Origin: Candidatus Woesearchaeota archaeon
Lineage (GTDB): Archaea > Nanobdellota > Nanobdellia > Pacearchaeales > GW2011-AR1
Length of the DNA: 64,000 nt
Reading direction: 5' to 3'
Assembly: GCA_964372205.1 (NCBI GenBank)
Contig: CAYJQB010000001.1
Location: forward strand, 141,180 to 205,179
Shown: positions 1 to 64,000 of the stretch, piece by piece
How the letters are laid out: each line of letters begins with the position of its first letter
How positions within the stretch are numbered: the stretch's first letter is position 1
The notes under the pieces: model-generated
What the model was told of the DNA's origin: nothing
Seen by the model: only the letters and a program-made list of their open reading frames with translations
Database searches by the model: none
Made by a program: the position numbers and the translations under genes

Positions 1-692
1 AGTCTTTCTTTTTCATTAAATCTTTCAATAGAATACCTAAGAGTAGTTCTCGGAATATTATCATAGTTTTCTTTTAAGAATTTTTTCAAGACTTGTTCAT
101 CTCTCTTTCCAACCTCTCTTAACATCCAACCGATTGCCTTATGGATAAGGTCATGCTTATCAGATAGAAGCATTTTAGAAATCTTGAGAATCTCATCAAA
201 TTCATTTTGTCTTATGAATGCAAATGTAGATACTACTGCTATTCTCTTTTCCCATAAGTTTGTTGATTCAGCCAACTTTTTCAATAGTACTCTGTAAACT
301 GGATAATCTTTTCCAAAATGATACAAGAAATCTCCTATAATGTTTGGCGCAGATAAATCAACAAGATCCCAATTATTGATATATCTCGTATTATCGAGGT
401 AAAAATCAAATATTTTCTTTTTATCGTTTTCTTTTTTGTATTTTTCAACCAGAATAAGTAGGGCAATCAATCTTTCTTCATGAAACTCCGATGTCAGATG
501 TTTTCCTATCTCATCAAGATTAATATCCAAAAATTGTTTCGCTATTTTTCTGCTTTGAGGGACAGTAAGCCCAAGAAAAACATCTCCCTCTCCATACTGA
601 CCTTTTCCAGTCTTGAAGAATCTTTGATATATCTTGGCTTTTTCGGGATTAGAATACTTCAGTATCTCCGAGCTTAAATTTTTTTTGTTCAT
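1..692 (-). CDS. DNA alkylation repair enzyme (AlkD/AlkC-like helical-repeat glycosylase), C-terminus cut by window edge
   Basis: Open minus-strand frame missing from the ORF track because it runs off the window. ATG is the reverse complement of 690-692; translation begins MNKKNLSSEILKYSNPEKAKIYQRFFKTGKGQYGEGDVFLGLTVPQSRKIAKQF, typical of the DNA_alkylation repair family. The start overlaps the stop of 689..1219 as ATGA. Confidence 0.5.
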   Translation of the reverse strand, partial: MNKKNLSSEILKYSNPEKAKIYQRFFKTGKGQYGEGDVFLGLTVPQSRKIAKQFLDINLDEIGKHLTSEFHEERLIALLILVEKYKKENDKKKIFDFYLDNTRYINNWDLVDLSAPNIIGDFLYHFGKDYPVYRVLLKKLAESTNLWEKRIAVVSTFAFIRQNEFDEILKISKMLLSDKHDLIHKAIGWMLREVGKRDEQVLKKFLKENYDNIPRTTLRYSIERFNEKER

Positions 693-1219
693 TGTTTTAA
701 TTTGAGCTTAAGTCCCAGAACCTCAGCAGTTTTTCGGACGCTTCTTTCACCCTCCTTTGTTTGAGCCCAAGAAAATAGAATCGGTTTAATTTTTCTGTTT
801 CCAATTATTTTACTTATAGACTTCACTCTTCCTTGAACAGCCAAACCTCTTCCTCGATATTCTTCCTTTATGAAAGAAGAACATAAATATACAGTTTCAA
901 AATTTTCATAGTCTATTTTTGATTTTATTTCTTCACCCAGTTCTTTTTCAGTTATTTTTCCTGCCAAAAATCTATCCATAATATCTTTATTACATGGGAC
1001 AATAAAAGTGAATCCAATAATCTTTCCATCTGCACGGATTACATCATCACACTCCGGGAAACTTCTTAGAAAAAAGTTTTTATTTTCTTCAGAAGCAGGC
1101 ATTCCATCTGGCTTACTTTCCATCTTGAAGAATTCTTCAGCCATTTCAGAACTTTCATCTACATCCTTTCTAGTCAATCTTCCTAAATCCACAGAAAATG
1201 TGATTTTTTCCTTCATCAT
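689..1219 (-). CDS. GNAT-family N-acetyltransferase-like protein
   Basis: 176 aa with a motif-A-like segment EYRGRGLA. The fold assignment comes from that motif only. Confidence 0.4.
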   Translation of the reverse strand: MMKEKITFSVDLGRLTRKDVDESSEMAEEFFKMESKPDGMPASEENKNFFLRSFPECDDVIRADGKIIGFTFIVPCNKDIMDRFLAGKITEKELGEEIKSKIDYENFETVYLCSSFIKEEYRGRGLAVQGRVKSISKIIGNRKIKPILFSWAQTKEGERSVRKTAEVLGLKLKLKQ

Positions 1220-1246
1220 GAATTATCCAACTCTTTAATATTTTTA

Positions 1247-1603
1247 TCATCTTCCTTCTCTTGCCCTTTTCATTTCTTCGTATCTTTCGACAACCCTTTC
1301 ATAGGCTCCTGGAGAAAAACCTCTGCCCTCCCTTAACCTCTCCTGTTCAATTTCAGAGAATAATTCTCCCAACATTTTTGGTCTAACAATAAAATACCTA
1401 TCAGGATCACACCAAACACTTATTTTAACACTACCACCTTCCCGGGAGGTTATTCTCATAGGAAGTGCTGAAGAATCAGTAATATCAAAAATCCAAGCCT
1501 CGTTGTCATAGCTATCGGGAATACACTGGCTCAGTCTGAAAACCATTCCGAGATTCTCTTCTCCTATTCCCTCTCTCGCTTTTTTTCTTGACATAAAATT
1601 CAC
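1247..1603 (-). CDS. hypothetical protein (R/E-rich)
   Basis: 118-aa ORF, no recognisable motif. It lies directly upstream of, and is co-oriented with, the GNAT gene. Confidence 0.35.
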   Translation of the reverse strand: MNFMSRKKAREGIGEENLGMVFRLSQCIPDSYDNEAWIFDITDSSALPMRITSREGGSVKISVWCDPDRYFIVRPKMLGELFSEIEQERLREGRGFSPGAYERVVERYEEMKRAREGR

Positions 1604-1625
1604 TACAAAATATATTTTATAAAAC

Positions 1626-2156
1626 TTATTTCTTCAAAGCCATTCTATGGAACGATTCGCCCTTAGCCTTTGTAACATGCTTCTGAGTCTTAGCAGCAGT
1701 GTCTAGAGCCTTAGTTTGAGCGTCTTGAACAGATTTTTCCTTGGCAACTTCTTCCTTCTTCTCTTCTTCGGTTCTTTCGTCTTTCTTCTCTTCTGTCTTT
1801 ACTTCAACTTTCTTCTTATCAATCTTTTTGTGAAGTCTTTCTTCTCTTGCCTTAGCAAACTTGACTATTGCAGGCATCTCAGCCAACTGAACTCTTACAA
1901 TATCTCCTTCTTTTATTGCTCTAACTTTAATCTTCGAAGGAGGGCTTCTTGCTCCCCTAAACCAGATTTCATTATTGAGATATTTATCAAGCTTTACTTT
2001 ATCCAAGTCTCTATCAACAACTCTCATATGTTTTGCTATAAAACTCTTTATAGTCATCACACTCCTTCTTCCTCTCTTATAATTAGCTACTTTCATCCAC
2101 TCCCTTCTAAGAGGGATGATATATTCTCTTTCAGTTACTGTTTTTGTTTCTGCCAT
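1626..2156 (-). CDS. rpl31e: 50S ribosomal protein L31e (eL31) with C-terminal K/E-rich extension
   Basis: N-terminal 95 aa (EYIIPLRREWMKVANYKRGRRSVMTIKSF...) fits the eL31 family. It is followed by an extension of about 75 aa rich in K and E. Confidence 0.8.
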   Translation of the reverse strand: MAETKTVTEREYIIPLRREWMKVANYKRGRRSVMTIKSFIAKHMRVVDRDLDKVKLDKYLNNEIWFRGARSPPSKIKVRAIKEGDIVRVQLAEMPAIVKFAKAREERLHKKIDKKKVEVKTEEKKDERTEEEKKEEVAKEKSVQDAQTKALDTAAKTQKHVTKAKGESFHRMALKK

Positions 2157-2158
2157 TT

Positions 2159-2359
2159 TTAACCTAGATGATTCTTGTTAGCCATTCTTGGCTTTATTTT
2201 AAGTTTTGTCTTTCTCCACTGTCTTCTTATCTTAGTCATTTCTGACATATGTCTTTTCTTTCCAGGACCATATTTTTTGATTACTGCCCAAACAGGAGCC
2301 CATTTTGTTCTTCTTCCATGCACAGCAAGTTTAACCTGCTTTTGATATAGCTTAGTCAT
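2159..2359 (-). CDS. rpl39e: 50S ribosomal protein L39e (eL39)
   Basis: KQVKLAVHGRRTKWAPVWAVIKK...RRQWRKTKLKI matches the eL39 pattern (KKRLAK..NR.PVW..RRHWRR.KL). The start is taken at the internal Met to avoid overlap with eS19. Confidence 0.7.
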   Translation of the reverse strand: MTKLYQKQVKLAVHGRRTKWAPVWAVIKKYGPGKKRHMSEMTKIRRQWRKTKLKIKPRMANKNHLG

Positions 2360-2360
2360 C

Positions 2361-2777
2361 TTATTTAGCCTCCACAACACTTTCAAGAAATTCTATTCCC
2401 TTTGTTGTCAATTTTCTTCCAGATTTTTTCTCTTTAACTTTCTCAACAAGTCCTGCACTTTCTGCCTGCTGAAGAATCTTTCTCACAATGCTTCCAGAAC
2501 CCTTTACAAACTTCGAAGGCTGGCTCCCTCTATTTTTTCTTCCACCATATCTAGTTCTCAGTCTCTCAACACCAACAATCTTTCTAATATAAATCTGTCT
2601 TAGAATACTAGCAGCTCTCTTATACCAAAAATCTTCTTCATTAATAGGCCTTGCTTTACTAGCTCCACTCTTTACATAATTTATCCATTCAGGACCTTCA
2701 AAACTTCCCTCTTTCTTCAAAGCTTCTGCTAAAAGAGTATTATACTTTCCAGCTTCAGTCTGTCTAATGTCTGTCAT
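2361..2777 (-). CDS. rps19e: 30S ribosomal protein S19e (eS19)
   Basis: 138 aa; RLRTRYGGRKNRGSQPSKFVKGSGSIVRKILQQAESAGLV is the conserved eS19 core. Confidence 0.8.
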   Translation of the reverse strand: MTDIRQTEAGKYNTLLAEALKKEGSFEGPEWINYVKSGASKARPINEEDFWYKRAASILRQIYIRKIVGVERLRTRYGGRKNRGSQPSKFVKGSGSIVRKILQQAESAGLVEKVKEKKSGRKLTTKGIEFLESVVEAK

Positions 2778-2818
2778 CGTAATTAGTAGTCATACTTAAA
2801 AAATAGCCCTTATAAATC

Positions 2819-3052
2819 TTACTTCTCCTTTTTTCTAGATCTCCTCATGACTACTGTGAACCCAATAATAGTATATTTGTACTCTCCAGGGAGCTTGTCA
2901 GCTATTTCCTGAGCCATTTCTTTGATAATCTCTCTATCTCTTCCAGAGCCTTTCAGAAAAGCTATTCTTATAGACTTATGAGTTTTGAATGCCAAAGCAA
3001 GGCTATCGATTGCACCTTGAGTGACTCCAGCTTTTCCTATTTGAAATTTCAT
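2819..3052 (-). CDS. CRM-domain (YhbY-like) RNA-binding protein
   Basis: 77 aa; KFQIGKAGVTQGAIDSLALAFKTHKSIRIAFLKG fits the YhbY/CRS1 CRM domain. Confidence 0.6.
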   Translation of the reverse strand: MKFQIGKAGVTQGAIDSLALAFKTHKSIRIAFLKGSGRDREIIKEMAQEIADKLPGEYKYTIIGFTVVMRRSRKKEK

Positions 3053-3633
3053 TTGCAGATTTTTACCCCTCCTGCAGGTAGAGCAGCAAGAAGCTCTTCA
3101 GGATTAAAATCATCATCCAGCTCTATATTGAACTTTGCTATCATATCTCTCTTGTCAATTTTTCCAGGACAAATGTAGAGTAAAATATCTTTTTTCTTCA
3201 CGCTCGCTTCAGGTACAGCTCTCAAAACATTTTCCTGTCTTGTAAGTACTAGTTTCAAATCAACTTTAGCATGTTTTATCTTTCCTTTAACTCCCCAGGT
3301 TCCAACTTTCATACTCTTCTCTTTCATCACATCACCGCTCTTGAAAATGTGTATGTCAGTTTTTCTTTTTCCTTCTTTCCAAGCCCTACTAAAACACCCG
3401 CAGAATATAGCACATTCATCAATATCTTTTTTTGCAACATCCTCAATAGGGGAATCAATAACACAGAAAGGACTTCCAGGATGAGAGGTGTGCATAAGGA
3501 TTATTTCTTTCCCAGACCTTTTGACTTCTTTGACAAGTCTATCATTCTGTTCAGCACTCTTGCCTCCAATTACGAGCTTTCCACTAGATGTAAAGAACCA
3601 TTTATACTCCTTATAACTTTTATCAAATATCAT
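3049..3633 (-). CDS. NFACT-R (DUF814) domain protein, ribosome-quality-control related
   Basis: SGKLVIGGKSAEQNDRLVKE ... ILMHTSHPGSPFCVI matches the NFACT-R/DUF814 signature. The start overlaps the stop of the CRM gene. Confidence 0.5.
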   Translation of the reverse strand: MIFDKSYKEYKWFFTSSGKLVIGGKSAEQNDRLVKEVKRSGKEIILMHTSHPGSPFCVIDSPIEDVAKKDIDECAIFCGCFSRAWKEGKRKTDIHIFKSGDVMKEKSMKVGTWGVKGKIKHAKVDLKLVLTRQENVLRAVPEASVKKKDILLYICPGKIDKRDMIAKFNIELDDDFNPEELLAALPAGGVKICK

Positions 3634-3663
3634 AGAAAACAGAAAAGAATTCGCTTTTTAAGC

Positions 3664-4236
3664 TTACCTACCGACAATCTCAACTATGAAGAATTCAGTA
3701 TCGTATATCTGATTAGAAGCATCAAATACCTCAATCTTGTAAGACACTTCACATAGAGGAGCTTCATCACTCGGACTTATTTTTATCAAAAGCGTTTCGG
3801 GATCTCCTCCGGGAGTCAAAGTTACTGATCCTGCTCTTCCCAATGAAAGATAATTAGTTGCTCTCGTTATATCCAGCCCCTGACACCCAGTTTCAACTTC
3901 TGAGGCAGCCACCCTATATGTAAATGTTTCACTTGAGCTTGTGCCAGTCTTAGTATTCCTTATTCCAATTGCAATTCCAAAACTTTCTCCTTTCTGGATT
4001 TTAATCTGATTATCTGGAAGATTTACCACAAGTCTTTTAGTGCTATCACTAAACAACTTATTTATTTCAGCTCTCACATTCTCGTTTATGGTATCAACGC
4101 TTTCTGTTGCTCCAGTAAAAATAGTCCTAACAAGAACAATTCCGAGAATAAGCATAGTCATACCAATAACGAGAATAACAATTGTTCCTACAGAAAGTTC
4201 AAGTGCTCCCTCTTTATTTCTTATATTGAATCTCAT
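3664..4236 (-). CDS. secreted pilin-like protein with class III (type IV pilin-like) signal peptide
   Basis: N-terminus MRFNIRNKEGALELSVGTIVILVIGMT: a basic stretch, KEG then A, E at +5, and a hydrophobic helix. The rest of the protein is T/S-rich. Confidence 0.4.
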   Translation of the reverse strand: MRFNIRNKEGALELSVGTIVILVIGMTMLILGIVLVRTIFTGATESVDTINENVRAEINKLFSDSTKRLVVNLPDNQIKIQKGESFGIAIGIRNTKTGTSSSETFTYRVAASEVETGCQGLDITRATNYLSLGRAGSVTLTPGGDPETLLIKISPSDEAPLCEVSYKIEVFDASNQIYDTEFFIVEIVGR

Positions 4237-4508
4237 GCTCCCTGAAGACCTGGTAGAATTCCTGCAGCGTATTTAACTGCCCAGATCATTACAATAACTC
4301 CCAAGACAATTCCAATAACATTCAATATCAATCCAGCTTTAGACCATTTATTTTTCATTACCTTAATCTGTTTGAATGTAAAACCAAGTCCAACTAATCC
4401 TAAGATTATTCCGTTTATAGATGTGAATATAATACTAAGGACTCCAAGAACAACTGCAACAACGCCAAAATCATTATTCATTGACTTCATCTCCTCTCTT
4501 TTAACCAT
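4233..4508 (-). CDS. small membrane protein (two predicted transmembrane helices)
   Basis: ORF trimmed to an internal Met (MVKREEMKS...) because the longer frame would run through the tRNA-Phe gene. Hydrophobic helices are present. Confidence 0.3.
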   Translation of the reverse strand: MVKREEMKSMNNDFGVVAVVLGVLSIIFTSINGIILGLVGLGFTFKQIKVMKNKWSKAGLILNVIGIVLGVIVMIWAVKYAAGILPGLQGA

Positions 4509-4550
4509 TTTATAATTTAGACTTTTTGTTTTATAAATGTTTGTTAAAAA

Positions 4551-4622
4551 TGGGAGCGGAGGGAATCGAACCCCCGACACCACGAGCTTCAGTCGTGTGC
4601 TCTCCCACTGAGCTACGCTCCC
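4551..4622 (-). tRNA. tRNA-Phe (GAA)
   Basis: Reverse complement reads GGGAGCGUAGCUCAGUGGGAGAGCACACGACUGAAGCUCGUGGUGUCGGGGGUUCGAUUCCCUCCGCUCCCA. It folds as a cloverleaf with anticodon loop CUGAAGC (GAA) and a T-loop GGUUCGAUUCC. No CCA is encoded. Confidence 0.85.
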
Positions 4623-4644
4623 TATATGCTAAAAAGAGAATAAA

Positions 4645-4660
4645 GGGCTTTTAAAGTTTC
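4645..4660 (-). promoter_or_regulatory. putative archaeal BRE/TATA element for tRNA-Phe
   Basis: Minus strand reads GGAAACTTTAAAAGCCC, centred about 27-33 nt upstream of the tRNA 5' end (4622). Confidence 0.3.
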
Positions 4661-4727
4661 CTCAATAGATTTCTATATTGCATTCAAACGCTATAATGCT
4701 TAAAAAAAGAATTTAACTTAAAATAAC

Positions 4728-5336
4728 ATGAATGACAGAGCGATAGAGCCTTGGATGGCTCAAGTTCTAGAGCAGGCAAGACATTTGAGTGTATATTCTA
4801 TTAGTCCAGTACCTGTTACTGAAAAACCTCTGCCTATGAATGGAACTGTATTTACAGCGAGTTTTCCCGAAGGAGCTCGAGGAGGAATAGGTGCAGAGTT
4901 ACTAGTTCATCCATTAGATAATGTATTCAGAAGATATAAAGGGCACGTGAATCTAGGCCGTCCTAATGATTTCATAGAGGATAATAATCTACTCAGAGGA
5001 ATTCGACCAGGTAGTTTCGGGAGATTTGTTATTTCAGATTATGACTTAGGCACAGCTCATTCAGTTACAGATAGAAATTGGTATCATGCAAGATTATTAA
5101 GACTTGCAAACAGAAGTGATATAGGGAGACAAGTAGTAGTAAGCCCAAATGATTTTGAGATGTTAGTAACATCTGCTATAGCAGAAAATCAAAGCCAAAC
5201 AGGTTTCGAGAGAGCACGAATTTTTGATGGAGTTATCAGCGCAGACTATCAGGCATTATTAGAATTGCCCTTGGAAAGAGTATGCAGAGTTTACAAACTT
5301 CTAAAAGGAATTCCCACCGAAGAAGAAAATTTGTGA
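4728..5336 (+). CDS. hypothetical protein, compositionally atypical (R/G/A-rich, about 40% GC)
   Basis: 202-aa ORF between tRNA-Phe and the RNase P RNA. Amino-acid composition differs from the K/I/N/E-rich local norm. No motif recognised. Confidence 0.4.
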   Translation: MNDRAIEPWMAQVLEQARHLSVYSISPVPVTEKPLPMNGTVFTASFPEGARGGIGAELLVHPLDNVFRRYKGHVNLGRPNDFIEDNNLLRGIRPGSFGRFVISDYDLGTAHSVTDRNWYHARLLRLANRSDIGRQVVVSPNDFEMLVTSAIAENQSQTGFERARIFDGVISADYQALLELPLERVCRVYKLLKGIPTEEENL

Positions 5337-5340
5337 GTCA

Positions 5341-5660
5341 GGATTAGGCCAGGTTCTGTCAAACTCCGTTTCTTTAGAATCCAATTTTGGACTCTTAGGC
5401 GGACAGTTTGTGCTGACATCTTTCTAAGCGTGCGGCTTCGGCACTTGCATCAGCGAAGGTGCTCGTTTCATCAAATCCATTGCTTCTTAGCTCTCCTCAA
5501 GGTTCATAGCTCAGCAAAGGCTGTGGCGTTTCTGTAACAGAGCTCTGCCTCACGACAGGCCATTTTCATAGCTCGCCCGACGTTATCCTAAGATAACGGA
5601 TGCCCGGACCTTCCTCAGAATTTAGAACTCATGTTTCAGTTCTTGCCAATTCAATGGCCA
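5341..5660 (-). ncRNA. rnpB: RNase P RNA (archaeal type A-like)
   Basis: GC-rich non-coding region. On the minus strand P1 is GGAUUUGGCC (5651-5660) pairing with GGCCUAAUCC (5341-5350). A P3 hairpin AGAACUGAAACAUGAGUUCU is followed by the CR-I-like GAGGAAGGUCCGGGC. A GGCAG...AACGCC segment resembles bacterial GGGCAGGUAACGCC. The 3' side carries the CR-IV/V-like GACAGAACCUGGCC (compare ACAGAACCCGGCUUA). Confidence 0.65.
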
Positions 5661-5737
5661 AATCCCGAAGTCAGCTTCCCGACTCACTTAAAATCTTATA
5701 GAAAAGGGTTTTTAAATATAACTTTCTAAGCAACAAC

Positions 5738-6148
5738 ATGAAACAAGAGGTGCAACCAAAAAAAAGATTATGTAATCTCCTTACAATTGTAATCTTCTTA
5801 ATCTTCTTGGTGATACCTTTAGTTTTCTTTTACGCGCTTAATTTAGAGCAGAACACTGGATTCGGACTTAAAGAAATATCTTCTTCAGTCGCAATAGCTC
5901 TCTTAGTAACTGCTTTTCTTGTATGGATGAAAACTCTTCTAATAAAGAACTCTTATTTGGGACTGGCATCATCATTATTTGCATTGGGAATATTAACTTA
6001 CTCGTTCTGGACTCAATACAGGGGACCTAAAACAGCAATGTTCCTTCTCATTTTCTCAATAGTTTATTTGGTGTATGTAGGTTATTGTTTTTTACACTAC
6101 AGAAAGTTAGACAAGAAAAATGCTTACGATTATGAAGACAATTTATAA
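5738..6148 (+). CDS. integral membrane protein (four predicted TM helices), hypothetical
   Basis: 136-aa hydrophobic ORF. Confidence 0.4.
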   Translation: MKQEVQPKKRLCNLLTIVIFLIFLVIPLVFFYALNLEQNTGFGLKEISSSVAIALLVTAFLVWMKTLLIKNSYLGLASSLFALGILTYSFWTQYRGPKTAMFLLIFSIVYLVYVGYCFLHYRKLDKKNAYDYEDNL

Positions 6149-6583
6149 TTCTTCATCTTCATCTTCATCAAAATAGTCTTGTTCGTCAATACCTTTGTCT
6201 CCCCCTAACATTCTCCCAATAGTTTTAATCGCTGAATCTTCTGTACGACCTTCATAGCCACTTTCAAGCTCTACAATCACAATTCCACTACAAAGATGAG
6301 GAGTTATCTGAACAAAGGGGTATAATAAGTCTCCCCTAGATGCTAGGAGATGTCGAGAAAATATTCTTCCAGTATCTCTTGCAATCTGAATATCTCTATT
6401 TCTATTCGATTTATCTGGAGGAAAAAATCTGTCTTTCTCATGTCTCAATGGAGCTGCAAACTCTTCATAAACTCCGGAGGCTCTAATTTCATCAGAAGGC
6501 AAAAGACCTATAAGTCTTCCATCGTACCGATAGTAGGTTATTCTACCTCTTTCATCTACACTTAGGATTTCAACTTCGTCCAT
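6143..6583 (-). CDS. hypothetical protein with acidic C-terminal tail
   Basis: 146-aa ORF ending DEQDYFDEDEDEEL. R/G-rich atypical composition. Confidence 0.35.
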   Translation of the reverse strand: MDEVEILSVDERGRITYYRYDGRLIGLLPSDEIRASGVYEEFAAPLRHEKDRFFPPDKSNRNRDIQIARDTGRIFSRHLLASRGDLLYPFVQITPHLCSGIVIVELESGYEGRTEDSAIKTIGRMLGGDKGIDEQDYFDEDEDEEL

Positions 6584-6662
6584 AAAATTTACAATTTTAT
6601 CACGTTTTAAACCTATCTACTAGTTAATTTGTAAACATTTTTTATTAAAAAAAACAAATCAA

Positions 6663-6677
6663 CAAGTAGGCAGACAC
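6663..6677 (-). other. 3' half of the 23S pre-rRNA processing stem
   Basis: CAAGTAGGCAGACAC (6663-6677) is the perfect reverse complement of GTGTCTGCCTACTTG (9836-9850). The two sites bracket the 23S gene. Confidence 0.6.
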
Positions 6678-6704
6678 TTTTTATTTCTTAAGATTCTAAA
6701 TGTG

Positions 6705-9700
6705 GCTTTTAGTAGTTGCATGCTTAAACACTCGCCGAAGCTCGCGTCTTACACACCAACTCTATCAACGCAATCTTCTTTTGCGGCCTATGTTGTCTCG
6801 TCTTGCGGATGGCTTCGTGCTTAGATGCTTTCAGCACTTATCCATACAATGCGTAGCTGCGCGGCCTGCTCATAACAACCGCTCACCAGAGGCATCCAAG
6901 TCAGGTTCCTCTCGTACTACTGACTCGTTCCACTCAGACAACTGCGCGCCTAGTAGATATCATACAAACTGTCTCGCGACGTTCTTAACCCAGCTAACGA
7001 TCCCTTTTAATGCGTGAACTCCGACACCCTTGGCTGCCTATACACAGCCAGGATAGGAAGAGCCGACAGCGATGTACCAAACCGCGCCGTCAATATGGAC
7101 TATCGGGCGCGACAAGCCTGTTATCCTTGGAGTACCTTTTCTGTCACACACGAGCCCTATTAAAAAGCTACGTGGGGTCGCTAGGCCCGACTTTCATCTC
7201 TGCATCCCTTGCTGTTCAGAATACAGTCAGACAAGCTTTTGCCCTCGCACTCTACTCCAGATTTCCAACCTGGATGAGCTTGTCTTTAGGCCCTACAGAT
7301 ATCTTTTCTGCAGGGTGCCGCCCCAGCCAAACTGCCCGCCTGCTGCTGTCCCCATGTAGAGTTAGCAACCTCAAGAAAAATGAGTGGTATTACACCGTTG
7401 CTCCGCTTGCCCCAAAAGACAAGCATCGACGCTCCCACTTATTCTATGCACTCTCCTCGAGATCACAACAACAGGTTGCAGTAAAGGTTCACAAGGTCTC
7501 CGCTTCCCACTAGGCGACGATGGCATTTTCACCATCAAGTGTGTTCAGAAGGTCCTGGTTAGGGACAGTAACCACCTCGTTAAACCATTCATGCACGTCG
7601 CCATTCAGACGACAAGGCATTACGCTCATTTGTGTTAACTTTATATCGCTATAAAGATCGGAACATATCTTCACAAACTAATGTGTCGAGCGTATGTCCT
7701 CTGAGGATTCTTCTTTAGAAGTCTTTCCTGCTGATTGTCCGCAATTTTGGATTGTTACACTTTGGTACCAAAATATACTCGGATATTCCAGCATATAGCT
7801 CGATTTTCTCTATTTTGTTTATCTATTTATCAATTATCTATGAAGCCTAGAGCGTACAATTTTACAATTGTCCGTAAGGCAGTTTAGTTGTCTATTCAAC
7901 CTTAAGAGCCTCATAGTTAGGCCCGCCGTTTGGTGGGTCTTAGCTCCCTTGAAAAGAAGTTTGAAACACCACTACTGGGCAGGTCTCACTGAGTATACCA
8001 GTCCTTTCGGATTTGCACTCAGCTACGTTTTTGATAAACAGTCGGGCGGTCCTTGTCACTGCGATCTACAACCGCGCTCTTGCGAGACGGTTATAGACAC
8101 CCCTCATACCGAAGATACAGGGCTAACTTGCCGAGTTCCCTTAACCAGTTTGTCCTTTCACGCCTTAGCCTTCTCAGCTAGAGCACCAGTGTCGGTTCTG
8201 GGTACGGCTACTTACACACTATGCACAAACTTTTCACGGGCCCCCGGAATCAACAAATTTCTCCTGCAATATTCTTCTGCTTCTTATCATTACGATCCAC
8301 AGATTTCTACTGCAAAGCATCCTTTCGGATACCTGCTTATCCCGAAGCGATTTCGTGCACTAAACGTCTGTAAGTAGTTCCGGAATATTAACCGGATGTC
8401 CATTCGCCATGCTCAGTTAAGGCATGACTTAGGTGCCGACTAACCCTTGGTTAAACGATATAGCCAAGGAAACCTTACTCTTACGGCGCTACCCGTTCTC
8501 AGGGTAATCTGATCTTACTTTCGCCAAGATTTTCATTGGATCCCGCTCCACCCTTCCTCGCAGAAAAGCTTCTACGCAGAATCCACGCCTGCCTACCCGA
8601 ACACTCTTACGAGTGCCGGCAAAGTATCGGTAATATGCTTAGCCCCGTCCATTTTCGGGGCCTCAAACCTCAATAGGTGAGCTGTTACGCTTTCTTTAAA
8701 TGGTGGCTGCTTCTGAGCCTACATCCCCACTGTCTCAGGTTTAAGACACCCTTTGTTACACTTAGCATATATTTTGGGACCTTAACTTTGCTCTCCGTTG
8801 TTTCGGTCTTCGAACAGTACCTTACGCACTGCCCGCCACTCTTGTTTTACGCAATCCACAGGTTCAGAGTTGGAAGAGGTTCCGTAATCTTTCGATCCTG
8901 CGAACCCTATCCGTACTTTACCCCGCCAATCAACTAAACAAGGCTATACTGAGGCATATTTCGGCAGGAACCAGCCATCGCCGGACTAGATAGGCTTTTC
9001 ACCCCTAACCGTAAGTCATACAAGTACATGCATATAACACTGCTTCGGCCTTCCATTCTCCTTTCGGAAAACTTCAGCCTGCTCACGATTAGATCGTCCG
9101 GCTTCGGGTCATAACCAAGTGACTTGCGCCCTTTCAGACTCGCTTTCGCTACGGCTTCAATTTAACCTCGCCACTTAGTTATACTCCTTGGCTCATTTTT
9201 CGAAACGCACGTTGCAACACCGTAATGCCGCAACCATCGTGTAACTAGTAGATTTCAAGTCTTTTCAATCTCGTCTAAGAGTACTTTTCAGCTTTCCCTC
9301 GCGGTACTAAGTTCACTATCGGACTTGGATCAATATTTAGGGTTAGGTGTTAATCCACCCATATTCAGACTTCCAATCCAGGAAGCCCTACTCTCTCGAG
9401 CAGCGACATATTGTCTTAAGGTACGGGACTATCACCCTCTGTGATGTGCCGTTCCAGGCAACTTCCCCTCGACAACTTAGCCACTTTACTCACCACATCT
9501 CTGCCTTCTTTTCAAAAGGAGATTCGGTTTGCCCTGTTCCCTTTTCGCTCGCTGCTAATGGGGGAATCACAATTGTTTTCTTTTCCTACCGGTACTAAGA
9601 TGTTTCAATTCCCGGCGTATGCTTGCCTCTCGGCATTCTCTAAAGAGAACGTTCTCGTATTCGGAAATCTTTGGTTCAAAGCCCGCATGCGGCTCGCCAA

Positions 9701-9778
9701 AGCTTATCGCAGCTTGCCACGTCCTTCATCACGATCCAAACCAAGCTATCCATCTACTAGCTCAAATATAATCAGATT
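6705..9778 (-). rRNA. rrl: 23S ribosomal RNA
   Basis: Conserved 23S blocks appear as reverse complements: the sarcin-ricin loop GGTTCCTCTCGTACTA (6905-6920); GGATAACAGGCTTGTCG (revcomp at 7110-7127); GGATAAGTGCTGAAAGCATCTAAGCACGAAGCC (about 6815-6850); and the 5' domain GGATCGTGATGAAGGACGTGGCAAGC (revcomp at 9711-9736). Ends are approximate, within about 30 nt. Confidence 0.85.
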
Positions 9779-9835
9779 CCTAAGAAATAATGTAGTCCTA
9801 TTGTTACAAGGACTTCTGAATTTCACAATTCGCCA

Positions 9836-9850
9836 GTGTCTGCCTACTTG
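9836..9850 (-). other. 5' half of the 23S pre-rRNA processing stem
   Basis: Pairs with 6663-6677 (15 of 15). It lies about 58 nt upstream of the estimated 23S 5' end, the same spacing as the 16S stem. Confidence 0.6.
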
Positions 9851-10150
9851 CGTCATTGAATATTATCTCAGCGTGACAAAATACCATCGGTAAATCGCCA
9901 CTTCGATGATTTTTACTTCTTTTCTGAAGTTCACTGTTGTGAATATGATTTACGATTTTATCTCTCCAATATGGTTTTGTTAAATTTTATGATTCCGATG
10001 GCTTTTAAATGTTTTGCTAGCCAAGAGTAATCATTTCATTTTCTTTGGAAATAACTTCTAATTTTCTAGAAATCTTCTCATTTTCAATATACTCCCAATG
10101 GATTAACCCAAAGAAAGAGGACAGCTTCATTATTGCATTGTAAAATTTAA

Positions 10151-10408
10151 TTAATCAGAAACAGTAAAGTCAACGACTCCTCTGCCTAAATCTGTTTCAT
10201 AAAGAGGATTTACTTTTTGCATTTGCACACCCCTTATTCTAGACAAAGCTGTAACTTCTCCTTCAGTCCTGCCTATTACTAATCCAGACACAGAAGTAGA
10301 ATTTCCTCTCGCATCAACTTTAATTCCTTCTACTCTGTAAGCGTAATTGCGTCCATCATTCCCAGTAGGCATACTAGAATGTGCAGAGTATCTTTGCCTA
10401 TCAACCAT
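10151..10408 (-). CDS. hypothetical protein encoded in the tRNAAla-23S spacer (ITS ORF D)
   Basis: 85 aa, same strand as the rRNAs, protein-like non-repetitive sequence, about 40% GC. No family recognised. Confidence 0.4.
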   Translation of the reverse strand: MVDRQRYSAHSSMPTGNDGRNYAYRVEGIKVDARGNSTSVSGLVIGRTEGEVTALSRIRGVQMQKVNPLYETDLGRGVVDFTVSD

Positions 10409-10489
10409 ACACTAAAATTAAAACTCTCCTTTTTAAATTTTTATTTTCAAAAGATAACTAACCTTAAATCATATAACTAGTTATAACAT

Positions 10490-10849
10490 CTATTTAGATC
10501 TCGAAGGTTTCATGTTTCTTTGGTTAAGGATTTCAGCATGTTTTATAGAATCTTCCAAATTTTCTTCAGATACTCTAACAAAAGGCACAATTCTTTTTCT
10601 TAAGCTTTTTTCTACCAATGCAAGAAATACACTTTCAGGATTAGTTTCGTGAGCAACACGAGCAGGGAAAGGAACCCAAATATAATTCCCTTCATCATCT
10701 GTATATCTCAGAGCTCTTCCAGCAGTGGAATCTGATTCATTAAATTCAACTTGTGGCAATCCTCTCCAAACTTCCCAATAATTCACTCCTCTCATTGCAT
10801 TTCTTTCTGTTTCACCAGGAGAATAAACTAAATTATTTTCGTTATCCAT
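10490..10849 (-). CDS. hypothetical protein encoded in the tRNAAla-23S spacer (ITS ORF C)
   Basis: 119 aa, co-oriented with the rRNAs. Its start codon is 8 nt downstream of the tRNA-Ala 3' end. Confidence 0.4.
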   Translation of the reverse strand: MDNENNLVYSPGETERNAMRGVNYWEVWRGLPQVEFNESDSTAGRALRYTDDEGNYIWVPFPARVAHETNPESVFLALVEKSLRKRIVPFVRVSEENLEDSIKHAEILNQRNMKPSRSK

Positions 10850-10856
10850 AAAAAAA

Positions 10857-10927
10857 TGGACTCGCCGGGAATCGAACCCGGGGCCCCCCGGTGCAAGCGG
10901 GGCGTTTTACCACTAGACTACGAGCCC
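10857..10927 (-). tRNA. tRNA-Ala (UGC) in the rRNA spacer
   Basis: Reverse complement reads GGGCUCGUAGUCUAGUGGUAAAACGCCCCGCUUGCACCGGGGGGCCCCGGGUUCGAUUCCCGGCGAGUCCA. Anticodon loop is CUUGCAC (UGC). A G3:U70 wobble in the acceptor stem is the alanine identity element. The spacer position is typical of archaeal rRNA operons. Confidence 0.85.
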
Positions 10928-10970
10928 TTATCGTTTTATCAGAATGTTGGTTTTTAATGCTTTCGCAAGA

Positions 10971-11270
10971 CTACACAACTTCTAAAATTTGATAATGATA
11001 ACTAACAGACTTATCTCTCGTAACATAGAATCCTATCCTACAACCATTAACATCTTCTCTTTCTTCAGAGTCTATTCTCTCCAGAGCTGAAGCAAATATC
11101 TCTTCCGCAATTTTTATAAAACTATTATCACGTCCTGATAACACTCTTAAGCTTCCGTCAGATGAAATTTCTGCAATATATTTTACATCTTTAATAATTC
11201 TAGTTCCACTTTCAGGAGAGCGTCTAAAACGCACACTCCAAAAATAATCCTCAGTTTCTTTAGCCATCAA
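10971..11270 (-). CDS. hypothetical protein encoded in the 16S-tRNAAla spacer (ITS ORF B)
   Basis: 99 aa, co-oriented with the rRNAs. No family recognised. Confidence 0.4.
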   Translation of the reverse strand: MMAKETEDYFWSVRFRRSPESGTRIIKDVKYIAEISSDGSLRVLSGRDNSFIKIAEEIFASALERIDSEEREDVNGCRIGFYVTRDKSVSYHYQILEVV

Positions 11271-11299
11271 TTTTCTTGAAAATACTATTTTTTAAACTT

Positions 11300-11590
11300 T
11301 TACGCTTTATCAATTTCACTTCTTGAATAAGCTCTTCCTGATTCGAGAGAAGTTCTTCCTTCTTGAACTATATCTCCCTGGATTTGTATCCTATCTCTTT
11401 CAGCATACTCCTTAGCATCTCTTTCGGATTTTGCAGAATAAAACCAAGTTCTATACTCTCCATCAGTAGGTCTCTCTCCGTCTTGTGAAGGTTTGAATCC
11501 TTTCACTGTAAAAACAAAATTAGGCATCTCTCTTCTTCCGGCAGCTCTCTCTATAGGACAGCTTTTTGTAGGGTATGGATTAATTGCCAT
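11300..11590 (-). CDS. hypothetical protein encoded in the 16S-tRNAAla spacer (ITS ORF A)
   Basis: 96 aa, co-oriented with the rRNAs. Its start is about 34 nt downstream of the 16S 3' processing-stem half. Confidence 0.4.
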   Translation of the reverse strand: MAINPYPTKSCPIERAAGRREMPNFVFTVKGFKPSQDGERPTDGEYRTWFYSAKSERDAKEYAERDRIQIQGDIVQEGRTSLESGRAYSRSEIDKA

Positions 11591-11623
11591 TTTTTCTAGA
11601 TTTGAACATTTAATTTAAGATGA

Positions 11624-11643
11624 TGGTATGCGAGAAAACTAGT
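11624..11643 (-). other. 3' half of the 16S pre-rRNA processing stem
   Basis: GGTATGCGAGAAAACTAGTT (11624-11643) is the reverse complement of AACTAGTTTTTCTCGCATACC (13170-13190), with one extra T in the 5' half. Confidence 0.55.
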
Positions 11644-11669
11644 TGTAAACTTTGTTATCATAATTTTTT

Positions 11670-13112
<1,443 letters not shown>

Positions 13113-13169
13113 TGCTTGAGAAATTAAATTCTCTGGCACACGCCTCCAACTTAATTATGAATTGTATAA

Positions 13170-13190
13170 CAACTAGTTTTTCTCGCATAC
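13170..13190 (-). other. 5' half of the 16S pre-rRNA processing stem
   Basis: Pairs with 11624-11643. It lies about 59 nt upstream of the 16S 5' end. Confidence 0.55.
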
Positions 13191-13294
13191 CTCATACCTT
13201 AATGTGCGAGTATGTCGATAGAAAAATCTGAATCGACGTCAAGCATTAAGGCACTCATCAAAGTTACCATCTTAATGTTAAACCTAGGAGATAA

Positions 13295-13306
13295 TTAGTT
13301 TATAAA
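13295..13306 (-). promoter_or_regulatory. putative rRNA operon BRE/TATA box
   Basis: Minus strand reads AAAGCTTTATAAACT, about 105 nt upstream of the 16S processing stem. Position and sequence are plausible for an archaeal TATA, but assignment is by eye only. Confidence 0.3.
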
Positions 13307-13395
13307 GCTTTCCTTGAATTTTGATAGAATCATACTACATCAATGATATATGTAAGTGCAAGTTGATGTTCTTTAGAATAACTTCAAAAGATAAT

Positions 13396-15600
13396 TTAAA
13401 TAACGTAAATTCCAAAAGTTTCTCCATCTGGCTTTTTCAAAGTGACACCCTCATACGTTACAGAATCAACTTTCAAGAAGGAAACAAGAACATATTTAGT
13501 CTGGTCAGGAGCTCTTCTAGCACTTATCCAATAATCATCATTCGCAGTCAGAGACTCTGTTTCTATAGGAATTGAGTTTTCGGGAACAAGGTTTACAAAA
13601 GTTGCAAAAGCATTTTGAAGAGGGTTCATACTTTCAACTTTGAACGCTTCATTATCTCCAGCATTCCACGCAATGAAGCTTTCAGCTCCACTCATAAGGA
13701 AATGCAAATGGGCTTCCCAAATCTGCTGGTCATTTATCTCAGGTAGGTTAATGTTTGTCCCAGGACAATCTTGGTATCTTATAGCATTAGCAGGCTTTAC
13801 CCAGGGAATTATAAAGTGAGTTCCAAGGTAGTTGTTTCGCTGCATTATTTTTACGCTGTTTATCTCTAGTGCCATAATCTCATTCACGCTTTTTGGATTG
13901 TTCTGATCATTACAGAAATAAAGCGCAGGACTGAAAGCATTAGATGCATCAGGCTCAACACTAGGAGGGAGTTGTTGGTCTCTGTTGTTCTTGAAAGGAT
14001 CATCTTTCGGATAAATTGCATAATTATACTGAGTGAATATAACGTCTGAATAATGATTCTTCAAAGGAATAAAGAAAATGTCCCTCACCATTCGGTCCCA
14101 CTCTCCATATAGAACTCTAGTAATATTATATCTTTTTTCATAGTTTGCGTTGTTATCCCAGGCAGTGCTATCAAAAGTCACTCCCCTTTCTATTTTTGCT
14201 TGTGCAAATCTTGGGTCATTGTTGGTAGCTTCTTCTATCATCACAGGAACATTGAAAGCATCATCACTTCCATCCTGAGTATTGTTGTCAAAAGAGCAAA
14301 CACTAGGAGAGTAGATATTGAACCACTGATACTTGCATTCCCATCCGTCGTTAAACCCTATAAAATGCCTCCCTCCATGTGATTCCCAATCAAGTATTAC
14401 CTGATCAATCTTGAATCCAGAAGGTTTACCATTTCCATTATCTATCTGGTTAAGAACTCTATCTACCCAACCTGTAACCTCTGATGGCCCCTCAATAGCA
14501 AATGGGCTTTCCCAGTTGTTTATTTCAAATGAGTTTGAAGAGTCATAATTTGATTGAGAGCTTGAATTGTAGTCACTAGGATTAAACTGCCAGGGGTGAG
14601 GGAACCTAAAGAAGAAAAGGCAAACATCTTGGCCAGAATCGTAGCTGTCATACAAGTCCTGCAGAACAGCATCAGAAAGCATTGTAGTAGTAGCATCCTC
14701 GGCATACCAATCAAAATATCTGTCATTTCCAAACTTGTTAGGTCTTCCAGAAAAAACCATTCTACACATGTGATAATCTGCTAACTCGTCAAAACCTATT
14801 CCAATACTTTCATTCCAGAGAGATATCATAGGCATGTTGCTCTGTTCCATTACTTTTAGATAATCGGTGTCTTGAAGGACTACATTTATTTGAACAGTAT
14901 TATTCAATGTCTGACTATCATTAATAGCAGTCACATCAAAGGTATGAACTCCAGTTCGCAAAGGGGTGTAAAAGAATTTATTTCCATCTGGTTTTGGATA
15001 AGTTTCTCCATCCAACTTGAATTGAATAGAGGTGTAGCCTTCCTCAAATCTAAACTCTATAGGGTGCCCTATCCTAGGCTCATCCCCGGTATAACTTAAA
15101 AAAATGTTCAGACTTCCATCTTCAGTCCCATTATCTCCAGACATCACTCCATCACAAGTTTGGGGAAGTCCAGAAGGATTACAAACTTCTCCAGTATCCA
15201 GAATTGCTGCTACATCAATAGAATCCGTACTCAATGCAAAATCTTCTGTGAACTCAAAAATACTTGTTTCCAACTCTTTAGGAATTCCTTCAAATCTATC
15301 AATAATCTCGCTCTTTCCATTAGTTGTGAAAACAAATCTTATTCCCTTCACTGCTTGATCTCCCGCTTTCCTATTCACAGACACGAGCAAAGTGCTATCG
15401 CTGACTCCACAGCTGTTAACTTGGAATATAGCATCCAGACACTCAACAACCTGATTACCTATTCCACCTTCACTTCCTCCATCTCCAAGAGACCCAAAGA
15501 AATTGTTCTTCAATATCACGAAAACAGCACTAACAGCAATTATCGCAATTAATATTATTAATACGCTAGAAACTACTGTTGATAACCCTCTCTTTTCCAT
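13396..15600 (-). CDS. large secreted/cell-surface protein with archaeal class III (pilin-type) signal peptide
   Basis: 734 aa. N-terminus MEKRGLSTVVSSVLIILIAIIAVSAVFVIL carries the KRG-LS..V motif typical of archaeal pilin-like proteins. The remainder is a large extracellular domain rich in N, D, S and T. Confidence 0.55.
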   Translation of the reverse strand: MEKRGLSTVVSSVLIILIAIIAVSAVFVILKNNFFGSLGDGGSEGGIGNQVVECLDAIFQVNSCGVSDSTLLVSVNRKAGDQAVKGIRFVFTTNGKSEIIDRFEGIPKELETSIFEFTEDFALSTDSIDVAAILDTGEVCNPSGLPQTCDGVMSGDNGTEDGSLNIFLSYTGDEPRIGHPIEFRFEEGYTSIQFKLDGETYPKPDGNKFFYTPLRTGVHTFDVTAINDSQTLNNTVQINVVLQDTDYLKVMEQSNMPMISLWNESIGIGFDELADYHMCRMVFSGRPNKFGNDRYFDWYAEDATTTMLSDAVLQDLYDSYDSGQDVCLFFFRFPHPWQFNPSDYNSSSQSNYDSSNSFEINNWESPFAIEGPSEVTGWVDRVLNQIDNGNGKPSGFKIDQVILDWESHGGRHFIGFNDGWECKYQWFNIYSPSVCSFDNNTQDGSDDAFNVPVMIEEATNNDPRFAQAKIERGVTFDSTAWDNNANYEKRYNITRVLYGEWDRMVRDIFFIPLKNHYSDVIFTQYNYAIYPKDDPFKNNRDQQLPPSVEPDASNAFSPALYFCNDQNNPKSVNEIMALEINSVKIMQRNNYLGTHFIIPWVKPANAIRYQDCPGTNINLPEINDQQIWEAHLHFLMSGAESFIAWNAGDNEAFKVESMNPLQNAFATFVNLVPENSIPIETESLTANDDYWISARRAPDQTKYVLVSFLKVDSVTYEGVTLKKPDGETFGIYVI

Positions 15601-15640
15601 CCCGGTAATGTCTAATCTCTTCGTTATTTAAGTTATACGT

Positions 15641-16501
15641 TTAGGCAGGTATTTCTGCTGTAGCCCATTCTTCAATGAACTCTTCAATTGGTGGAATATC
15701 CAATTTTATTTTTCTTTTTTCAGAATACAACTTTGCCAACAAGTAGAATATCATCCCAAGACTTTTGGCACTCTTATTATTGCCAGGAGTAATAAAATCA
15801 ATTCCTTGCGTGAAGTTGTTAGTATCACATACAGCCATAACATCTATTTTTACATCATTGGCATCCTTAAGAGCATTTTTATCAAGCCAAGGATCACAAA
15901 TAAATACGAGGTTCGCTTCAAAGAAATCTGCAAGATTTGGATTTGTTAAACTCCCAGCAGGGTATTTTTTAGTAAATGTTCTAATGTTGAATAACTCTCC
16001 AAAGAGTTTAGCAGCTTTCCATCCAGCTTCTCTTTTACAAACAATGACTATATCTTCAGGAGCATATCGCGCAATATAATCTCCTGCCTCTCTTAATTTA
16101 TCATCTAGAACGTTTGTGTTAAAAACAGCCAATCCATCAGCTCTTCTCTTGTACACAAAAGACTTCATATCCGGAGTTATGACCCTGGTTCCTAGATGTA
16201 TAGAAGACTTAAGATAATCCTCAATAGGTACTAGCATGTCTTTCTTGTCTTCTTTCTCTCCTTTAACCTCTCCCTTAACATCAACTTTTTTCTCTTCTTG
16301 AATTTTACTTTCCAATGCTTTAGCCTTAGCCTTAAGTTCTTCTAATTTCCTTTTTTTAGAATCGGTTTTTTCAGCAACAGCGTCTTCAACAACTTTTTCA
16401 ATCTTTCCCACTACTTCTTTTATAACCTTTGGAGTAGCTTCCACTAGCTCTTGCATCTCTTCAGTGACTTTCTCCAAGATACTTTCCTTTTTCTTTGCCA
16501 T
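15641..16501 (-). CDS. rps2: 30S ribosomal protein S2 (uS2) with N-terminal K/E-rich extension of about 88 aa
   Basis: C-terminal 200 aa (LVPIEDYLKSSIHLGTRVITPDMKSFVYKRRADGLAVFN...) match archaeal uS2. The in-frame extension is stop-free; an alternative start lies at 16237. Confidence 0.8.
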   Translation of the reverse strand: MAKKKESILEKVTEEMQELVEATPKVIKEVVGKIEKVVEDAVAEKTDSKKRKLEELKAKAKALESKIQEEKKVDVKGEVKGEKEDKKDMLVPIEDYLKSSIHLGTRVITPDMKSFVYKRRADGLAVFNTNVLDDKLREAGDYIARYAPEDIVIVCKREAGWKAAKLFGELFNIRTFTKKYPAGSLTNPNLADFFEANLVFICDPWLDKNALKDANDVKIDVMAVCDTNNFTQGIDFITPGNNKSAKSLGMIFYLLAKLYSEKRKIKLDIPPIEEFIEEWATAEIPA

Positions 16502-16615
16502 TGTAATTTAGTATAACAAGCGCAGGGGTTAATCCGGGTTGTTTCAGCCGGTACCTGCCAATTGATTAGTTTAGATTTGAAGGGTTTTTAAACATTCGCC
16601 TCTTAAAAAAAAGCG

Positions 16616-17239
16616 ATGCTTGACGAACTAAAAATCATCACTTATTGGAAAAGAAAACTTTCACCCTACATTAAACTTGAAGATTCTAACATCCTTGAAA
16701 TAGGTTGTGGAGAGGGAATTTTTGGTAAGCTCCTGGCAAAAAACACTTCTAAGAGATATTTGGGAATCGATCCAAATAGGAAAGCTGTTCTTATCGCAAA
16801 AAAGAATTGTCCAAAAAATGCGGTTTTTAAAATTGGAAGAGCAGAAAAGATTCCATCAAAAAATAAATTTGAAGTAGTGTTTTTTACTTTCTCATGGCAT
16901 TTCATATCAGATTTCAATAAATCTATTTCAGAATTGCAAAGAGTTCTAAATCCAAAAGGAGTGATAGTGATTATCGAACCTACCAAGCATGCCTCAAACT
17001 GGAAAGATAGTAGACTGAACAAAAGAAGCACTGATTTTTCTAAAGAATTATTCTCTCAGAAACTCAGAGCTTTAGAACATGCTGAAACAAGAATAACCAA
17101 TCAAAAAACGTTTAGAGTAGTTCATCAAAAAATCAATAATAAAAAATATCCTTCTATCTGGATATTATCTAATCAACAAAATTATTGTTCTTCTTCACCA
17201 GAACTTTCATCGCCGAAGTCTTCAACGTCATCTTCTTGA
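16616..17239 (+). CDS. class I SAM-dependent methyltransferase
   Basis: Motif [18 protein letters not shown], acidic residue after beta-2 (LGIDPN), motif IV-like VVFF. The S-rich C-terminal tail overlaps the convergent RpoK gene by 58 nt. Confidence 0.55.
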
Positions 17240-17568
17240 GCAAACCCAATCTCTTCAGCTTTTTCAGCTATTTCACTTTCAACTTCCTTCTCTTTAGCGA
17301 TTATCTTCTCGTCATCAATTTTTTCCTCTCTCACAGCTTGTAGCTTTCCATCCCTCTTTTTTGGAGAAGGCCTTACAACTGTGATAGGCAAAGCACCTGC
17401 ATTGAACTCTTTTTCTGCAATTTTTATAGGATCATAGTTTATCTTATCAAGTTCTTCCTCAGATATTTTTATCAAAATTGGAGCGTCCATAGAAACTTGC
17501 AAAGCTCGAGCACCGACAATTCTTGCTACTTCATATCTTGTAAATTCTTCTTGTTTTTGAGCACTCAT
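17182..17568 (-). CDS. rpoK: DNA-directed RNA polymerase subunit K (Rpo6/RpoK) with acidic C-terminal extension
   Basis: [25 protein letters not shown] ... [11 protein letters not shown] closely matches archaeal RpoK (TRFEKARIIGARALQ...PITVIRP). An E/K-rich tail of about 55 aa follows. Confidence 0.8.
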
Positions 17569-17577
17569 CTTAAATTT

Positions 17578-18393
17578 TTATTGAAGAAGCTTATTAAGCT
17601 TTTTCATGACTTCCTCATACTTTTTAGGAAGTACGTCCATCATCATTTCAATTTCTTCTTTTTTAAATGTAACTGTCATCCCTTTTTGGCAGGAATGTAT
17701 CATATACTGTCCATTCCAATTAGATATTCCCCAAGTAACTTTTGCATCGCAAGCCTCTTCCTCCTCTCTAGTAGGATGTAGGATGATGCTATTTCCAAGT
17801 TTCTGGAATGTGAAAGACAAGGGCACTATTTCCCTGTTAATAGGCAAAGGAGTATCAGTTCTATTCTCATAGTCAGCTTTACCATTCTTTAATCCAGGGA
17901 ATTTAGCATTCCTTAAAGCTGCAACACAGGCTATGCTTGCTGCATCAATCAAAGAACCATCATCATTTATAGGATATATGTCAACAATAACAGTCCAGAC
18001 ATTTTCTCCTTCAGTTATAACAAGCTTGCTAAAGTCTATCATTCCACTTTCCCTTACCATTCTATCAATAAGTCTTGGCAATTCAATAGCCTCAAACTTT
18101 GGAGGGCCAGATTCAAATCGAGGAGATGCTAACGGAAGCAAGTCTCCAGACACCATCAAGTTTCCTTTGTTCAAAGAATCTGGATAAGGTGTGCCAGTTT
18201 CAAGCTTCACTCCAACAACCACTTCAGTCTTTCCAAGTTTTACTCTTGCGCTTCCCTCTGCTTTGTTTGAAACATCATATTCGAGCTCAAAATCCTTGAG
18301 GTCAAGTCCAGATCTCATATCAAACCTTTTGCCCTCTGCAAAAAGCCTCTGCATATATTCCTTTGTCAAATTCGTAACATCCATTGATCCCAT
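17578..18393 (-). CDS. rrp42: exosome complex component Rrp42 (RNase PH-like, non-catalytic)
   Basis: GKRFDMRSGLDLKDFELEYDVSNKAEGSARVKLGKTEVVVGVK matches Rrp42. It sits immediately downstream of Rrp41. Confidence 0.8.
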   Translation of the reverse strand: MGSMDVTNLTKEYMQRLFAEGKRFDMRSGLDLKDFELEYDVSNKAEGSARVKLGKTEVVVGVKLETGTPYPDSLNKGNLMVSGDLLPLASPRFESGPPKFEAIELPRLIDRMVRESGMIDFSKLVITEGENVWTVIVDIYPINDDGSLIDAASIACVAALRNAKFPGLKNGKADYENRTDTPLPINREIVPLSFTFQKLGNSIILHPTREEEEACDAKVTWGISNWNGQYMIHSCQKGMTVTFKKEEIEMMMDVLPKKYEEVMKKLNKLLQ

Positions 18394-19092
18394 CTAATTT
18401 CCTCCTCCTACTGAATCTTTCAAAGCTTTCTTTTGAATTTCATATATTTTCTTACACGCTTCATTAGCCATGTCAAGAGCTTTAACAATTAAATGGGGCT
18501 GTATTTTTCCATCCAGTTGCATTAAAGTATACTCATCCGAGTTAGATATTTTTGCAAGTGGGAAATCTGTAGCTCCCTCTCCTTCCCTAAAATCTTCCTC
18601 TTCTTTATCAACATCAACAATGAGTTCCTTGTCAAGTTTTCCTATTGAAACTGCAGAAACAAGGTCTTTCATAGGTATTCCTGCATGTGCAAGAGCCATA
18701 GCAGCAGCATTTATTCCAGCAACTCTCGTGCTAGCATCTGCCTGAAGAATATAAATCTCAACATCTACAACAGTGTTTGGAAATTCTTCAAGTTCCAACA
18801 CAGGAGCTAAAGCCCATTCAGTTACTTTCGAAATCTCTTTGCTTCTTCTGCTTGGTCCAGGTTTCTTTCTTTCTGAAACAGAAAAGCTAAGCAAGTCATA
18901 ATTAACTCTCAAGATTCCTGTTGCAGGATTTTGCATATGTTGTGGATGAAGTGTTCTAGGTCCATAGACTGCTGCGATTGCAACTGTTTTTCCAAATGAA
19001 AACATAGCGCTTCCGTCAGCGTTAGGGATGATTCCCACTTTAGCCTCTATGTGTCTCATTTCATCAACTTTTCTTCCGTCATTTCTCTTCAT
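18394..19092 (-). CDS. rrp41: exosome complex exonuclease Rrp41 (RNase PH)
   Basis: DGRKVDEMRHIEAKVGIIPNADGSAMFSFGKTVAIAAVYGPR fits the RNase PH domain. Confidence 0.85.
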   Translation of the reverse strand: MKRNDGRKVDEMRHIEAKVGIIPNADGSAMFSFGKTVAIAAVYGPRTLHPQHMQNPATGILRVNYDLLSFSVSERKKPGPSRRSKEISKVTEWALAPVLELEEFPNTVVDVEIYILQADASTRVAGINAAAMALAHAGIPMKDLVSAVSIGKLDKELIVDVDKEEEDFREGEGATDFPLAKISNSDEYTLMQLDGKIQPHLIVKALDMANEACKKIYEIQKKALKDSVGGGN

Positions 19093-19808
19093 TATCTATT
19101 CTCCTCAAACCAGGACTGCATCTGTTCTGTCAGTCCTCCAACGTTTACTTTTTCAGCAACAAACTCAATAGCTCTTCTTGCCTTAAGCTCTTTTTCGACA
19201 GTTTCTCCTTTAATCCAAATCCATCCGTTCTGTCCGACAGTGATGTTGCATCCAGTTTCTTCCTTAATCAGATTAATCATGCTTCCCTCTCTTCCTATAA
19301 CTCTTGGGACTCTACTTGGGTTGACTTTGAACATGAATCCCCCCTCAATCTTTCCTAAACCTCTCCCTTTCATAGCGAGGTCTATCCCTCTTCCCTTTAT
19401 TGACCATATCTTGGCAGCAACAACATCTCCAATTCCTAAGTATTGGCTCATTTCATGCTGATTTATGTATCTAGGAACTTCAGCTACAGGCAAAAACGCA
19501 GAGCCAGCAGAATCTACATCAATAAGCCATCCATTGAAAAGAACATCAGCTATTCTTCCAAGGATTACATTATTTCTTCTAGGAACATAACTTCCTGTCA
19601 ATGGAATTATTTTAATAACTCTTCCAGCTTTTTCAGCAAGTCCAAATCTTCCAGCAATAAGGTTGTCTCCATCTCTTCTAACACCCTCTCCAGGCAAGTA
19701 ATCATCTCCAGAAACAATAACTTCGCCAGGTATCACTACTTCTCTTTTAACGTTCTCGTTAGAAACGGTCTCCTCGGCCTCGTGAGCCTCATTAATCTCA
19801 TTCATCAT
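19092..19808 (-). CDS. rrp4: exosome RNA-binding subunit Rrp4 (N-terminal, S1 and KH domains)
   Basis: S1-like block GDVVAAKIWSIKGRGIDL and the KH motif VIGREGSMINLIKEETGCNI. The start overlaps the Rrp41 start region (ATGA-type junction). Confidence 0.85.
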   Translation of the reverse strand: MMNEINEAHEAEETVSNENVKREVVIPGEVIVSGDDYLPGEGVRRDGDNLIAGRFGLAEKAGRVIKIIPLTGSYVPRRNNVILGRIADVLFNGWLIDVDSAGSAFLPVAEVPRYINQHEMSQYLGIGDVVAAKIWSIKGRGIDLAMKGRGLGKIEGGFMFKVNPSRVPRVIGREGSMINLIKEETGCNITVGQNGWIWIKGETVEKELKARRAIEFVAEKVNVGGLTEQMQSWFEENR

Positions 19809-19913
19809 GTTAATCTTAATGGTAACATCCCAGGATAATCATAATTTCCCAAATGTTTCCTTTTTACAGAATTTAGAGATTTAATGTTCTTTTTAAATCT
19901 TTCTTCACTTGGA

Positions 19914-20372
19914 TTATTCTACTAGTCCTGTCTCCTTAAGGTATGCTTCTAAAAGCCTATGCGAAGTCTCTCCAAATCTTCTTGGGTTAAGCCATCTCCT
20001 CGCATTAAATGGAGTTGTGGTAGAATAAACGACTAAAGCGTCTCCGTTAGTCGGTTCCACTCTTTCCCCATTTTTGTCTCTGTTAGCTTCAGTATCTAAA
20101 ACACCATACAGCCTAGCAGCAGTTCTCTCAGACATATTAGGAATTTGATTAGCTATTCTTTTCAGCATATCAATGTCTACTTCTTCATCTTCAAGGAAAC
20201 CAATATCTTCCCCTTCCGACACGAGTCTTCTAACCATCAATTCTCTAAGAACCTTAAGGTGTTCTGCTTTGTACTCAAGTCCTCTTTCACCTAAGGCATG
20301 TTCATAAGCAGTAACAACCCTTTCAATTCTAGACCTTATTTCTCCAAGAGACATTCCATCATAGTTTCTCAT
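19914..20372 (-). CDS. hypothetical protein within the exosome superoperon
   Basis: 152 aa, no recognised motif. Co-oriented between SBDS and Rrp4. Confidence 0.35.
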   Translation of the reverse strand: MRNYDGMSLGEIRSRIERVVTAYEHALGERGLEYKAEHLKVLRELMVRRLVSEGEDIGFLEDEEVDIDMLKRIANQIPNMSERTAARLYGVLDTEANRDKNGERVEPTNGDALVVYSTTTPFNARRWLNPRRFGETSHRLLEAYLKETGLVE

Positions 20373-20413
20373 AAAAATTTTACCGAAGAAATACTTTTAA
20401 ATCTTTTTAAAAC

Positions 20414-21085
20414 TCACTCTTTAAGTTCTTCGCTCTGGATAGCTCCGTGAGTGATTCCATTTAGCTTGTCAAAGAAGTCAAGTTGCATTCCAGCAGGAAC
20501 ATTGACTATGACTGATAGATTCCCATTAGCCATCCATTCCTCGCTTTCCTTGTATTCATTCACTAGTCCATAGACTTGTCCCGTGAATTGAGCAGGAATC
20601 ACAAGCTTCACTCTTTTCATCTCAATCCTTATAGGAATCACTTCCTTTAGCTTATGTACGAGAGCTTGCATTTGGACTTCCGGAGGCCGGTTATCAAAGC
20701 TATAATGCACTTCATCAACAGCCCTCTTTATTCTTTCTTCAGTATATGGCCTACCATGCTGATCCACAGCATTTCTTAAAATCAAGTTTATGACTCTTTT
20801 CACTTTAGCTTCTCTTTCTGCATCTCTGACTTCTTGGGGCTTTTGCACCTCTCCATTTTTTATAATCTTCTTAGCTACCTCATAAATATCTGTGGTGCCG
20901 AAAGCATCCATAAGATCTTTTTGAGGCACGGCAGTTCCCTTGTCCACATCAAAATATATTCCATTAGAGTTTAGAGCGCTGGTTATATCTCCTTCATCTC
21001 TCTTGAATTTCATAGCTTCTTCGAAATCAACAGATATCTCAAAATTTTTCCCCTTAGCTTTAATTCTTGCCGTAACAATAACCAT
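20414..21085 (-). CDS. SBDS/Sdo1 family ribosome maturation protein
   Basis: VIVTARIKAKGKNFEISVDFEEAMKFKRDEGDITSAL fits the SBDS N-terminal (FYSH) domain. Start taken at the internal Met. Confidence 0.75.
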   Translation of the reverse strand: MVIVTARIKAKGKNFEISVDFEEAMKFKRDEGDITSALNSNGIYFDVDKGTAVPQKDLMDAFGTTDIYEVAKKIIKNGEVQKPQEVRDAEREAKVKRVINLILRNAVDQHGRPYTEERIKRAVDEVHYSFDNRPPEVQMQALVHKLKEVIPIRIEMKRVKLVIPAQFTGQVYGLVNEYKESEEWMANGNLSVIVNVPAGMQLDFFDKLNGITHGAIQSEELKE

Positions 21086-21138
21086 TTTAACTTCCAACCA
21101 GGTCAATTTTATAAAGATTTGCAATTATTTATGAATAG

Positions 21139-22197
21139 TCATTTATTCCTGTTAATGTTGTAATTCATCAATCCATGAAGAAACATCTTATAATATTCGG
21201 AAATATTTAGAATTTCAATAAGCTGTTCACCCTCTTCAAACAGTTTTTTAATTTTACCTTCTACAATTTCTTTCACATTTTTTTCGAGAATCATTTTTCT
21301 CACAAAGTCGATGTCATCTCTTTTTAAATTTGATTTTCCAAAGATATTTTCAAGCTTCACTCTTTCCTCATCAGAAGATTTTTCAAAAAGATAATTTCTC
21401 CACAAAGTTTTTTTATTTTCTGAAATGTCTGAACCTACTGGCTTCCCTATTTCTGATTCATCACCAAATATACCTATTTCATCATCTTTTATTTGAAAAA
21501 TTATTCCGATTTTCTCGCCTAGTTTATACAAAGTCTGTAAGTCATTTTCATGACTCTCTGCAAGAACTGCACCAGTAGTAAAAGGGACTGAAAAAGTGTA
21601 TATCGCAGTCTTGTATTTGTAAACATTCATTATTCTTTCTTCAGGAAATTCTTCTTTTGAAAAACTAATGTACACATCATCCATCTCAGCAAGACCTGCG
21701 CAGTTCAAACTATCACAGAATAGAGATATTATTCTTTTCTTTTTTTTATCGTCGACATTTAAGTTTGACAATATTTGGTAAGCATAGGAAATACACAAGT
21801 CTCCCGCACATATTGCAATACTATATCCAAAATGCCTTGCATCCGCAAAGTTTTCCTTTTTTCCAAGGTCTTCGTATTGAGCAAATATTGTTTTATTTCC
21901 CCTCCTCAACTCATCCCTATCAATTATATCATCATGTATAAGCAAAGCAGAATGCAACAGTTCTATAGCAGCCCCAACTTTAACTGCTTCATCATTTATC
22001 TCTTCTTTAAACATCTCATAGGCTAAAAGAACAAGGCAACCACGTATCATCTTTCCACCCAAGATAAATTTTTCCAATCTCTCGACAAGGTCTTTGCCAA
22101 GATTATTTACTTCCAAGGATTCAAATTTCTTCTCCTCAAGCAACTCAGAAAGAAAATGAGAAATTTTAGATCTATAAAGATCAAACTTTTCGTTCAT
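21139..22197 (-). CDS. trans-polyprenyl diphosphate synthase (GGPP synthase-like, IdsA family)
   Basis: First aspartate-rich motif LIHDDIIDRD and second motif KDDEIGIFGD. Confidence 0.75.
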   Translation of the reverse strand: MNEKFDLYRSKISHFLSELLEEKKFESLEVNNLGKDLVERLEKFILGGKMIRGCLVLLAYEMFKEEINDEAVKVGAAIELLHSALLIHDDIIDRDELRRGNKTIFAQYEDLGKKENFADARHFGYSIAICAGDLCISYAYQILSNLNVDDKKKKRIISLFCDSLNCAGLAEMDDVYISFSKEEFPEERIMNVYKYKTAIYTFSVPFTTGAVLAESHENDLQTLYKLGEKIGIIFQIKDDEIGIFGDESEIGKPVGSDISENKKTLWRNYLFEKSSDEERVKLENIFGKSNLKRDDIDFVRKMILEKNVKEIVEGKIKKLFEEGEQLIEILNISEYYKMFLHGLMNYNINRNK

Positions 22198-22240
22198 TAA
22201 AACTAGTCTAAATTTGCCTATTTATATTTATTCTTATTGT

Positions 22241-22966
22241 CTATTTAGAATACTTTTTCAAAGAATCACCTTCGATTCTTACTATCTCTGGAGAGCCAGT
22301 CTTTATATAAGCGACTTCAAATCTTTCTATTTCAAAGTTTTTAACAAGAATTTTTTTGAAGATTCTCAAAGCAAATTTTATTCCTTCCTCAACGTTCATT
22401 TCCTGGTTGAATTCAGCCCTTAGAGACTCTTTAATCTGTTCATCATTCTCTCCAATAGCATTTGCTTTGTAAGCGAAGTAGTTTCCAGTCACATCTGAAG
22501 TGTATAGATGAGCTTTTCCTTTGCTTATTCCCCCAACCATTATAGCTACACCATAAGGTCTTAATCCTCCATATTGAGTAGCCATCTGTTTTTTATCTGC
22601 AAGCATTCTTATAACGCTGACTGGTTCAACAGGGCTGTCAAAAGTTATCCTGTTCTGTTGAGCGTGTATTTGAGCATTTTCAATAAGTATTCTAGCGTCA
22701 GAAAGCATTCCAGCAGCGCTTGCCATAACGTGATTGTCAATCTCAAAAATCTTATTTGCTGATTCGGATGATATCAGATTATCTCTTATCCTCTTATCTG
22801 CAACAATCACAACTCCATCCTTACAGCTCAATCCAATGCTACTGCTTCCAAGTCTTACAGTCTTTTCAGCATACTCTACTTGTAAAAGGTGCCCATCGGG
22901 AGAGAACATAGTAGCGACTCTATCATAACCCATTGCCTGATGCTGCATTTCCATAGGAATTTCCAT
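22241..22966 (-). CDS. psmA: proteasome subunit alpha
   Basis: MGYDRVATMFSPDGHLLQVEYAEK is the canonical alpha-subunit N-terminus, followed by the Ntn-hydrolase fold. Confidence 0.85.
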   Translation of the reverse strand: MEIPMEMQHQAMGYDRVATMFSPDGHLLQVEYAEKTVRLGSSSIGLSCKDGVVIVADKRIRDNLISSESANKIFEIDNHVMASAAGMLSDARILIENAQIHAQQNRITFDSPVEPVSVIRMLADKKQMATQYGGLRPYGVAIMVGGISKGKAHLYTSDVTGNYFAYKANAIGENDEQIKESLRAEFNQEMNVEEGIKFALRIFKKILVKNFEIERFEVAYIKTGSPEIVRIEGDSLKKYSK

Positions 22967-23032
22967 ATTATCACTTAAAATTCTTTTTTAGATATAAACC
23001 TTTGTGCTATAGTATTTTTAAGTCTTGCGCTT

Positions 23033-23404
23033 TCATTCAGGACACTCTCCAGCCGTCCAAAATTCAATATCTTCATCAAGACAAGCCACACAGCTATTCT
23101 CAAATGTTTGCGCACAAGGGTACTTTATACACTGGACTTTTGTAGAACTAAACCACCCACAAACAGGAGAGTATATCTCATCACAAGCTTGTACATTCCT
23201 GCTTTCAGAACTGCAGTAAGTTTTATTTTCTATTTCAGGGCAAGTATCAAACTCACAATTATTACTAGCATTCCTTCCCACAGCACTTCCATCAGGACAT
23301 ATTTTTGCTTCCATAGTACACGCAATCTGAATGCCTTTCTGGAAAAAATAAGCTCCAATAAGGAATACAATCACAATCACTAGAATAATAATATCTTTTC
23401 TCAT
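23033..23404 (-). CDS. membrane-anchored secreted Cys-rich protein with Kazal-like (YSPVCG) domain
   Basis: N-terminal TM helix, then CDEIYSPVCG ... TFENSCVAC, which resembles the Kazal inhibitor core C-x3-Y-x-PVCG ... TY-x-N-x-C-x2-C with an insertion. Confidence 0.4.
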   Translation of the reverse strand: MRKDIIILVIVIVFLIGAYFFQKGIQIACTMEAKICPDGSAVGRNASNNCEFDTCPEIENKTYCSSESRNVQACDEIYSPVCGWFSSTKVQCIKYPCAQTFENSCVACLDEDIEFWTAGECPE

Positions 23405-23673
23405 TTCTTCTCTAGGCCTTTTAAAGTTCCTGAAACTTTAAGCACTTGAATCTTATCAGAAGCAATAGCAAAACTCCCTATAACCTTATCTATCTCACTT
23501 CGTTCTATCGCAAGAACAACAGTTCCTTCCTTCTTTTTCACAAATACAGGTGCTGATTTAGCATACCCTAATATTCCCACATATTCAAGAATAGCTCTCT
23601 TCACAGATTTTTCGTTACCTCTTATTAAGAGATATCTTTTTTTTGATCTGGCAGAAGGTTTTAATTTTGGCAT
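23401..23673 (-). CDS. RNase P protein subunit Pop5/Rpp14 (Rnp2)-like
   Basis: KKRYLLIRG near the N-terminus and the VSGTLKGL motif near the C-terminus, characteristic of Pop5. At 90 aa it is shorter than typical Pop5. Confidence 0.55.
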   Translation of the reverse strand: MPKLKPSARSKKRYLLIRGNEKSVKRAILEYVGILGYAKSAPVFVKKKEGTVVLAIERSEIDKVIGSFAIASDKIQVLKVSGTLKGLEKK

Positions 23674-23674
23674 T

Positions 23675-24520
23675 TTATTGTTCAGTCTGTGGATTTAGGA
23701 ATTCCTCAACTTTTTGTTTTACAACATTTCCCTCTAATGCAAAACCAAGGCTTTCAGCTCCCCCGATTTTAAAGTTATTGACTCCAACCACTTTTCCAGT
23801 CTTGTCTATTAAAGGTCCTCCTGAATTGCCTGGATTGAGAGTTACATCAGTCTGAATATAAGAGTCCAACCCATTTGGTCCCTCTCTATCGACAGCAGAA
23901 ACAATACCTTCGGTTACAGTGAAAGAAAGTCCAAGAGGATTCCCAATAGCAATGACTTTTGTTCCAGGCTGAACACCTTCAGGATCTGCGAACTCAAGAA
24001 AATCAAAAAATCCCGGAATCTTCAGTACAGCTATATCCATAAAAACATCACCACTAATCACAGTAGCATCAAACTCTTGCCCATCGTATAACGAGACTCT
24101 AACTTGATTAGCTCCATTAATCACATGATAATTTGTTACTACATATCCTCTTGGATCGACAATGAATCCACTTCCAACAGATCTGTCTGTCCTTATGCTC
24201 ACAACCCCTCTGACTACGTCCTCTATGACTCCCGAAAAATCATCTTGAGACGCTTTCAGAAGATTAATCTGTTTCTCAAGGTCAGTTTTTTGAGCTGACA
24301 ATGCTTCTATAATCTCATTAATAACTGCCTGATTCTCCACTTTCAACTCATTTACTTGAGAGTCAAAAGAGTTCTGCAGGTTTTCTTGTTGAGCTATTAT
24401 TTTAGAAGCCTGGGAACTCATGCTGGCAATGGATACTATCTGGAGGATTAAGAGAACAACTACAATCCCATATAAGGCATTTCTGTGCGCTTTCAACCTC
24501 TTTATGTGGCGATGCATCAA
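23675..24520 (-). CDS. membrane-anchored trypsin-like serine protease (HtrA/DegP-like S1C, no PDZ domain)
   Basis: N-terminal TM helix and coiled coil; catalytic His in TNYHVI, Asp in DIAVLK, Ser in GNSGGPL. Confidence 0.8.
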   Translation of the reverse strand: MMHRHIKRLKAHRNALYGIVVVLLILQIVSIASMSSQASKIIAQQENLQNSFDSQVNELKVENQAVINEIIEALSAQKTDLEKQINLLKASQDDFSGVIEDVVRGVVSIRTDRSVGSGFIVDPRGYVVTNYHVINGANQVRVSLYDGQEFDATVISGDVFMDIAVLKIPGFFDFLEFADPEGVQPGTKVIAIGNPLGLSFTVTEGIVSAVDREGPNGLDSYIQTDVTLNPGNSGGPLIDKTGKVVGVNNFKIGGAESLGFALEGNVVKQKVEEFLNPQTEQ

Positions 24521-24597
24521 TAATAAAATGAAATAATGTTTTTATAGCTTGCTAATCGCTTCACAATCATTATAAACCCCAACAACTTTTTATTAGC

Positions 24598-25935
24598 ATG
24601 CTTAAGATTCACACTATTGGAGGTTATAACGAAGTAGGAAAAAACATGACTGCCGTGGAATCGGGAGAAGATGTCATCGTTTTCGACGCAGGTCTTTATC
24701 TTCCAGCAGTAGTGAGCGTTCAGGAAAGAGAGAAAATTCCCACTGAAAAAGGGATGAGGACTCTTGGAGCTCTCCCAGATGATATATATCTTAGTAAAAA
24801 GGGTTTGGCAAATAAGGTTAGAGGTATTGCCATCTCACATGCTCATCTTGATCATGTTGGTGCAGTGCAGTACACAGTTCCCAAATACAATGCCCCCGTC
24901 ATTGGCACCCCATTCACAACAGAGGTGCTCAGAAGTCTTATGCGTGATAATAATCAAAGCATTCCAAATCCTATAGTCTCCGTTAATCCAAATTCTTCCT
25001 ACACAGTAAAAGGAAAAAAAGATTACAAAATAGAAATGGTAAACATAACTCACTCCACTATCCAAAGTGCAATGATAGCTCTCCACACTCCTGAAGGAGT
25101 CATCTTATATGCAAATGACTTCAAGTTCGATAACACTCCAATTTTAGGAGACAAGCCAAATTACAAAAGGCTGAAAGAGCTGTCAAAAATAGGCATAAGA
25201 GCTTTAGTAGTTGACTGTTTATATGCTCCAGAAGATAGGAAAACAGCGTCAGAAAAAATCGCAAGGGGCTTGCTTGAAGATGTCTTATTTACAACGGATA
25301 ATCATAATTCAGGTATAATCGTAACCACTTTTTCTTCCCATATAGCAAGGCTGAAATCTATAACTGAATTTGGCAGGAAACTGAACAGACAGGTAGTTTT
25401 TTTTGGAAGAAGTCTAAACAAATACGTTTCTGCAGCGGCGGCAATAAAACAAGCCCCATTCATAAAAGATGTCCAGATAGCCACATACAGGAATCAATTA
25501 GACAGGATGATAAAAAAGATAAATCAAAGAAAAAAAGATTTTCTTGTTGTTTGTACAGGCCATCAAGGTGAACCAGGATCGATATTGGATAGAATTGCGA
25601 GAGGAAATTTAAAATATAATCTTTCTTCAGATGATCATATAATATTCTCTTCAAAAACAATACCTACTCCTATAAATGAAGCTAACAGAGCAGACCTCGA
25701 AAAAAAGTTAAGAAAAAATCACGTCAGAATTTTCGATAACGTTCATGTTTCGGGGCACGGCGGGAGAGAAGACATAAGAGATTTGATAAAACTTACAAAT
25801 CCAGAGCATATAATTCCTTCGCACGGAGACTTATCAAAAAGAAAAGCCGGATTCGAGTTAGCCTTAGAGATGGGATATAAAAAGAACTATAATGTACATT
25901 TAATGTCAAACGGAGACAATTTATTTATAAAATGA
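24598..25935 (+). CDS. RNase J-like metallo-beta-lactamase/beta-CASP ribonuclease
   Basis: N-terminus KIHTIGGYNEVGKNMTAVESGEDVIVFDAGL matches RNase J; MBL motif HAHLDHVGA; about 445 aa as in archaeal RNase J. Confidence 0.75.
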   Translation: MLKIHTIGGYNEVGKNMTAVESGEDVIVFDAGLYLPAVVSVQEREKIPTEKGMRTLGALPDDIYLSKKGLANKVRGIAISHAHLDHVGAVQYTVPKYNAPVIGTPFTTEVLRSLMRDNNQSIPNPIVSVNPNSSYTVKGKKDYKIEMVNITHSTIQSAMIALHTPEGVILYANDFKFDNTPILGDKPNYKRLKELSKIGIRALVVDCLYAPEDRKTASEKIARGLLEDVLFTTDNHNSGIIVTTFSSHIARLKSITEFGRKLNRQVVFFGRSLNKYVSAAAAIKQAPFIKDVQIATYRNQLDRMIKKINQRKKDFLVVCTGHQGEPGSILDRIARGNLKYNLSSDDHIIFSSKTIPTPINEANRADLEKKLRKNHVRIFDNVHVSGHGGREDIRDLIKLTNPEHIIPSHGDLSKRKAGFELALEMGYKKNYNVHLMSNGDNLFIK

Positions 25936-26318
25936 GGATGGATTTAGAAGGGGGAATTAAAAATGCCTTGGAAAGAGGAAGTTCTATAGAAGACGCAGTC
26001 CAGAGTTTCCTCAATGCAGGCTATTCTGAGCAAGAGGTAAAAGAAGCGGCAGATAAAGTCAACCCAAGCGTTTTATCTCAGATATCTCCTTTGGAAAAAA
26101 AATCTCCCTCTCAAACTCTTACTCCTCCAAGGTATTCTCCTCCTCCAAGTCCAAAGCTCAAACCAGAACCTGCAATGATACAAAGTAATATCGTCCAAAA
26201 AAAGTCTTCAGGATTACTTATTTTTCTGATTTTTATCCTAATAATCTTGCTTGGAACTTTAGCAGTCTCGATAATCTTTCAAGACCAAATCACAGAATTT
26301 TTGAAAGGCGTGCTTTAA
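25932..26318 (+). CDS. hypothetical protein with C-terminal TM anchor
   Basis: 128 aa, a P/S-rich linker, then a hydrophobic C-terminus. Confidence 0.3.
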   Translation: MRMDLEGGIKNALERGSSIEDAVQSFLNAGYSEQEVKEAADKVNPSVLSQISPLEKKSPSQTLTPPRYSPPPSPKLKPEPAMIQSNIVQKKSSGLLIFLIFILIILLGTLAVSIIFQDQITEFLKGVL

Positions 26319-26319
26319 A

Positions 26320-26853
26320 ATGGTTTATACTCCTGCAGAAGACTCTTATCTTCTCGAAGAGCAAGTAAAAATTTTTTCTAAAAACAAAAAAGTTCTGGAT
26401 ATGGGTTCTGGTTCAGGAATCCAAGCCAAAAGAGCATCAGTCTCAGGAGCAAAATCGGTTCTTGCAGTGGACATAAACAAAAAAGCAATAGTTCAATTAA
26501 AAAATCAAAAAATACAAGCGATTCAATCAGACTTATTTAACAACGTATCAGGGAAATTTGACCTGATAATCTTCAACCCTCCGTATCTTCCAGAGGATGA
26601 GATGGAAGACAAAAAAAGTGCACTAGAGACTACTGGAGGAATAAATGGCGATGAAATAACTCTAAGATTTCTTACTCAATCTGTAAATCACTTAGAAGGG
26701 CATGGAACAATTCTTATTTTATTATCTTCCCTTACTCCTAAGGGTAAAATCAATAAGACTATAAAAAGATTAAAACTCAAGAAAACTAAGCTCTCCGAAA
26801 AGAAGCTGTTCATGGAGACTCTCGAAGTCTGGAAGCTTACAAAAGCACAATAA
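26320..26853 (+). CDS. HemK/Mtq2-like N5-glutamine (release factor) methyltransferase
   Basis: VLDMGSGSGIQ SAM-binding motif and the NPPY catalytic motif (IIFNPPYLPE). At 177 aa it matches the short archaeal/eukaryotic Mtq2 type. Confidence 0.65.
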   Translation: MVYTPAEDSYLLEEQVKIFSKNKKVLDMGSGSGIQAKRASVSGAKSVLAVDINKKAIVQLKNQKIQAIQSDLFNNVSGKFDLIIFNPPYLPEDEMEDKKSALETTGGINGDEITLRFLTQSVNHLEGHGTILILLSSLTPKGKINKTIKRLKLKKTKLSEKKLFMETLEVWKLTKAQ

Positions 26854-26885
26854 TCAATAAATACCTCACCCCTCTCGAATTTTCA

Positions 26886-28034
26886 ATGAGATTTACACAT
26901 ATGGGTGACTGTCATCTTGGAGGATGGAGACAGCCTGAACTTGCAAGGTTGACTATGGAAAGTTTTGCCTTTGCGATAAGCAAAAGCATAGAGAATAAGG
27001 TGGATTTTGTTCTCATTGCAGGAGACTTATTTGATACAGCTTATCCTCCAATAGAAGTCATAAAGCAAGCGTTTGAACAATTTAGGAAGCTTAAGGAAGC
27101 AAGAATCCCAGTCTTCTTGATAGCAGGAAGTCATGATTATTCAGCTGCGGGAAAGACTTTTTTAGATGTGCTTGAAAAAGCAGGCTTCGCAAAAAACGTG
27201 TTCCAACCAGAAGAAAGGAATGACAGTATAATACTTCACCCAACACTCTTTGAGAATGTCGCAATTTATGGTTATCCTGGAAAAAAATCGGGGCTCGAAG
27301 TAGACGAAATAGCCAGGATAAAATTACACGATGCTCCAGGTTTTTTCAAGATTCTCATGCTTCACACAACACTGAGAGATGCAGTAGGCAATCTGCCAAT
27401 ACCTACAGTAGACCACACCAAGCTTCCCAAAGTAGACTATCTTGCATTGGCGCATCTGCACATTAACTACAAAAAAGACAACATGGTCTATTGTGGGCCA
27501 ACTTTTCCAAACAACTCTTCAGAATTAGAAGAGCTGAAAGGTGGTTCATTTTACTTTGTAGATACATCTGGGACGTTAGAAAGAGTGCCCATCAATCTCA
27601 AAGAGGTTGTCACACTAAAGATGGAAATAAAAGAAACAATGAAAGCAACAGAGCAGATACTAGAAAAAATAAACGAACACGAGTTAAAAGACAAGGTAGT
27701 GATATTAAAGCTACACGGGATTATTTATTATGGTAAAAAATCTGACATCAATCTGAATTCCATAGAAGAACACGTTAGATTAAAGGGAGCATACGCTTTT
27801 TTGAAGAGCACTACAAAACTTTTTTCAAAAGAAGGAGAAATCAGTTTCGAAGCAGCCCCGGAAAACCTAGAAGACGAAATAATAAAAAAATTTCAGGAAG
27901 AGAATAGAAGTAGGTTCAACTCAAAGATACTAACTCTACTCACAGCATTGAACACCGAAAAAAAAGAAGGGGAAATAAGCAAAGTCTATGACGAAAGAAT
28001 ATTCGAAGAAGCGAGAAGGTCATTAGAAGTATGA
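26886..28034 (+). CDS. mre11: DNA double-strand break repair nuclease Mre11
   Basis: Phosphoesterase motifs HMGDCHLG, GDLFD, GSHD, HLH. Confidence 0.85.
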   Translation: MRFTHMGDCHLGGWRQPELARLTMESFAFAISKSIENKVDFVLIAGDLFDTAYPPIEVIKQAFEQFRKLKEARIPVFLIAGSHDYSAAGKTFLDVLEKAGFAKNVFQPEERNDSIILHPTLFENVAIYGYPGKKSGLEVDEIARIKLHDAPGFFKILMLHTTLRDAVGNLPIPTVDHTKLPKVDYLALAHLHINYKKDNMVYCGPTFPNNSSELEELKGGSFYFVDTSGTLERVPINLKEVVTLKMEIKETMKATEQILEKINEHELKDKVVILKLHGIIYYGKKSDINLNSIEEHVRLKGAYAFLKSTTKLFSKEGEISFEAAPENLEDEIIKKFQEENRSRFNSKILTLLTALNTEKKEGEISKVYDERIFEEARRSLEV

Positions 28035-30106
28035 AACTTAAAAAAATAAGCTTAAAGAACATAAGAAGTTACAGGGATGAGACTATAGAATTTCCTCCAG
28101 GTTCAACTCTCCTTTCAGGAGATATAGGCTCAGGAAAAACTTCAATACTCTTAGCAATAGAGTTTGCATTATTTGGTCTTCAGCCAGGGCAAAAAGGTTC
28201 ATCTTTATTGAGGAGCGATTCAAGTGAAGGCGAGGTGATTCTTGAATTTGAGATAGGGGAAGATAACTTCGAGATTAAACGCTCACTTAAGAGGGGCTCA
28301 AAATCAGTGAGCCAGGGCAGTGGTTTTCTTACAGTGAACGAGAAAAAAGAAGAGCTGTCTATAACAGAGTTAAAGACAAAAATTCTGACATTTCTTAATT
28401 ATCCTCAAGAATTTGTGAAGAAAACAAACATTCTTTACAGATACACAGTCTATTCTCCGCAAGAAGAGATGAAGCAGATAATACTTGAAGATCCTGAATC
28501 AAGACTGAATGTTATCAGACACATATTCGGAATGGATAAATACAAGAGAGTAAAGGAGAACATTCAGATAATAGCTCTTAAACTTAGGGAAAGGTCAAGA
28601 GTTCTACAAGGAGAGGTTAAGGACATAGACGAGTATAAAACTCTCGTTAGTCAGAACAATCAACGCATAAAAAAGATAGAACTCGATTTAAGGAAAAAAA
28701 AGGAGGACTTTAATCTTGCATCAGAAAATCGAAAGGGTTTTGAAAAAGATCTTGAGAAGATAGAATCTAAATTTGAGGAAAGAATTAGATTAGAAAAAGA
28801 AGTAGAAAAGGCGAAGATAATAGAATCTAACAAAACCGTTCAATTAGCAGAATCAAAAAAAGAATTAGAAAAAATACAGAATAGTCTAGCAAAAATTATA
28901 GAAAGATTCAATTTTGAAGACTATCAAAATTTGATAAACGAAATCGAGGCAAAAAGATTGTCAATAGAATCTTTAAGCCAGAAATATATTAACAGCCAGG
29001 CAGCGATAAACTCACTGAACATAAAGATAAGCGAAGACTCAAGAAAACGAGAAAGAATTTTTAGGATAGACATCTGCCCAACATGCCTTCAAAATGTCTC
29101 TGAAAATCACAAACACAACATAACAAATGACACTGAAGTTACAATTACTAAAGCTGAAAAAGAGATAAGTTCATTGAAGGAACAGATAGACTCCTTAACA
29201 AACAATCTTGAGAATGAAAAAAACTCTCTGAAAGAATTTGAAGCAAAAAAGTCTTATCTTGAGATTTTGAAATCGAAAGAAGAATCTTATGAAGCTTCTC
29301 AAAAAAGATTGGATGAGCTTACAAAGCAGATATCTTCATTGAACACTGATCTTGAAGTTCTTGCAAGTCATTCTTCTCTTCTAAGGGATTCAATATTTAA
29401 TTTAAGAAAATTTGAGAATATCTATATCGCAACAGAATCCAAACTAAAAGACGCATTCAGAAAAGAAAGAGATATCGAAATAGAAATAGCAGAGATAAAC
29501 AAGGAAGTCGAGCTTGTTCAAAGAGAGAATAAAAGAATTACAGATAAGATAAAGCAAAAACAGGACCTTGCAGACCAGCTCAGCACAATTTTAGAAGCAG
29601 AGAGCTGGATTTCTGAAGACTTCCTAAATTTGATATCTTTCATAGAAAGAAATATCATGTTCAAACTTCGACAAGAGTTCTCAAAGCTCTTCAATAAATG
29701 GTTCGAAATGCTCACAACTGACAACTTCAATGTTCAGATAGACGAGACTTTCTCTCCAATCATAATGCAAGGAGATTACGAGCTGGACTACTCTTTCCTT
29801 TCAGGAGGAGAAAGAACTGCAGTTGCTCTTGCATATCGTCTTGCTCTCAATCAGACAATAAACTCTGTTTTCAGTCACATCAGGACAAGAAGTCTCGTTA
29901 TTCTAGACGAACCAACAGACGGCTTCTCAGACCAACAGCTCACAAAAGTCCGGGACGTTTTACAAGAATTAGACACAGAACAATTGATAATGGTCTCTCA
30001 CGAGCCAAAGATAGAGAGTTTCGTAGACAACGTCATAAGACTTCGGAAGTCCCAAGGAGCTTCGGCAGTATTATCCGAAGCTACTCCCGAGAAATCAGTT
30101 AATTGA
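28031..30106 (+). CDS. rad50: DNA double-strand break repair ATPase Rad50 (short, 691 aa)
   Basis: Walker A GDIGSGKTS, zinc-hook CPTC, ABC signature LSGGERTAVALA, Walker B LVILDEP. Its start overlaps the stop of mre11. Confidence 0.85.
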   Translation: MKLKKISLKNIRSYRDETIEFPPGSTLLSGDIGSGKTSILLAIEFALFGLQPGQKGSSLLRSDSSEGEVILEFEIGEDNFEIKRSLKRGSKSVSQGSGFLTVNEKKEELSITELKTKILTFLNYPQEFVKKTNILYRYTVYSPQEEMKQIILEDPESRLNVIRHIFGMDKYKRVKENIQIIALKLRERSRVLQGEVKDIDEYKTLVSQNNQRIKKIELDLRKKKEDFNLASENRKGFEKDLEKIESKFEERIRLEKEVEKAKIIESNKTVQLAESKKELEKIQNSLAKIIERFNFEDYQNLINEIEAKRLSIESLSQKYINSQAAINSLNIKISEDSRKRERIFRIDICPTCLQNVSENHKHNITNDTEVTITKAEKEISSLKEQIDSLTNNLENEKNSLKEFEAKKSYLEILKSKEESYEASQKRLDELTKQISSLNTDLEVLASHSSLLRDSIFNLRKFENIYIATESKLKDAFRKERDIEIEIAEINKEVELVQRENKRITDKIKQKQDLADQLSTILEAESWISEDFLNLISFIERNIMFKLRQEFSKLFNKWFEMLTTDNFNVQIDETFSPIIMQGDYELDYSFLSGGERTAVALAYRLALNQTINSVFSHIRTRSLVILDEPTDGFSDQQLTKVRDVLQELDTEQLIMVSHEPKIESFVDNVIRLRKSQGASAVLSEATPEKSVN

Positions 30107-30141
30107 GATAGATTTTAATAGTAATTTAAATATAATATTCT

Positions 30142-30522
30142 ATGAAAAGAAGTGTCTTCCCGATAGTTCTTTTTGCATTATTATTCATCTTTTTGATTGC
30201 CAATTTTTCTATAAATGAAGATTTAGAAAGAAAATATCTTGAAATTGGAAATGAAAAAGTAGACATTTTCTGTGAAGTTGATGAAGATTGCACTTTAAGC
30301 GTGCCTTCAAAACTATTGGAATGTCTTCCCTGTGACTCCCTAGGCTGTAATCTTTATGACGTTAGCGATGCAGAAGTTATTGCAGTAAATAAAAACTGGA
30401 ATCCAGACTGCCCAGAGCCTGAAAATTCAGACGAACTTGTATGTGCCCATTGCGCTGGAGGAATATCTTCTGAAAAAACTTATACTTCACCTAGATGTAT
30501 CAACTGGATTTGTCAGAAGTAA
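30142..30522 (+). CDS. small secreted cysteine-rich protein
   Basis: Signal peptide MKRSVFPIVLFALLFIFLIANFS, then 12 Cys in about 95 aa. Confidence 0.4.
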   Translation: MKRSVFPIVLFALLFIFLIANFSINEDLERKYLEIGNEKVDIFCEVDEDCTLSVPSKLLECLPCDSLGCNLYDVSDAEVIAVNKNWNPDCPEPENSDELVCAHCAGGISSEKTYTSPRCINWICQK

Positions 30523-30595
30523 CATTATAAAAAAGAAGATTTATGATTCAATCTTTTGATTTTAGCACAGGAAATATTTTTGAATAAGGTTAACG

Positions 30596-31165
30596 TTGAT
30601 TTTCAAGGAAGTAAACAGATTTACAATGAATAATGATAGACATAAAGAATGGTTGAGTAACACAGGAGGAATATCCCAGATTGATATGATATTACTTAAC
30701 GATGCTTTGGGGCTTGGAGATTTAGATTCAGAATTGGTAAGAGAGTTTCCTGAACTAAAAATAAACTCAAATTTGGAGGAAGACCAGATAAGAGTTTTTA
30801 GACATATTACTATTTCTCGTCTTTGGGTTCTTGGAGCCTATGAATTGATAAGAACTATTAATGAGATAACTTCAAGAAAGAAAAATGAAATTAACCCTGA
30901 AGTTATAAGGAAGATTAAGGATAATTTAAGACTTTTTGGTAAGATTAGAGTTCCCCTAGTAAAGTTAGAGAAAGAAGGACAACATGGGCAACTTTTTTCT
31001 GGCGTTGCTAGCAAAAGAGAACTTGACGAGTTTAAAGGTTTAGGGTGGAGAATTGTCTCTAAAGGCAAGAAAAACTTAGAGGTCGAGACATTTTATCGTA
31101 AGGACTTGGGAGACTCTTTGCTAGATTTGTTCAAGACATTGAATAAAAATATTCGTACGAAATAG
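30596..31165 (+). CDS. hypothetical protein
   Basis: 189-aa ORF, no motif recognised. Confidence 0.35.
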   Translation: MIFKEVNRFTMNNDRHKEWLSNTGGISQIDMILLNDALGLGDLDSELVREFPELKINSNLEEDQIRVFRHITISRLWVLGAYELIRTINEITSRKKNEINPEVIRKIKDNLRLFGKIRVPLVKLEKEGQHGQLFSGVASKRELDEFKGLGWRIVSKGKKNLEVETFYRKDLGDSLLDLFKTLNKNIRTK

Positions 31166-31264
31166 GAGAATGCACGAAAGTAAGACTAATTCTCGTGCAA
31201 AGCCCACAGAACCAAAAAACTTATAAAGCTCTTAGATATCCTTTGATTAAGAACAAGAGGTTCT

Positions 31265-31927
31265 ATGGTTCTCATGGACTACAATATATCTAATTCAGTT
31301 TTGAAGACTGGTACTACAATAATAGGAATAAAGTGCAGAGACGGAGTTATAGTTGCTTCAGATAGACGAGTAACTGCTGGAGGAATGGTAGTTAATAAAG
31401 ACATAAAAAAAGTTCTTCCAGTTGGAGACAACGTTCTCATGGCTATTTCTGGAAATGCTTCAGATGCCAAATATCTAGCGAAAGTAGTTGCAGCAGAACT
31501 CAGACTATATCAATTAAAAACTAAGTCAAAGCCAACAGTCAGAGAAGCAGCAAATCTCATTGCTAATATGGCTTTCAGGAACATTAGAACACCTTCAATG
31601 ATTCCTAGCATAGTTGGTTCTATTGTTGGAGGGTACAACGAAGACGGAACGACAGAGCTTTTCACTATTGAACCTGCAGGAGGAATAGATTCTGTAGAAA
31701 CTTACGATGCAAACTTTTCATCAGGAATGCCCTTTGTGCTTGGATACTTAGAAAGACAATGGAAGAAAGATATATCTGTTGAAGAAGGAGTCCAATTAGC
31801 TCTGGAGTCTCTCAAATCTTCTACTCAAAGAGATACGGCGTCTGGTAACGGAATAGACATCTTTTCCATAACCTCTAAGGGAATTAAACACGCAGTTTCT
31901 CAAGAGATAACATCAACTTATAGTTAA
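31265..31927 (+). CDS. psmB: proteasome subunit beta (with propeptide)
   Basis: Propeptide followed by GTTIIGIKCRDGVIVASDRRVT, giving Thr1 after processing. Confidence 0.85.
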   Translation: MVLMDYNISNSVLKTGTTIIGIKCRDGVIVASDRRVTAGGMVVNKDIKKVLPVGDNVLMAISGNASDAKYLAKVVAAELRLYQLKTKSKPTVREAANLIANMAFRNIRTPSMIPSIVGSIVGGYNEDGTTELFTIEPAGGIDSVETYDANFSSGMPFVLGYLERQWKKDISVEEGVQLALESLKSSTQRDTASGNGIDIFSITSKGIKHAVSQEITSTYS

Positions 31928-31938
31928 TTTATTTTAAA

Positions 31939-33831
31939 ATGCCAGATATCTTAAAAAGTATTAAAGAAGAGTTACCGAGAGCTATAACTGACGCGATTTT
32001 TGAAGGAGCAAATATAGTTCTTTACACAGATGATAAAGAGTTTTTTAGGTCATCAGAATCAAAGATTAAAGAGATTGTTGACAAGATAAAGAAGCGTGTT
32101 GAATTAAGAGCCGATGAAAAGATTTTAATCTCTCCAGAAGAGACTGAAAAGACAATAAGAGCTTTAGTTCCTCAAGAAGCAGAAATAGAAAACATAATAT
32201 TTGATGTGCAGAGAAGTATTGTAATAATAGAGGCCAAGAAACCAGGACTTGTTATTGGAAAACAGGGCTCCATACTTAGTGACATAAAAAGCTCAACTCT
32301 CTGGACTCCAACAATCCAAAGAAGTCCTGCAATACCTTCCAAAATAACTGAGAAAATACGTTCTGTCCTTTATGCAAACAACTCCTACAGAAAAAAATTC
32401 CTGAATGATATTGGAAAGAAAATATATCAAGACTGGAATCCTGAAAAGATGGACATGTGGGTCAGGCTCACATATCTTGGAAGTGGTCGTCAAGTAGGCA
32501 GGTCTTGTTTGCTTCTCCAAACCCCAAACTCAAAAATTCTTTTAGACTGCGGGATAAATCCGGGAGTTTCAGATGGGCCAGAAAGATTCCCCTATCTTCA
32601 AGTTCCAGAAGTTGGAGATCTCAATTCTATAGATGCAGTAGTTCTTTCACACGCTCACACAGATCACTCTGCGATGATACCTTACCTTTACAAAATGGGT
32701 TACAGAGGCCCTGTTTACATGACTGCTCCAACGAGAGACGTAGCAGCACTTTCAGCTCTTGATTATATTGGAATTGCCTTCAAGCAAGCCGAATCACCCA
32801 TTTACAAGCCGGAAGACATAAAAGAAATGGTTAGACATTCTATCTGCTTGAATTATGGAGAAGTTTCAGATATAACTCCAGACATTAGAATAACATTCTA
32901 TAATGCAGGTCATGTTTTAGGTTCAGCCGTCGTGCACATCAATATTGGAAACGGCCTTCACAATCTTGTTTACACAGCAGACACAAATTATAGAAGAACA
33001 AGGCTCCTAGACCCTGCTGTAAATCAATTCCCAAGAGCAGAGACTGTAACAATAGAATCAACTTATGGTTCAAAGAACGATGTCCTTCCCCCAAGAAAGG
33101 AAACAGAGGAAAAATTCTTAGAGTTAGCAAGAGCAACAATCTCAAGAGGAGGAAAGATTCTTCTTCCTGAACTTGGATTCGGACACGCACAAGAAACAAT
33201 ATTGAGAGTTGAGGAAGCCGTGAGAAAAGGAGAGCTTCCAGAGATTCCAGTCTACTTAGACGGAATGCTTTGGGACATCACTGCAATTCATACAGCATAT
33301 CCTGATTTCTTAAGCTCACAAGTCAGGAATCAGATATTCCAGGATAATAATCCTTTCATGGCTCCATTCATGAAGAAAGTAGGCTCTCCTGCAGAAAGAA
33401 AGCAGATTATGGAGGGAGGACCATGCATAGTCATTGCAGGAAATGGAATGCTTAACGGAGGTCCCGCTGTTGAATACTTCAAATATTTTGCAGATAGTCC
33501 AAGTAATCTAATAGTGTTCAGTTCATACCAAGCTCCAACTTCATTAGGAAGAGCTGTTCAGGAAGGAAACAAAATAGTTCAGATAGATAAAAACTTTGGG
33601 GGAGAAACAGTAGCAGTCAAGATGCAGGTAGAGACTCTCAATGGTTTATCGGCTCACTCAGGAAGAAACGACCTTATGCAATATATCTCAAGAATGAATC
33701 CTCGTCCTAAGAAGATAATAATTAATCACGGAGAACAGTCGAAGTGTTTAGACCTTGCTTCAACTCTTTACAGGCAGAATCATGTAGAAACAATAGTCCC
33801 AAAAAATCTTGAAACTATCAGATTAAAGTGA
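31939..33831 (+). CDS. aCPSF1/FttA (KH-KH-MBL-beta-CASP RNase, transcription termination factor)
   Basis: Two N-terminal KH-like domains (VIGKQGSIL), MBL motif LSHAHTDHSAMIP, beta-CASP region. About 630 aa, adjacent to psmB as in most archaea. Confidence 0.85.
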   Translation: MPDILKSIKEELPRAITDAIFEGANIVLYTDDKEFFRSSESKIKEIVDKIKKRVELRADEKILISPEETEKTIRALVPQEAEIENIIFDVQRSIVIIEAKKPGLVIGKQGSILSDIKSSTLWTPTIQRSPAIPSKITEKIRSVLYANNSYRKKFLNDIGKKIYQDWNPEKMDMWVRLTYLGSGRQVGRSCLLLQTPNSKILLDCGINPGVSDGPERFPYLQVPEVGDLNSIDAVVLSHAHTDHSAMIPYLYKMGYRGPVYMTAPTRDVAALSALDYIGIAFKQAESPIYKPEDIKEMVRHSICLNYGEVSDITPDIRITFYNAGHVLGSAVVHINIGNGLHNLVYTADTNYRRTRLLDPAVNQFPRAETVTIESTYGSKNDVLPPRKETEEKFLELARATISRGGKILLPELGFGHAQETILRVEEAVRKGELPEIPVYLDGMLWDITAIHTAYPDFLSSQVRNQIFQDNNPFMAPFMKKVGSPAERKQIMEGGPCIVIAGNGMLNGGPAVEYFKYFADSPSNLIVFSSYQAPTSLGRAVQEGNKIVQIDKNFGGETVAVKMQVETLNGLSAHSGRNDLMQYISRMNPRPKKIIINHGEQSKCLDLASTLYRQNHVETIVPKNLETIRLK

Positions 33832-33885
33832 TTGCCAAGACTTAAAAACTCTCTTCGCTTATAAAAAAAGGTTCTTAAAAGTAGG

Positions 33886-34824
33886 ATGAAGCACACACTA
33901 AAGATAACGTTGATTTTGATTGCAATGTTTTTCATTGCCCAGACGATAGGAATATTTGTAGCAAACGCTTATACCCCTGAAACTATCTCAACTATAAATC
34001 AAACAACCGGGGAGCAGGTAAATATCACTGCATATGACATTCCCTACGGACTTGAACCTCCACAGGGTATAGAGCCAGTCAACGTCCTCTGGCAGATTTT
34101 GATTGCAATAGTCATTGTCGTAGTGCTTATGCTCATTCTCATGCGCATAAGAGCAGAGATATTCCTAAGAATCTGGTTCCTTGTTGTAGTCACATTAGGA
34201 CTTGCTCTTGCATTAAATGGGCTATTCATCAAAATTCCCAATTCAGCTCTTTTAGCAATAATAATAGCAATACCTCTAGCAATAATAAAAATATTCCAAA
34301 GAAACTTAGTAGTCCATAATCTTACAGAATTGCTTATCTATCCTGGAATAGCAATTGTTTTCATACCACTTCTAAACATCTGGACGGTCGTTCTCTTGCT
34401 TATATTGATATCAATCTATGACATTTATGCTGTCTGGCATGCAGGATTCATGCAGAAAATGGCAAAATATCAAATAGAAAAGCTTAGAATATTCTCAGGA
34501 TTCTTTGTCCCATATGCAGATAAAAAAACAAGAGCTAAAATAAAAATTATGAAGCAATCAAATTCCAAATCTAAGAAAGACCAAAAAATAGGAGTACATC
34601 TTGCAATCTTAGGAGGAGGAGACGTCGTATTCCCTATAATTCTCGCAGGCGTTGTTCTTTACACATTCGGAAGTCTACTTTCAGCATTCATAATTGCAAT
34701 AGGAGCAACAATAGCATTAGGACTTCTATTCTATTATTCAGAAAAAGGCAAGTTCTATCCTGCAATGCCTTTCATAACAACAGGATGTTTGATAGCTCTA
34801 GGGATAGTATATTTGATTAACTAG
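33886..34824 (+). CDS. presenilin/signal-peptide-peptidase-like GxGD intramembrane aspartyl protease
   Basis: About nine TM helices. YD in a helix (SIYDIYAV) and LGGGD about 56 residues later; a PAM (PAL-like) motif near the C-terminus. The N-terminal 170 aa with four TMs before the first Asp argues against a type IV prepilin peptidase. Confidence 0.45.
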   Translation: MKHTLKITLILIAMFFIAQTIGIFVANAYTPETISTINQTTGEQVNITAYDIPYGLEPPQGIEPVNVLWQILIAIVIVVVLMLILMRIRAEIFLRIWFLVVVTLGLALALNGLFIKIPNSALLAIIIAIPLAIIKIFQRNLVVHNLTELLIYPGIAIVFIPLLNIWTVVLLLILISIYDIYAVWHAGFMQKMAKYQIEKLRIFSGFFVPYADKKTRAKIKIMKQSNSKSKKDQKIGVHLAILGGGDVVFPIILAGVVLYTFGSLLSAFIIAIGATIALGLLFYYSEKGKFYPAMPFITTGCLIALGIVYLIN

Positions 34825-35269
34825 TTTCCTGTGTATCAGAATCAGATTTTTCGAGAGATTTTCCATTGTAGATTTTTCCTAAGTGAGCTACCTGGTCAAA
34901 ATTTGCAGCAGCATTTTCAAGGGTCTCTCGGGTTGAAGGTCTCCACCTTATTATCGGCTGTCTGAAAAAATCAGGCACATCTGTCCAAATAAATCTCGGA
35001 GGCACAGGACCTTCTTCATCTCTCCTTTTTTCTCTATAATCAGGATTAGTTGTAATAGTTGGCTGAAACAAATGGACTCCATCAGGAGTGGTTCCTCTAT
35101 AAACTGCAGCAGTGTGAGTTTCTCCAATAGTCAAGTCTAAAAAATATCCTATCCAGGGCTGCAATGCATCTGGAACTTTATCAGTAAACTCAATTCGATA
35201 TCTTACTTCCAAATCTGTTTTTTCTACTTTTCTCTCTCCAAATCCCATTCCTTGAAATTTCTTATTCAT
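34817..35269 (-). CDS. hypothetical protein (R/P/T-rich, atypical composition)
   Basis: 150-aa ORF convergent with the presenilin-like gene. Confidence 0.35.
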   Translation of the reverse strand: MNKKFQGMGFGERKVEKTDLEVRYRIEFTDKVPDALQPWIGYFLDLTIGETHTAAVYRGTTPDGVHLFQPTITTNPDYREKRRDEEGPVPPRFIWTDVPDFFRQPIIRWRPSTRETLENAAANFDQVAHLGKIYNGKSLEKSDSDTQETS

Positions 35270-35371
35270 TTACTTCCTACAAATTGATCTTTTTTAAATC
35301 TTTAGTTAAAACGTCACCCGGAAGTTACAACAAAGAGAAACATTTAAATACCTAATCTTTATCACTTTCAC

Positions 35372-36151
35372 ATGATAGTAAATCAGGAACTAGTAAGGAA
35401 GATAAGAGACCACTTTGATTTGAACATATACGAGACAAAAGTGTGGTTAGCTCTGCTTTCTAAGGGAATTGTGTCTGCAGGAGAAACTGCAGAGCTTTCT
35501 GGAGTTCCAAGGTCTAGAACTTATGATGTTCTTGAATCTCTAGCAAAAAGAGGATTTGCAATAATCAAGGTAGGAAAGCCTATCAAATACATTGCAGTAG
35601 ACCCTCAAACAGTTCTTGAGAAAATGAAATCTAATGTTTTCAATGAAGCACAAGAAAAAGTAAAGACTCTTGCAAAACTTAACCAGACTCAAGAATATAC
35701 AGAGCTTGAGCAGTTATACAAGACAGGAATATCCCCCATAAGATCAGAAGATATTTCAGGTTTCTTGAAAGGAAGATCAAACATTCTTTCAAAGCTTAGA
35801 GAACTTATGGAAAAAGCAGAGAAAGAAGTTTCTATTTTCACATCTGCAACAGACTTCGACGACAAATCCAGAGTATTACTTCCAGCTCTTGACACTCTTA
35901 GCAAGAAAGGAGTCAAGATTAGGATAGCTCTTTCAGGTGGAAATGAGTCTATAAAGAAACTGAATAATAAACACAATCTTAAGGCAAAACAAAGCGATCA
36001 TCAAGGAAGAGTATACATAGCAGATAAGAAAGAAGTCATCTTCATGATAAAACCCGAGAATTCAGACGAAGACATAGCAATCTGGTTAAACACACCTTTC
36101 TTTTCAACTTCTCTATCAGGAATCTACGAGAGAGCTCTAAAGGGGAACTAA
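35372..36151 (+). CDS. TrmB-family transcriptional regulator
   Basis: N-terminal winged HTH (YETKVWLALLSKGIVSAGETAELSGVPRSRTYDVLESLAKRGF) and a C-terminal TrmB-like domain. Confidence 0.7.
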   Translation: MIVNQELVRKIRDHFDLNIYETKVWLALLSKGIVSAGETAELSGVPRSRTYDVLESLAKRGFAIIKVGKPIKYIAVDPQTVLEKMKSNVFNEAQEKVKTLAKLNQTQEYTELEQLYKTGISPIRSEDISGFLKGRSNILSKLRELMEKAEKEVSIFTSATDFDDKSRVLLPALDTLSKKGVKIRIALSGGNESIKKLNNKHNLKAKQSDHQGRVYIADKKEVIFMIKPENSDEDIAIWLNTPFFSTSLSGIYERALKGN

Positions 36152-36514
36152 ATGAGCCCGAAAGAGCCTATAGAAAAAGAATTTAATTTTAGAGAAAGAA
36201 TCAGTGTTTATGCAGGGAGAATTTTAGGAATCATGGCTCCAATAATAGCCACAAGATATTTTTTTGATATGCCCCAGATGTCTGATAATCCAGTCTCTCA
36301 AGAAGCATTATCATGGGGAATTTCAGCTCTCGGAAACATTGTTTTGACAGGCATTACTCTTCCGTTTAAAGGTTTCCCTCTCGTCTATTTTGGTCATCTA
36401 GGAGCAACACTGGGATATCTCACAGCTGAAAACCTGAGGGATAGAAGGCTTGCAAGCAAATCAAAAGACATAACTGACGTGTTTGTAGCTACGCCCGATG
36501 ACATAATAGATTAA
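36152..36514 (+). CDS. hypothetical protein, likely co-transcribed with the TrmB gene
   Basis: Its start overlaps the TrmB stop. 120 aa with hydrophobic segments. Confidence 0.3.
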   Translation: MSPKEPIEKEFNFRERISVYAGRILGIMAPIIATRYFFDMPQMSDNPVSQEALSWGISALGNIVLTGITLPFKGFPLVYFGHLGATLGYLTAENLRDRRLASKSKDITDVFVATPDDIID

Positions 36515-36530
36515 TTAATTTTAATTAATA

Positions 36531-37850
36531 TTAATCAATTATCCTCATGTTCGTTATGCCCATTTCCTCAATTTTGCTTTTATTTTCCACGGACCACTTC
36601 TTGATATATTCCTTAGCTCTAAAATTAATCTTTATTCTAGCATGAAGGACTCCATTTTTCTCATAAGTTTCCCTGTGAGCTCTCTTGAAAGCCCCTATAT
36701 GCCCTTTCAATGATTTGTTCTGCTTCTTTCCTTCAAGTTTCAACGGAGGTCCAATTCTTACAATCTCTTTTTTAGACTTTAGTATCAAGTAAACATCAGC
36801 TTCCTGGCCTTTTTCAATATCATATTCAAATTCATGTCTCAATAAATAAAAAAACTTTCCTATTTCTTCTTCAAAGAAGTAATGGAACTTCTTCAGCTTA
36901 GTTCCTGCTATATCTCCAGATTGTCTATCAGTATGTATTTTCACATGAACAAACTCTGCATTTTTTTTCTTAGCAGACTCTTTCATCTTCTCCACATTAA
37001 GAGGCTTCACTTCGAAGAACTTTCTAGATGGATTTTTCAGGAAATCAGAAGCAGATTTTTGGAATATCTCAAAAGTTTCTCTGCTCAAGGAAGCAAGAGC
37101 ATTTCTCTCAGGATATGTCGGGTCTATTAAGATTACAGGGCTCTGTAGTTTGCTTTCATTCAACTCAAAAAGAGCATCATTTTTTCTTTTGTAATGCTTT
37201 TCTACGTCTATAACAATTCTATCTCCTGTTTTTATCTTTACAAGCTCTCTCAACATTTTCTCAAAGCTTTTGTAATGTATCACCAAACATTCAATAGCAT
37301 ATCCTGAAAACCCTTGCACATAGCTTTCAGCCCCATAAACTTTCTGTGCAGCCATAAATTTCTTGGCAATTCTAACTTCATTCTCAAGTTTCTTTATCCT
37401 CTTTTTTACATATGAGACATGGAAATAACTCAAGTCAGTAACATTTCTAGCCTCTCTTGGTTTCTTTATCTTAGTCACAGGAATAAGTTCTAAGTAGGCA
37501 TCATGATCTTTAGGATACACCCTGAAATAATCTCTGCTTCCATGTATCTTCTCAAACCTGGCTCCAATGTTTTTGCATACATTCACGACTGCTTTCTCAA
37601 GAAGCCCAGAGATATCGTCATATCTCCAATCAAATCTTACAAATGTATCTACATCGTATTTTTTCTTTTTCAAGAGAGTTCCTTTTGCAAAACTCCCTCC
37701 TACAAATACTTGCACATCCAGCCCCGCATTGTTTAATTCTTTTTCAAGAAGTTCATTGAAATTGTCAGACGTTTTTCTAACATGTTTCAATACGTTCTCA
37801 TCAGGCTGTATTTCTTTAAGTTCCTCTTTTAGAACACTCTTTATTGACAT
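36531..37850 (-). CDS. cca: CCA-adding enzyme (archaeal class I tRNA nucleotidyltransferase)
   Basis: VFVGGSFAKGTLLKKKKYDVDTFVRF (Pol-beta nucleotidyltransferase motif with two Asp) and YFRVYPKDHDAYLELIPVTKIKKP matching the archaeal Cca head domain. Confidence 0.75.
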   Translation of the reverse strand: MSIKSVLKEELKEIQPDENVLKHVRKTSDNFNELLEKELNNAGLDVQVFVGGSFAKGTLLKKKKYDVDTFVRFDWRYDDISGLLEKAVVNVCKNIGARFEKIHGSRDYFRVYPKDHDAYLELIPVTKIKKPREARNVTDLSYFHVSYVKKRIKKLENEVRIAKKFMAAQKVYGAESYVQGFSGYAIECLVIHYKSFEKMLRELVKIKTGDRIVIDVEKHYKRKNDALFELNESKLQSPVILIDPTYPERNALASLSRETFEIFQKSASDFLKNPSRKFFEVKPLNVEKMKESAKKKNAEFVHVKIHTDRQSGDIAGTKLKKFHYFFEEEIGKFFYLLRHEFEYDIEKGQEADVYLILKSKKEIVRIGPPLKLEGKKQNKSLKGHIGAFKRAHRETYEKNGVLHARIKINFRAKEYIKKWSVENKSKIEEMGITNMRIID

Positions 37851-37884
37851 ATACTCTAGAAGAATAGGATGTTTTTAAGGGTTG

Positions 37885-38634
37885 CTAACCAGTCACATTA
37901 AAATTATTCAAACATATAACTTTACAGAACACTACTTGATTATGGTCGTACCTAAATGCTTGCAGAATTGTAGCTCTATAAAATTCATCTTGAAATATCT
38001 GGCACCCTGCTTGTTGGTAAGTTGACCCTCCACCTATCTGCACATTTTGCAACGCACAAAAAGTCCCCAATCCTCCTACCTGTACAGCATCAACATCATT
38101 AACGCCATCGTTCCCATCAAGAGTGATTTGATATGTTTTCCCAGGAGAATACCAAGAATTTCTACATTCCCCATTAATACACGCTTTTCCAGCTTCAACA
38201 GTGCCTGCATTAACAACGCTAGAACCCAATGTGCTAGTAACGACTAACTTCTCGACTTCAACATCTCCATTAGCCTTCATCTGAATGCCTTTCTGGAGAA
38301 CCGTATTCCAAATTCTAAAGCTCCCGTCATTGTGCATCCCAACCCAGAACAATCTAGTGTCATCTTCACCTCTCCAGTCAATATAGCTGAAAAGACTAGT
38401 TGTATCTGTATCTTTTAAAATGAGCGCAGCGTCTCTGATAGTACTAATCTGAAGATTTCCTTTCATGAACCAATAAGAACTATCATCAGTGCCAAAAGTC
38501 CCCGGACCTATTTCAGCCGGGTCATGTCCCGGATTTGGAGCAGCAGCGATTACAAATGCAAGTCCTGCAATAAGTAGTATAGCCCCAAGAAACATAAATG
38601 TATTTTTCTTAGTTATGTTCACCTCTAATCTCAT
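37885..38634 (-). CDS. secreted protein with N-terminal anchor, hypothetical
   Basis: TM helix FMFLGAILLIAGLAFVIAAAP, then a G/T/S-rich domain. Confidence 0.4.
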   Translation of the reverse strand: MRLEVNITKKNTFMFLGAILLIAGLAFVIAAAPNPGHDPAEIGPGTFGTDDSSYWFMKGNLQISTIRDAALILKDTDTTSLFSYIDWRGEDDTRLFWVGMHNDGSFRIWNTVLQKGIQMKANGDVEVEKLVVTSTLGSSVVNAGTVEAGKACINGECRNSWYSPGKTYQITLDGNDGVNDVDAVQVGGLGTFCALQNVQIGGGSTYQQAGCQIFQDEFYRATILQAFRYDHNQVVFCKVICLNNFNVTG

Positions 38635-38656
38635 TCTCTAAAAAGAGAGATTTAAT

Positions 38657-39058
38657 TTATATATCTTTCTCTCCAGAATCGCTAAGGTCTATTATATATT
38701 TTCCATCCTCAAGTTTGTAGACAAGAGGTCTTTCTCCTCTGAAAAGCTTATGCAAATCAAGAAGATACTTTCCAGGTTTCAGGATTTTTATGCTTTCAAA
38801 ATCAAGAACAATTGGAGTCTCTTCCTCTTCATTCACACCAACAATATCTCTCACATCTTTCTCTATCTGTCTTAGTTCATTATTTGTAAGTTCAACTTCT
38901 TCATCTTTTGTCTGTTTTAACTTCTCAAGTTTTTCATTGCTTATATAGAAGAAGAATCTGCTTCCACACTTGCTACACCCTTTTAAGATTTCCTCTGAAC
39001 CATCGTCGTAAATCTCGGAGCAGTGAACACATTTATGTGGCATATAATTCCCACACAA
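38657..39058 (-). CDS. Zn-ribbon protein (C-x2-C ... C-x2-C)
   Basis: HKCVHCSEIYDDGSEEILKGCSKCGSRFFF at the N-terminus. It is the last gene of the GTPase triad. Confidence 0.4.
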   Translation of the reverse strand: MCGNYMPHKCVHCSEIYDDGSEEILKGCSKCGSRFFFYISNEKLEKLKQTKDEEVELTNNELRQIEKDVRDIVGVNEEEETPIVLDFESIKILKPGKYLLDLHKLFRGERPLVYKLEDGKYIIDLSDSGEKDI

Positions 39059-39080
39059 AGAAGATTAATAAATTTAGTTA

Positions 39081-39485
39081 TCATCCAAGCATTACTTCAA
39101 GCTTGCTAGGGTCTTTCTTAATCTCCCTTACTATAGAAGCAGGTCCTATGACTGTAAGGGAATTATGATATCCAACAAGTGATTTCGCTATGCCCTTTTT
39201 CAATTTATGTATTAAACCTTGATCTCTCATATCTGGCTCAATGACTGCAAGCTCTATACCCCTAAAGTTCTTTACATGATCTACCATAGCCATTGTGTCT
39301 TCAATAAGTCTTATCTCTTCTTCAACTCTTAATCTACCTTGAAGAATTATGACTCTATTGCTCAAGATAATCTTCAAGATTTTTTTCACTCTCTCATTTA
39401 TTGACAAATCTCTCACTTCAGAAAATGGAATTATCTGTAGACTAAGTCCTTTTATTTTCGATATCTTTCCGTTCTTTTTCACCAT
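39081..39485 (-). CDS. conserved hypothetical protein (middle gene of GTPase/Zn-ribbon triad)
   Basis: 134 aa. The gene order resembles a conserved archaeal GTPase-DUF-Zn-ribbon operon, but that is recalled from memory and unverified. Confidence 0.35.
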   Translation of the reverse strand: MVKKNGKISKIKGLSLQIIPFSEVRDLSINERVKKILKIILSNRVIILQGRLRVEEEIRLIEDTMAMVDHVKNFRGIELAVIEPDMRDQGLIHKLKKGIAKSLVGYHNSLTVIGPASIVREIKKDPSKLEVMLG

Positions 39486-39513
39486 CTTTTTTGTTCCTTA
39501 TTCATCCTATCTT

Positions 39514-40152
39514 TTAAACTTTTTTAGCTAAGTTGAAAAGAGACTCATAAAATTCTTCCATATTCTTTCCCTTTCTTGCAGAGATTCCCACAACTTCGTA
39601 CTCTGGAAATGCTGCCTCAACTTTCTTTACATCAGCCTTCCTCAAATCAATCTTATTGGCAACTATAAGCACAGGAATCTTTCTTGCGACAAGATTTCCA
39701 ACAATAGTGATATTCACCTGCGAGTAAGGATTCTGCGATGCATCAAGGACGATAACAACAGCATCCATGTCATCCAACCATTTTATGCTTTCAATAATTC
39801 CTTGTGTTGCTTCCTTAGCCCTTTTCTTAGCATCATTTTTCTTGAGACCATGTTTTAGGAAATCTTCGTAATCAATCTTAGTAGCTATTCCAGGAGTGTC
39901 TACAATCTTAAATGTCAATGTTTTTCCTTTGTGTTTTATCTCAACTTTTTCTTTGAATTGCACTTTTCTAGTTTCATGAGGTATCTCACTAACGGGCCCT
40001 ATCTCCTCCCCAGTCCAATCTTTACATATTACATTAGCAAGGCTAGTCTTTCCTGCATTTGGGGGCCCATAAAATCCAATCTTTAGATTATCCCTCTTTT
40101 TAAAAAGCGCCCCAAGCAACCTCTTTGAAATATCTCTGATTATTTTCAACAT
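39514..40152 (-). CDS. small P-loop GTPase
   Basis: G1 GPPNAGKTS, G3 DTPG, G4 NKID. 212 aa. Confidence 0.6.
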   Translation of the reverse strand: MLKIIRDISKRLLGALFKKRDNLKIGFYGPPNAGKTSLANVICKDWTGEEIGPVSEIPHETRKVQFKEKVEIKHKGKTLTFKIVDTPGIATKIDYEDFLKHGLKKNDAKKRAKEATQGIIESIKWLDDMDAVVIVLDASQNPYSQVNITIVGNLVARKIPVLIVANKIDLRKADVKKVEAAFPEYEVVGISARKGKNMEEFYESLFNLAKKV

Positions 40153-40195
40153 TATATGAATAAGAGAAACGGACTTTTAATAAATCTTGCGCCCT

Positions 40196-42772
40196 TTACC
40201 ATTTCACCTTTTTGAAGGCATAACTTATCTGTTCTCCCTTCCAGCCAGCCTTCTTAAGATGAGCTCTTATTTTAAGGCCGTTCAATCCTTTCTCTTTAGC
40301 ATTTCTGACAAAATTTGTAATATTGAAAAGGTCAACTCTTTTAGGAAACAGCTTGTTTTCATAATGCCTCTTATACCACAATCGCCCCAAAACGAAGGCT
40401 AATATCCCTCCAAGAACAATTACAATTATTACAAAAACAGCAGCCCCATAAGGTCGGCAGTCAGTCGGGCAGTTATTCCTATTCTCACCTCTATCTTCCT
40501 CACATACTCTATCGAAATCACATGAAATAATAGGCTCATAACCACCAAAAGTGTCTGTGAACGGAGATACGTAAGTTGCAAGGTCATTAGGTTTCACAGA
40601 GCCGGATATTGCAAACTCAATGCTACTCAACCCAGATGCTGGAATTTTTGTAGCGCCCAATACATCTTCCTGCCCGTAATCTCTTGTAAATGTTATCTGG
40701 TCTATAGGGAAGTCGATAATCAAGAAAGTATTGCTCAAGCTCCCTTTTGGAGTTATTTGCATATGAAATTTTGTGAGTACTGGCTCATTACCATTGTCAT
40801 ATTTTGCAAACACTTCCTCAAAATTTATTGTAGCAGCAACGTTTGCACTCATCCAGGTGATTATATCGTTTTTTAAGGAATCTCTTGCATCAGCGCCAGT
40901 CACATTAGCATTGCTCAATGCAGATATATATTCAACATCCAGCGAGTTCAATCCGATTTCAATTGGAACAGTTCCTCTAATGCTTGAATTGACTCCTGAA
41001 GGAACATCAAGCTCCATCAAGTCAAGCATTATATCTTCAAACTGTTCATCCGTAGTCGAGTTCTTGAATCTGCTGTCCAAATTTTTTACATTTGTATCTA
41101 ACGAATCCAACTGAATCAAATCCTTAATTTCAGTTTGAATCCATAAGGGGTAAGCATTCAAACTATCTTTAGTAAGCTGTATTTCTTTTTTGTAATCCTC
41201 CAAAGTCATATTAGCAGATTCTCTTGCATCTCCAACAATTACCTTGAAAACGCTCGTAGCAGTCTGTCTATTGATATCAGTGATTGTAACGCTGACATTG
41301 AATTCTCCCTGTTCAGTGTAAGTGTAATCAAGAGTTTTAGAATTTGAAGTCTTTATGTTCCCGTCCCCAAAATTCCATCTTACATTAGTTACATTCCTAA
41401 AAGTAATAACACTGAATGTCGCTTTTTTTCCAAATGAAACAAACTTGGGAGAGATATCAAAACCGAATCCTCCGGAAATATTTATGTCCACATTTATCAA
41501 AGATTCATCATCAATCATTAACTCAATATAGTCTGCTTCACTTCCTCTTGGTATGACAAATCCAGCCTTTTCAATATCCAACTCTAATTCATCTGTTGAA
41601 AGCGTAGACGGCGTGATAGAAACATCATATAAATTATTATTCTCTAAAGTTCCTGACCCAGATGCCTGATATTTGACGGATACCTCACTAATAGTCAAAA
41701 TCTGATTAGCTCCTATGAATTCAATTGGAACAATACACTTCGGATTGCAAGAATTTCCGTAATTCTCTTGAATATACCTCTCAACATCGTTCAATAAGTT
41801 TTCATTGGTTAATGAGTTATATTTTTGCGGATCAATAGAAATATCTGTGCTTCCGTACATGAGGTTTTTTGCAAAGATTTCATAATCTATTGAGTTGCTT
41901 CCAGCTCCAGGATTATTCGTCCCACAGGGTTCAACAAATTCCACTCTTATCTTGTAGTCAGAAGTATCTGTAGCGCTTATACATGCATAATAATCTCTGT
42001 TGACTGCTGAAGAGAACTCAACTACACACTCTAAATCTTGTGTTGACGAAGAGTGCCTTGGAAGGGTACAACTTCCAAGAGGATATCCTTCCATATCAAT
42101 AAGACTCATATTCAGCCGTGCATTTCCAGAAGTGCCGTTGATAACTCTCGCTCCAAGCTTGAAAGCAGGTCCTTCAGGAAGAGTCATCTTCTCACAGAAC
42201 TTATTAGGAAAAACAGGAATTTGAGTTTCTTGATAATCAGAGTTCTCAAGATAATCTTCAAAACATCCGTATTTAGTAGAAAAACATTGCGTATCTAAAT
42301 AAGCGCCTCCAGAGATAAGGTCAAGCCCATCTCCAAGAACATCAATCTTTACAGGACTTGTACAACTTGAGCTTTTATCACTTCTAATTCTAAACTTAAG
42401 GTTTTCCATTTGCGCAAAAGGATTTCCTTGGACTTTAAATCCAACCAGGCTTTCATCAACGGAGAGTTCAAAGGAGTTTGCTATCTCTCCTTCCTGGAAT
42501 CCAGGAATACATCCTGTTCTGCTACAAGTGAATCCAGAACCTTCAGAATAGTTATTAGATTCCAAAAGATCCTTTAGAGTTATTTCTCCATCAAAGTTGC
42601 TAGAAACAAGGGCATCAACAGAAATATCTTCCAGAGTAATATTTATTGTCCCAGATATCATATCCCCTCCAGCATAATTCCTTACAAGGTTCTCACTCTG
42701 CAACTCAACTCCTGCAATCACAATGCTTGCAAGGATAATCGTGCACAAAACAAGTCCAACAAATCTTCGCAT
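40196..42772 (-). CDS. giant cell-surface protein with PKD domain, signal peptide and C-terminal TM anchor
   Basis: Signal peptide MRRFVGLVLCTIILASIVIAG. PKD-like block WNFGDGNIKTSNSKTLDYTYTEQGEFNVSVTITD. A C-terminal TM helix and a basic tail. Confidence 0.55.
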   Translation of the reverse strand: MRRFVGLVLCTIILASIVIAGVELQSENLVRNYAGGDMISGTINITLEDISVDALVSSNFDGEITLKDLLESNNYSEGSGFTCSRTGCIPGFQEGEIANSFELSVDESLVGFKVQGNPFAQMENLKFRIRSDKSSSCTSPVKIDVLGDGLDLISGGAYLDTQCFSTKYGCFEDYLENSDYQETQIPVFPNKFCEKMTLPEGPAFKLGARVINGTSGNARLNMSLIDMEGYPLGSCTLPRHSSSTQDLECVVEFSSAVNRDYYACISATDTSDYKIRVEFVEPCGTNNPGAGSNSIDYEIFAKNLMYGSTDISIDPQKYNSLTNENLLNDVERYIQENYGNSCNPKCIVPIEFIGANQILTISEVSVKYQASGSGTLENNNLYDVSITPSTLSTDELELDIEKAGFVIPRGSEADYIELMIDDESLINVDINISGGFGFDISPKFVSFGKKATFSVITFRNVTNVRWNFGDGNIKTSNSKTLDYTYTEQGEFNVSVTITDINRQTATSVFKVIVGDARESANMTLEDYKKEIQLTKDSLNAYPLWIQTEIKDLIQLDSLDTNVKNLDSRFKNSTTDEQFEDIMLDLMELDVPSGVNSSIRGTVPIEIGLNSLDVEYISALSNANVTGADARDSLKNDIITWMSANVAATINFEEVFAKYDNGNEPVLTKFHMQITPKGSLSNTFLIIDFPIDQITFTRDYGQEDVLGATKIPASGLSSIEFAISGSVKPNDLATYVSPFTDTFGGYEPIISCDFDRVCEEDRGENRNNCPTDCRPYGAAVFVIIVIVLGGILAFVLGRLWYKRHYENKLFPKRVDLFNITNFVRNAKEKGLNGLKIRAHLKKAGWKGEQISYAFKKVKW

Positions 42773-42773
42773 G

Positions 42774-45107
42774 CTATTCCTCTTTTTGTCTCATTAAAAA
42801 GTATATCATTACGACAATTATTCCTGCAACAATAAACTGATTGAAGTCAAAGAATCCTAAATCAACAGAGGGGGAACCGCAAAGAACGACTATAGATTCA
42901 TTCACACATAGAACATCATTAGGATTCCCAATTCCACTATATTCTGCAGTCACTTCAACATCTCTATATCCATCTATACACTCACCCATTTCGTAGGTGT
43001 ATATACAACTGTCGTCATCATCGTCTGAATGTCCAGTTCCAGAGCCAGTATAAGTTTTGTTGAAATAACATTGTTCATTATCTGTTCTCCAAGAACAACT
43101 ACACTCAACTATATCTCCATTGTAATAACTGCCACATTCAGGTTCTTCATTCCAGCCAGGAAGGTCCTCATCAAGGATGTTAGCAGCATCATTCACACAA
43201 TCATTTTGATTTTGATAATCCTGACAAAGTTCTATCTCAGTGTCTTCTCCGAGGCATCTGACTACTCCAGTGCCGTCATCAGCACAAACAAAATCATCTC
43301 TACAACAATCGTCTGCAGTTCTTGCTTGTCCATCAACTCCAACACAAGCTCTATTGACTGTTTGAGTATCTTGAGGGATTCCAGCTTTTCCATTATCATT
43401 CAATGGCAACCAGGAATTGCCTCCATCGACACACTGTCCTAAGTCAAATGTCCTTTCAGTTTCCTTTGTCAGAGAGAAGAAGCTATTTGCGAATTCATAC
43501 TTGAATATTATAATTCTCCTTCCTGCAAAATTATCTCCAAATAACTTGCTTCCAGAAACATAATCTCCTCCAGAGCCTGCATCAAAGTCTCCGTCTTCAA
43601 AATTCCATGTGAAGTTACTTTCAGTGGTGAATCCCTTATCTGGCGTGATGATTGGCAAATCGCTCAGAAGACAACCAACAGGGACGTTTTCTGTTCTATC
43701 AGGGCAATATCCTGCAACACAATTTACAGTTGGACAACCACTTCCGAAGCTGTTCACAACAAAACTATCACTTGCATTGTATTTTACCACAAGCCTAGGA
43801 TTATTATTAGGTCCAGATACTTGAGGCACTAGTTCAAGATGGAAAGGTTCATTGACATAAGCCATGATTCCAGGAGATGCTAAGACTACTATCCCTACTT
43901 GATCCTCATCATAAAGTCCTGTATTTATATCACTTACCTTTAATGTAACTGTTTTCTGTCCAGTTGTTGCAAAGGTATATTCAAAAGTCTCCAGGTTGCT
44001 TGTAAAATCATCTTCCTCTATCGTCCACTCAAATTCTAAATGTGATGTGTCATCAGTTCCAGGATCTTGCGTGAACCACACTCTAGTGTTCTGGAAATAA
44101 ACTCCCTTATGTTCCGGAGCAGTTATATTTGCTTTTGGAGGTTCTGGTGGTGCAGCTTCGCAATGTACATTTAATTTATAGCTTATCCTACTGCTCCCAG
44201 GTATGCTGGCATTAAAGAAAAATTCTAATCCTCCATTTTCACAATCAGTTCCGTCGTCTGCACTATCTATCAACTGCTGTGTCAATAGAAGGTTTGCTGT
44301 AGCAAGTCCATTGTTTATACTTCCCGTAAAGGTTCCTATATTATCATCTCCAGAGTCCTTTCTTCCATTGGCATTATCATCATCCCAAGCATCAAAATTG
44401 ACTGTCCCACTCCCAAGATTTGTTTGAGCAACCAAAGTCACAGTCTGATCAATGTATGCTTCTGTTATTCTCTGTCCGGACTTTCTCCACTCAACACTTG
44501 TTATATCTCCACTTTGCTGACAATCTCCGCATAGTTGGTCTTCTCCTACCTCACATATTCCATCATTATCACAAGTTCCACTTCCTCCAGCTGCCGCAGA
44601 ACTACAACACACTTTTGTAGGATATGTTCCTGGCTGTCCTAAATGAGAGTTAGTTCCTGCCCCCTGATACGAATCTGACAAAGTAACAATCTCTTTCTCA
44701 CCAGGCAAATTACAGCTGTATATTGTCGTTCTACAGACTAAATCTCCGTAACATACATAACTATATGCAGAATTTATACCATAAGGCCATTGTGCATGCG
44801 CATTATTCAAAGGATATCCATTGTTCTTTGCAAGTCTTATAACCGCGTTCTCTGGAACCCCATCCCCATTACCATCTATACAATTGTGAGGGTTAGCTCC
44901 AGTGTAAGACTCCCCGTATAGAGAATCATAACATATCTCAAAGCTATAAGGCACCGCTGTGAAGTTCCATTCAGCTCCATGAGAATTACTACTACTGAAC
45001 ATCCTGAAAAGAGTCTGCCCATCAACACAACTTGCTGCGAAAACACCTGAAGACAAGAAAGCTAAACTGACAGCAAAAAATACTCCTAAACCAAGCCACC
45101 TCTTCAT
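42774..45107 (-). CDS. giant Cys-rich cell-surface protein with PKD-like domain, signal peptide and C-terminal TM anchor
   Basis: Signal peptide MKRWLGLGVFFAVSLAFLSSGVFA. More than 45 Cys. PKD-like block EYTFATTGQKTVTLKVSD. C-terminal helix IVAGIIVVMIYFLM. Confidence 0.55.
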   Translation of the reverse strand: MKRWLGLGVFFAVSLAFLSSGVFAASCVDGQTLFRMFSSSNSHGAEWNFTAVPYSFEICYDSLYGESYTGANPHNCIDGNGDGVPENAVIRLAKNNGYPLNNAHAQWPYGINSAYSYVCYGDLVCRTTIYSCNLPGEKEIVTLSDSYQGAGTNSHLGQPGTYPTKVCCSSAAAGGSGTCDNDGICEVGEDQLCGDCQQSGDITSVEWRKSGQRITEAYIDQTVTLVAQTNLGSGTVNFDAWDDDNANGRKDSGDDNIGTFTGSINNGLATANLLLTQQLIDSADDGTDCENGGLEFFFNASIPGSSRISYKLNVHCEAAPPEPPKANITAPEHKGVYFQNTRVWFTQDPGTDDTSHLEFEWTIEEDDFTSNLETFEYTFATTGQKTVTLKVSDINTGLYDEDQVGIVVLASPGIMAYVNEPFHLELVPQVSGPNNNPRLVVKYNASDSFVVNSFGSGCPTVNCVAGYCPDRTENVPVGCLLSDLPIITPDKGFTTESNFTWNFEDGDFDAGSGGDYVSGSKLFGDNFAGRRIIIFKYEFANSFFSLTKETERTFDLGQCVDGGNSWLPLNDNGKAGIPQDTQTVNRACVGVDGQARTADDCCRDDFVCADDGTGVVRCLGEDTEIELCQDYQNQNDCVNDAANILDEDLPGWNEEPECGSYYNGDIVECSCSWRTDNEQCYFNKTYTGSGTGHSDDDDDSCIYTYEMGECIDGYRDVEVTAEYSGIGNPNDVLCVNESIVVLCGSPSVDLGFFDFNQFIVAGIIVVMIYFLMRQKEE

Positions 45108-45154
45108 GAAGTTTTTAGTTTATCCATCTTTATAAATATTGCCGGGAATTCGCT

Positions 45155-46573
45155 TTAACCCTTAACGACAGCAAGAGGTTTTAGTCTTACAACAAGTTTT
45201 CCAATACCCAGCTCATCACTCACTTTTACAACTTCATTCACATCTTTATAGGCTTCAGGAGCTTCCTCAAGAATCCCTTTCATGCTCCCTGCTTCAGTAT
45301 AAATGTCTCTATCAGCTAAGTCTTTTTTGATACTCTCGAGGTTTAAGTTCTTTATAGCATAACTTCTCGAAAGAACTCTCCCAGCTCCATGAGCTGTACT
45401 TGCAAAACTAATCTTTGAAGCTTCATTAGTTCCGCAAAGAACATAAGAATAAGTCCCCATACTTCCCGGTATAAATATTGGCTGTCCAACTTTTCTATAC
45501 ATTGCCGGAAGTTCCTTTCTACCCTTTCCAAAACTCCTAGTAGCACCCTTCCTATGTATGCATAGTTCTTTCTTCTTCCCATCAATCTCAAAAGTTTCAA
45601 ATTTTGCAATATTATGGGCTACATCATACACCAATTCCAGATTACTTTTTGGAAAATACTTCTTGAACGCATTTCTTATCTGGTACATTATCAATGTCCT
45701 ATTCACAAAAGCAAAATTAGCAGCAGCTCTCATCGCTCCTAAATAGTCCCTACCTAATTTGCTGTTTATTGGAGCACATGCAAGCTCTCTATCAGGGAGT
45801 TGTTTAAACCCATACTCTTTTTCCATATCTCTTATGTAGTCTGATGCAGTCTGATGTCCAAGCCCCCTGCTCCCAGAATGTATCAGTACACATATCTGTC
45901 CCTTCTTTTTCAATCCAAAAGCCTTCGCAGTTTTTTCATCATATATTTCATCAATCTCCTGTATCTCAAGAAAATGGTTTCCAGCTCCTAGTGTACCTAG
46001 TTGATTTCTTCCCCTTCCTTTCGCCTTTGCACTTACTTTTTCAGGCTCTGCCCCAAGAATACATCCTCCATCTTCACACTTTTCAGCATCTTCTTTCATA
46101 GCATAACCATTTTCAACAGCCCAAACAACACCACGTTTCATCACATCATCAAGTTCTTTCTCCTTAAAACTAAACTCTCCTTTCACACCAACTCCTGAAG
46201 GCACGTCTCTCTTTATTTGATGAGTTATCTCCTTTCTTTTTTTAAGAAACTCTTCCTTTGTCAAATTAGAAGCAAGAAGTCTAACTCCGCAATTTATATC
46301 GTAACCAATTCCTCCAGGAGAGACGATTCCTTTCTGAATATCAAAAGCAGCAACACCTCCAACAGAAAATCCATACCCTTGATGAGCATCCGGCATAGCA
46401 AGTGAATATCCAACAATTCCAGGTAGTTGAGCAACATTTCTTAATTGTTCAAGAGTCTTATCTTCCTTTATCTTCTCAATAAGCTTCTCAGAGGCGAATA
46501 CTCTTCCAGGAACTAGCATTTTTCCTTCTTTTTTCAACTCGTAAACATTCTCAGATATCTTCTTTATTTCCAT
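45155..46573 (-). CDS. rtcB: RNA-splicing ligase RtcB
   Basis: GYSLAMPDAHQGYGFSVGGVAAFD and the His-rich metal site CVLIHSGSRGLGHQ. Start taken at the internal Met MEIKKIS. Confidence 0.85.
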   Translation of the reverse strand: MEIKKISENVYELKKEGKMLVPGRVFASEKLIEKIKEDKTLEQLRNVAQLPGIVGYSLAMPDAHQGYGFSVGGVAAFDIQKGIVSPGGIGYDINCGVRLLASNLTKEEFLKKRKEITHQIKRDVPSGVGVKGEFSFKEKELDDVMKRGVVWAVENGYAMKEDAEKCEDGGCILGAEPEKVSAKAKGRGRNQLGTLGAGNHFLEIQEIDEIYDEKTAKAFGLKKKGQICVLIHSGSRGLGHQTASDYIRDMEKEYGFKQLPDRELACAPINSKLGRDYLGAMRAAANFAFVNRTLIMYQIRNAFKKYFPKSNLELVYDVAHNIAKFETFEIDGKKKELCIHRKGATRSFGKGRKELPAMYRKVGQPIFIPGSMGTYSYVLCGTNEASKISFASTAHGAGRVLSRSYAIKNLNLESIKKDLADRDIYTEAGSMKGILEEAPEAYKDVNEVVKVSDELGIGKLVVRLKPLAVVKG

Positions 46574-46611
46574 ACAGAGAAAGGTCAAAACAGGTTTATT
46601 AATGTTTCAAA

Positions 46612-47430
46612 TCAATTAAACTTCCGCCTCAAATGAGGAGGTTTATTCTTTTCATGTCTAACAATAAGAAATATAACAATCACCAATACAATAAACCCTC
46701 CCACAAAGAGATACCAATAATCTTTCACAAAACCATAAGCCGAACCAACTACCCTAGTATCCCTTTCTCCGATTATTTTTCCCAATCCTTCATCATCTTC
46801 TGAATTAGTATCACTAGGTTCAGCATCAGAAATTTTTTCGTGTATAGAACTTATTAATATACTTGCATAGCCCCCTGTGATATTTAGTAATGTGACTGAA
46901 AGGTCATAAAAGTTATCATTATTAACTTCAAATATACCTGACTCACCAATTATCAGTATTTTCTGCTGTGGCTTAGAGGATACATTGATTGTTACATTTA
47001 AATCTGTAAGTTCTATAATTCCAATATGATGTGTTTCTCCACTAACATTTAGCCTTATTCTTTGTCTCTTTTTCAGTGTTTTTTCTATTAATCCTATCTC
47101 TTCAAATGGTTTGTCGTCTTCTGCAAAAGTACCTCCTGTCCAAAAATCAGAATTCCCAGAACCTCCTCCGCCACCACCTCCAGTGTCTCCGTCTCCATCA
47201 CCTGTTGCCCCACAATAAGTTTGAATGTCTGTTGTAGAGTCAATTGTAATCAAAAATATGTCTGAGGGACTGCTTTCGTCATTACCACAAGTAATTCCAT
47301 TAATCGTAATGTTTGTATTATAAACTCCTATTTCATCAGCATCAATAAAAGTAAAATCAAAAGTTAAAGTAGTGTTAGAACCAGTAGCGGTTAAATTTGT
47401 ATATTGATTTATCCTAACAGCAGAAGCCAC
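46612..47430 (-). CDS. surface protein with Gly-rich linker and C-terminal TM anchor
   Basis: The tracked ORF begins with GTG. The in-frame upstream sequence encodes a signal-peptide-like KKKILISILLIFLVLPVASA with no ATG (see findings). A run of G follows; the C-terminal helix is LFVGGFIVLVIVIFLIV. Confidence 0.4.
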   Translation of the reverse strand: MASAVRINQYTNLTATGSNTTLTFDFTFIDADEIGVYNTNITINGITCGNDESSPSDIFLITIDSTTDIQTYCGATGDGDGDTGGGGGGGSGNSDFWTGGTFAEDDKPFEEIGLIEKTLKKRQRIRLNVSGETHHIGIIELTDLNVTINVSSKPQQKILIIGESGIFEVNNDNFYDLSVTLLNITGGYASILISSIHEKISDAEPSDTNSEDDEGLGKIIGERDTRVVGSAYGFVKDYWYLFVGGFIVLVIVIFLIVRHEKNKPPHLRRKFN

Positions 47431-47476
47431 AGGTAAGACTAAAAAAATCAGTAAAATACTAATTAAAATTTTTTTT

Positions 47477-48796
47477 TTAAATCCATGTTATCCCAACAAT
47501 CCCAGTAGCAGTTCCATTATATATGAAAATATTATCAGTATCGTTTATCCAATACATATCTCCTTCTCTCTTGCTTAATGATTGATAAGTCGCATTTGTG
47601 ACATGAGGTAGGGAGAAGAATCCTATTCTATCTCTATATGGAGAATTTGCAGTCTGTTGATTATACTTGCTCAAGGAGTAACTATTGGATGAACCTATAA
47701 CTAAAGGAGTGTTAGGATTATCTATTCTTACGTCAATATCCCAAGCAGTTCCTCCACCAGTAGAAGATGTCTTAAAAATATTCCCATAATATTTCTTTTC
47801 ATCTGAAGCTGATTGAGGATGTATGTAAGCTCCTGTTGCGTTTGCTCCTCCAGATGAAGTAACCTCAAATAGATTACCTATCACGCTAGAGCCATGATTA
47901 GATAAGAATGTCCCAGAATCGTGAATACCTCTAACATTTGCTCCTCCAGTTCCAATCGCATAAATATGGTTAGAAATTATAGTAGTTTCTCCAGTTCCAA
48001 ATATACCTATTCCTGCATTTGGATTTGTTGAAAATGAAGTGTTTGTTTGAAGGAAAATATTGTTTGCAATTATGTCCCCCCTTCCTTCCGCTGTATGTCC
48101 TTCTTTTCTAATCCCAATAGTAATCTGAGTTCCAGCAGTTCGGTTCATGATAATATCATTTCCCGTGATAAACATAGACTTTTCTCCTGAACCACCAAAT
48201 GAAATTCCACAAGCTGCCTGCGACGAAATAGTATCTATCTGAATCCTATTGTCAGATACTATGGTATTTGAAGAATAGACTAGATTTGGAATGTATAATC
48301 CCATTAAAGTAGCTTTAATATTTGAGTCCTGTAATCTGAACCTATCAAGCTTTGCGGAAGCATTAATTGCGATAGATTCATTACCCGTAGCAAAAATAGA
48401 ACAATCCCTTATGGATGAATTTGAGTAAACTGTTATGAAAACAGAAGCAGTGTTATTTTGGATTGTTGTCGAATCTACCCCTGAACATTTTAAATCGACA
48501 TTCGCTGGAAGCTCCAAGTGTGACTCATTGTAAATTCCAGGAGCAACAAATATAGTCTGTCCTGGAGAAACCGCAGAGATAGCAGCAGATACGCTAGGAT
48601 AATTTCCAAATCCATGAGAATTAACAACAAGGACATCATTAGAAATAGTATTCAAAAAGAGATTTCCACTTATATTAATACTGTCTGTGAAAGAACTTGC
48701 CGAGTTGCTTATAGTCGTGGCATAACTAACCGCTAAGAATCCAATTACGAAAATAAAACCCCAGAGGGTTAGGTAAAATCCTTTACTTTTTTTCAT
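47477..48796 (-). CDS. secreted right-handed beta-helix (pectin-lyase-fold) protein
   Basis: Signal peptide MKKSKGFYLTLWGFIFVIGFLAVSYA. Repeated units of about 22 aa (N.S, I.N.I, SDN) typical of parallel beta-helix repeats. Confidence 0.5.
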   Translation of the reverse strand: MKKSKGFYLTLWGFIFVIGFLAVSYATTISNSASSFTDSINISGNLFLNTISNDVLVVNSHGFGNYPSVSAAISAVSPGQTIFVAPGIYNESHLELPANVDLKCSGVDSTTIQNNTASVFITVYSNSSIRDCSIFATGNESIAINASAKLDRFRLQDSNIKATLMGLYIPNLVYSSNTIVSDNRIQIDTISSQAACGISFGGSGEKSMFITGNDIIMNRTAGTQITIGIRKEGHTAEGRGDIIANNIFLQTNTSFSTNPNAGIGIFGTGETTIISNHIYAIGTGGANVRGIHDSGTFLSNHGSSVIGNLFEVTSSGGANATGAYIHPQSASDEKKYYGNIFKTSSTGGGTAWDIDVRIDNPNTPLVIGSSNSYSLSKYNQQTANSPYRDRIGFFSLPHVTNATYQSLSKREGDMYWINDTDNIFIYNGTATGIVGITWI

Positions 48797-48860
48797 AATT
48801 ATATCAACATTTTTATCTTTTATATATATCTTCCTTTCAGACTATTTTTCCCAATTATTC

Positions 48861-49271
48861 TCAAACATCCAGCACAAAAACAGCTTCCCAGGAATCTTTA
48901 TTTTTCTTCACGTACATTTCAGAATAAGTAGGAGCTTTCACATGGTCAAGATAGGGATAATTAGAGGTTTTATCTCCTTGCAGTTCAGCTTCCAGTTTAT
49001 TATCTCTTAATTTCACTTTTGCTTTTGAAACAATAAATCCTTTCGCATCACTCAAATAAATAAGCTCGTCAATGAAATTGTAGAGTAATGATTCACTATC
49101 TTCTCCCTCAATTTTTATTTTGACTTTCTTTAAAGGTTTTATTTTTTCCCCTCTAGAAACAAAATTAGAGAATGCTAAAGCAGAATTCTCAAATATCTTC
49201 TCAAGGCTCATCCCCCTGATTTTGAACTTCACTTCAGAAGTATGCTCCAGCATTTCTATGTCTTTATTCAT
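48861..49271 (-). CDS. archease (RtcB activator)
   Basis: MLEHTSEVKFKIRG at the N-terminus and DHVKAPTYSEMYV near the C-terminus (archease KAVTYH motif). Start taken at Met6, which forms an ATGA overlap with the upstream gene. Confidence 0.75.
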   Translation of the reverse strand: MNKDIEMLEHTSEVKFKIRGMSLEKIFENSALAFSNFVSRGEKIKPLKKVKIKIEGEDSESLLYNFIDELIYLSDAKGFIVSKAKVKLRDNKLEAELQGDKTSNYPYLDHVKAPTYSEMYVKKNKDSWEAVFVLDV

Positions 49272-49672
49272 TGTGCATTTTTCCACATGAAAAGTCTTAT
49301 CTTTTTTGGAGAATATCCTAAATAAGAAATATCAGAACTTATAACTCTCTCTTGCGCAAAAACCTCTCCAGAAACGTAATTTTCCATACCACATACTTCG
49401 TTGACTTCGCATATTGTGAAAGTGTGGTTAAACGTTCCAGCAGGTATTCTTTTTTCCAAAAAGCGTTCTATCTTTTCTCCATCATCGCTTAGAACAGCCT
49501 TTCTCAATTCGGTGTTCCTAGACATTTCTTCTAATATATCTCTTCCAAGCTCGTCATAGTCAAGTCCGCTAAAATCCGGTCTTGTTTCCACAAAAAGAAA
49601 ATATATGACTCCTATAAGTAGCATAATAGACACACTAGCTTCAATTATTCTTATAATTCCTTTCGAGTTCAT
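49268..49672 (-). CDS. pilin-like protein (class III signal peptide)
   Basis: MNSKGIIRIIEASVSIMLLIGVIYFLF: KG, then hydrophobic residues, with E at +5 after the predicted cleavage. Confidence 0.45.
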   Translation of the reverse strand: MNSKGIIRIIEASVSIMLLIGVIYFLFVETRPDFSGLDYDELGRDILEEMSRNTELRKAVLSDDGEKIERFLEKRIPAGTFNHTFTICEVNEVCGMENYVSGEVFAQERVISSDISYLGYSPKKIRLFMWKNAQ

Positions 49673-49673
49673 T

Positions 49674-50366
49674 TTACCAAACTTTAACAGTAAGATCTGA
49701 AAAAACAGATTCTCCGTCAACATTAATAGATTCTTTTCTTTCTGATTCGCTCCAAACTTCTAAGTCTGCAGGTATTTCCATCTCAGAAATAAAACTACTC
49801 CCTTCCAATATATTGAATGAAAATCCAAACTCAACCCTCCCGGGAAGATTAAATTCTTCTTTCACAGAACTATAAGATTCGTAATAGCTATTGTTAAGTT
49901 CCAATGCAGCTGCCTCACTCCATACTTCTTTTGTATCAGAGCTCGATACAGTAAATTGCCCCTCTTCTAGATTTGTTCCTTGAGAAACGCTTCCAGCATT
50001 ATAAGTTTTTGAAAATTTAACAACAATAAATTTTTCAGAGCCCCTATCTATTACTGCATATCCTCCTTCATACTTAGACGGAAGAAAGTCTCCTGCATTG
50101 TTTTCAGCTCTGACGTTGTATCCTTTAGGATTTTCTAAAGGAATTCCTACAACTCCCTCATTTACCTGATTATCGATGACTACAGAGTAAGTTATCAGTT
50201 CAACACTTATGTTTTGAGATATTTCATCCATAGCATAATCTATTGAAGATTCAACAACCCTATCAACATCCAAAGGATTGAAAAAGTATAACGCGAAGAC
50301 TAAAAATCCCATAAAAAGCACAAAAGCCAGAATGACTTCAACATGCCCCATCCCTCTTTTTTCCAT
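49674..50366 (-). CDS. pilin-like protein (class III signal peptide)
   Basis: MEKRGMGHVEVILAFVLFMGFLVFALYF. Confidence 0.45.
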   Translation of the reverse strand: MEKRGMGHVEVILAFVLFMGFLVFALYFFNPLDVDRVVESSIDYAMDEISQNISVELITYSVVIDNQVNEGVVGIPLENPKGYNVRAENNAGDFLPSKYEGGYAVIDRGSEKFIVVKFSKTYNAGSVSQGTNLEEGQFTVSSSDTKEVWSEAAALELNNSYYESYSSVKEEFNLPGRVEFGFSFNILEGSSFISEMEIPADLEVWSESERKESINVDGESVFSDLTVKVW

Positions 50367-50407
50367 TATCGATAAAACGTAATATTATTTAAATACCTTG
50401 CCTATAA

Positions 50408-51178
50408 GTGTCTATGTTAAATAATCTGGTTGAAGAAATAAAAAAGAAAAAGGAGTTTAGGGGCATTTCTTCAGAGTTTGTTTCGGGAGTTCTTCAAAGT
50501 TTTTTAAAGAAAAATAACATTTCCTTTCCTCAAGGAAAAAGAGAAGAAAAACTTATAGTAAAATCAGTCAGAGCAGAACTCAGAAGATTCACAGGGCAGT
50601 ACCAGACTTCATCAAATGGTAAACAAAGAGAAGAGCTCTTAAAACAAGGAAAAATGAATGAGTTACTTTCAACACACGTTTCCACAAAAGAAAGATTGTC
50701 TTTCTATGACGAACTTATATCAGAGATAAACAAGTTAAATCCCTCATCTATTTTGGACTTGGGCTGTGGGCTAAACCCCTTAGCCATTGCAACAAAAAAG
50801 GTCAAATATTATGCTTGTGATATCCAGGAAGATGAGTTAAAACTAGTCTCCGAATTTTTCAAGTTAAATCACATACCTGGAAAATCTTTCTACTGCGACC
50901 TAAGAAATGAAATAAATCTTCCAAAAGCAGATCTTTGTCTAATATTCAAAGTCTTTGACCTTCTAGACAAAAAGGGCCATGCAGTTTCAAAAAGAATTCT
51001 CTCAAATCTAACTTGTAGGAATATAATAGTCAGTTTCTCAACAAAAAAATTATCAGGCAGAGCTATGAACAATCCCAGAAGATACTGGTTCGAAAAGATG
51101 CTGGACTCTTTAGAATATTCTTTCGAAACAAAAAGTTCAGACAATGAAATATTTTATTTTATCCTAAAAAGACTCTAG
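50408..51178 (+). CDS. ArmA/RmtB/Sgm (FmrO)-family 16S rRNA (guanine1405-N7)-methyltransferase homolog
   Basis: STHVSTKERLSFYDEL ... SSILDLGCGLNPLAI ... VKYYACDIQ ... NIIVSFSTKKLSGRAMNNPRRYWFEKM aligns block-for-block with ArmA as I recall it (IHSSTNERVATLNDFY ... SSILDFGCGFNPLAL ... IIYHAYDID ... NFVISFPIKSLSGKE..ENY..WFE). Same length, about 256 aa. Confidence 0.55.
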   Translation: MSMLNNLVEEIKKKKEFRGISSEFVSGVLQSFLKKNNISFPQGKREEKLIVKSVRAELRRFTGQYQTSSNGKQREELLKQGKMNELLSTHVSTKERLSFYDELISEINKLNPSSILDLGCGLNPLAIATKKVKYYACDIQEDELKLVSEFFKLNHIPGKSFYCDLRNEINLPKADLCLIFKVFDLLDKKGHAVSKRILSNLTCRNIIVSFSTKKLSGRAMNNPRRYWFEKMLDSLEYSFETKSSDNEIFYFILKRL

Positions 51179-52019
51179 TCCCAGAAGATATCAGGAATGC
51201 TAAGATTATCATAACAATAGAATGTTTGAAACCAGATTTAACAGTCCCTTCAGAAAGTTTCCCTATCACCAGTCCTGCAAAAAATCCCTGCGTGAGTAGC
51301 AGATAGAGAAAAGGCCTCGCGAGCGCTTCTGGAGAGTAAGTCGAAGTGTTTACATCAGCAAAATTCCCAGAAGCAAGAGTATCAACATTATTGAAAGAGC
51401 CTATAGAATTTATTCCAGAAGTCAAAGGCAGTATCTTGAATTCCATAATAAGCATTATTCCTATGAATATCAAGAATATTATATATCCCTGCACAACTAA
51501 AGTGGACACAGCATTTTTTCTTTCCTTTCTCAACTTCTCTATCTCATAGATGGAATTCGCAACAGAATCTAATATGTGGTCTATTTCTCCTCCAGCATTT
51601 TCCGCTTCCCTTATCAAGCTTATAGCTCTTTTGACAACCTCGCTATCTGCTTCATTAGCAAAGTTTACAAAAGCTCTGCTTATCGGTATCCCTACAGATA
51701 TTTGGTTTGCAAGCTTTTTAACAGCAGGACTTAAGGGCCCAAATCCCTTATCTTTCATGTTCAGTATACTCTTCCCAATAGGTGTTCCTGACTTCACGCT
51801 CTCAGCCAGATTTCTCGAAAATTCCAAAAATTGCTGGTTGATTTCCTGTTCTTTTTTGCTTTCAAGAACCAACCCTGCTAAGATTGGAAGAAGCACCGCA
51901 GTAAAACCTATTCCCAAAAGAAATATGAAAAGCTTGTCACCTAAAAAGAAAGAAATGTCTACGATAACGATAAGCAGACCAAAAATACCTCCAATCCAAT
52001 GCATCTTTCTTATTCTCAT
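51159..52019 (-). CDS. TadC/FlaJ-like pilus-assembly membrane protein (single T2SSF domain)
   Basis: T2SSF-type region VKRAISLIREAENAGGEIDHILDSVANSIYEIEKLRKERKNAVS flanked by TM helices. Confidence 0.55.
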   Translation of the reverse strand: MRIRKMHWIGGIFGLLIVIVDISFFLGDKLFIFLLGIGFTAVLLPILAGLVLESKKEQEINQQFLEFSRNLAESVKSGTPIGKSILNMKDKGFGPLSPAVKKLANQISVGIPISRAFVNFANEADSEVVKRAISLIREAENAGGEIDHILDSVANSIYEIEKLRKERKNAVSTLVVQGYIIFLIFIGIMLIMEFKILPLTSGINSIGSFNNVDTLASGNFADVNTSTYSPEALARPFLYLLLTQGFFAGLVIGKLSEGTVKSGFKHSIVMIILAFLISSGTRVFLG

Positions 52020-52285
52020 CTTTTCCCCCTCATCATCTTATACACTAAATACACGAACGAAGTTAGTATAAATATGTATGATATCCAATAAAACCCAGGG
52101 AATGCTGTTTCTGTAAACACCTGAGCACATAAGTTGTCTACAGGATAGCTTCCAAGTGGGTTGAAGAAGCTGGGGGTGCAAGAGTTGTGCCACTCAAAAG
52201 GCATCAGCAAAAATGCAGTCATCAAAATAAGCTCTGCTATAATCAGTTTTCTGAACCATCCCTCATAATTTTTTCTTTTTTTCAT
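52016..52285 (-). CDS. small membrane protein
   Basis: 89 aa with two hydrophobic helices, lying between the two T2SSF-domain genes. Confidence 0.35.
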   Translation of the reverse strand: MKKRKNYEGWFRKLIIAELILMTAFLLMPFEWHNSCTPSFFNPLGSYPVDNLCAQVFTETAFPGFYWISYIFILTSFVYLVYKMMRGKR

Positions 52286-52286
52286 T

Positions 52287-53615
52287 TTAATATCCTGGTT
52301 GCTTTAATCCCAACAATACTATAAACAATATGTTAACAAGAGCAACGATTAGGATTATTGCTAAAGTCATAGAACTTGTTCCAATACCTATACTGATTCC
52401 TGAGACAGAAATCATTACTAAAAGCAAGAGAAGTATCATCGGAGCAGCTATAACAACGCTGATGTAAATATCCATAAATGTCTCCGCAGTCTTTGTGAAT
52501 TTCTCTCTTTCAAGGCGATAATTAAGAAGCAGTGTCTCAGCCCTTTTTTCCAGGAAAGATTTTAAATCTCCTCCAGTCATTATTGCCGTAGCAAGTCCTT
52601 TCATCAAGTCAGAAAGTTTCTTACTTGGTGTAGACTGAGCGATATTTTTTAAGGCAGTAACGAGGTCATATCCATAAACATTTATTTGATTGAGAAGCTT
52701 TCTTATCTCGCTTCCAGTGTTCCTATATTCCTTACTTGTTCCGATTATTTTGAATATCTGTGTAGGTTCAATGCCACTTCCAGAGATTGAAGCCATATGT
52801 ATTGCTACAAAAGGAAGTTCTCTGTCTATTTTACTTCCAAGTGATTTCTTTTCTGTATAAGGGTAGAAATAAAATGCTGCGAACATAAGTAATGGGGCTG
52901 CTAAGATTATCCAAGACACTTTCAGAATCCGCATTCCAATACTCCCTGCATATGATGTAAGGTATGGAGAGCTGAATTCAACATTGAAGAACAACAAGAA
53001 TACAGTGAAACCTATTCCAATTATTCCTGCAACAATCATCATGACAAACATCATCGACAGATAAGTGGTTGGGAGAATGTTCATATTGCTCTTCCTAAGA
53101 TCAAGTCTTAAGCCTGCAAATTTTCCCTTTTCCAAAAGCTCTTCAGAGAAATTTCTGAAAAGAGAATTAGAAAATTTAGCGAATCCGGCAGATTTTTTAT
53201 ACTCTTTTATTTTATCTTCTTTTACAGAATCTTTTCTCTTTAGTTTTCTCAAAAGCTCTTCACTTATACTCAATTCTTCCAAAAATTTATCTTTGTCCTG
53301 TCCGCGCAAAGACACCTTGATATACCCATTGTTTCTCAGTTTAACTTTAGAATCCGGACCTGCTTCATTCACTTCCAAGGTGAAGATATTCGCCGAAGAT
53401 TTCTTTCCAGGAATTTTCCTGATAAGTGATACGTCCTTCAATATCTCAACAACAGAATCATTTATCAATTTTATTCTTCTTTTATAAGAACCTATCATAG
53501 ACTCTAGAAGTTTTTTTTCATCAACAGATGAGAATTCAGTTCTCTCAATAAATCCGGAGAGTTCCCTGACCATTTTTATTTCATTTTCAATGTTCTCTAT
53601 CAGTTCATCTATCAT
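52287..53615 (-). CDS. TadB/FlaJ-like pilus-assembly membrane protein (cytoplasmic N-domain plus T2SSF domain)
   Basis: 442 aa. A cytoplasmic N-terminus of about 170 aa, TM helices, and a T2SSF-like region (LLNQINVYGYDLVTALKNIAQSTPSKKLSDLMKGLATAIMTGGDLKSFLEKRAETLL). Confidence 0.55.
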   Translation of the reverse strand: MIDELIENIENEIKMVRELSGFIERTEFSSVDEKKLLESMIGSYKRRIKLINDSVVEILKDVSLIRKIPGKKSSANIFTLEVNEAGPDSKVKLRNNGYIKVSLRGQDKDKFLEELSISEELLRKLKRKDSVKEDKIKEYKKSAGFAKFSNSLFRNFSEELLEKGKFAGLRLDLRKSNMNILPTTYLSMMFVMMIVAGIIGIGFTVFLLFFNVEFSSPYLTSYAGSIGMRILKVSWIILAAPLLMFAAFYFYPYTEKKSLGSKIDRELPFVAIHMASISGSGIEPTQIFKIIGTSKEYRNTGSEIRKLLNQINVYGYDLVTALKNIAQSTPSKKLSDLMKGLATAIMTGGDLKSFLEKRAETLLLNYRLEREKFTKTAETFMDIYISVVIAAPMILLLLLVMISVSGISIGIGTSSMTLAIILIVALVNILFIVLLGLKQPGY

Positions 53616-53619
53616 GTCA

Positions 53620-53802
53620 TTACCTCTTTACTATAATATCGATTTTTTTCTGAATATCCAATATCTCTTTTTTTGTTTTTTCTAGCTCTTCAAAATCTTT
53701 CTTCTCATAAGAACTATCTAACTTTTTAGCCGCAATCAGCATAGAATCCAACAATTGTGCCAGAGCTACCACCTCTTGTTTATCCATAATTCTAGAAGCC
53801 AA
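53620..53802 (-). CDS. small coiled-coil protein
   Basis: 60-aa ORF between the ATPase and the membrane component. Confidence 0.3.
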   Translation of the reverse strand: MASRIMDKQEVVALAQLLDSMLIAAKKLDSSYEKKDFEELEKTKKEILDIQKKIDIIVKR

Positions 53803-53819
53803 ACTGCGTTTAAATAACT

Positions 53820-55379
53820 TTATTTAGACACGTTCTGTTCAGGGCTCTTAGCGGGTTCCACTACCCCATACTTTCTAAGTACCGCCGCAGGATTTCTATA
53901 GTATTCGTTCACAATCTTCTGCATATCTGCAAAGCCGAAAATACCTGCTTTGTATAGGTTGTAGAGCAACCTTGCTCTTCTAGAAAACTCTACCTGAAGC
54001 TCTTCGAGGCTTGTTCCATACCTTGCAGAAATTTTTTCAAATACTTTACTTTGTTTCTTGAAGAAGAAAGAATCTTTTCCGGCATCCCACACAAGAGGAG
54101 TATTTATCAAAGTGGACCCATTCTTATCAACATTGACAACTTCGACAATCTCTCTTAACCTTCTCGTATGCTTATTTTTTAAGATTGCATGAGTCATAAC
54201 TGCTATACAATCTAAAGTGTTTACCAACGTTGGTGAAAGGTTGATTGGAGGAGTCTGTAATCTTCTTACAACTGTCTCCAAAGAGTCTGCGTGCAGAGTG
54301 CTTATAGAAGGATGACCGGAAGCCATTCCCTGGAAAAGAACAGACGCCTCTTTACCCCTTACCTCTCCAACAATCACATAGTCTGGATTTTGTCTGAAAG
54401 AGTTTTTCAGAAGGTCAAAAAGGTCGACTTGTCCCACCTTTCCAATACCTACAGAGGTTCTAGCTACAGCCGGAAGCCAGTTCTCTCTCGGAAGATTAAG
54501 TTCTCTAGTGTCTTCAATAGAGATGACTCTTGCTTCAGGAGGAATAAAAAATGCAAGAGCGTTCAGGAGAGTTGTTTTTCCAGAAGATGTTCCTCCAGTT
54601 ATCAATATGTTAGACTTGAACTGTATCAACAGCCAAAAGTATGCGAGCATCTCCGGACTTAAAGTATGCAGAGCAATCAATTGCGTTGGAGTCCAAGGGA
54701 CTTTTGTGAACTTTCTTATCGTGAATGTAGGTCCTCGAGAGGTGACATCTTTAGTATAAGTAGCATTTACTCTGCTTCCATCAGGAAGCGAACCATCTAA
54801 CAAGGGATTAGCGTAAGATATGTATTTTCCACTTCTTTGCGAAAGTTTTTCAACAAAACTTGCAAGTTCGTCAACGTTCCTGAATATGATGTTAGTCTTA
54901 AGATTTCTGAACATTCTGTGAACGATGTAAGTAGGAGTATCAACTCCATTACACTCTATATCTTCAATAAAGTAGTCTTTCAATAAAGGGTCTATCTGAT
55001 TCATCCCTATAAAATCTCTATAAAGATAGTAGAACAACCTCTCATAACTTGATTCGCTAATCTTCAGATTAAGCTCCCCTATAAGCAATCTCGCAGTTTT
55101 GTCTATGTACTCAACAAGGCTTTGTAGAGTTTTATCAACAGCAAGATTGACATTTATCATCTCAAGCATAGCTTCCTCTATTTTTTTGAGAGCTATTTTT
55201 TCCTCATCGCTAAGAAGTGGCTCTTCAACATCGTAGACAAGCTCACCTGCATTCTCATCCCAATAGATGTGCGCATTCGCATAAGGAGCTATCAAAGAAT
55301 ACCTAATATCTATCTGAGTTTTATCATCAAATTTCTTAAGTGGAGGGATGCTAGGCCGAACATTTATTTTAATCACCAT
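53820..55379 (-). CDS. FlaI/TadA/VirB11-family type IV pilus assembly ATPase
   Basis: Walker A LITGGTSSGKTTLLNAL; Asp box VISIEDTRELNL; Walker B DYVIVGEVRGKEA; His box LHADSLE. 519 aa. Confidence 0.85.
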   Translation of the reverse strand: MVIKINVRPSIPPLKKFDDKTQIDIRYSLIAPYANAHIYWDENAGELVYDVEEPLLSDEEKIALKKIEEAMLEMINVNLAVDKTLQSLVEYIDKTARLLIGELNLKISESSYERLFYYLYRDFIGMNQIDPLLKDYFIEDIECNGVDTPTYIVHRMFRNLKTNIIFRNVDELASFVEKLSQRSGKYISYANPLLDGSLPDGSRVNATYTKDVTSRGPTFTIRKFTKVPWTPTQLIALHTLSPEMLAYFWLLIQFKSNILITGGTSSGKTTLLNALAFFIPPEARVISIEDTRELNLPRENWLPAVARTSVGIGKVGQVDLFDLLKNSFRQNPDYVIVGEVRGKEASVLFQGMASGHPSISTLHADSLETVVRRLQTPPINLSPTLVNTLDCIAVMTHAILKNKHTRRLREIVEVVNVDKNGSTLINTPLVWDAGKDSFFFKKQSKVFEKISARYGTSLEELQVEFSRRARLLYNLYKAGIFGFADMQKIVNEYYRNPAAVLRKYGVVEPAKSPEQNVSK

Positions 55380-55418
55380 CTTGCAATAACTACTTTGTAG
55401 GAATTTATATACTTAATG

Positions 55419-55940
55419 CTAAACTTGTTCAAAACTTACTATTTGTATGCCCTCATCTGTAAATCCGTCGTTCTGGAACCTGAATTTATAGGGAACACTG
55501 CTCGATTGGAATATCAAAATCTCATCTGTTCCTTCAAAAGTCAGATTGAACTGATACTCTAATGAAAGCTCAACCTTGTGTTTTTTTGCACCTTCTGTAG
55601 TTAGCACTTTTACTCTTCCTATCTCCGTCTCAACACCAGGTTCAGAGAATAGCAAATCACTATCTTCTAGCACAAAATTTATCTTGTCATTCGCTCTATC
55701 AAATCTAAGTTGCCCTCTTTTCATCCCAAACTCAACAGTCCTAGCATTTCCAACTCCTCCAGATGTTGTTTCAGACAATTTAGAATCCAATGCGTTCATA
55801 GAAGATATAGTTTGTTCAAGAATAGACTTATCCCTGAATTCATTTATTCTAGGTGTGACTATAGCCAATACCACTGCTAACAGAGCAAGCCCTATCAAAG
55901 TGTAAATAACTGTCTCTACCCAAATCTGGCCTTTTTCCAT
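55419..55940 (-). CDS. pilin-like protein
   Basis: MEKGQIWVETVIYTLIGLALLAVVLAIV, with the pilin-type hydrophobic N-terminus. Confidence 0.45.
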   Translation of the reverse strand: MEKGQIWVETVIYTLIGLALLAVVLAIVTPRINEFRDKSILEQTISSMNALDSKLSETTSGGVGNARTVEFGMKRGQLRFDRANDKINFVLEDSDLLFSEPGVETEIGRVKVLTTEGAKKHKVELSLEYQFNLTFEGTDEILIFQSSSVPYKFRFQNDGFTDEGIQIVSFEQV

Positions 55941-55941
55941 T

Positions 55942-56478
55942 TTAATAAGCTAGCAAACTCTGTCTGGCATCATTATCCAAGCAGGTGTTAACTCTTATAG
56001 AATCACTAACATCACAAAGCTTTCCAGACTTCAATATTGCATTGACTTCAAGCTCATCAAATAATCCATCCGCGACATAAGTTCTTACTCCCCCCTTACT
56101 AGGCACATTTAGCTTCGTATCAAATCCTGAACTAAGCATTCTTATCTTTATTCCTAAAGAATTTCCATCAGTTCCATTCATTATCTCCATGACTTCAGAA
56201 GTCCCGTCCTTGAAAAGCGAGACTTTTATTCCAGCGACTTCCTCCCCATTGACTCTCACAGAGAATCCTGTTCTGTTCTTATCTCCTCCATCAACATAAC
56301 AGTTGTAAGGAGTTTCATCAAATTTCACATCTCCAAGAGTGTTTATACATTCTTCACTTCCTTCAAGATTTTCGCTTACAAAAGGAATTACAAAAACAGC
56401 CAGAATGCTTATAGCAACAAAAGTTATTATTAAAATCAGAACAGTAGCGATTATAGGACTTATACCTCGTTTATTCAT
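55942..56478 (-). CDS. archaeal type IV pilin
   Basis: MNKRGISPIIATVLILIITFVAISILA has the canonical KRG-ISP..ATVL class III signal. Confidence 0.6.
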   Translation of the reverse strand: MNKRGISPIIATVLILIITFVAISILAVFVIPFVSENLEGSEECINTLGDVKFDETPYNCYVDGGDKNRTGFSVRVNGEEVAGIKVSLFKDGTSEVMEIMNGTDGNSLGIKIRMLSSGFDTKLNVPSKGGVRTYVADGLFDELEVNAILKSGKLCDVSDSIRVNTCLDNDARQSLLAY

Positions 56479-56527
56479 CACACTCCTCTCCATCTCGTTA
56501 AATGTAGAAATCTCTTTTTATATGTTT

Positions 56528-56989
56528 CTAAATAGTCACTCCAACGCCATATTGGTCAGCGCAAGTATAAGCCACTTTTCCCGCATCAGTCTCTCCAAGG
56601 ATTATAGGAACGACTAGTATTTCGTCATTATCATCAAAATCACTTCCAAGAAGTTTTTTGGTTAAGGTTATAGATTCTCCAGTCCCTACGCTCTCACTAG
56701 TATACTCTGTCACAACAACCTCTCCTTTACCAAATCTCTTTATGTCAAATCCGTATAACGGAGCTTCACCCTGATTGTTTATTTCAAGAACATAATCTTC
56801 TCCAGAAGGAAATATTCCAGCTTGGAATTTAACTTTTCCAGCACATGCATTTTCGGCAGGCTCTCCAAATTTGGAAACTCCTTCTTTGACAAACCCTCTT
56901 GCCCATAAGAAAACTATTGAAGCAAGGATAATAACAATCATTATTAACAATACTGAAGCAATTACCGGACTCAATCCCCTCTTATTCAT
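56528..56989 (-). CDS. archaeal type IV pilin
   Basis: MNKRGLSPVIASVLLIMIVIILASIVFLWA. Confidence 0.6.
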   Translation of the reverse strand: MNKRGLSPVIASVLLIMIVIILASIVFLWARGFVKEGVSKFGEPAENACAGKVKFQAGIFPSGEDYVLEINNQGEAPLYGFDIKRFGKGEVVVTEYTSESVGTGESITLTKKLLGSDFDDNDEILVVPIILGETDAGKVAYTCADQYGVGVTI

Positions 56990-57029
56990 TTTAATAGATG
57001 TTCTGTTTTATTTTTATATCTTTGTAACA

Positions 57030-58646
57030 CTAAGGGTTAGCTATGCATTCACCCCATCCACATTGGGAAGTACATGTTTGCGTTCCTCCACCGATTTCTC
57101 CACCGCTTCCAGAATCTCCACCATAACTAATAGCGAATCCACCCACTCCACCCCCACCAGTTTGATCTCCCGGAGTGCAATCTCGTATATCTCCTACTTC
57201 ACATATTTCATATCCTTCATCCCATACTCCATTTCCACAATACCCTGCACATCCACCTATATTGAATTTACACTCATTCTGGTTTCCAGGAACATAACAA
57301 CTCAATGTTCCATAGTAATAGTTTCCGTATCCAGGAGAAGGAATGTTTGTACAGTCTTTTCCATTCAGATTGTTTCCGTCACACTCTTCCCATATTTGGT
57401 CAATAAGTCCATTTCCACAGACAGGATTATTTGAATCACATCCATCAGGAACTCCATCACCATCACTATCCTGGTTATCATCAAATCCATCACAAGTATC
57501 GTCTGTGTCACAAACTCCATCTCCATCTGTGTCATCTGGATTGTCAAATGGACACATATCTGCATCATCGCAAATTCCATCTTCATCAGTATCGAAGTTA
57601 GATTGTCCGTAACAATCACATGCATCACCTAATCCATCTCCATCACTATCCTGCTGATTACTATTTGAGTCATAAACACAGTTGTCATCGCTGTCACGTA
57701 CTCCATCCCCATCAGAATCTCTTGGAGTAACTTTCAGTTCATTTGAAGAGTCAATAAACTCATTACCATTTTCTACTAAAAATGCTCTAAAAATATATTC
57801 TGGATTGTCGTTTATTCCATCATCCTGTTCCCACACAGCTGTCCATGTGACTGACGCTACAGCTCCAGAGAACATTACATTCCCAGGCATATTAAAACTG
57901 ACAGCATCTCCATCATCCCAGTTTCCGCTTCCAAATAGGGAATCATCCTCTCTTATCTCAAATCTCACCTCTTTTCCGTCGCAGTACGAATCTCCTCCAA
58001 TAATAAGGTTTACATTTTCTCCCTCTTCTACTTGCGTTGTGCTCCATGATGCGCTAGTCAATCCACACTCCTGCTGATTGTTCCCACCACCATTTCCATT
58101 GTCAGAATCATCAAGCAAGTTGTTCTGAACATCAAAGTTTATACATTGGATTATCTCAAGAGATTTACTAGCCTCACCACATACATGACCATCACTCAAT
58201 ATTGGAAATATATCAACTCTGTCATAAGCACCATTTGCAACATAAATTCTCACTCCTCCCTCGTTATTCGCTTCCAAAGGCAGTCCGAATGACTGCTGAT
58301 AAGACATCCTTAATAGGTTAGAAGTTACACCATCTTCAACATCAACAATTTCTGTGCTTCCACTTTGCAATAATCCTACTCTAAATCCTCTGATGTTCTC
58401 GCTTTCAATTTTTATAGAAAATCCAGTTCTTTGTTTATCTGTATCACTATACCAGCAATTGTAATCAGAGCTTTTATCAAAATTAATTTCATTCAGCGCA
58501 TCAAAACAATCTTCTCTCCCGAATATATCTTTCACAAAAGGAATAGCATATTTTGCAAGCAACCCTCCAAGAACAATCACTACCAATATAATAAGAATAG
58601 TAGCCATAACAGGGCTTATACCCTTTTTATTCAACCCTCTTTTCAT
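57030..58646 (-). CDS. large pilin-like adhesin with thrombospondin type-3 (calcium-binding) repeats and a Cys-rich C-terminal domain
   Basis: N-terminus MKRGLNKKGISPVMATILIILVVIVLG. Central D-x-D-x-D-G-x-x-D-x-x-D-x-C repeats (DSDGDGVRDSDDNC, DSDGDGLGDACDC, DTDEDGICDDADMC, DTDGDGVCDTDDTC, DSDGDGVPDGCD). The C-terminus is rich in G and C. Confidence 0.6.
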   Translation of the reverse strand: MKRGLNKKGISPVMATILIILVVIVLGGLLAKYAIPFVKDIFGREDCFDALNEINFDKSSDYNCWYSDTDKQRTGFSIKIESENIRGFRVGLLQSGSTEIVDVEDGVTSNLLRMSYQQSFGLPLEANNEGGVRIYVANGAYDRVDIFPILSDGHVCGEASKSLEIIQCINFDVQNNLLDDSDNGNGGGNNQQECGLTSASWSTTQVEEGENVNLIIGGDSYCDGKEVRFEIREDDSLFGSGNWDDGDAVSFNMPGNVMFSGAVASVTWTAVWEQDDGINDNPEYIFRAFLVENGNEFIDSSNELKVTPRDSDGDGVRDSDDNCVYDSNSNQQDSDGDGLGDACDCYGQSNFDTDEDGICDDADMCPFDNPDDTDGDGVCDTDDTCDGFDDNQDSDGDGVPDGCDSNNPVCGNGLIDQIWEECDGNNLNGKDCTNIPSPGYGNYYYGTLSCYVPGNQNECKFNIGGCAGYCGNGVWDEGYEICEVGDIRDCTPGDQTGGGGVGGFAISYGGDSGSGGEIGGGTQTCTSQCGWGECIANP

Positions 58647-58681
58647 AATCTTAATTAGAAGATTTAGTTTTTAATTATTTG

Positions 58682-59200
58682 CTAAATACAATTAACAGTC
58701 CTCGTTTGAATAGCATCTGTGCATATAGCAGGGTAATTATCAACAAAGACTACTGGTCCTACTTCCAGTTCCTGTTCACCTAAGTTAGTGTAATTGAAAG
58801 ATTTCATTATCATCTCTCCTGGCTTAAGTCCTTCATCGAGAACTTTTCTTCCATCAGTAGTAGTCTCCTGATTAAAGTAAACATTACATTCATTCCCTCT
58901 TGAGCCTTCAAAGCACAACGTTTCTCTCGCAATCCTGCTAGAGTTTCCTATTTTGACAAAGGCACCATCAACACTGAAAAGTCCTCGATTTTCTAAAGTG
59001 ATATTCAGATAACCTCCAACACATTTTACTTCTCTCACATTCACACTAACATCAGTAGGACATTTAGGATTATCCTTTGGAACATAAAAGTTCAAAAAAG
59101 CATAGACTCCAGCAGCAATCCCTACAGCTATCACAATCAAAAGCACATAACCTACCATCTCACTAAGTCCTTTTCTATCCTTCTGCAACCAAAACTTCAT
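58682..59200 (-). CDS. pilin-like protein
   Basis: KDRKGLSEMVGYVLLIVIAVGIAAGVYAFLNF, with E at +3 after KG. Confidence 0.45.
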   Translation of the reverse strand: MKFWLQKDRKGLSEMVGYVLLIVIAVGIAAGVYAFLNFYVPKDNPKCPTDVSVNVREVKCVGGYLNITLENRGLFSVDGAFVKIGNSSRIARETLCFEGSRGNECNVYFNQETTTDGRKVLDEGLKPGEMIMKSFNYTNLGEQELEVGPVVFVDNYPAICTDAIQTRTVNCI

Positions 59201-59693
59201 CCTCATCCTCCTTGATAACTATGTAAAAGAAGTTATAACCTTTTTTCATTTCAAAGGTATGAGTGGAATTGTCTATAATTACTTTTATCTCTTCTCCTTG
59301 AAGTGAAACATTAGCTTCTTTTCCAGTCTTCCTTTGCACAGGCACAGTAACCCACTCTCCTCCTGTGTCTATCCCTACAACTCCAAGACTTTCTTCTTTA
59401 AAATGCATACCATACAGGTCAGAACTGTTCCCATAGACTGATATGAACTGATCAGAGCCTATATAATCAGAGTAATTGAAAAGGAAGTCAGACGTAAGGT
59501 CTAGGACATTTTCTTCACTGTATGCGCTGTAGTCCATGAGTTCTTTGTTCTCATCCCCAACTTCCTTGGCTAAATCATAGAAATACTCCTTGCTTTCTTT
59601 TACATTCACATAATTGACTATGGTGGTAAGCCCCAAGAGCACCCCTATTATTATGAATGTAGCTACTAAAAAAAACTGCCCTCTTTCGTTCAT
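59175..59693 (-). CDS. pilin-like protein
   Basis: MNERGQFFLVATFIIIGVLLGLTTIV. Confidence 0.4.
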   Translation of the reverse strand: MNERGQFFLVATFIIIGVLLGLTTIVNYVNVKESKEYFYDLAKEVGDENKELMDYSAYSEENVLDLTSDFLFNYSDYIGSDQFISVYGNSSDLYGMHFKEESLGVVGIDTGGEWVTVPVQRKTGKEANVSLQGEEIKVIIDNSTHTFEMKKGYNFFYIVIKEDEDEVLVAEG

Positions 59694-59723
59694 AAGATAC
59701 TCAAAACACTTTTATTTTTAATG

Positions 59724-60197
59724 TTATGCTTTGATATCTTCTCTGAACTCGTAGCGAACTATCTTATCACTTCCAATTGAATCAAAAAAGAATCTCCCAA
59801 AAATGTTGTTTCCTTTCAAGACAGAGGGTAACCAAATAATATCATCTTCCCACATTTTTTCATAAGGCACTTCTTCATGGTTGAACCATTTAGGAATCAT
59901 CTCTTCAGACTCTTTAATTTCTCCTTCAAATTTTTTAGCGCTAAAAAGGTGAACTTCCCAAATTTCTGAGTCTTTTTCATAAATAAACTCTAACTTTCCT
60001 CTTTTCTCAAATTCTTTAATCTCTATTCCTGCTTCTTCCTTAAACTCTCGAAGCATGGCATTTTCAATAGACTCTCCTTCCTCAACTTTCCCTCCAAAGC
60101 TATTCCATTTTCCAGCACCGAAACCACGCTTTTTCATACCTAATAGGATTCTTTCAGAATCATGCAACATACAAAGAGTTAGTATCTTTCTCCTCAT
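59724..60197 (-). CDS. Nudix hydrolase
   Basis: Nudix box GGKVEEGESIENAMLREFKEEAGIEI. Confidence 0.75.
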   Translation of the reverse strand: MRRKILTLCMLHDSERILLGMKKRGFGAGKWNSFGGKVEEGESIENAMLREFKEEAGIEIKEFEKRGKLEFIYEKDSEIWEVHLFSAKKFEGEIKESEEMIPKWFNHEEVPYEKMWEDDIIWLPSVLKGNNIFGRFFFDSIGSDKIVRYEFREDIKA

Positions 60198-60231
60198 TAA
60201 AATTTCACAAATCTAAACTTTATAAGAATAG

Positions 60232-60490
60232 TGTAGGCGGGGAGATTGCTCAGCTTCAGCTTGCTGGCTACCTTCCAGCCTTCCTCAACTTTGCACCCCT
60301 ATAAGCACCGAAACTTCTGTTTAGGGCTGCTCCGATCAAGGCCTGACCCTTTTCACAGGAGTACGGTCGAACAGGACAAAGCGTCAACGTCCGGCGGAAG
60401 ACCAAAAAGCCTCCACATCACGCACTCCTTTAAGCCTGCCATAAAGCCCATTTGCAGATAGCGCAGGGCTAGCGCGCCAGCTTGCCTACA
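60232..60490 (-). ncRNA. GC-rich structured RNA candidate, most consistent with SRP (7S) RNA; strand uncertain
   Basis: About 52% GC and non-coding, between divergent genes. Terminal pairing UGUAGGC (60232-60238) with GCCUACA (60484-60490). The minus strand has GGUCAGGCC-UUGAUC-GGAGCAGCC, which resembles the SRP RNA domain IV motif GGUCAGGUCC-GGAA-GGAAGCAGCC. It also has two 5' hairpins (GCGC-UAGCCCU-GCGC and CUUUA-UGGCAGGCU-UAAAG) whose loops are complementary (AGCC/GGCU), like Alu-domain helices 3 and 4. Confidence 0.35.
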
Positions 60491-60567
60491 TAGTTCTCAT
60501 TCCCTCAGACTTTTTAAAGCCTTTCATACAACAAAGGGCTTAAATAACCAAATTTGTCAGTTGGGAA

Positions 60568-61290
60568 ATGACCACCGCATCTTATCCAGGCAGAAGAGAG
60601 ACTACTATAGATGAAAGAGAAGCTCCTGCAACGATGCGTGGAATTCTAGAAAAATATGCCTCTGAGAATTCAAATGTTCCAATTGGGAGACTGATAAATA
60701 GTTTTGTCCAAAACGGGCAAAAAAGACTAGATTCAGAAGGAAATTATGATGAAAATGCAAATCTTCGTGCTCTAGAAACAAGAATTTTAGGAGAAACTGG
60801 AATGTTTTCAGACATTGGAAGAGCACAAGAGTATATAGTATTTGCAGAGTATCTGAAAAATCAGGCTTCAACTTTGGAAAATGGAGAATCTGAAAGAATG
60901 ATGCATCTGGCAAGAGATATAGAGAGACATTCCACCAAGTTCATGGATTCTTATAATGAACTTTCTAGTTATTCTACAAACAAAAAGAAAAACGCCTTGG
61001 AGAGACTAAAAGGCGTCAATGACGCTATAGGATTTATAGCAGAAGATAAGGGAATAAATAGTCGTTATATAAGCCTTTCACATATTACAAACAAAATGTA
61101 CGATATGTTAAATCTTTCAGACAGGCTAGGCATCAAGCTGGATAAAAAAGTGAAGAAAAAGATGAAAGAGACTGCAAGCCGTGCAGGTGATGAAAGAGAT
61201 TATGCTTCAGGTTCTAGGAAAAAACCAAGCAATTTCAAAAAATTCACAAGCTTTATGTGGACAAACACTTTTGGATTACTTGTAAGGTAA
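60568..61290 (+). CDS. hypothetical protein
   Basis: 240-aa ORF. The first 22 codons lie in the GC-rich RNA-like region, so the true start may be the internal Met at 60634. Confidence 0.4.
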   Translation: MTTASYPGRRETTIDEREAPATMRGILEKYASENSNVPIGRLINSFVQNGQKRLDSEGNYDENANLRALETRILGETGMFSDIGRAQEYIVFAEYLKNQASTLENGESERMMHLARDIERHSTKFMDSYNELSSYSTNKKKNALERLKGVNDAIGFIAEDKGINSRYISLSHITNKMYDMLNLSDRLGIKLDKKVKKKMKETASRAGDERDYASGSRKKPSNFKKFTSFMWTNTFGLLVR

Positions 61291-61325
61291 TTTCAATACT
61301 AAAGGTTTCACAAGATTTGATTTAT

Positions 61326-61598
61326 TCAATCTTCAACAATAACACGATAGTCATTCCAAGTCAAACCCTGACATACTTCTGCCAGTTCTCTTCCCAAAGG
61401 AATATCCTTTTCCCGCTGTACCCTCACAGCTCCTTCAGATATAATTGCAGGGCCATATCCTTGCCTTGAAACTATTACATCCGATCCATCAAAAATAACA
61501 CTTCCAGGGCTATAATGCTGTTTCAATCCAGAAATCAATATATTTCTTCTTTCAGCATGTTCAGCCAATTCTTGAGTTCTCGTAATGACTTCTACCAC
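61326..61598 (-). CDS. hypothetical protein
   Basis: 90-aa ORF. Confidence 0.3.
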   Translation of the reverse strand: MVEVITRTQELAEHAERRNILISGLKQHYSPGSVIFDGSDVIVSRQGYGPAIISEGAVRVQREKDIPLGRELAEVCQGLTWNDYRVIVED

Positions 61599-61774
61599 TG
61601 CTCTTCCTCTCCATTAATCTGTTCTTTTATTTGATTCAACTCCTGAATAGTCTTTCTGTCATCTCTCTCAATATTACTCCTAGGAGTCCTGAATGCAAGC
61701 ATTAGAAGCAAAATCAAGAAAATGAATACTAATACAACAGTGCTTATTCCCATCATTATCACCAAATTTTCCAT
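61592..61774 (-). CDS. small membrane protein
   Basis: 60 aa with one TM helix, STVVLVFIFLILLLMLAF. Confidence 0.3.
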   Translation of the reverse strand: MENLVIMMGISTVVLVFIFLILLLMLAFRTPRSNIERDDRKTIQELNQIKEQINGEEEQW

Positions 61775-61814
61775 GACAGATTAACGCAAATCCGTGTTTT
61801 TAAAATTTGTGGCG

Positions 61815-63476
61815 CTACATCTCTTCCATAACTTCTATGCCAAGTAAATTCAAGGCATTCTTCAAAACTTGAGAAAATGCGTTCACAAGCCCTAATCTGA
61901 AGGATTCTTTTTCGCTTCCAATTACCTGTGCTTTATGATAGAACTCATTGAATTCTCTTGCTAACTCGTAAGAATAATTTGCAATAAGGTTTGGGGCAAG
62001 GCTTTCATAGGCATTCTTCACAATTCCAGGGAATTGCCCCAACATAGAGATTAGTTTTTTTTCGTCATTATCTATTTCAAGGATACTAGTCTTTTCTCCT
62101 TTATAATCAGCTTTCCTCAATATGCTTCTTGCCCTCGCATAGCTATACAGCAAATAAGGTCCTGTATTTCCTTCGAAACTTAAGAATTTCTTTATGTCAA
62201 ATATCGCATCAACTCCCCTGTAGTTCTTCATGTCTCCGTAGAATATGGCTGCGATAGCTATCTTTCTCGCGCGCGCTTCAAGCTCCTTCTCATCGAGCTC
62301 TTCTCTTTTACTTATCTCTTTTTTTGCAAGATTCAGTGTATCGGAAAGAACATCTTCCATGAATATTACCTTACCTTTCCTAGTGGCAAACTTTTTTCTA
62401 TCCTTATCAAGATAAAGTCCATGCTCAACATGCACACACTTTCCAGCCCAGGAGTGCCCGAGAAGTTCAAGTATTTTGAAAAGCTGCTTAAAGTGTAACC
62501 TCTGCTCACTACCGACTTCATATATCATCTTCTCAAATTTGTACTTCTCATACCTTTCAATAGCAGCTGCAAGATCTCTTGTGATATAAAGGGTTGCTCC
62601 ATCTTTTTTCTTTATCAAGGCAACTCCAAGACCGTATCTCTCAAGGTCGACTATCATAGCACCCTCGCTCTCTTTCAGTAGCTTTTTTTTCTCAAGCTCT
62701 TTCACAACATTTTCCATTTTCTTATTGTACAAAGATTCTCCAGAGATGACATCGAAATCTATCCCAATTTCATCATATATTTTCTCGAACTCTTTTAAGC
62801 TAAGTTCTCTGAATCTTTTCCAAAGACGCATCGATTCTTCATCACCGGTCTCTAATTTCCTGAACCAATCTCTTGCCTCTTCTTCATAATCTTCTTTATT
62901 TGATTTAATATAGATGTCTAGCAAATGTTTTATCGCATCTTTCTTCAATTCACTCTCCTTACCAAATCTTTTATATCCTACAATAAGTTTCCCAAATTGA
63001 GTTCCCCAATCTCCAAGGTAGTTTATCTTGATGGCCTTATATCCATTATACTCAGAAATTCTTGAAAGAGAATTACCGATTATAGTAGACCTCAAGTGCC
63101 CTATTCCAAATGGCTTTGCTATGTTCGGAGAGGACATTTCTATTATTACTTTCTTTCTTTTGCCCGAATCTTTGCTCCCATACTTGTCTTTCATCTTCTC
63201 TATATCCTTCAAGATATTCACAGCAAGCTCGCCCTTTTCGACAAAGAAGTTAACATAAGCCCCAGAAGCAACAACTCTCTCGAACTTATTTTTTTTTACT
63301 TTAGAGGCAATTTCCTTTGCTATATCAGCAGGATTTCTTTTCATGCTCTTTGCAAGAACAAAGCATGGAAACGCGTAATCTCCCATATCAGAATCTTTAG
63401 GTATTTCTATAAGACTTTCAATCTCACGTTTTGTTAGCTCAAGAAAACTCAAACTTTTTACAACCTCTGACTTCAT
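61815..63476 (-). CDS. argS: arginine--tRNA ligase
   Basis: Class I HIGH-region variant SSPNIAKPFGIGHLRSTIIGNSL. 553 aa with a C-terminal anticodon-binding (DALR-type) domain. Confidence 0.85.
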   Translation of the reverse strand: MKSEVVKSLSFLELTKREIESLIEIPKDSDMGDYAFPCFVLAKSMKRNPADIAKEIASKVKKNKFERVVASGAYVNFFVEKGELAVNILKDIEKMKDKYGSKDSGKRKKVIIEMSSPNIAKPFGIGHLRSTIIGNSLSRISEYNGYKAIKINYLGDWGTQFGKLIVGYKRFGKESELKKDAIKHLLDIYIKSNKEDYEEEARDWFRKLETGDEESMRLWKRFRELSLKEFEKIYDEIGIDFDVISGESLYNKKMENVVKELEKKKLLKESEGAMIVDLERYGLGVALIKKKDGATLYITRDLAAAIERYEKYKFEKMIYEVGSEQRLHFKQLFKILELLGHSWAGKCVHVEHGLYLDKDRKKFATRKGKVIFMEDVLSDTLNLAKKEISKREELDEKELEARARKIAIAAIFYGDMKNYRGVDAIFDIKKFLSFEGNTGPYLLYSYARARSILRKADYKGEKTSILEIDNDEKKLISMLGQFPGIVKNAYESLAPNLIANYSYELAREFNEFYHKAQVIGSEKESFRLGLVNAFSQVLKNALNLLGIEVMEEM

Positions 63477-63508
63477 ACCACTAATCCGAATATAGAATTA
63501 ATAAAACT

Positions 63509-63979
63509 TCACATTCCAATACATTTTCTGTATTTGAACATGCCTGCATATTTCAGAGCAAGTTTTGCAGAGGATGATTTAATCTCAACGATAACTTTTC
63601 CACTATTCAAACCTTGTTGCATAGCCGAGCAGAAGCTATTTGTTCCAATACTATTCACATATTCATCATCCATATAGATTATCAAATCAGGATTTTCTGC
63701 AGTTCCCAATTCAACACTATTTCTCCCAACAACATAATTCACATCTCCAAGTACTAAACCTATATTTGCACTTCTAGGTAAATCTGAAACAAAGTTGCTA
63801 TTTTCAAGAACATGTGGAAAGTTCTCTAAAGTAATTACTTGATTTCCTCCAGTGTTCACATTTCCTTCAAAGTCTTTATTAGTATACCATGTACCAAATG
63901 CGATTATCAAGACAGTAGCCAAAATCAAAAGTATAATCAAATACGTCCGGGACATCGATTTCTTAGGTTTCTTTTTCAT
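63509..63979 (-). CDS. membrane-anchored hypothetical protein
   Basis: N-terminal basic stretch and TM helix (YLIILLILATVLIIAFGTWY), then a soluble domain. Confidence 0.35.
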   Translation of the reverse strand: MKKKPKKSMSRTYLIILLILATVLIIAFGTWYTNKDFEGNVNTGGNQVITLENFPHVLENSNFVSDLPRSANIGLVLGDVNYVVGRNSVELGTAENPDLIIYMDDEYVNSIGTNSFCSAMQQGLNSGKVIVEIKSSSAKLALKYAGMFKYRKCIGM

Positions 63980-64000
63980 CTTTTTCCTTAATACCCTAAC

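Follow-up and report, generated by a model that had tools for sequence, protein, structure and literature searches.

RNase P is the ribozyme responsible for trimming tRNAs at their 5′ ends. A survey from 2026, covering 298 archaeal RNase P RNAs, found P19 to be widespread and the loss of P16 and P17 frequent, with module losses generally occurring in the absence of added expansion segments, and with very reduced RNAs in the Nanopusillaceae, where P2 and P3 are missing (PMC12974513). In the cryo-EM structure of the Methanocaldococcus jannaschii enzyme, Pop5 lies on the P2/P3 junction and holds CR-IV, the small P15 loop carries no CCA-recognition element, and a P19 stem in the P2-P4 linker, as found in yeast and human, would run into the other RNA of the archaeal dimer (PMC6565675). 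The P12 of type A RNAs, like that of type M RNAs, contains a double K-turn to which L7Ae binds (PMC5499556). Our search of the literature returned no paper specifically on the RNase P RNA of Pacearchaeota or Woesearchaeota.

We analyzed a 64-kb window, meaning the whole stretch of 64,000 nucleotides of a Candidatus Woesearchaeota archaeon, in which positions 5333-5687 of the minus strand match Rfam family RF00373 along the entire model (positions 1-288 of 288) with 105.9 bits, above the gathering score of 84, and an E-value of 1.4e-28. This is the covariance-model search that had been suggested by an earlier reading made from the letters of the window (hereafter the sequence-only reading), and it bears out the RNase P RNA gene proposed there, of archaeal kind. 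The gene and the features around it are:

5333-5687, minus strand: RNase P RNA gene, 355 nt, placed by the RF00373 match, P1 covariation, and the promoter and T-run
5709-5716, minus strand: TATA box UUUAAAAA, preceded by an A-rich, BRE-like stretch
5320-5329, minus strand: T-rich run UUUUCUUCUU, a likely transcription terminator
4551-4622, minus strand: tRNA-Phe(GAA), with its own TATA box and no encoded CCA
6690-9777: 23S rRNA gene, with the RNase P RNA gene about 1 kb downstream of it
11670-13112: rRNA gene

We assign a probability of roughly 95% to the reading that 5333-5687 is the gene for the RNase P RNA subunit of a DPANN archaeon of Pacearchaeota/Woesearchaeota type, with a two-domain fold and its own promoter. 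As a housekeeping gene it is ordinary, and it adds one more member, detected above threshold by the existing model, to a known family. With a GC content of 0.48 (0.375 for the window), no ORF of at least 60 aa inside it, and a minimum free energy 3.6 standard scores below shuffles (z-score -3.6), the stretch is indeed the GC-rich, non-coding, minus-strand segment that had been described, although its extent is 5333-5687 and not 5341-5660.

Relatives were collected by a DNA search of a genome collection with a pattern of CR-I, CR-II and CR-III (GAGGAAGGTCC...CAGAAACG...GATGAAAC); since all three are fixed in the pattern, their conservation among the relatives is by construction. The pattern matched 119 loci, nearly all in Pacearchaeota, Woesearchaeota or Nanoarchaeota MAGs, and the closest species representatives show 74-79% RNase P RNA identity. 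A sister genome (GCA_053534795.1, locus L120), reached via a neighbouring protein, has a 94%-identical RNase P RNA in the same gene order. Full-length homologs were trimmed by P1 pairing, 65 of them were aligned with the window sequence (66 sequences altogether) by MAFFT, which is blind to structure, and pairs were counted on this alignment for a structure model built by hand. Standard pairs occupied 92.8% of 6307 cells compared with 72.2% in shuffles, and double-sided (compensatory) changes were seen in 86 of 102 pairs. The covariation score was 0.594 versus 0.219 in shuffles, none of 500 shuffles reached it, and it dropped to 0.07-0.14 once the partners were slid by 1-3 columns. Helices supported by the pair counts were P1, P2, P3, P3a, P3b, P4, P5, P7, P8, P9, P10/11, P12, P15 and P19; RNAalifold, blind to the hand-built model, recovered P1, P3a, P3b, P4, P5, P7, P8, P9, P11, P12, P15 and P19. 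Covariation thus shows a two-domain RNase P fold, and the compensatory substitutions that separate the window RNA from its sister in P8 and P19 show that the RNA changes under structural constraint between sister species. Had the locus been a chance GC-rich structured spacer, or some other structured RNA resembling RNase P RNA, the raised GC content would be explained and nothing more; a full-length covariance-model match at E 1.4e-28 and 86 pairs covarying in the RNase P arrangement, P4 pseudoknot included, make such an origin vanishingly improbable.

The ends of the RNase P RNA gene were set by the covariation of P1, together with the conserved promoter and T-run. The two strands of this helix are:

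5677-5687, minus strand: P1 5′ strand GUGAGUCGGGA, partner of 5333-5343
5333-5343, minus strand: P1 3′ strand UCCUGACUCAC, partner of 5677-5687

P1 is 93.6% paired, with compensatory changes in 9 of its 11 pairs, and RNAalifold finds the same helix independently. The TATA box and T-run signals fit the ends indicated by P1 and Rfam. The sequence-only reading had mentioned this helix as a possible extended P1, with coordinates 6 nt off: GUGAGUC lies at 5681-5687, and 5675-5681 reads CGGGAAG. Its expectation that the extended helix would overlap the stop codon of ORF 4728-5336 holds, the last 4 nt of the P1 3′ strand overlapping the TGA (5334-5336) of this convergent, opposite-strand ORF, and the same 4-nt overlap is kept in the sister genome. 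As the main P1, it had favoured a 10-bp pairing of GGAUUUGGCC (5665-5656) with GGCCUAAUCC (5350-5341), closing a shorter RNA (5341-5660 or 5341-5665) for which the outer GUGAGUC/GACUCAC pairing would be optional. Both decamers are present and 9/10 complementary in the window sequence, yet across the 66 sequences their pairing stays at shuffle level (61.0% of cells paired versus 60.6%; covariation score 0.122 versus 0.119), with only 2 pairs double-changed. The same nucleotides are taken by well-supported helices, those of GGAUUUGGCC, on the 5′ side, by P3 and P3a and those of GGCCUAAUCC, on the 3′ side, by the 3′ strand of P4 and the beginning of the true P1, and the promoter spacing puts the start at GUGAGU. 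We consider the shorter RNA highly improbable and retain the gene of 355 nt closed by the outer helix.

The catalytic domain is made up of P1, P2, a P3 that forks, the P4 pseudoknot and its bulged U, P5, a P15 reduced to a bare hairpin, and a long P19. Its elements other than P1, listed in transcript order together with the hairpin of the P5/P7 junction and with CR-IV, are:

5670-5675, minus strand: P2 5′ strand GCUGAC, partner of 5412-5417
5616-5667, minus strand: forked P3, 52 nt, an 8-bp stem with P3a and P3b, from the covariation of helices 3-5
5645-5658, minus strand: P3a hairpin, loop UUGAAU
5624-5643, minus strand: P3b hairpin
5602-5616, minus strand: CR-I GAGGAAGGUCCGGGC, from the Rfam alignment; P4 5′ strand at 5611-5603, bulged U at 5608
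5581-5598, minus strand: 7-bp hairpin in the P5/P7 junction (P5.1 position), CGUUAUC-UUAG-GAUAACG
5430-5444, minus strand: P15, 15 nt, a 4-bp hairpin with a 7-nt loop, GUGC-CGAAGCC-GCAC
5418-5429, minus strand: CR-IV / J15-2 GCUUAGAAAGAU, with G259, C260, A263, G264, A269 and U270 invariant
5412-5417, minus strand: P2 3′ strand GUCAGC, partner of 5670-5675
5360-5410, minus strand: P19, a long hairpin of 51 nt between the P2 and P4 3′ strands
5344-5359, minus strand: CR-V ACAGAACCUGGCCUAA, from the Rfam alignment; P4 3′ strand at 5346-5353

The helices that close the domain (helices 1-5: P1, P2 and P3) are 89-99% paired with double-sided changes in 31 of 35 pairs. P2 reaches 99.2% pairing with such changes in all 6 pairs, and P3 (helices 3-5) 89-99% with 16 of 18. 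Relative to the Rfam model, P3 appears as a 40-nt insertion; the P3 hairpin of the sequence-only reading exists in a forked form, with P3a and P3b, that contains the 5′ half of the P1 claimed there. The loop of P3a is a near-invariant UUNNAU, in which U34, U35, A38 and U39 are conserved in 61-66 of the 66 sequences, and it may contact Pop5-Rpp30 or another region of the RNA.

CR-I and CR-V pair to give the P4 pseudoknot with its bulged U (99.4% paired, 3 pairs double-changed). Three pairs precede the bulge (A77-U342, G78-C341, G79-C340), and the bulged U80 is followed by C81-G339, C82-G338, G83-U337, G84-C336 and G85-C335. CR-I, which lies at 5616-5602, had been correctly recognized, with a G in place of the A of the bacterial and archaeal consensus. 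This G78 pairs with C341 of CR-V, a pair that is A with U in the Rfam consensus. Of the 114 relatives with CR-V located, all 114 read GGCCUA, CR-V being absent from the search pattern. The G78-C341 pair is thus a lineage-wide compensatory pair, in which A-to-G in CR-I is matched by U-to-C in CR-V. The conserved block that had been noted near the 3′ end is CR-V itself (5359-5344), directly before the P1 3′ strand.

At the P5.1 position, where the window hairpin is a 13-nt insertion in the Rfam alignment, a stable hairpin of unrelated sequence is found in 37 of 91 relatives, with unconserved loops (UUAG, UUAA, AAAA, GCAA and others). A loop-loop partner for it was considered and rejected: the loops are not conserved. 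One CUAA in P19, a hairpin that few sequences have in extended form, could pair with UUAG. Among the relatives, optional hairpins occur at the P5.1, P13/14 and P18 positions, and the P5.1-position hairpin is commoner in RNAs with an insertion at the P13/14 position (11 of 16 versus 26 of 75; Fisher p 0.02), a count uncorrected for phylogeny, so that we claim no association.

P15 is 95.7% paired with double-sided changes in 4 of 4 pairs. The 34-nt P16/P17 insert of the Rfam model is reduced to 4 nt in the window RNA, so that L15, P16, P17 and the P6 pseudoknot are absent from it by the RF00373 alignment. P19 is found in all 65 aligned relatives (helix 19: 95.8% paired, double-sided changes in 8 of 9 pairs) as a hairpin whose 6-bp base is followed by a conserved GU bulge and a 3-bp stem. 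The window copy has a distal extension as well, and its lengthening to 51 nt is common to a few relatives and the sister genome. For its upper part, a register pairing U285 with 323 was paired in just 50 of 66 sequences and was replaced by the RNAalifold pair 283-323 (CG in 25, UA in 23 and GC in 14; 100% paired), which leaves the GU bulge. At pair 287/321, the C-G of the window is U-A in the sister genome.

The specificity domain comprises P7, P8, P9, P10/11 and P12 with the T-loop sequences of CR-II and CR-III, and is of the type A kind. Its elements are:

5559-5572, minus strand: P8, GCUAU-GAAA-AUGGC with a GAAA loop (helix 11)
5545-5558, minus strand: P9 with a GUGA loop (helix 12)
5464-5544, minus strand: region of P10/11, CR-II, P12 and CR-III (helices 13-17)
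5527-5535, minus strand: CR-II ACAGAAACG
5473-5526, minus strand: P12, with two putative K-turn-like GA/GA motifs at 5485-5512
5464-5472, minus strand: CR-III GAUGAAACG

P8 and P9 are 90.9% and 99.7% paired, with 9 of their 10 pairs double-changed, including all 5 pairs of P8; the P8 of the 94%-identical sister RNA differs from that of the window by two compensatory double changes. P10/11 and P12 are likewise present and covarying; whether P8, P9 and P10-12 exist here had been put forward as a point to check. Both T-loop sequences, ACAGAAACG and GAUGAAACG, were found, and the GGCAG...AACGCC-type block pointed out previously is real, GGCAG...ACAGAAACGCC being the 3′ strand of P9 plus CR-II. P12 has GA dinucleotides at 176-177, 183-184, 195-196 and 202-203; of their positions, G195 is conserved least, in 47 of 66 sequences, and the others are kept in 61-66. 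These dinucleotides surround a covarying 2-bp helix that has 3-nt bulges on opposite strands, a placement that suggests two K-turn-like motifs.

To look for expression signals, 86 loci were anchored at the RAGU of their 5′ ends. A strong TATA box with the consensus UUUAAAAA stands at -31 to -24 from the R (T or A in 63-98% per position), with an A-rich stretch before it and a C-rich stretch after it. The centre of the window's TATA box is about 26 nt upstream of G1, the start of GUGAGU, and about 26 nt is the usual archaeal distance from TATA box to start. A TATA-like element had previously been marked at 5712-5725; the conserved box does exist, at 5716-5709, and overlaps that interval only in part. 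T-runs begin within a few nt after the P1 3′ strand in most of the relatives among the 86 loci.

The proximity to tRNA-Phe and rRNA genes that had been reported was also confirmed. The tRNA-Phe(GAA) gene lies 710 nt further downstream of the RNase P RNA gene and is read from the same strand, an arrangement also seen at 49 of 90 related loci when distances up to 1.3 kb are counted and at 32 when the limit is 400 nt. Both tRNA genes of the window (tRNA-Phe and tRNA-Ala) have their own upstream TATA boxes and do not encode CCA, and the distance of the TATA boxes is consistent with a transcribed 5′ leader that would need removal. ORF 4728-5336, which converges on the RNase P RNA gene, has two close relatives only among 5.8 billion proteins, no match in Pfam, NCBIfam or PHROGs, and no homolog across the 119 related loci; it is a real but orphan gene, without a functional link to RNase P.

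Focusing on the protein subunits, one feature of the window is relevant:

23401-23673, minus strand: Pop5 (RNase P protein component 2) homolog, 90 aa

This ORF scores 22.5 bits against Pfam PF01900, for which the cutoff is 23, and as a single sequence it matches P. furiosus Pop5 in the PDB with E 1.5e-4. It has 55 relatives of about 86-93 aa, mostly in the same archaeal group, and some of these carry PF01900 or the POP5 name. A profile of 32 relatives matches the Pop5 structures 6k0a, 3wz0 and 2av5 (from M. jannaschii, T. kodakarensis and P. furiosus) over positions 2-91 with E-values of 2.7e-10 to 6.7e-10, and this full-length agreement of profile and structures places the ORF in the Pop5/Rpp14 family (PF01900), in line with the Pop5 homolog named in the sequence-only reading. 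The genes psmA and SBDS and the exosome genes Rrp4, Rrp41 and Rrp42 follow it closely, the usual archaeal neighbourhood of the Pop5 gene. The accompanying claim that RNA and protein components of RNase P are both in the window stands for the RNA and for Pop5; Rpp30, Rpp29, Rpp21 and L7Ae were not found in a Pfam scan of approximately 60 window ORFs. Three unassigned ORFs of 230-249 aa, compared with PDB sequences for a divergent Rpp30, gave no match, and the 123-aa ORF between Pop5 and psmA matches no family. Thus, one of the five usual archaeal RNase P proteins is visible in the 64-kb window.

That Pop5 is the sole subunit seen there would also fit a decaying or non-functional relic of an RNase P RNA, with tRNA 5′ processing carried out by another enzyme or unneeded, as in Nanoarchaeum equitans, which is not known to have any RNase P. 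Such a relic would have company in the very reduced RNase P RNAs of some DPANN archaea, such as the Nanopusillaceae without P2 and P3 (PMC12974513). In the window RNA, by contrast, the five conserved regions and the core helices are all intact, as is the bulged U of P4, the helix substitutions relative to the 94%-identical sister are compensatory, the promoter is conserved in 86 loci, and the Pop5 family is conserved in 55 relatives, while the TATA positions of tRNA-Phe and tRNA-Ala would be consistent with a 5′ leader that needs removal. We judge a relic to be very unlikely and keep to a working RNase P RNA.

For this working RNA, we infer both the transcript ends and catalysis from the sequence. 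It would be transcribed from its own archaeal promoter, with TATA box UUUAAAAA about 26 nt upstream of GUGAGU, and transcription would end at the T-run just beyond the P1 3′ strand. The RNA is then predicted to assemble with Pop5 and with partners encoded elsewhere, and to remove 5′ leaders from pre-tRNA together with Pop5, Rpp30, Rpp29, Rpp21 and L7Ae, among which Pop5 alone was found in the window. Three further readings draw on the sequence and on published structures of other species. Base pairing probably plays no part in reading the substrate 3′ end, a trait of the Methanocaldococcus enzyme too, because the tRNA genes here lack CCA and no L15/P16/P17/P6 module is present; the two K-turn-like motifs of P12 are probably L7Ae sites; and the holoenzyme is probably monomeric, since P19 in the P2-P4 linker is predicted to block the Methanocaldococcus two-RNA dimer.

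With this analysis, a DPANN genome gains an RNase P RNA gene with correct boundaries and an annotated structure, at a locus that gene callers leave blank. The analysis also describes a mixed architecture common to the Pacearchaeota/Woesearchaeota radiation, in which P8 and P19 are kept, P15 is cut back and P3 is forked. This may be of use in studies of the trade-off between RNA modules and proteins in RNase P, and of whether P19-bearing archaeal holoenzymes are monomers. A lineage-specific mix of elements is unsurprising given the published surveys, and the understanding of the role of RNase P is unchanged. A bolder reading, which we regard as possible though doubtful, is that the Pacearchaeota/Woesearchaeota RNAs constitute an undescribed archaeal architectural type, in which the loss of L15, P16, P17 and P6 is offset by additions to the RNA and not by proteins alone. 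The additions may include the forked P3, with a UUNNAU P3a loop that could make a new protein or tertiary contact, the universal P19 with its GU bulge, and the P5.1-site hairpin present in about 40% of members. If true, such a type would represent partial convergence on the solution of bacterial type B and a monomeric, eukaryote-like holoenzyme instead of a Methanocaldococcus-type dimer. In the 2026 survey, such archaeal deletions are generally without added expansion segments (PMC12974513).

Compared with type A RNAs (Pyrococcus furiosus, Methanothermobacter thermautotrophicus), the window RNA shares CR-I to CR-V, P1-P5, P7, P8, P9, P10/11, a P12 with GA-rich K-turn-like motifs, the P4 pseudoknot and a score above the RF00373 gathering threshold. 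P8, a type A feature, is present, whereas the type A P15 with L15, P16, P17 and the P6 pseudoknot is not: a 15-nt hairpin replaces P15 and the 34-nt insert. P3 is a short hairpin in the Rfam model, in contrast to the 52-nt fork here, the P5/P7 junction contains a hairpin, 51 nt occupy the P19 site where the Rfam consensus has 4 nt, and the second pair of P4 is G-C in place of the A-U of type A and the Rfam consensus. With type M RNAs (M. jannaschii, Methanococcus maripaludis), the window RNA has in common a small P15 hairpin without a CCA-binding loop, the absence of P16, P17 and P6, tRNA genes without CCA, and paired K-turn-like motifs in P12. Type M lacks P8, however, while P8 covaries strongly here, and the P2-P4 linker holds a P19, for which the cryo-EM study implies a clash with the other RNA of the M. 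jannaschii dimer (PMC6565675). In the published double K-turn, the NC helix of one K-turn is the C helix of the next (PMC5499556); the two GA/GA motifs of the window P12 differ from that module in flanking a shared 2-bp helix on opposite strands.

Bacterial type B RNAs (Bacillus, Geobacillus; RF00011) are alike by position in the loss of P6, P16 and P17, in a hairpin at the P5.1 site and in a P19 between P2 and P4. They differ in their P15.1/P18.0 partner helix and P10.1, both missing from the window RNA: J15-2 is 12 nt long with no P15.1 helix, and the docking of the P5.1 loop on the P15.1 loop (P18.0) therefore has no counterpart. A loop-loop contact of the L5.1 type is not indicated here, because the loop of the junction hairpin is unconserved, and the hairpin itself is found in just 37 of 91 relatives; the protein partners are archaeal, unlike those of type B. 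Eukaryotic nuclear RNase P and RNase MRP RNAs similarly share a P19 between P2 and P4, an enlarged P3 and a reduced P15, yet their P3 is a helix-loop-helix and not a three-way fork, and the P8, P9 and P12 of the window RNA are archaeal in kind. We know of no Pop6/Pop7-type proteins in the Pacearchaeota/Woesearchaeota lineage. Overall, all parts of the window RNase P RNA are of known kinds, and their particular combination is a trait of the lineage.

Across Pacearchaeota and Woesearchaeota loci, the RNase P RNA gene has a gene for tRNA-Phe(GAA) downstream of it, and in this window the genes flanking the RNase P RNA gene on both sides are as follows.

4551-4622, same strand as the RNase P RNA gene: tRNA-Phe(GAA), the downstream neighbour across Pacearchaeota/Woesearchaeota loci
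4728-5336, plus strand: orphan gene of 202 aa inserted downstream of the RNase P RNA gene and ahead of tRNA-Phe, on the strand opposite to both
5738-6148, plus strand, and 6143-6583, minus strand: two small genes that separate the RNase P RNA gene from the 23S gene

Of 90 loci, 49 have the tRNA-Phe(GAA) gene no more than 1.3 kb downstream of the RNase P RNA gene and on its strand, and 32 have it within 400 nt; the gap in related loci is often just 42-72 nt, with a separate TATA box for each gene. Synteny in related loci extends to the downstream genes, which encode a small membrane protein, a 190-aa protein and an NFACT-R protein. The orphan gene at 4728-5336 matched no family in Pfam, NCBIfam or PHROGs and was missing from all 119 related loci recovered by the conserved-region pattern search; just two close relatives were present in the protein collection, one of them in the sister genome (GCA_053534795.1; 82% identity). 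Its TGA stop codon falls within the 3′ strand of RNase P RNA helix P1, in the window and the sister genome alike. On the 23S side, a 136-aa membrane protein with a weak match to DUF2070 is encoded by a gene that adjoins the RNase P RNA gene, in divergent orientation, in about 10 close relatives. The 146-aa open reading frame (ORF) beside it had no Pfam, NCBIfam or PHROG family, and the sister genome has a predicted gene of 145 aa at the matching position.

In the adjacent rRNA gene cluster the spacers on either side of tRNA-Ala are unusually long, measuring 742 nt towards 16S and 1079 nt towards 23S, and they are filled by four ORFs.

10151-10408, 10490-10849, 10971-11270 and 11300-11590, minus strand: four spacer ORFs of 85-119 aa, on the rRNA strand

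Codon usage in these ORFs resembles that of genuine genes, with 0.18-0.29 log-odds per codon and GC3 of about 0.2; spurious antisense ORFs reach at most 0.07 log-odds. None of the four matched a Pfam, NCBIfam or PHROG family, and the sole match to the 119-aa ORF in a search of 5.8 billion proteins was itself. Because tRNA-Ala is preceded by a TATA-like element of its own, AUUAAAAA, the rRNA gene cluster may not be a single transcript. A 5S rRNA gene was not detected in the window (1-64000) at the Rfam gathering threshold, and 5S is therefore unlinked to the 16S-23S cluster here.

Farther from the RNase P RNA gene, we noted the following additional features.

23033-23404, minus strand: 123-aa ORF located ahead of psmA and sharing 4 nt with the end of Pop5
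38657-39485, minus strand: adjacent OapC (E 2.9e-26) and OapB (E 1.6e-14) homologs, with a GTPase next to the pair
60231-60491, minus strand: divergent archaeal SRP RNA of 261 nt (RF01857, 77.8 bits)

The trio of Pop5, the 123-aa ORF and psmA was found on further contigs as well; searches of Pfam, NCBIfam and PHROGs gave no family match for the 123-aa protein, and its position in a Pop5-psmA-exosome cluster suggests a putative role in RNA processing. OapC and OapB are origin-associated proteins, and their homologs here may mark a nearby replication origin. The SRP RNA scores below the RF01857 gathering score of 96.5 and is without a 40-nt segment of the model; at the gathering threshold its core alone (60287-60383) is reported, as Bacteria_small_SRP with 41.1 bits. 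The ORF at 60246-60461 on the opposite strand is probably spurious.

Returning to RNase P RNA itself, some relatives carry one or two additional hairpins between CR-III and the 3′ strand of P10, the position of bacterial P13/P14, and some carry, in addition or instead, hairpins between CR-IV and the 3′ strand of P2, the position of P18. With hairpins at either position or both (loci L002, L080, L099, L023, L112, L074, L009, L013, L036, L015, L063, L103 and L114 of the pattern search), these RNAs reach lengths of up to 492 nt. The RNase P RNA of the Pacearchaeota/Woesearchaeota lineage is modular, with optional hairpins at the positions of bacterial P13/P14 and of P18.

Follow-up and report, generated by a model that had tools for sequence, protein, structure and literature searches.

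The window analysed here, a 64,000-nt stretch of DNA from an organism placed taxonomically as a Pacearchaeota/Woesearchaeota-type DPANN archaeon, carries four open reading frames (ORFs A to D) in the spacer between its 16S and 23S rRNA genes (ITS). Are these ORFs genuine genes and, if so, are they borne on the rRNA transcript, brought in by mobile DNA or transcribed as units of their own?

Organisation of the rRNA locus

Rfam searches placed the 16S rRNA gene at positions 11670-13112 (RF01959, 1339.8 bits, full archaeal SSU model) and the 23S rRNA gene at 6690-9777 (RF02540, 2190.8 bits, archaeal LSU), both on the minus strand, on which every feature given below by coordinates also lies. A tRNA-Ala(UGC) gene was detected between them by ARAGORN and Rfam (10857-10927; RF00005, 60.8 bits). 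This is the canonical archaeal order, 16S, tRNA-Ala and 23S on one strand, and it agrees with the preliminary description, which had also put the spacer at about 1.9 kb. The spacer measures 1,892 nt, beyond the 1,500 bp or less of a canonical short ITS, and the Rfam scan found no RNA family in it besides the tRNA. The four ORFs were recovered where they had been described, on the rRNA strand, with lengths of 96 aa (ORF A, 11300-11590), 99 aa (ORF B; 98 aa when counted from its ATG, 10971-11267, and 99 aa from an alternative TTG start at 11270), 119 aa (ORF C, 10490-10849) and 85 aa (ORF D, 10151-10408). ORF C starts just 3' of the tRNA, as had been noted, at a distance of 7 nt and not of 8 nt.

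In metagenomes, rRNA loci are prone to misassembly, and numerous related contigs end within the 16S gene. An assembly artefact or chimera over the rRNA locus was considered. The sequence recurs in five assemblies made independently from five samples, at 99.9-100% identity from the 16S gene through the ORFs to the 23S gene, and the differences among these five contigs consist only of contig-end errors and one run of N. Furthermore, the same layout is present in the sister genome L086 (GCA_053534795.1; about 91% nucleotide identity), on a 663-kb contig, and again in a separate Logan assembly. Misassembly is thus excluded, and an artefact is scarcely credible.

In L086, whose 16S gene is 99.93% identical, the locus is syntenic (85-93% nucleotide identity) and the ITS is 1,489 nt long, with A, B and D retained. 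The ITS of the other relatives spans 334-836 nt without significant ORFs, except in two genomes, L049 and L077. The L049 spacer (1,745 nt) shows the same layout and contains ORFs of 100, 115 and 78 aa. Several further candidates were rejected: the spacer ORFs of L009, L022 and L073, initially taken as a recurring theme, are within chance, and a 55-aa ORF of L049 and 54/55-aa ORFs of L017/L038 are not genes, being the conserved 23S leader and helix read as protein.

Each rRNA gene is flanked by a complementary processing helix, as in the canonical operon. Around the 16S gene, RNAduplex/cofold pairs the 5' strand at 13169-13193 with the 3' strand at 11646-11625, yielding a helix of about 25 bp (flank duplex, -43.8 kcal/mol) which also forms in L086 and whose 3' strand stops 35 nt upstream of ORF A. 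Around the 23S gene, the 5' strand at 9835-9851, invariant in four genomes, shows a perfect 16-bp pairing with 6678-6663; this 3' strand is followed by a terminator-like T8 run at 6647-6654, the two together occupying 6647-6678. The ORFs are therefore bracketed by the processing stems, between the 16S 3' strand (11646-11625) and the 23S 5' strand (9851-9835), as had been proposed.

Coding status and origin of the spacer ORFs

The four longest sense stop-free runs of the spacer total 434 codons. Among 5,000 dinucleotide shuffles of the spacer, this total averaged 211 codons with a maximum of 375, and none of the 5,000 matched the observed ORFs; that four such ORFs on one strand are very unlikely to arise by chance, as previously argued, is confirmed. 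Within each ORF, the other five frames contain 2-15 stops. The GC content of the ORFs by codon position is.47/.42/.20 compared to.46/.35/.30 in the host, purines occupy.70 of first codon positions compared to.69, and the Markov coding margin falls inside the range of real host genes, at the 30th (A), 74th (B), 51st (C) and 79th (D) percentile of host gene chunks. Codon usage and overall GC are likewise host-like. The GC excess reported earlier (40% against 34% locally) proved to be wrong, since the spacer has 35% GC, the ORFs about 36% and host coding sequence about 37%. The amino acid composition given in the same description holds in part: Arg is enriched (10.3% compared to 4.5%) and Lys and Ile are depleted, whereas there is neither an excess of Gly or Asp nor a shortage of Glu. 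Leu is depleted as well compared to the host, and the Arg/Lys ratio of the ORFs is unusual.

Comparison with L086 distinguishes the ORFs from the truly non-coding parts of the spacer. The latter are 98-100% conserved, with indels of 2 nt, whereas the frames of A, B and D remain intact across 15-24% nucleotide divergence, with indels of 3, 9 and 3 nt. The ORF A ortholog in L086 has 97 aa (69% aa identity) and differs by one 3-nt indel only; dN/dS is 0.32, with a significant synonymous excess (P=6e-4). The ORF B ortholog has 94 aa (75% aa identity) and indels of 9 and 3 nt; its dN/dS of 0.54 is not significant alone (P=0.053). For ORF D, whose ortholog P0013 shows 73% aa identity, dN/dS is 0.39 (P=0.008). 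Pooling these three ORFs gives a pN/pS of 0.46 (P=3.7e-6). The dS values of these three ORFs (0.27-0.66) are in line with the genome, while their dN/dS (0.3-0.5) lies well above that of most host genes (0.02-0.29). The opposite outcome, related genomes with the same spacer and no conserved ORFs, was looked for and is not what was observed for A, B and D. Frame conservation, dN/dS below 1 and in-frame indels in a related species indicate that A, B and D truly encode proteins, and synteny and genome-like dS that they are vertically inherited; the earlier proposal of spacer-encoded proteins is borne out for these three by congeneric conservation and purifying selection. They evolve fast, under weak purifying selection. 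A further ORF of 37 aa (10017-10130) was not retained as a gene, its start codon being lost in L086.

Profile searches of the ORFs against Pfam, PHROGs, NCBIfam and PADLOC returned noise only (in Pfam, no match at E <=1 apart from one noise hit), and models of toxins, antitoxins and anti-phage defence (Pfam, NCBIfam, PADLOC) matched at noise level only. PDB sequence searches, scans of viral contigs with A, B, C and D and two scans of JGI metagenomes with the B and D profiles yielded nothing. Two of the ORFs were used as single queries against large databases: ORF C matched only itself among 5.8 billion protein clusters, and the sole credible match of ORF D among 1.84 billion representatives was P0013, three weaker matches being short stretches of long repetitive proteins. 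When the spacer ORFs of L049 and L077 were compared as profiles, A, B and C gave no match and the sole match was that of D with the 78-aa ORF of L049, a positional ortholog with 27% identity (BLASTP E 7e-6, hhalign P 4e-4). Among the four ORFs, a distant positional ortholog is known for D only; A and D are not paralogs, as ruled out by hhalign. Structure models are of low confidence (pLDDT 52 and 61), including the single-sequence AF2 model of ORF B, which predicts four strands, a helix and two strands (pLDDT 61). The spacer proteins are small, hydrophilic and near-neutral, with a probable mixed alpha/beta fold. A to D appear to be orphans, with no homolog, fold or family detected in these searches beyond the orthologs of A, B and D.

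This orphan status, without family or confident fold, would suit a spacer made of non-coding RNA in which the ORFs are non-functional, either compositional by-products or recent. The dN/dS values that are high relative to host genes, the lack of comparative support for ORF C and the fact that most ITS ORFs of relatives are within chance point the same way. Such a reading would have to accommodate a total of stop-free codons reached in none of the shuffles, a host-like three-base periodicity, indels that are only in frame over 15-24% divergence, the pooled synonymous excess and correctly spaced promoter motifs that are shared between species (see below). The true non-coding spacer, moreover, behaves differently. 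Non-functional frames are thus a very improbable explanation of the locus as a whole and are disfavoured for A, B and D.

ORF C lies within a presence/absence indel of about 396-402 nt, placed by pairwise alignment with L086 at 10454-10849 (ORF C plus 36 nt), with boundaries uncertain by a few nt. Its absence from the sister L086 is confirmed by the independent assembly L087. A discrete segment of some 400 nt that starts within a few nt of a tRNA 3' end and is missing from the sister in two assemblies is compatible with mobile or selfish DNA (for instance a gene cassette or an integrative element in decay) targeting the rRNA/tRNA-Ala locus, a possibility that the preliminary description had raised for the whole set of ORFs. 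The orphan status of the ORFs, their unusual Arg/Lys ratio and the variation of ITS content between lineages could be read in the same sense. Nevertheless, the indel shows no flanking, terminal or target-site repeats and its sequence has no similarity elsewhere; no integrase, transposase, recombinase or endonuclease domain was found in the ORFs with Pfam, PHROGs, NCBIfam or PADLOC, and ORF C has no viral, phage or plasmid relatives among viral contigs or by tblastn against phages and plasmids. Neither the integrase or recombinase nor the direct repeat of the tRNA 3' end that characterise tRNA-targeting integrative elements is present, and only the presence/absence pattern fits. Furthermore, the sister carries A, B and D in synteny and with genome-like dS, the codon usage and GC are host-like, and the ORF C segment may just as well have been lost in the sister lineage. 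The selfish-element idea is thus unsupported for A, B and D; for C, the placement of the indel beside the tRNA 3' end speaks faintly in its favour. As an account of the locus, mobile DNA is improbable.

Promoter-like signals and transcription of the locus

A scan for sigma-70 promoters and hairpin terminators was set aside as inapplicable to archaea. De novo motif discovery was noisy, and the position of host promoters was taken from a positional count of TATA cores. These peak at -30 to -26 from the ATG (35 in that 5-nt bin), and 28 of 59 host genes have a core at -36 to -26. In the spacer, a TATA core stands at this leaderless-gene distance ahead of ORF A (TTAAAT, 11613-11618, -28 from the ATG), ORF B (TTTAAAA, 11290-11296, -29/-28 from the ATG at 11267) and ORF D (TTTAAAA, 10431-10437, -29/-28). 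All three are conserved in L086, and L049 has TTTAAGAA at -29 ahead of its D ortholog. TATA-like words are frequent in 35% GC DNA; the chance of the positional match is about 1e-5, a rough estimate from core density. By contrast with A, B and D, no TATA core is found upstream of ORF C.

The RNA genes are preceded by similar elements. A TTAAAA core at 10952-10957, -30 from the tRNA-Ala 5' end, is a candidate internal promoter; its region is 100% identical in L086, and 11 of the 14 relatives with a tRNA in the ITS have a listed TATA core at about -29 to -33. The candidate 23S promoter, ACATTTAAAAGCC (10000-10012), is located 231 nt upstream of the 23S 5' end, and this TATA element together with the following leader block is conserved in four genomes (this one, L086, L049 and L077). 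A putative 16S promoter with BRE and TATA, AAAGCTTTATAAAC (13298-13311), lies about 186 nt upstream of the 16S 5' end. Finally, a terminator-like T7 run (10850-10856) occupies the interval between the tRNA 3' end and the ATG of ORF C; it occurs in this genome only, L086 and 13 other relatives having no T>=5 there.

The TATA boxes ahead of A, B and D, of the tRNA and of the 23S leader, together with the T7 run, argue against a single precursor. In our opinion, a short-range unlinked locus of six units housing small lineage-specific genes is the best explanation, and a probable one. The own TATA boxes and the separate helices make about six co-oriented transcription units most likely: the 16S gene; A; B; tRNA-Ala, perhaps with C; D; and the 23S gene, with possible read-through on top. 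According to this model, small lineage-specific protein genes would have settled in the spacer, expanding it to 1.9 kb from the few hundred nt typical of relatives. A, B and D would each form a self-contained leaderless transcription unit with its TATA box about 28 nt before the ATG, tRNA-Ala and the 23S leader would have TATA boxes of their own, and each rRNA would keep its own processing helix. It should be noted that motifs are the basis for deducing that the promoters are used, that translation is leaderless and that the units are independent. ORF C, for its part, is probably a gene without a promoter of its own. Its expression, if any, would come from the tRNA-Ala promoter or from upstream read-through, and tRNA 3' processing would leave a 7-nt leader.

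The preliminary description had instead placed all four ORFs within the primary rRNA transcript, to be released by processing. In such a model, a single primary transcript would be cut by excision of the helices and by RNase P and RNase Z into A+B and C+D mRNAs, which would tie synthesis of the spacer proteins to rRNA synthesis. All elements are indeed co-oriented and tightly packed, and the ORFs lie exactly between the two helices. No run of T>=5 separates the 16S helix from ORF A, which makes read-through from the strong 16S promoter likely, so that the ORFs could also sit on the rRNA precursor. In addition, ORF C, 7 nt past the tRNA and devoid of a TATA core, would give a near-leaderless mRNA, the usual initiation mode of the host, and an ORF of L077 also starts close (23 nt) behind its tRNA-Ala. 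However, the conserved TATA boxes of A, B and D at the canonical host distance would then be needless, and those of the tRNA and the 23S leader are conserved too. The T7 run behind the tRNA could terminate transcription before ORF C. Moreover, B and D would be internal cistrons, beginning 30 and 81 nt past the preceding stop without a convincing Shine-Dalgarno sequence. Release by rRNA processing is therefore unsupported as the main route, given that A, B and D as well as the tRNA and the 23S leader have host-type TATA boxes; it is possible, and for ORF C it is the sole visible route. That the spacer genes are wholly or partly expressed from the rRNA precursor, with rRNA and tRNA maturation yielding translatable near-leaderless mRNAs, we consider unlikely. 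Were it the case, ORF C would begin 7 nt past an RNase Z site and protein output would be tied to ribosome synthesis; the rRNA spacer of this clade would be both a nursery and an expression platform for fast-evolving orphans, which might act on ribosomes or at the host-symbiont interface.

Relation to known rRNA arrangements

In the canonical archaeal rRNA operon, one precursor is transcribed and its processing helices are cut by the splicing endonuclease. The locus described here resembles it in gene order, strand, the spacer tRNA-Ala(UGC) and the long flanking helices. It departs from it by a spacer 3-5x as long as those of relatives, by the presence of protein genes, by TATA boxes ahead of tRNA-Ala and of the 23S leader and by the T7 run; such a long gene-bearing spacer with internal TATA boxes and a T7 run makes co-transcription doubtful.

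Proteins encoded within rRNA genes are also known: archaeal rRNA introns encode LAGLIDADG homing endonucleases, and bacterial 23S intervening sequences encode proteins of Pfam family PF05635. These share with ORFs A to D a coding sequence in an rRNA locus on the rRNA strand. Unlike them, the ORFs lie outside both rRNA genes, match neither LAGLIDADG nor PF05635 nor any other Pfam model, have promoter motifs of their own and display no sign of mobility except possibly ORF C. A third parallel is offered by tRNA-mRNA co-transcripts matured by RNase P and RNase Z, such as the E. coli tRNA-tufB operon and mitochondrial tRNA punctuation. ORF C, lying 7 nt past the tRNA without a promoter, is comparable in that tRNA 3' processing would set the 5' end of its mRNA. 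The T7 run between the tRNA and ORF C and the absence of the arrangement from the sister set it apart.

The closest resemblance is to unlinked rRNA genes. The preliminary description overstated the rarity of the arrangement, since 16S and 23S genes are commonly unlinked in DPANN, Asgard archaea and symbiotic bacteria (Brewer et al., bioRxiv 10.1101/705046; Juttner and Ferreira-Cerca, PMC8997704), unlinked rRNA genes being prevalent in DPANN (PMC8997704), and a 16S-23S distance above 1,500 bp is enough for a locus to be classed as unlinked (bioRxiv 10.1101/705046), a value that the 1,892 nt found here exceed. As in unlinked loci, protein genes lie between the rRNA genes, each rRNA has its own helix and promoter-like element, and the host belongs to DPANN. 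In the majority of unlinked pairs the two genes lie over 6 kb from each other (bioRxiv 10.1101/705046; PMC8997704), whereas here only 1.9 kb separates them, the order and orientation 16S-tRNA-Ala-23S are kept and four very small orphan ORFs are interleaved with the tRNA.

Taken together, these comparisons suggest that rRNA unlinking is at an early or minimal stage here, with an operon apparently being broken up. It would represent a rare intermediate between linked and unlinked operons, in a group where close relatives show both short, ancestral-looking and expanded spacers. The uncoupling of rRNA genes in reduced-genome symbionts thereby becomes examinable, as an insertion of promoter-bearing small genes and internal promoters with the helices kept. 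The locus also contributes three or four validated orphan small-protein genes, sited where transcription is among the heaviest in the cell, and they are natural candidates for studying young or fast-evolving genes in DPANN archaea. In practice, amplicon and operon-profiling methods based on 16S-ITS-23S would overlook, or assign a wrong size to, organisms whose rRNA genes, like those described here, stand between the linked and the unlinked state.

Layout and coding character of the spacer

By Rfam, the minus strand carries an archaeal 23S rRNA gene (6690-9777) and an archaeal 16S rRNA gene (11670-13112), separated by a 1,892-nt spacer (ITS) that contains tRNA-Ala(UGC) (10857-10927, minus strand). 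ORF calling confirmed the coordinates that a preliminary description, made from the sequence alone, had assigned to four minus-strand spacer ORFs: ORF A (11300-11590, 96 aa), ORF B (10971-11270, 99 aa from a TTG codon or 98 aa if the ATG at 11267 is used), ORF C (10490-10849, 119 aa) and ORF D (10151-10408, 85 aa). Two of its details had to be corrected: ORF C starts 7 nt past the tRNA, not 8, and the GC contrast was wrong, the spacer GC (35%) being equal to that of the surrounding genome.

The RNase P RNA gene (5333-5687, 105.9 bits) lies on the same strand as the 23S gene, about 1 kb downstream of it, and tRNA-Phe(GAA) (4551-4622) follows at about 2.1 kb; positions 5000-15000 of the window yielded no 5S rRNA. 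Directly upstream of the 16S gene, 13396-15600 encodes a 734-aa protein lacking Pfam domains, which is kept in a sister genome at 91% amino acid identity and a dN/dS of 0.09, indicating a constrained lineage-specific protein.

The four longest sense stop-free runs in the spacer total 434 codons, a value reached by none of 5,000 dinucleotide-preserving shuffles (mean 211, maximum 375), which bears out the earlier view that four such ORFs are unlikely by chance. Inside each ORF, 2-15 stops interrupt the other five frames. ORFs A-D scored between the 30th and 79th percentiles of segments from real host genes under a three-periodic Markov model, for which 48 host genes served as the training set. 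GC by codon position (.47/.42/.20 versus.46/.35/.30 in the host) and purine content at codon position 1 (.70 versus.69) were gene-like. Identical spacer proteins were found on eight contigs, and the five that were retrieved, from five samples or runs, were 99.9-100% identical to the window over the 16S, ORFs and 23S, the sole exceptions being errors at contig ends and a single run of N. These contigs exclude the chimeric assembly for which a check had been advised, and misassembly is rejected for ORFs A, B and D.

Searches of the spacer ORFs against Pfam, PHROGs, NCBIfam, PADLOC and PDB sequences gave no match, and nothing was found to identify them as components of a toxin-antitoxin pair or defence system, as homing endonucleases or as ribosomal proteins. 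Their products have GRAVY values of -0.4 to -1.1 (hydrophilic) and pI values of 5.2-8.1 (near-neutral), with an Arg/(Arg+Lys) ratio of 0.65-0.82 compared to a host median of 0.36. The contrast in amino acid composition proposed earlier stands for arginine (10.3% versus 4.5%) and for the lower lysine, isoleucine and leucine contents, but not for the rest.

Selection on ORFs A, B and D and the indel carrying ORF C

A full HMMER search of 1.84 billion representatives with ORF D returned one credible relative, P0013, an 85-aa protein encoded on a 663-kb contig of GCA_053534795.1, the genome of a sister species (locus L086). Three further matches with E<0.001 were short stretches within long repetitive proteins and were treated as spurious. 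L086 is syntenic with the window for 20 kb at 85-93% nucleotide identity. The two 16S genes (11670-13112 in the window, 7700-9142 in L086) differ at 1 nt in 1,443 (99.93% identity), whereas nucleotide identity is 84-95% for the flanking protein genes (dS about 0.1-0.9) and 96.6%, with 11 gaps, for the 23S genes, so that 16S identity greatly understates genome divergence here.

The L086 spacer holds counterparts of ORF A (97 aa), ORF B (94 aa), tRNA-Ala and ORF D (85 aa), with amino acid identities of 69% for A, 75% for B and 73% for D. Their dS values (0.27-0.66) are similar to those of adjoining genes, and dN/dS was 0.32, 0.54 and 0.39, respectively, compared to 0.02-0.29 in adjoining genes. 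The synonymous excess was significant when the three ORFs were pooled (pN/pS 0.46, P=3.7e-6); individually, it gave P=6e-4 for A, P=8e-3 for D and P=0.053 for B. Indels within the ORFs measured 3, 9 and 3 nt and those in the non-coding spacer 2 nt. The ORFs, at 76-85% nucleotide identity, are far less conserved than the non-coding parts of the spacer, which reach 100% between the ORF B stop and the tRNA end and 98.1% between the ORF D stop and the 23S gene. Taken together, the preserved frames, dN/dS, synonymous excess and in-frame indels show A, B and D to be real, fast-evolving protein genes amid strongly constrained RNA signals. The reading of these stretches as non-functional, which a relative retaining the spacer without purifying selection would have favoured, is rejected for A, B and D, and the proposal of genuine spacer-encoded proteins holds for these three.

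Two further conserved stretches were observed. Positions 10013-10150 (about 140 nt, from the ORF D stop to the TATA of the 23S leader) are about 97% identical to the sister sequence, compared to 78% for ORF D; a 37-aa ORF at 10017-10130 loses its ATG in L086, so this constraint is not coding. Within ORF B, about 55-60 nt around 11070-11123 are identical in both species, synonymous sites included, and carry a perfect TATA-like word, TTTATAAAAA, with its core at about 11120. This identity may reflect an embedded signal or chance, roughly 4 synonymous changes being expected.

ORF C behaves differently. Segment 10454-10849, whose ends may be off by a few nt, is absent from L086 and from L087, a second, independent assembly of the sister species; it starts beside the tRNA 3' end and amounts to little more than ORF C and 36 nt. 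The indel lacks flanking repeats, and neither the rest of the window nor 80 retrieved loci contain a similar sequence; the predicted ORF C protein matched only itself among 5.8 billion clusters, and viral, phage and plasmid collections contained no relatives of it. The codon statistics of ORF C resemble those of the host. The difference may reflect an insertion in the window lineage or a deletion in the sister lineage. A mobile element, as suggested earlier, would be compatible with an indel at this position, which lends the idea weak support for ORF C; it is unsupported for A, B and D.

Promoter motifs and processing helices

TATA cores (TTTAAA, TTAAAA, TATAAA and similar) peak sharply at -30 to -26 from host start codons (35 matches in that 5-nt bin) and occur at -36 to -26 in 28 of the 59 window genes, implying mostly leaderless mRNAs, apparently this genome's default. 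A Shine-Dalgarno-like GGAGG precedes only a few internal genes. In the spacer, such cores lie at -28 from the ORF A start, at -29/-28 from those of ORFs B and D, and at -30 from the tRNA-Ala 5' end (10952-10957); none was found upstream of ORF C. These motifs and their distances are unchanged in L086 despite diverged adjacent coding sequence.

A listed core about 29 to 33 nt before tRNA-Ala is present in 11 of 14 relatives, which suggests that in this clade an internal promoter routinely serves tRNA-Ala (and the 23S, where the ITS is short). The motif was seen in the ITS of L009, L013, L014, L017, L038, L041, L057, L062, L065, L077 and L084 (rRNA loci of DPANN relatives), and a conserved 'gacgaaag' often follows it in Pacearchaeota and Woesearchaeota. 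A further TATA lies 231 nt upstream of the 23S gene and is followed by a conserved leader block and a helix strand in the window, L086 and two relatives, L049 and L077. In these four genomes (leaders at 9778-10012, 10398-10631, about 17470-17707 and about 17048-17330, respectively) the near-invariant block is AATCGTAAATCATATTCAC and the helix strand ATATTCAATGAnGCAAGTAGGCAG. Judging from ORF translations, a similar block appears directly after the tRNA in short-ITS relatives.

On either side of the 16S gene, 13193-13169 and 11646-11625 pair over about 25 bp. Around the 23S gene, 9851-9835 pairs perfectly with 6678-6663 over 16 bp, and a T8 run comes after this second helix; the ORF block is situated between the two helices. 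A T7 run follows tRNA-Ala in this genome only. The best reading, which we consider likely, divides the locus into clustered, co-oriented transcription units: 16S; A; B; tRNA-Ala, perhaps together with C; D; and 23S. Separate helices would insulate rRNA maturation, and since no T-run separates the 16S helix from ORF A, read-through from the 16S promoter would likely add to the independent units. Release of the mRNAs by rRNA processing, the mechanism proposed earlier, is unnecessary for A, B and D given their own conserved TATA motifs; it is a less likely reading for the locus as a whole, and the sole visible route for ORF C.

Relatives and unlinked rRNA genes

Ribosomal protein S2, encoded two genes upstream of the 16S gene, finds its best matches (51-71% identity) in MAGs of Pacearchaeota, Woesearchaeota and Nanoarchaeota (DPANN), and S2-16S synteny is widely kept. 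In several relatives the 16S match falls in 2-3 pieces over 2.6-3.9 kb (L019, 2051-4895; L038, 13018-16898; L041, 6261-8884; L040, 12616-14266), indicating large insertions (introns or intervening sequences) within the gene. Among relatives carrying both rRNA genes on the contig, the ITS measures 334-836 nt with ORFs within chance, except in L077 and L049, the latter having an ITS of 1,745 nt. The L077 ITS contains one 99-aa ORF 23 nt past tRNA-Ala (P=0.003), similar to ORF C in position but not in sequence. This sense ORF (16702-17001, ITS positions 182-481), from a Nanoarchaeota MAG, corresponds to NCBI hypothetical protein MCH7568538.1 and has a second cluster member at 90% identity or more. 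L049 has the same ORF/tRNA layout as the window, two sense ORFs (100 and 115 aa) preceding tRNA-Ala and one (78 aa) following it. An ORF D counterpart occupies the equivalent position (27% identity, BLASTP E 7e-6, hhalign P 4e-4), and similarity of the other L049 spacer ORFs to A, B or C was not found.

In a published survey, 98.7% of 16S-23S pairs were separated by at most 1,500 bp (mean 419 bp), a longer ITS being the criterion for unlinked rRNA genes, and the distance in most unlinked pairs exceeded 6 kb (bioRxiv 10.1101/705046). Unlinked rRNA genes are common in DPANN (PMC8997704). With an ITS of 1,892 nt, the rRNA genes of the window already count as unlinked. The observation and the genes are real. 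The arrangement does not represent a mechanism of expression that is new in kind; it is best regarded as a variant of the unlinked or expanded rRNA loci already known, here with genes for orphan small proteins, and as a short-range version in which gene order is preserved.

Follow-up and report, generated by a model that had tools for sequence, protein, structure and literature searches.

The Epd pilus of M. maripaludis is built from the ATPase EpdL, the platform proteins EpdJ and EpdK, the pilins EpdA-E, and EppA, and both platform paralogues are essential (PMC4371748). It corresponds to Makarova's clade 1, also known as 'system 1' and as the 'Epd-like' clade of Denise et al. (PMC4858521, PMC6668835). 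The euryarchaeal clade 2, with arCOG01817 ATPases, includes AfGspE (AF0659/2OAP) and Haloferax PilB3/PilC3 with PilA. AfGspE is placed in this clade by Makarova's Fig. S4, and the same study reports two tadC-like genes in many clade 2 loci and the representation of Nanoarchaea (PMC4858521). Two platform genes are also found in clade 1 and subclade 4B (PMC4858521), and in DPANN 'system 1' and 4A loci according to a 2026 preprint (10.64898/2026.04.22.720090). In addition, the split platform has been described as a gene fission common to Epd-like and Tad systems (Denise et al. 2019, PMC6668835). Two further systems for comparison are bacterial Tad/Flp (type IVc; TadA, TadB, TadC) and the archaellum with FlaI/FlaJ (ArlI/ArlJ).

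The minus-strand 10-kb cluster described here lies in a window of 64,000 nucleotides, the whole stretch of DNA analysed. It is a genuine, intact locus for a type IV pilus in a tiny Pacearchaeota-like DPANN archaeon. A check of the open reading frames recovered all genes listed by a previous sequence-only reading, on the minus strand and at the coordinates given then, bar three corrections (Table 1). Pfam and NCBIfam scans identified a T2SSE ATPase, two proteins with a single T2SSF domain each, and Pilin_N/TIGR02537 pilins, in line with the earlier assignment to an archaeal type IV pilus-like system. Species-representative genomes contain 379 related stretches, and 80 loci were fetched for comparison. 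The order pA-pB-(pC)-pD-pE-pF-ATPase-s60-F1-F2-[MTase]-pG-pH is common to Pacearchaeota, Woesearchaeota, and Nanoarchaeota MAGs and was the same in 80 of 80 loci. Synonymous and non-synonymous substitutions, counted against a 95% relative, indicate strong purifying selection on the ATPase (64:3), F2 (73:2), F1 (86:21), and pF (37:5). The locus is far beyond chance, because its gene order recurs in every locus fetched and purifying selection is strong. The best explanation, with a probability of about 0.85, is that the cluster encodes, as one complete module, the assembly machinery and subunits of an archaeal type IV pilus with a two-chain platform, in a Pacearchaeota-like DPANN organism. What the data show directly is which genes and domains are present, how F1 and F2 line up with the halves of FlaJ, that the locus is conserved and under purifying selection, and that pF has a pilin-like build.

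Table 1. Features of the pilus locus, with positions in the window; a slash marks the cleavage site in signal motifs.
Feature	Description	Position	Strand	Signature
pA	minor-pilin-like, 172 aa	59175..59693	-	class III-like signal MNERG/QFFLVATF, Gln at +1
pB	minor-pilin-like, 174 aa	58682..59206	-	signal KG/LSEMVGYVLLIV
pC	modular pilin/adhesin, 538 aa	57030..58646	-	pilin module KKG/ISPVMATIL plus C-terminal extension
pD	PilA-like pilin, 153 aa	56528..56989	-	NKRG/LSPVIASVLL
pE	PilA-like pilin, 183 aa	55942..56493	-	NKRG/ISPIIATVL
pF	minor pilin, 173 aa	55419..55940	-	MEKG/QIWVETVIYTLI
ATPase	assembly ATPase, FlaI/GspE/TadA superfamily, 519 aa	53820..55379	-	T2SSE
s60	small soluble charged protein between ATPase and F1, 55-60 aa	53620..53802	-	ORF
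F1	platform protein, N-terminal-half type, 442 aa	52287..53615	-	PF00482 at residues 273-398
s89	lineage-specific small 2-TM membrane protein at F1/F2 junction, 89 aa	52016..52285	-	two hydrophobic segments
F2	platform protein, C-terminal-half type, TadB-like, 286 aa	51159..52019	-	PF00482 at residues 67-192
MTase	embedded Rmt/FmrO-like SAM methyltransferase, convergent orientation	50408..51178	+	FmrO 70 bits
pG	minor-pilin-like, 230 aa	49674..50366	-	MEKRG/MGHVEVILAF, Glu at +5
pH	minor-pilin-like, 134 aa from ATG at 49672 (most likely start)	49268..49672	-	MNSKG/IIRIIEASVS, Arg at +3, Glu at +6

The locus resembles the Epd system in having one ATPase and two platform genes with a single T2SSF domain each, many (at least 5) minor pilins, and some pilins with Gln at +1 and Glu at +5 (pA, pF, pG); moreover, DPANN archaea are among the reported carriers of system 1 (10.64898/2026.04.22.720090). 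In contrast to Epd, EppA or any other A24 peptidase and a FleN/MinD/TadZ-like ATPase are absent from the locus, a short (~70 aa) headless major pilin was not found in the window, and three pilins are PilA-like with the PibD-type KRG/[IL]SP motif. The Pfam DUF361/Class_IIIsignal model gives no match to the Q+1 pilins, and among solved structures the nearest relative of the ATPase is AfGspE of clade 2. The likeness to clade 2 consists of this full-length ATPase alignment on AfGspE (382 bits), a kinship read from alignment score, and of the PilA-like Pilin_N pilins. On the other hand, in the haloarchaeal example of clade 2 the platform is one protein of 701 aa and the ATPase, at 833 aa, bears extensions. 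Curated libraries show no detectable counterparts of s60 and of the five Glu-containing families of minor pilins in the present locus.

The ATPase (Pfam T2SSE, E 4.5e-31) has GGTSSGKTT as Walker A and DYVIVGEVRG as Walker B, both seen in the sequence. Its best NCBIfam model is FlaI, and ArlJ/FlaJ models are likewise the best-scoring curated profiles for both platform halves, as would suit an archaellum, that is, a rotary motility filament. However, the scores fall far under the curated cut-offs (382 bits for the ATPase, and 97.5 and 64.2 for the two platform proteins, against 550 in each case), FlaJ is a single chain, and no locus protein matches the archaellum accessory families FlaF, FlaG, FlaH, FlaC/D/E, and FlaX in Pfam or NCBIfam. 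Among solved structures, the ATPase is also nearer to the non-archaellar AfGspE of A. fulgidus than to crystallised FlaI (274 bits), with CpaF at 160 bits. An archaellum, which had already been argued against, is therefore extremely improbable. Next to the ATPase, the 60-aa ORF reported earlier is present (s60, called as 55 aa by public gene callers) and is kept at the ATPase/F1 position in 75 of the 80 loci. It has no match in Pfam or NCBIfam and may be a conserved small cytoplasmic accessory protein.

The Pfam scan places one T2SSF domain in each of the two platform proteins, as claimed before. F1 comprises a cytoplasmic N-terminal extension of ~175 aa, TM helices, the T2SSF domain, and more TM helices, and its modelled T2SSF bundle superposes on the cytoplasmic domains of EpsF, PilC, and OutF (TM ~0.7). 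Residues 231-440 of F1 correspond to positions 43-248 of the ArlJ profile (555 positions), and residues 2-283 of F2 to positions 265-548. The haloarchaeal PilC (701 aa) is matched by the F1 profile at positions 52-340 (probability 99%) and by F2 at positions 465-699 (98.5%), and the UpsF profile gives the same half-and-half pattern. Such contiguous alignment to both halves of single-chain ArlJ, UpsF, and PilC, with an extra 89-aa ORF (s89) in between, could also come from a single FlaJ/TadC gene that a frameshift or a fault in assembly had split in a decaying locus. The sequence-only reading had pointed to this danger; the contiguity that it envisaged was found, but not the frameshift. Of 80 related species genomes, 79 encode F1 and F2 as distinct genes, and in the remaining one the contig ends. 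Independently assembled genomes of this species and of the 95% relative show F1, s89, and F2 as the same three ORFs. F1 keeps the conserved family C-terminus KQPGY, F2 starts at the N-terminus of its family, and s89 has a small protein family of its own without similarity to either. Moreover, in a relative at 63% identity, F1 and F2 lie ~10 kb apart, with four genes between them. Each platform protein has more than 1,800 homologues, those of F1 being ~430 aa in length with one T2SSF domain, and those of F2 always having one. Because the genes are separate in every checkable related genome and both are under purifying selection, the split is a fixed gene fission and not a frameshift, and a broken gene has close to zero probability. 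A frameshifted single FlaJ is refuted by conservation, most relatives having no single fused ORF. One relative has genes for four large proteins between F1 and F2, among them a 1,496-aa S8 peptidase/Laminin_G_3 protein.

The parallel drawn earlier to bacterial TadB and TadC holds for the division of the platform into two single-T2SSF proteins. F2 matches the TadB profile (E 1.5e-8) better than the TadC profile (E 2.4e-4), and F1 leans weakly to TadC (E 3.3e-4 versus 1.7e-3 for TadB). In a control against an archaeal PilC, the C-terminal half was matched by TadB and the N-terminal half by TadC, which agrees with Denise et al. (PMC6668835), and the ATPase match to CpaF structures is a further likeness to Tad. 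In contrast to Tad, the order here is N-half then C-half (TadC-like before TadB-like), whereas in bacteria tadB precedes tadC; Flp pilin, TadV, secretin, CpaB, and TadZ are absent, and the pilins have globular beta domains. The earlier view that a split platform is unusual for archaea is not supported, since two-gene platforms are documented for Epd, clades 1, 2, and 4B, and DPANN 'system 1' (PMC4371748, PMC4858521, PMC6668835, 10.64898/2026.04.22.720090).

F1 and F2 are usually spaced by 1 nt in the 80 loci, all of which lack s89. The membrane ORF s89, correctly placed between the platform genes from the outset, is intact in the 95% relative under weaker constraint (13 synonymous versus 13 non-synonymous substitutions). 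It has 12 distant homologues, and eight aligned share invariant C36, P43, G45, C53, Q55, and Y66. It belongs to a small family of 2-TM proteins, and its insertion here is lineage-specific. The locus is also interrupted by the plus-strand methyltransferase gene, which went unmentioned before and reaches 143 bits against the NCBIfam Rmt generic model, under the cut-off of 250. It occurs at the same position in 69 of the 80 loci and is absent in L057, L067, L072, L076, and L077, where pG-pH lie directly downstream of F2. It is probably an embedded bystander, not a pilus component.

Eight ORFs have a [KR]G motif with a hydrophobic stretch after it, which agrees with the number of class III signal genes first proposed. 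Pilin_N or TIGR02537 matches support four of them, 4-5 have no Pfam or NCBIfam match, and each of the eight families conserves a [KR]G/ cleavage motif particular to it, across up to 72 genomes. The canonical N-terminus KRG/[IL]SP[VI][IM]A[ST] is found in three genes (pC, pD, and pE) instead of the two counted previously. pD exceeds the cut-offs of Pilin_N (26 bits) and TIGR02537 (36 bits), retains K[RK]G/[LV]SPV[IV]AT.LL in 62 of 62 orthologues, and is a candidate major subunit. pE (Pilin_N, 24.1 bits) is conserved in 64 related loci and is paralogous to pC and, less closely, to pD (29% identity, E 3e-9). pC is present only in some of the 80 loci; its N-terminus matches the TIGR02537 and UpsA N-terminus models, its first 178 aa share 36% identity with pE (E 2e-37), and its C-terminal extension of ~360 aa contains Ca-binding TSP_3 repeats (25.2 bits) and a Cys-rich region.

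The remaining families, pA, pB, pF, pG, and pH, have distinct conserved mature N-termini, several with Glu at +5, as seen in bacteria, and/or Gln at +1. pA has no Pfam match and conserves [KR]G/QFF[LI].AA in 16 orthologues, and pB has a weak Pilin_N match (18.7 bits) and the motif KG/VS.M.GYVLLIV in 14 of 16 orthologues. pF has Gln at +1 and Glu at +5 like EppA substrates and bacterial pilins; 70 orthologues were found, and Q+1, W+3, and E+5 each occur in 51 of the 60 that bear the motif. Its AlphaFold2 model (pLDDT 90.7) consists of a 59-residue N-terminal helix (2-60) followed by 10 beta-strands, and Foldseek gave no significant match to solved pilins. Several pF homologues are named 'pseudopilin PulG' in JGI/IMG annotation. 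pG, found in 72 of the 80 loci, conserves [KR]G/.SH[IV]E (H+3 in 61 and E+5 in 65 of 71 orthologues), and pH conserves [KR]G/W[LI]RIVEA in 67 orthologues. Gene callers give pH 134-151 aa; its start is most likely 49672 (MNSKG/IIRIIEA), and not 49723 as proposed before.

The absence of a prepilin peptidase was noted correctly: no A24 peptidase was found in the window, nor was one detected up to 10 kb from the locus in the 80 relatives, and pilin processing is therefore assumed. The only other polytopic protein of the window (33886-34824), a GxGD protease suspected to be presenilin-like, is a presenilin/SPP homologue (PF06550, 37.7 bits; NCBIfam PSH). In the proposed mechanism, the eight prepilins would be inserted into the membrane and cut after the conserved [KR]G by a class III signal peptidase presumably encoded elsewhere in the genome. 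F1 and F2, as the N- and C-terminal halves of FlaJ/PilC, would rebuild the pseudo-two-fold platform that is a single chain in other archaea. The hexameric FlaI/AfGspE-type ATPase would dock on its cytoplasmic T2SSF helical bundles and power the transfer of pilins out of the membrane and into the filament. pD and pE are the likely filament subunits, pC may add a Ca-binding, Cys-rich adhesive module to a pE-like pilin, and the minor-pilin set of pA, pB, pF, pG, and pH probably primes or caps the fibre.

No sequence feature tells adhesion from DNA uptake or surface display. A filament that is not mainly adhesive, either a DNA-uptake (competence) pilus or a short pseudopilus or bindosome-like device for display or secretion of surface proteins, is possible though rather unlikely. 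Epd-type pili are reported to be needed for natural transformation of M. maripaludis (PMC10133366), and DNA scavenging would benefit a genome-reduced symbiont. The PulG annotations and the large proteins between F1 and F2 in one relative point the same way, as do the PKD-domain and other surface proteins that adjoin the locus. However, the locus contains no ComEC-like, DNA-binding, or substrate-binding-protein genes, pC is a pilin fused to an adhesin-like Ca-binding repeat module, and adhesion is the role of all characterised archaeal non-archaellum type IV pili (PMC4371748). A role of the pilus in adhesion or episymbiosis is plausible, purely by inference. The split-platform arrangement itself is already known in archaea and is kept in hundreds of related genomes, and the locus is a good example of it, not a new kind of system.

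The archaeal type IV pilus-like locus proposed in the sequence-only reading is confirmed by domain searches for its ATPase, its T2SSF platform and its pilins, and with a probability of roughly 85% it is a functional type IV pilus module. [quoted passage not shown] The earlier gene list had overlooked the plus-strand methyltransferase gene (MTase) that lies among the pilus genes.

Genes of the pilus locus, with the conserved cleavage motifs of the pilin-like genes (a slash marks the cleavage site) and occurrence in the fetched related loci
Gene	Position	Strand	Length	Conserved cleavage motif	Occurrence
pA, pilin-like	59175-59693	-	172 aa	[KR]G/QFF[LI].AA	
pB, pilin-like	58682-59206	-	174 aa	KG/VS.M.GYVLLIV	
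pC, pilin-like	57030-58646	-	538 aa	K[RK]G/[LVI]SPV[IV]AT.LL	
pD, pilin-like	56528-56989	-	153 aa	as pC	62/80
pE, pilin-like	55942-56493	-	183 aa	as pC	64/80
pF, pilin-like	55419-55940	-	173 aa	[KR]G/Q[VI]W[IV]ETV.YTLI	69/80
ATPase	53820-55379	-	519 aa		76/80
s60, small ORF between ATPase and F1	53620-53802	-	60 aa		75/80
F1, platform gene	52287-53615	-	442 aa		80/80
s89, small ORF between F1 and F2	52016-52285	-	89 aa		none
F2, platform gene	51159-52019	-	286 aa		77/80 by phmmer; 79/80 once checked
MTase, FmrO/Rmt-type SAM methyltransferase	50408-51178	+			69/80
pG, pilin-like	49674-50366	-	230 aa	[KR]G/.SH[IV]E	72/80
pH, pilin-like	49268-49672	-	134 aa	[KR]G/W[LI]RIVEA	68/80

A scan of one genome per species gave 379 related stretches. 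Eighty loci were fetched, many of them ending early at contig ends, and their consensus order by phmmer is (ArgRS ...) pA-pB-(pC)-pD-pE-pF-ATPase-s60-F1-F2-[MTase, opposite strand]-pG-pH-(archease). The locus ranks among the best-conserved multi-gene modules in the vicinity of the window.

ATPase: The protein matches the Pfam T2SSE family PF00437 with 108 bits (E 4.5e-31) and has intact Walker A and Walker B motifs. Its closest solved structure is Archaeoglobus fulgidus AfGspE (2OAP), aligned over the full length with 382 bits, compared with 274 bits for Sulfolobus FlaI and 160 bits for bacterial CpaF. AfGspE belongs to clade 2, arCOG01817 (Makarova et al., PMC4858521). The NCBIfam FlaI model gives 382 bits against a cut-off of 550. 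Synonymous and non-synonymous differences from the 95%-identical strain GCA_053534795.1 number 64:3. In ten relatives, the ATPase ORF reaches 984-1057 aa through large in-frame insertions (L019:6756-9734, L026:3025-6198 and L058:2141-5281; also L023, L027, L029, L032, L054, L059 and L062). Among the three ORFs inspected there are two distinct sites: L019 has an insertion of ~480 aa after SIED ('SIED/SVTGD...VHN/TRELN', slashes marking its boundaries) with intein-like ends, and L026 and L058 have one of ~536 aa near residue 222. These insertions are probably inteins.

Platform: F1 and F2 each have exactly one T2SSF domain, with PF00482 scores of 58.9 and 61.2 bits against a cut-off of 25.2, in agreement with the two polytopic single-domain proteins first described. 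In the ArlJ/FlaJ profile of 555 positions, residues 231-440 of F1 align with positions 43-248 and residues 2-283 of F2 with positions 265-548, and the UpsF profile gives the same pattern. Profile alignment also places F1 on residues 52-340 (probability 99%, E 5e-18) and F2 on residues 465-699 (98.5%, E 2e-15) of a single-chain 701-aa haloarchaeal PilC. The two proteins show weak mutual similarity (E 8e-5). In the F1 model (pLDDT 75), an N-terminal helical hairpin, TM helices and a helical bundle are seen beside a region of poor prediction, and the bundle superposes on the cytoplasmic domains of EpsF, PilC and OutF (target-normalised TM ~0.7). By homology, F1 and F2 thus correspond to a split FlaJ.

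A single FlaJ gene broken by a frameshift would give the same contiguous alignment, which had been named as the sign of such a break and does exist. The broken-gene reading itself fails on the separate genes of relatives and on the purifying pattern of changes. F1-type and F2-type proteins have more than 1,800 database homologues each, and the best 120 for each half are ~430 aa (F1) or ~285 aa (F2) long with a single T2SSF domain, one truncated fragment apart. The two are separate ORFs in 79 of the 80 loci, the remaining contig ending after F1, and one seeming absence is a masked gap of 100 N. Their spacing is 1 nt in about 50 loci, and four genes spanning ~10 kb separate them in a 63%-identical Pacearchaeota genome. 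Changes relative to the 95%-identical strain are mostly synonymous (73:2 in F2, 86:21 in F1). The frameshift is therefore excluded, and F1 and F2 are treated below as two genes.

F1-F2 junction: The small ORF s89 has two hydrophobic segments. The same species and the 95%-identical strain both have it intact, with 13 synonymous and 13 non-synonymous differences, which indicates weaker constraint. Its origin as a remnant of F1 or F2 is ruled out because no similarity to either was found, and comparison also rules out homology with small ORFs at the same junction elsewhere. Among 1.84 billion representative proteins there are 12 distant homologues, several of them stand-alone and ~90 aa long, and in the eight sequences aligned a C-x6-P-x-G-x7-C-x-Q loop between the two TM segments is invariant. 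As none of the 80 related loci has it, and as it is intact in close kin, dissimilar to F1 and F2, and provided with distant homologues of its own, s89 is a genuine lineage-specific small membrane protein inserted at this junction. Other lineages carry unrelated membrane ORFs here, of 124 aa (L013:11315-11689, L065:11312-11685) and 73 aa (L058:6796-7017), and the four genes in the 63%-identical Pacearchaeota genome (L001:11378-21171) encode 986, 253, 1496 and 514 aa, the 1,496-aa protein having S8 peptidase and Laminin_G_3 domains. The F1-F2 junction is a recurrent insertion point.

Pilins: In all eight pilin-like ORFs, a short, charged N-terminal stretch leads to [KR]G and then to a strongly hydrophobic segment, so the count of eight genes with class III-type signals stands. 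This arrangement, with the hydrophobic helix after [KR]G, is kept in each of the eight families across 16-72 genomes. Three of them (pC, pD and pE), rather than the two first counted, have the canonical KRG/[IL]SP[VI][IM]A[ST] N-terminus and are of the PibD type. pD scores above the cut-offs of Pilin_N and TIGR02537, pC above that of TIGR02537, and pE and pB slightly under that of Pilin_N. No Pfam match was found for pA, pF, pG, pH, s60 or s89, and no NCBIfam match for pF, pG or s60. Gln at +1 occurs only in pA and pF, and Glu at +5 only in pF and pG; the pair characterizes EppA-processed Epd pilins as well as bacterial pilins (PMC4371748). Several pF homologues are called 'pseudopilin PulG' in IMG. 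The AlphaFold2 model of pF, built with 40 homologues (pLDDT 90.7), is confident and predicts an N-terminal helix of 59 residues and then a beta domain of ten strands, a fold of generic pilin architecture in this model, and Foldseek gave no significant match among solved structures. pF differs from its counterpart in the 95%-identical strain by 37 synonymous and 5 non-synonymous changes.

pC is a paralogue of pE (36% identity over 178 aa, E 2e-37) and has a C-terminal extension of ~360 aa with thrombospondin type 3 Ca-binding repeats and a Cys-rich region, and is thus a modular, adhesin-like pilin. Elsewhere in the window, a stand-alone minus-strand gene (13396-15600) encodes a 734-aa protein with the canonical pilin N-terminus MEKRG/LSTVVSSVLIIL and no Pfam domain, and its N-terminus is 61% identical to pD over 28 residues. 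This protein is possibly a large surface protein or adhesin with a pilin-type anchor, served in trans by the pilus machinery of the locus.

Prepilin peptidase: No A24 class III signal peptidase (PibD, FlaK or EppA) was found in the 64-kb window, or within 10 kb of the locus in the 80 relatives. A low-power phmmer search with two bacterial TadV queries against the window and the related archaeal locus ORFs also gave no match. The earlier statement that the locus has no prepilin peptidase gene extends to the whole window, because the sole other polytopic membrane protein is a presenilin homologue. This is the GxGD protease at 33886-34824, whose presenilin-like character was recognized correctly (presenilin/SPP family PF06550, 37.7 bits; NCBIfam PSH, 48 bits). 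Its role as the missing prepilin peptidase is rejected, as nothing speaks for it beyond its presence 15 kb away. Since the search covered the window, part of a ~660-kb genome, and the related loci, the absence is one of the locus and not of the organism.

MTase and s60: MTase is convergent to F2, with an overlap of 20 nt. It scores 70 bits with FmrO (Pfam) and 143 bits with the generic Rmt model (NCBIfam, under the cut-off of 250), and aligns over its full length with 16S rRNA m7G1405 (G1405-N7) Rmt enzymes of the aminoglycoside-resistance type. It is kept at this position much more widely than the flanking archease (17 loci) and ArgRS (14 loci). A role in the pilus, such as pilin N-methylation, is unsupported in view of the full-length likeness to Rmt, the opposite strand, and the absence of the gene from five pilus-bearing lineages. 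In those five, pG-pH follow F2 directly, which indicates that pG and pH are part of the system and that MTase is dispensable to it. The s60 proteins (55-60 aa) are soluble and highly charged, and lie between the ATPase and F1 in 75 of the 80 loci. s60 is apparently an obligatory partner of the pilus machinery.

Genomic surroundings: The window has a GC content of ~36% and contains archaeal rRNA genes, RNase P RNA and archaeal housekeeping genes, and, among named organisms, the locus proteins are closest to those of Candidatus Pacearchaeota, Woesearchaeota and Nanoarchaeota MAGs. The minus-strand 16S (11670-13112) and 23S (6690-9777) rRNA genes are separated by ~1.9 kb that contain, besides a tRNA (10857-10927), three ORFs of 96-119 aa on the minus strand (10490-10849, 10971-11270 and 11300-11590) with no Pfam match. 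The 23S match is ~100 nt longer than the model, and for the window the scan reported no 5S rRNA. The SRP RNA (60231-60491, minus strand) is divergent, covering the whole Archaea_SRP model but with only 77.8 bits, under the gathering score of 96.5. An apparently odd 'Bacteria_small_SRP' match is its S domain (60287-60383), which passes that threshold alone. Directly downstream of the pilus locus, a minus-strand run of predicted surface proteins (40196-48796) includes two large PKD-domain proteins of 858 and 777 aa, a 439-aa protein with a signal-like N-terminus, and a protein of 272 aa anchored by a C-terminal TM segment; a different gene takes the place of the last two in the 95%-identical strain (L086).

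Comparison with known systems: The split platform had been considered unusual for archaea, which the literature contradicts. The Methanococcus maripaludis Epd pilus requires EpdL together with the PilC paralogues EpdJ and EpdK, a pair described as 'reminiscent of' tadB/tadC (Pohlschroder & Esquivel 2015, PMC4371748). Clade 1, subclade 4B and many of the clade 2 loci have a pair of tadC-like genes, and Nanoarchaea are among the carriers of clade 2 ATPases (Makarova et al. 2016, PMC4858521). A second platform gene is likewise present in some of the DPANN 4A loci (10.64898/2026.04.22.720090), and the Epd-like and Tad platform genes, with one T2SSF domain each, arose by gene fission (Denise et al. 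2019, PMC6668835). The present locus is a further, very well sampled case of the FlaJ/PilC fission of Epd and Tad systems, and its split introduces no new principle. With the Epd-like type, or system 1 (Makarova clade 1; defined in PMC6668835 and 10.64898/2026.04.22.720090), it shares the two single-T2SSF platform genes; its numerous minor pilins, and the presence of Gln +1 and Glu +5 in some of its pilins, also point that way. In contrast, the EppA and short headless major pilin expected of the Epd type are not in the window, nor is the expected MinD/TadZ-like ATPase in the locus: the window has no 9-TM EppA peptidase, and none of its ORFs of 30-110 aa is a ~70-aa headless major pilin of the arCOG06620 type. 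Genes for short pilins of this type typically stand alone elsewhere in the genome (PMC4858521). The ATPase, which is AfGspE-like by best PDB match, and the PilA-like pilins point to Makarova clade 2 (euryarchaeal T4P). The locus may belong to either clade 1/system 1 or clade 2.

The likeness to bacterial Tad (type IVc) ends at the split platform and the ATPase. The Flp pilin, TadV, RcpA secretin and TadZ of the bacterial loci L088 and L090 have no counterparts in the locus. With profiles from four bacterial Tad loci, F2 is closer to TadB (E 1.5e-8) than to TadC (2.4e-4), and F1 leans weakly to TadC (3.3e-4, against 1.7e-3 for TadB); against single TadB and TadC sequences hhalign gave E values of 0.01-0.3, and the four-sequence profiles discriminated for F2 only. 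As a control, TadB corresponded to the C-terminal and TadC to the N-terminal half of haloarchaeal PilC, as in Denise et al. 2019. The gene order, N-half before C-half, is collinear with unsplit FlaJ and the reverse of bacterial tadB-tadC. Of the proposed Tad-like split, the two-gene platform and the TadB-like F2 hold, whereas the order is reversed and the other Tad components were not found. An archaellum is rejected on the sub-threshold FlaI score, ArlJ scores of 97.5 and 64.2 bits against a cut-off of 550 (NCBIfam), and the lack of any match of a locus protein to the accessory families FlaH, FlaF and FlaG; the locus had rightly been described as free of archaellum-specific genes.

As a type IV pilus module, the locus would work with a class III peptidase encoded elsewhere, which would cut the prepilins. 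An F1/F2 heterodimer would form the FlaJ-equivalent platform beneath a hexameric ATPase, and the fibre would be built from pD and pE, with pC as the adhesin-bearing pilin and the five E-containing pilin families serving in priming or at the tip. A plausible inferred function is adhesion to a host, and the pilus may instead be used for DNA uptake or surface display. It is unlikely that this near-invariant 13-gene module is a distinct type IV filament subtype of Pacearchaeales, Woesearchaeales and Nanoarchaeota rather than plain clade 1 or 2. The marks of such a subtype could be PibD-type PilA pilins together with five minor-pilin families with Gln +1 and Glu +5 or +6 (bacterial/EppA-like), the 55-60-aa cytoplasmic s60, the N-half to C-half fission order and the lack of a linked peptidase. 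If so, these episymbionts would use the module as their principal organelle of host contact, and the fission was perhaps independent of that in Epd and Tad, or the pilins are perhaps cut by a non-A24 protease.

The Pacearchaeota, the Woesearchaeota and their DPANN kin have reduced genomes, are uncultured and are presumed to be episymbionts. The locus supplies candidates for their attachment apparatus, namely the pD/pE fibre, the adhesin-bearing pC and the five minor pilins, and its family may help to decide whether FlaJ/PilC fission happened once or several times. The module is valuable mainly for its wide and rigid conservation across DPANN. In at least one groundwater cryo-TEM study, piliated ultra-small cells were attributed to CPR bacteria on the premise that type IV pilus components are 'missing in DPANN genomes' (10.1101/2020.05.14.094862). 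The 379 matches of this locus family in species-representative genomes correct that assumption.
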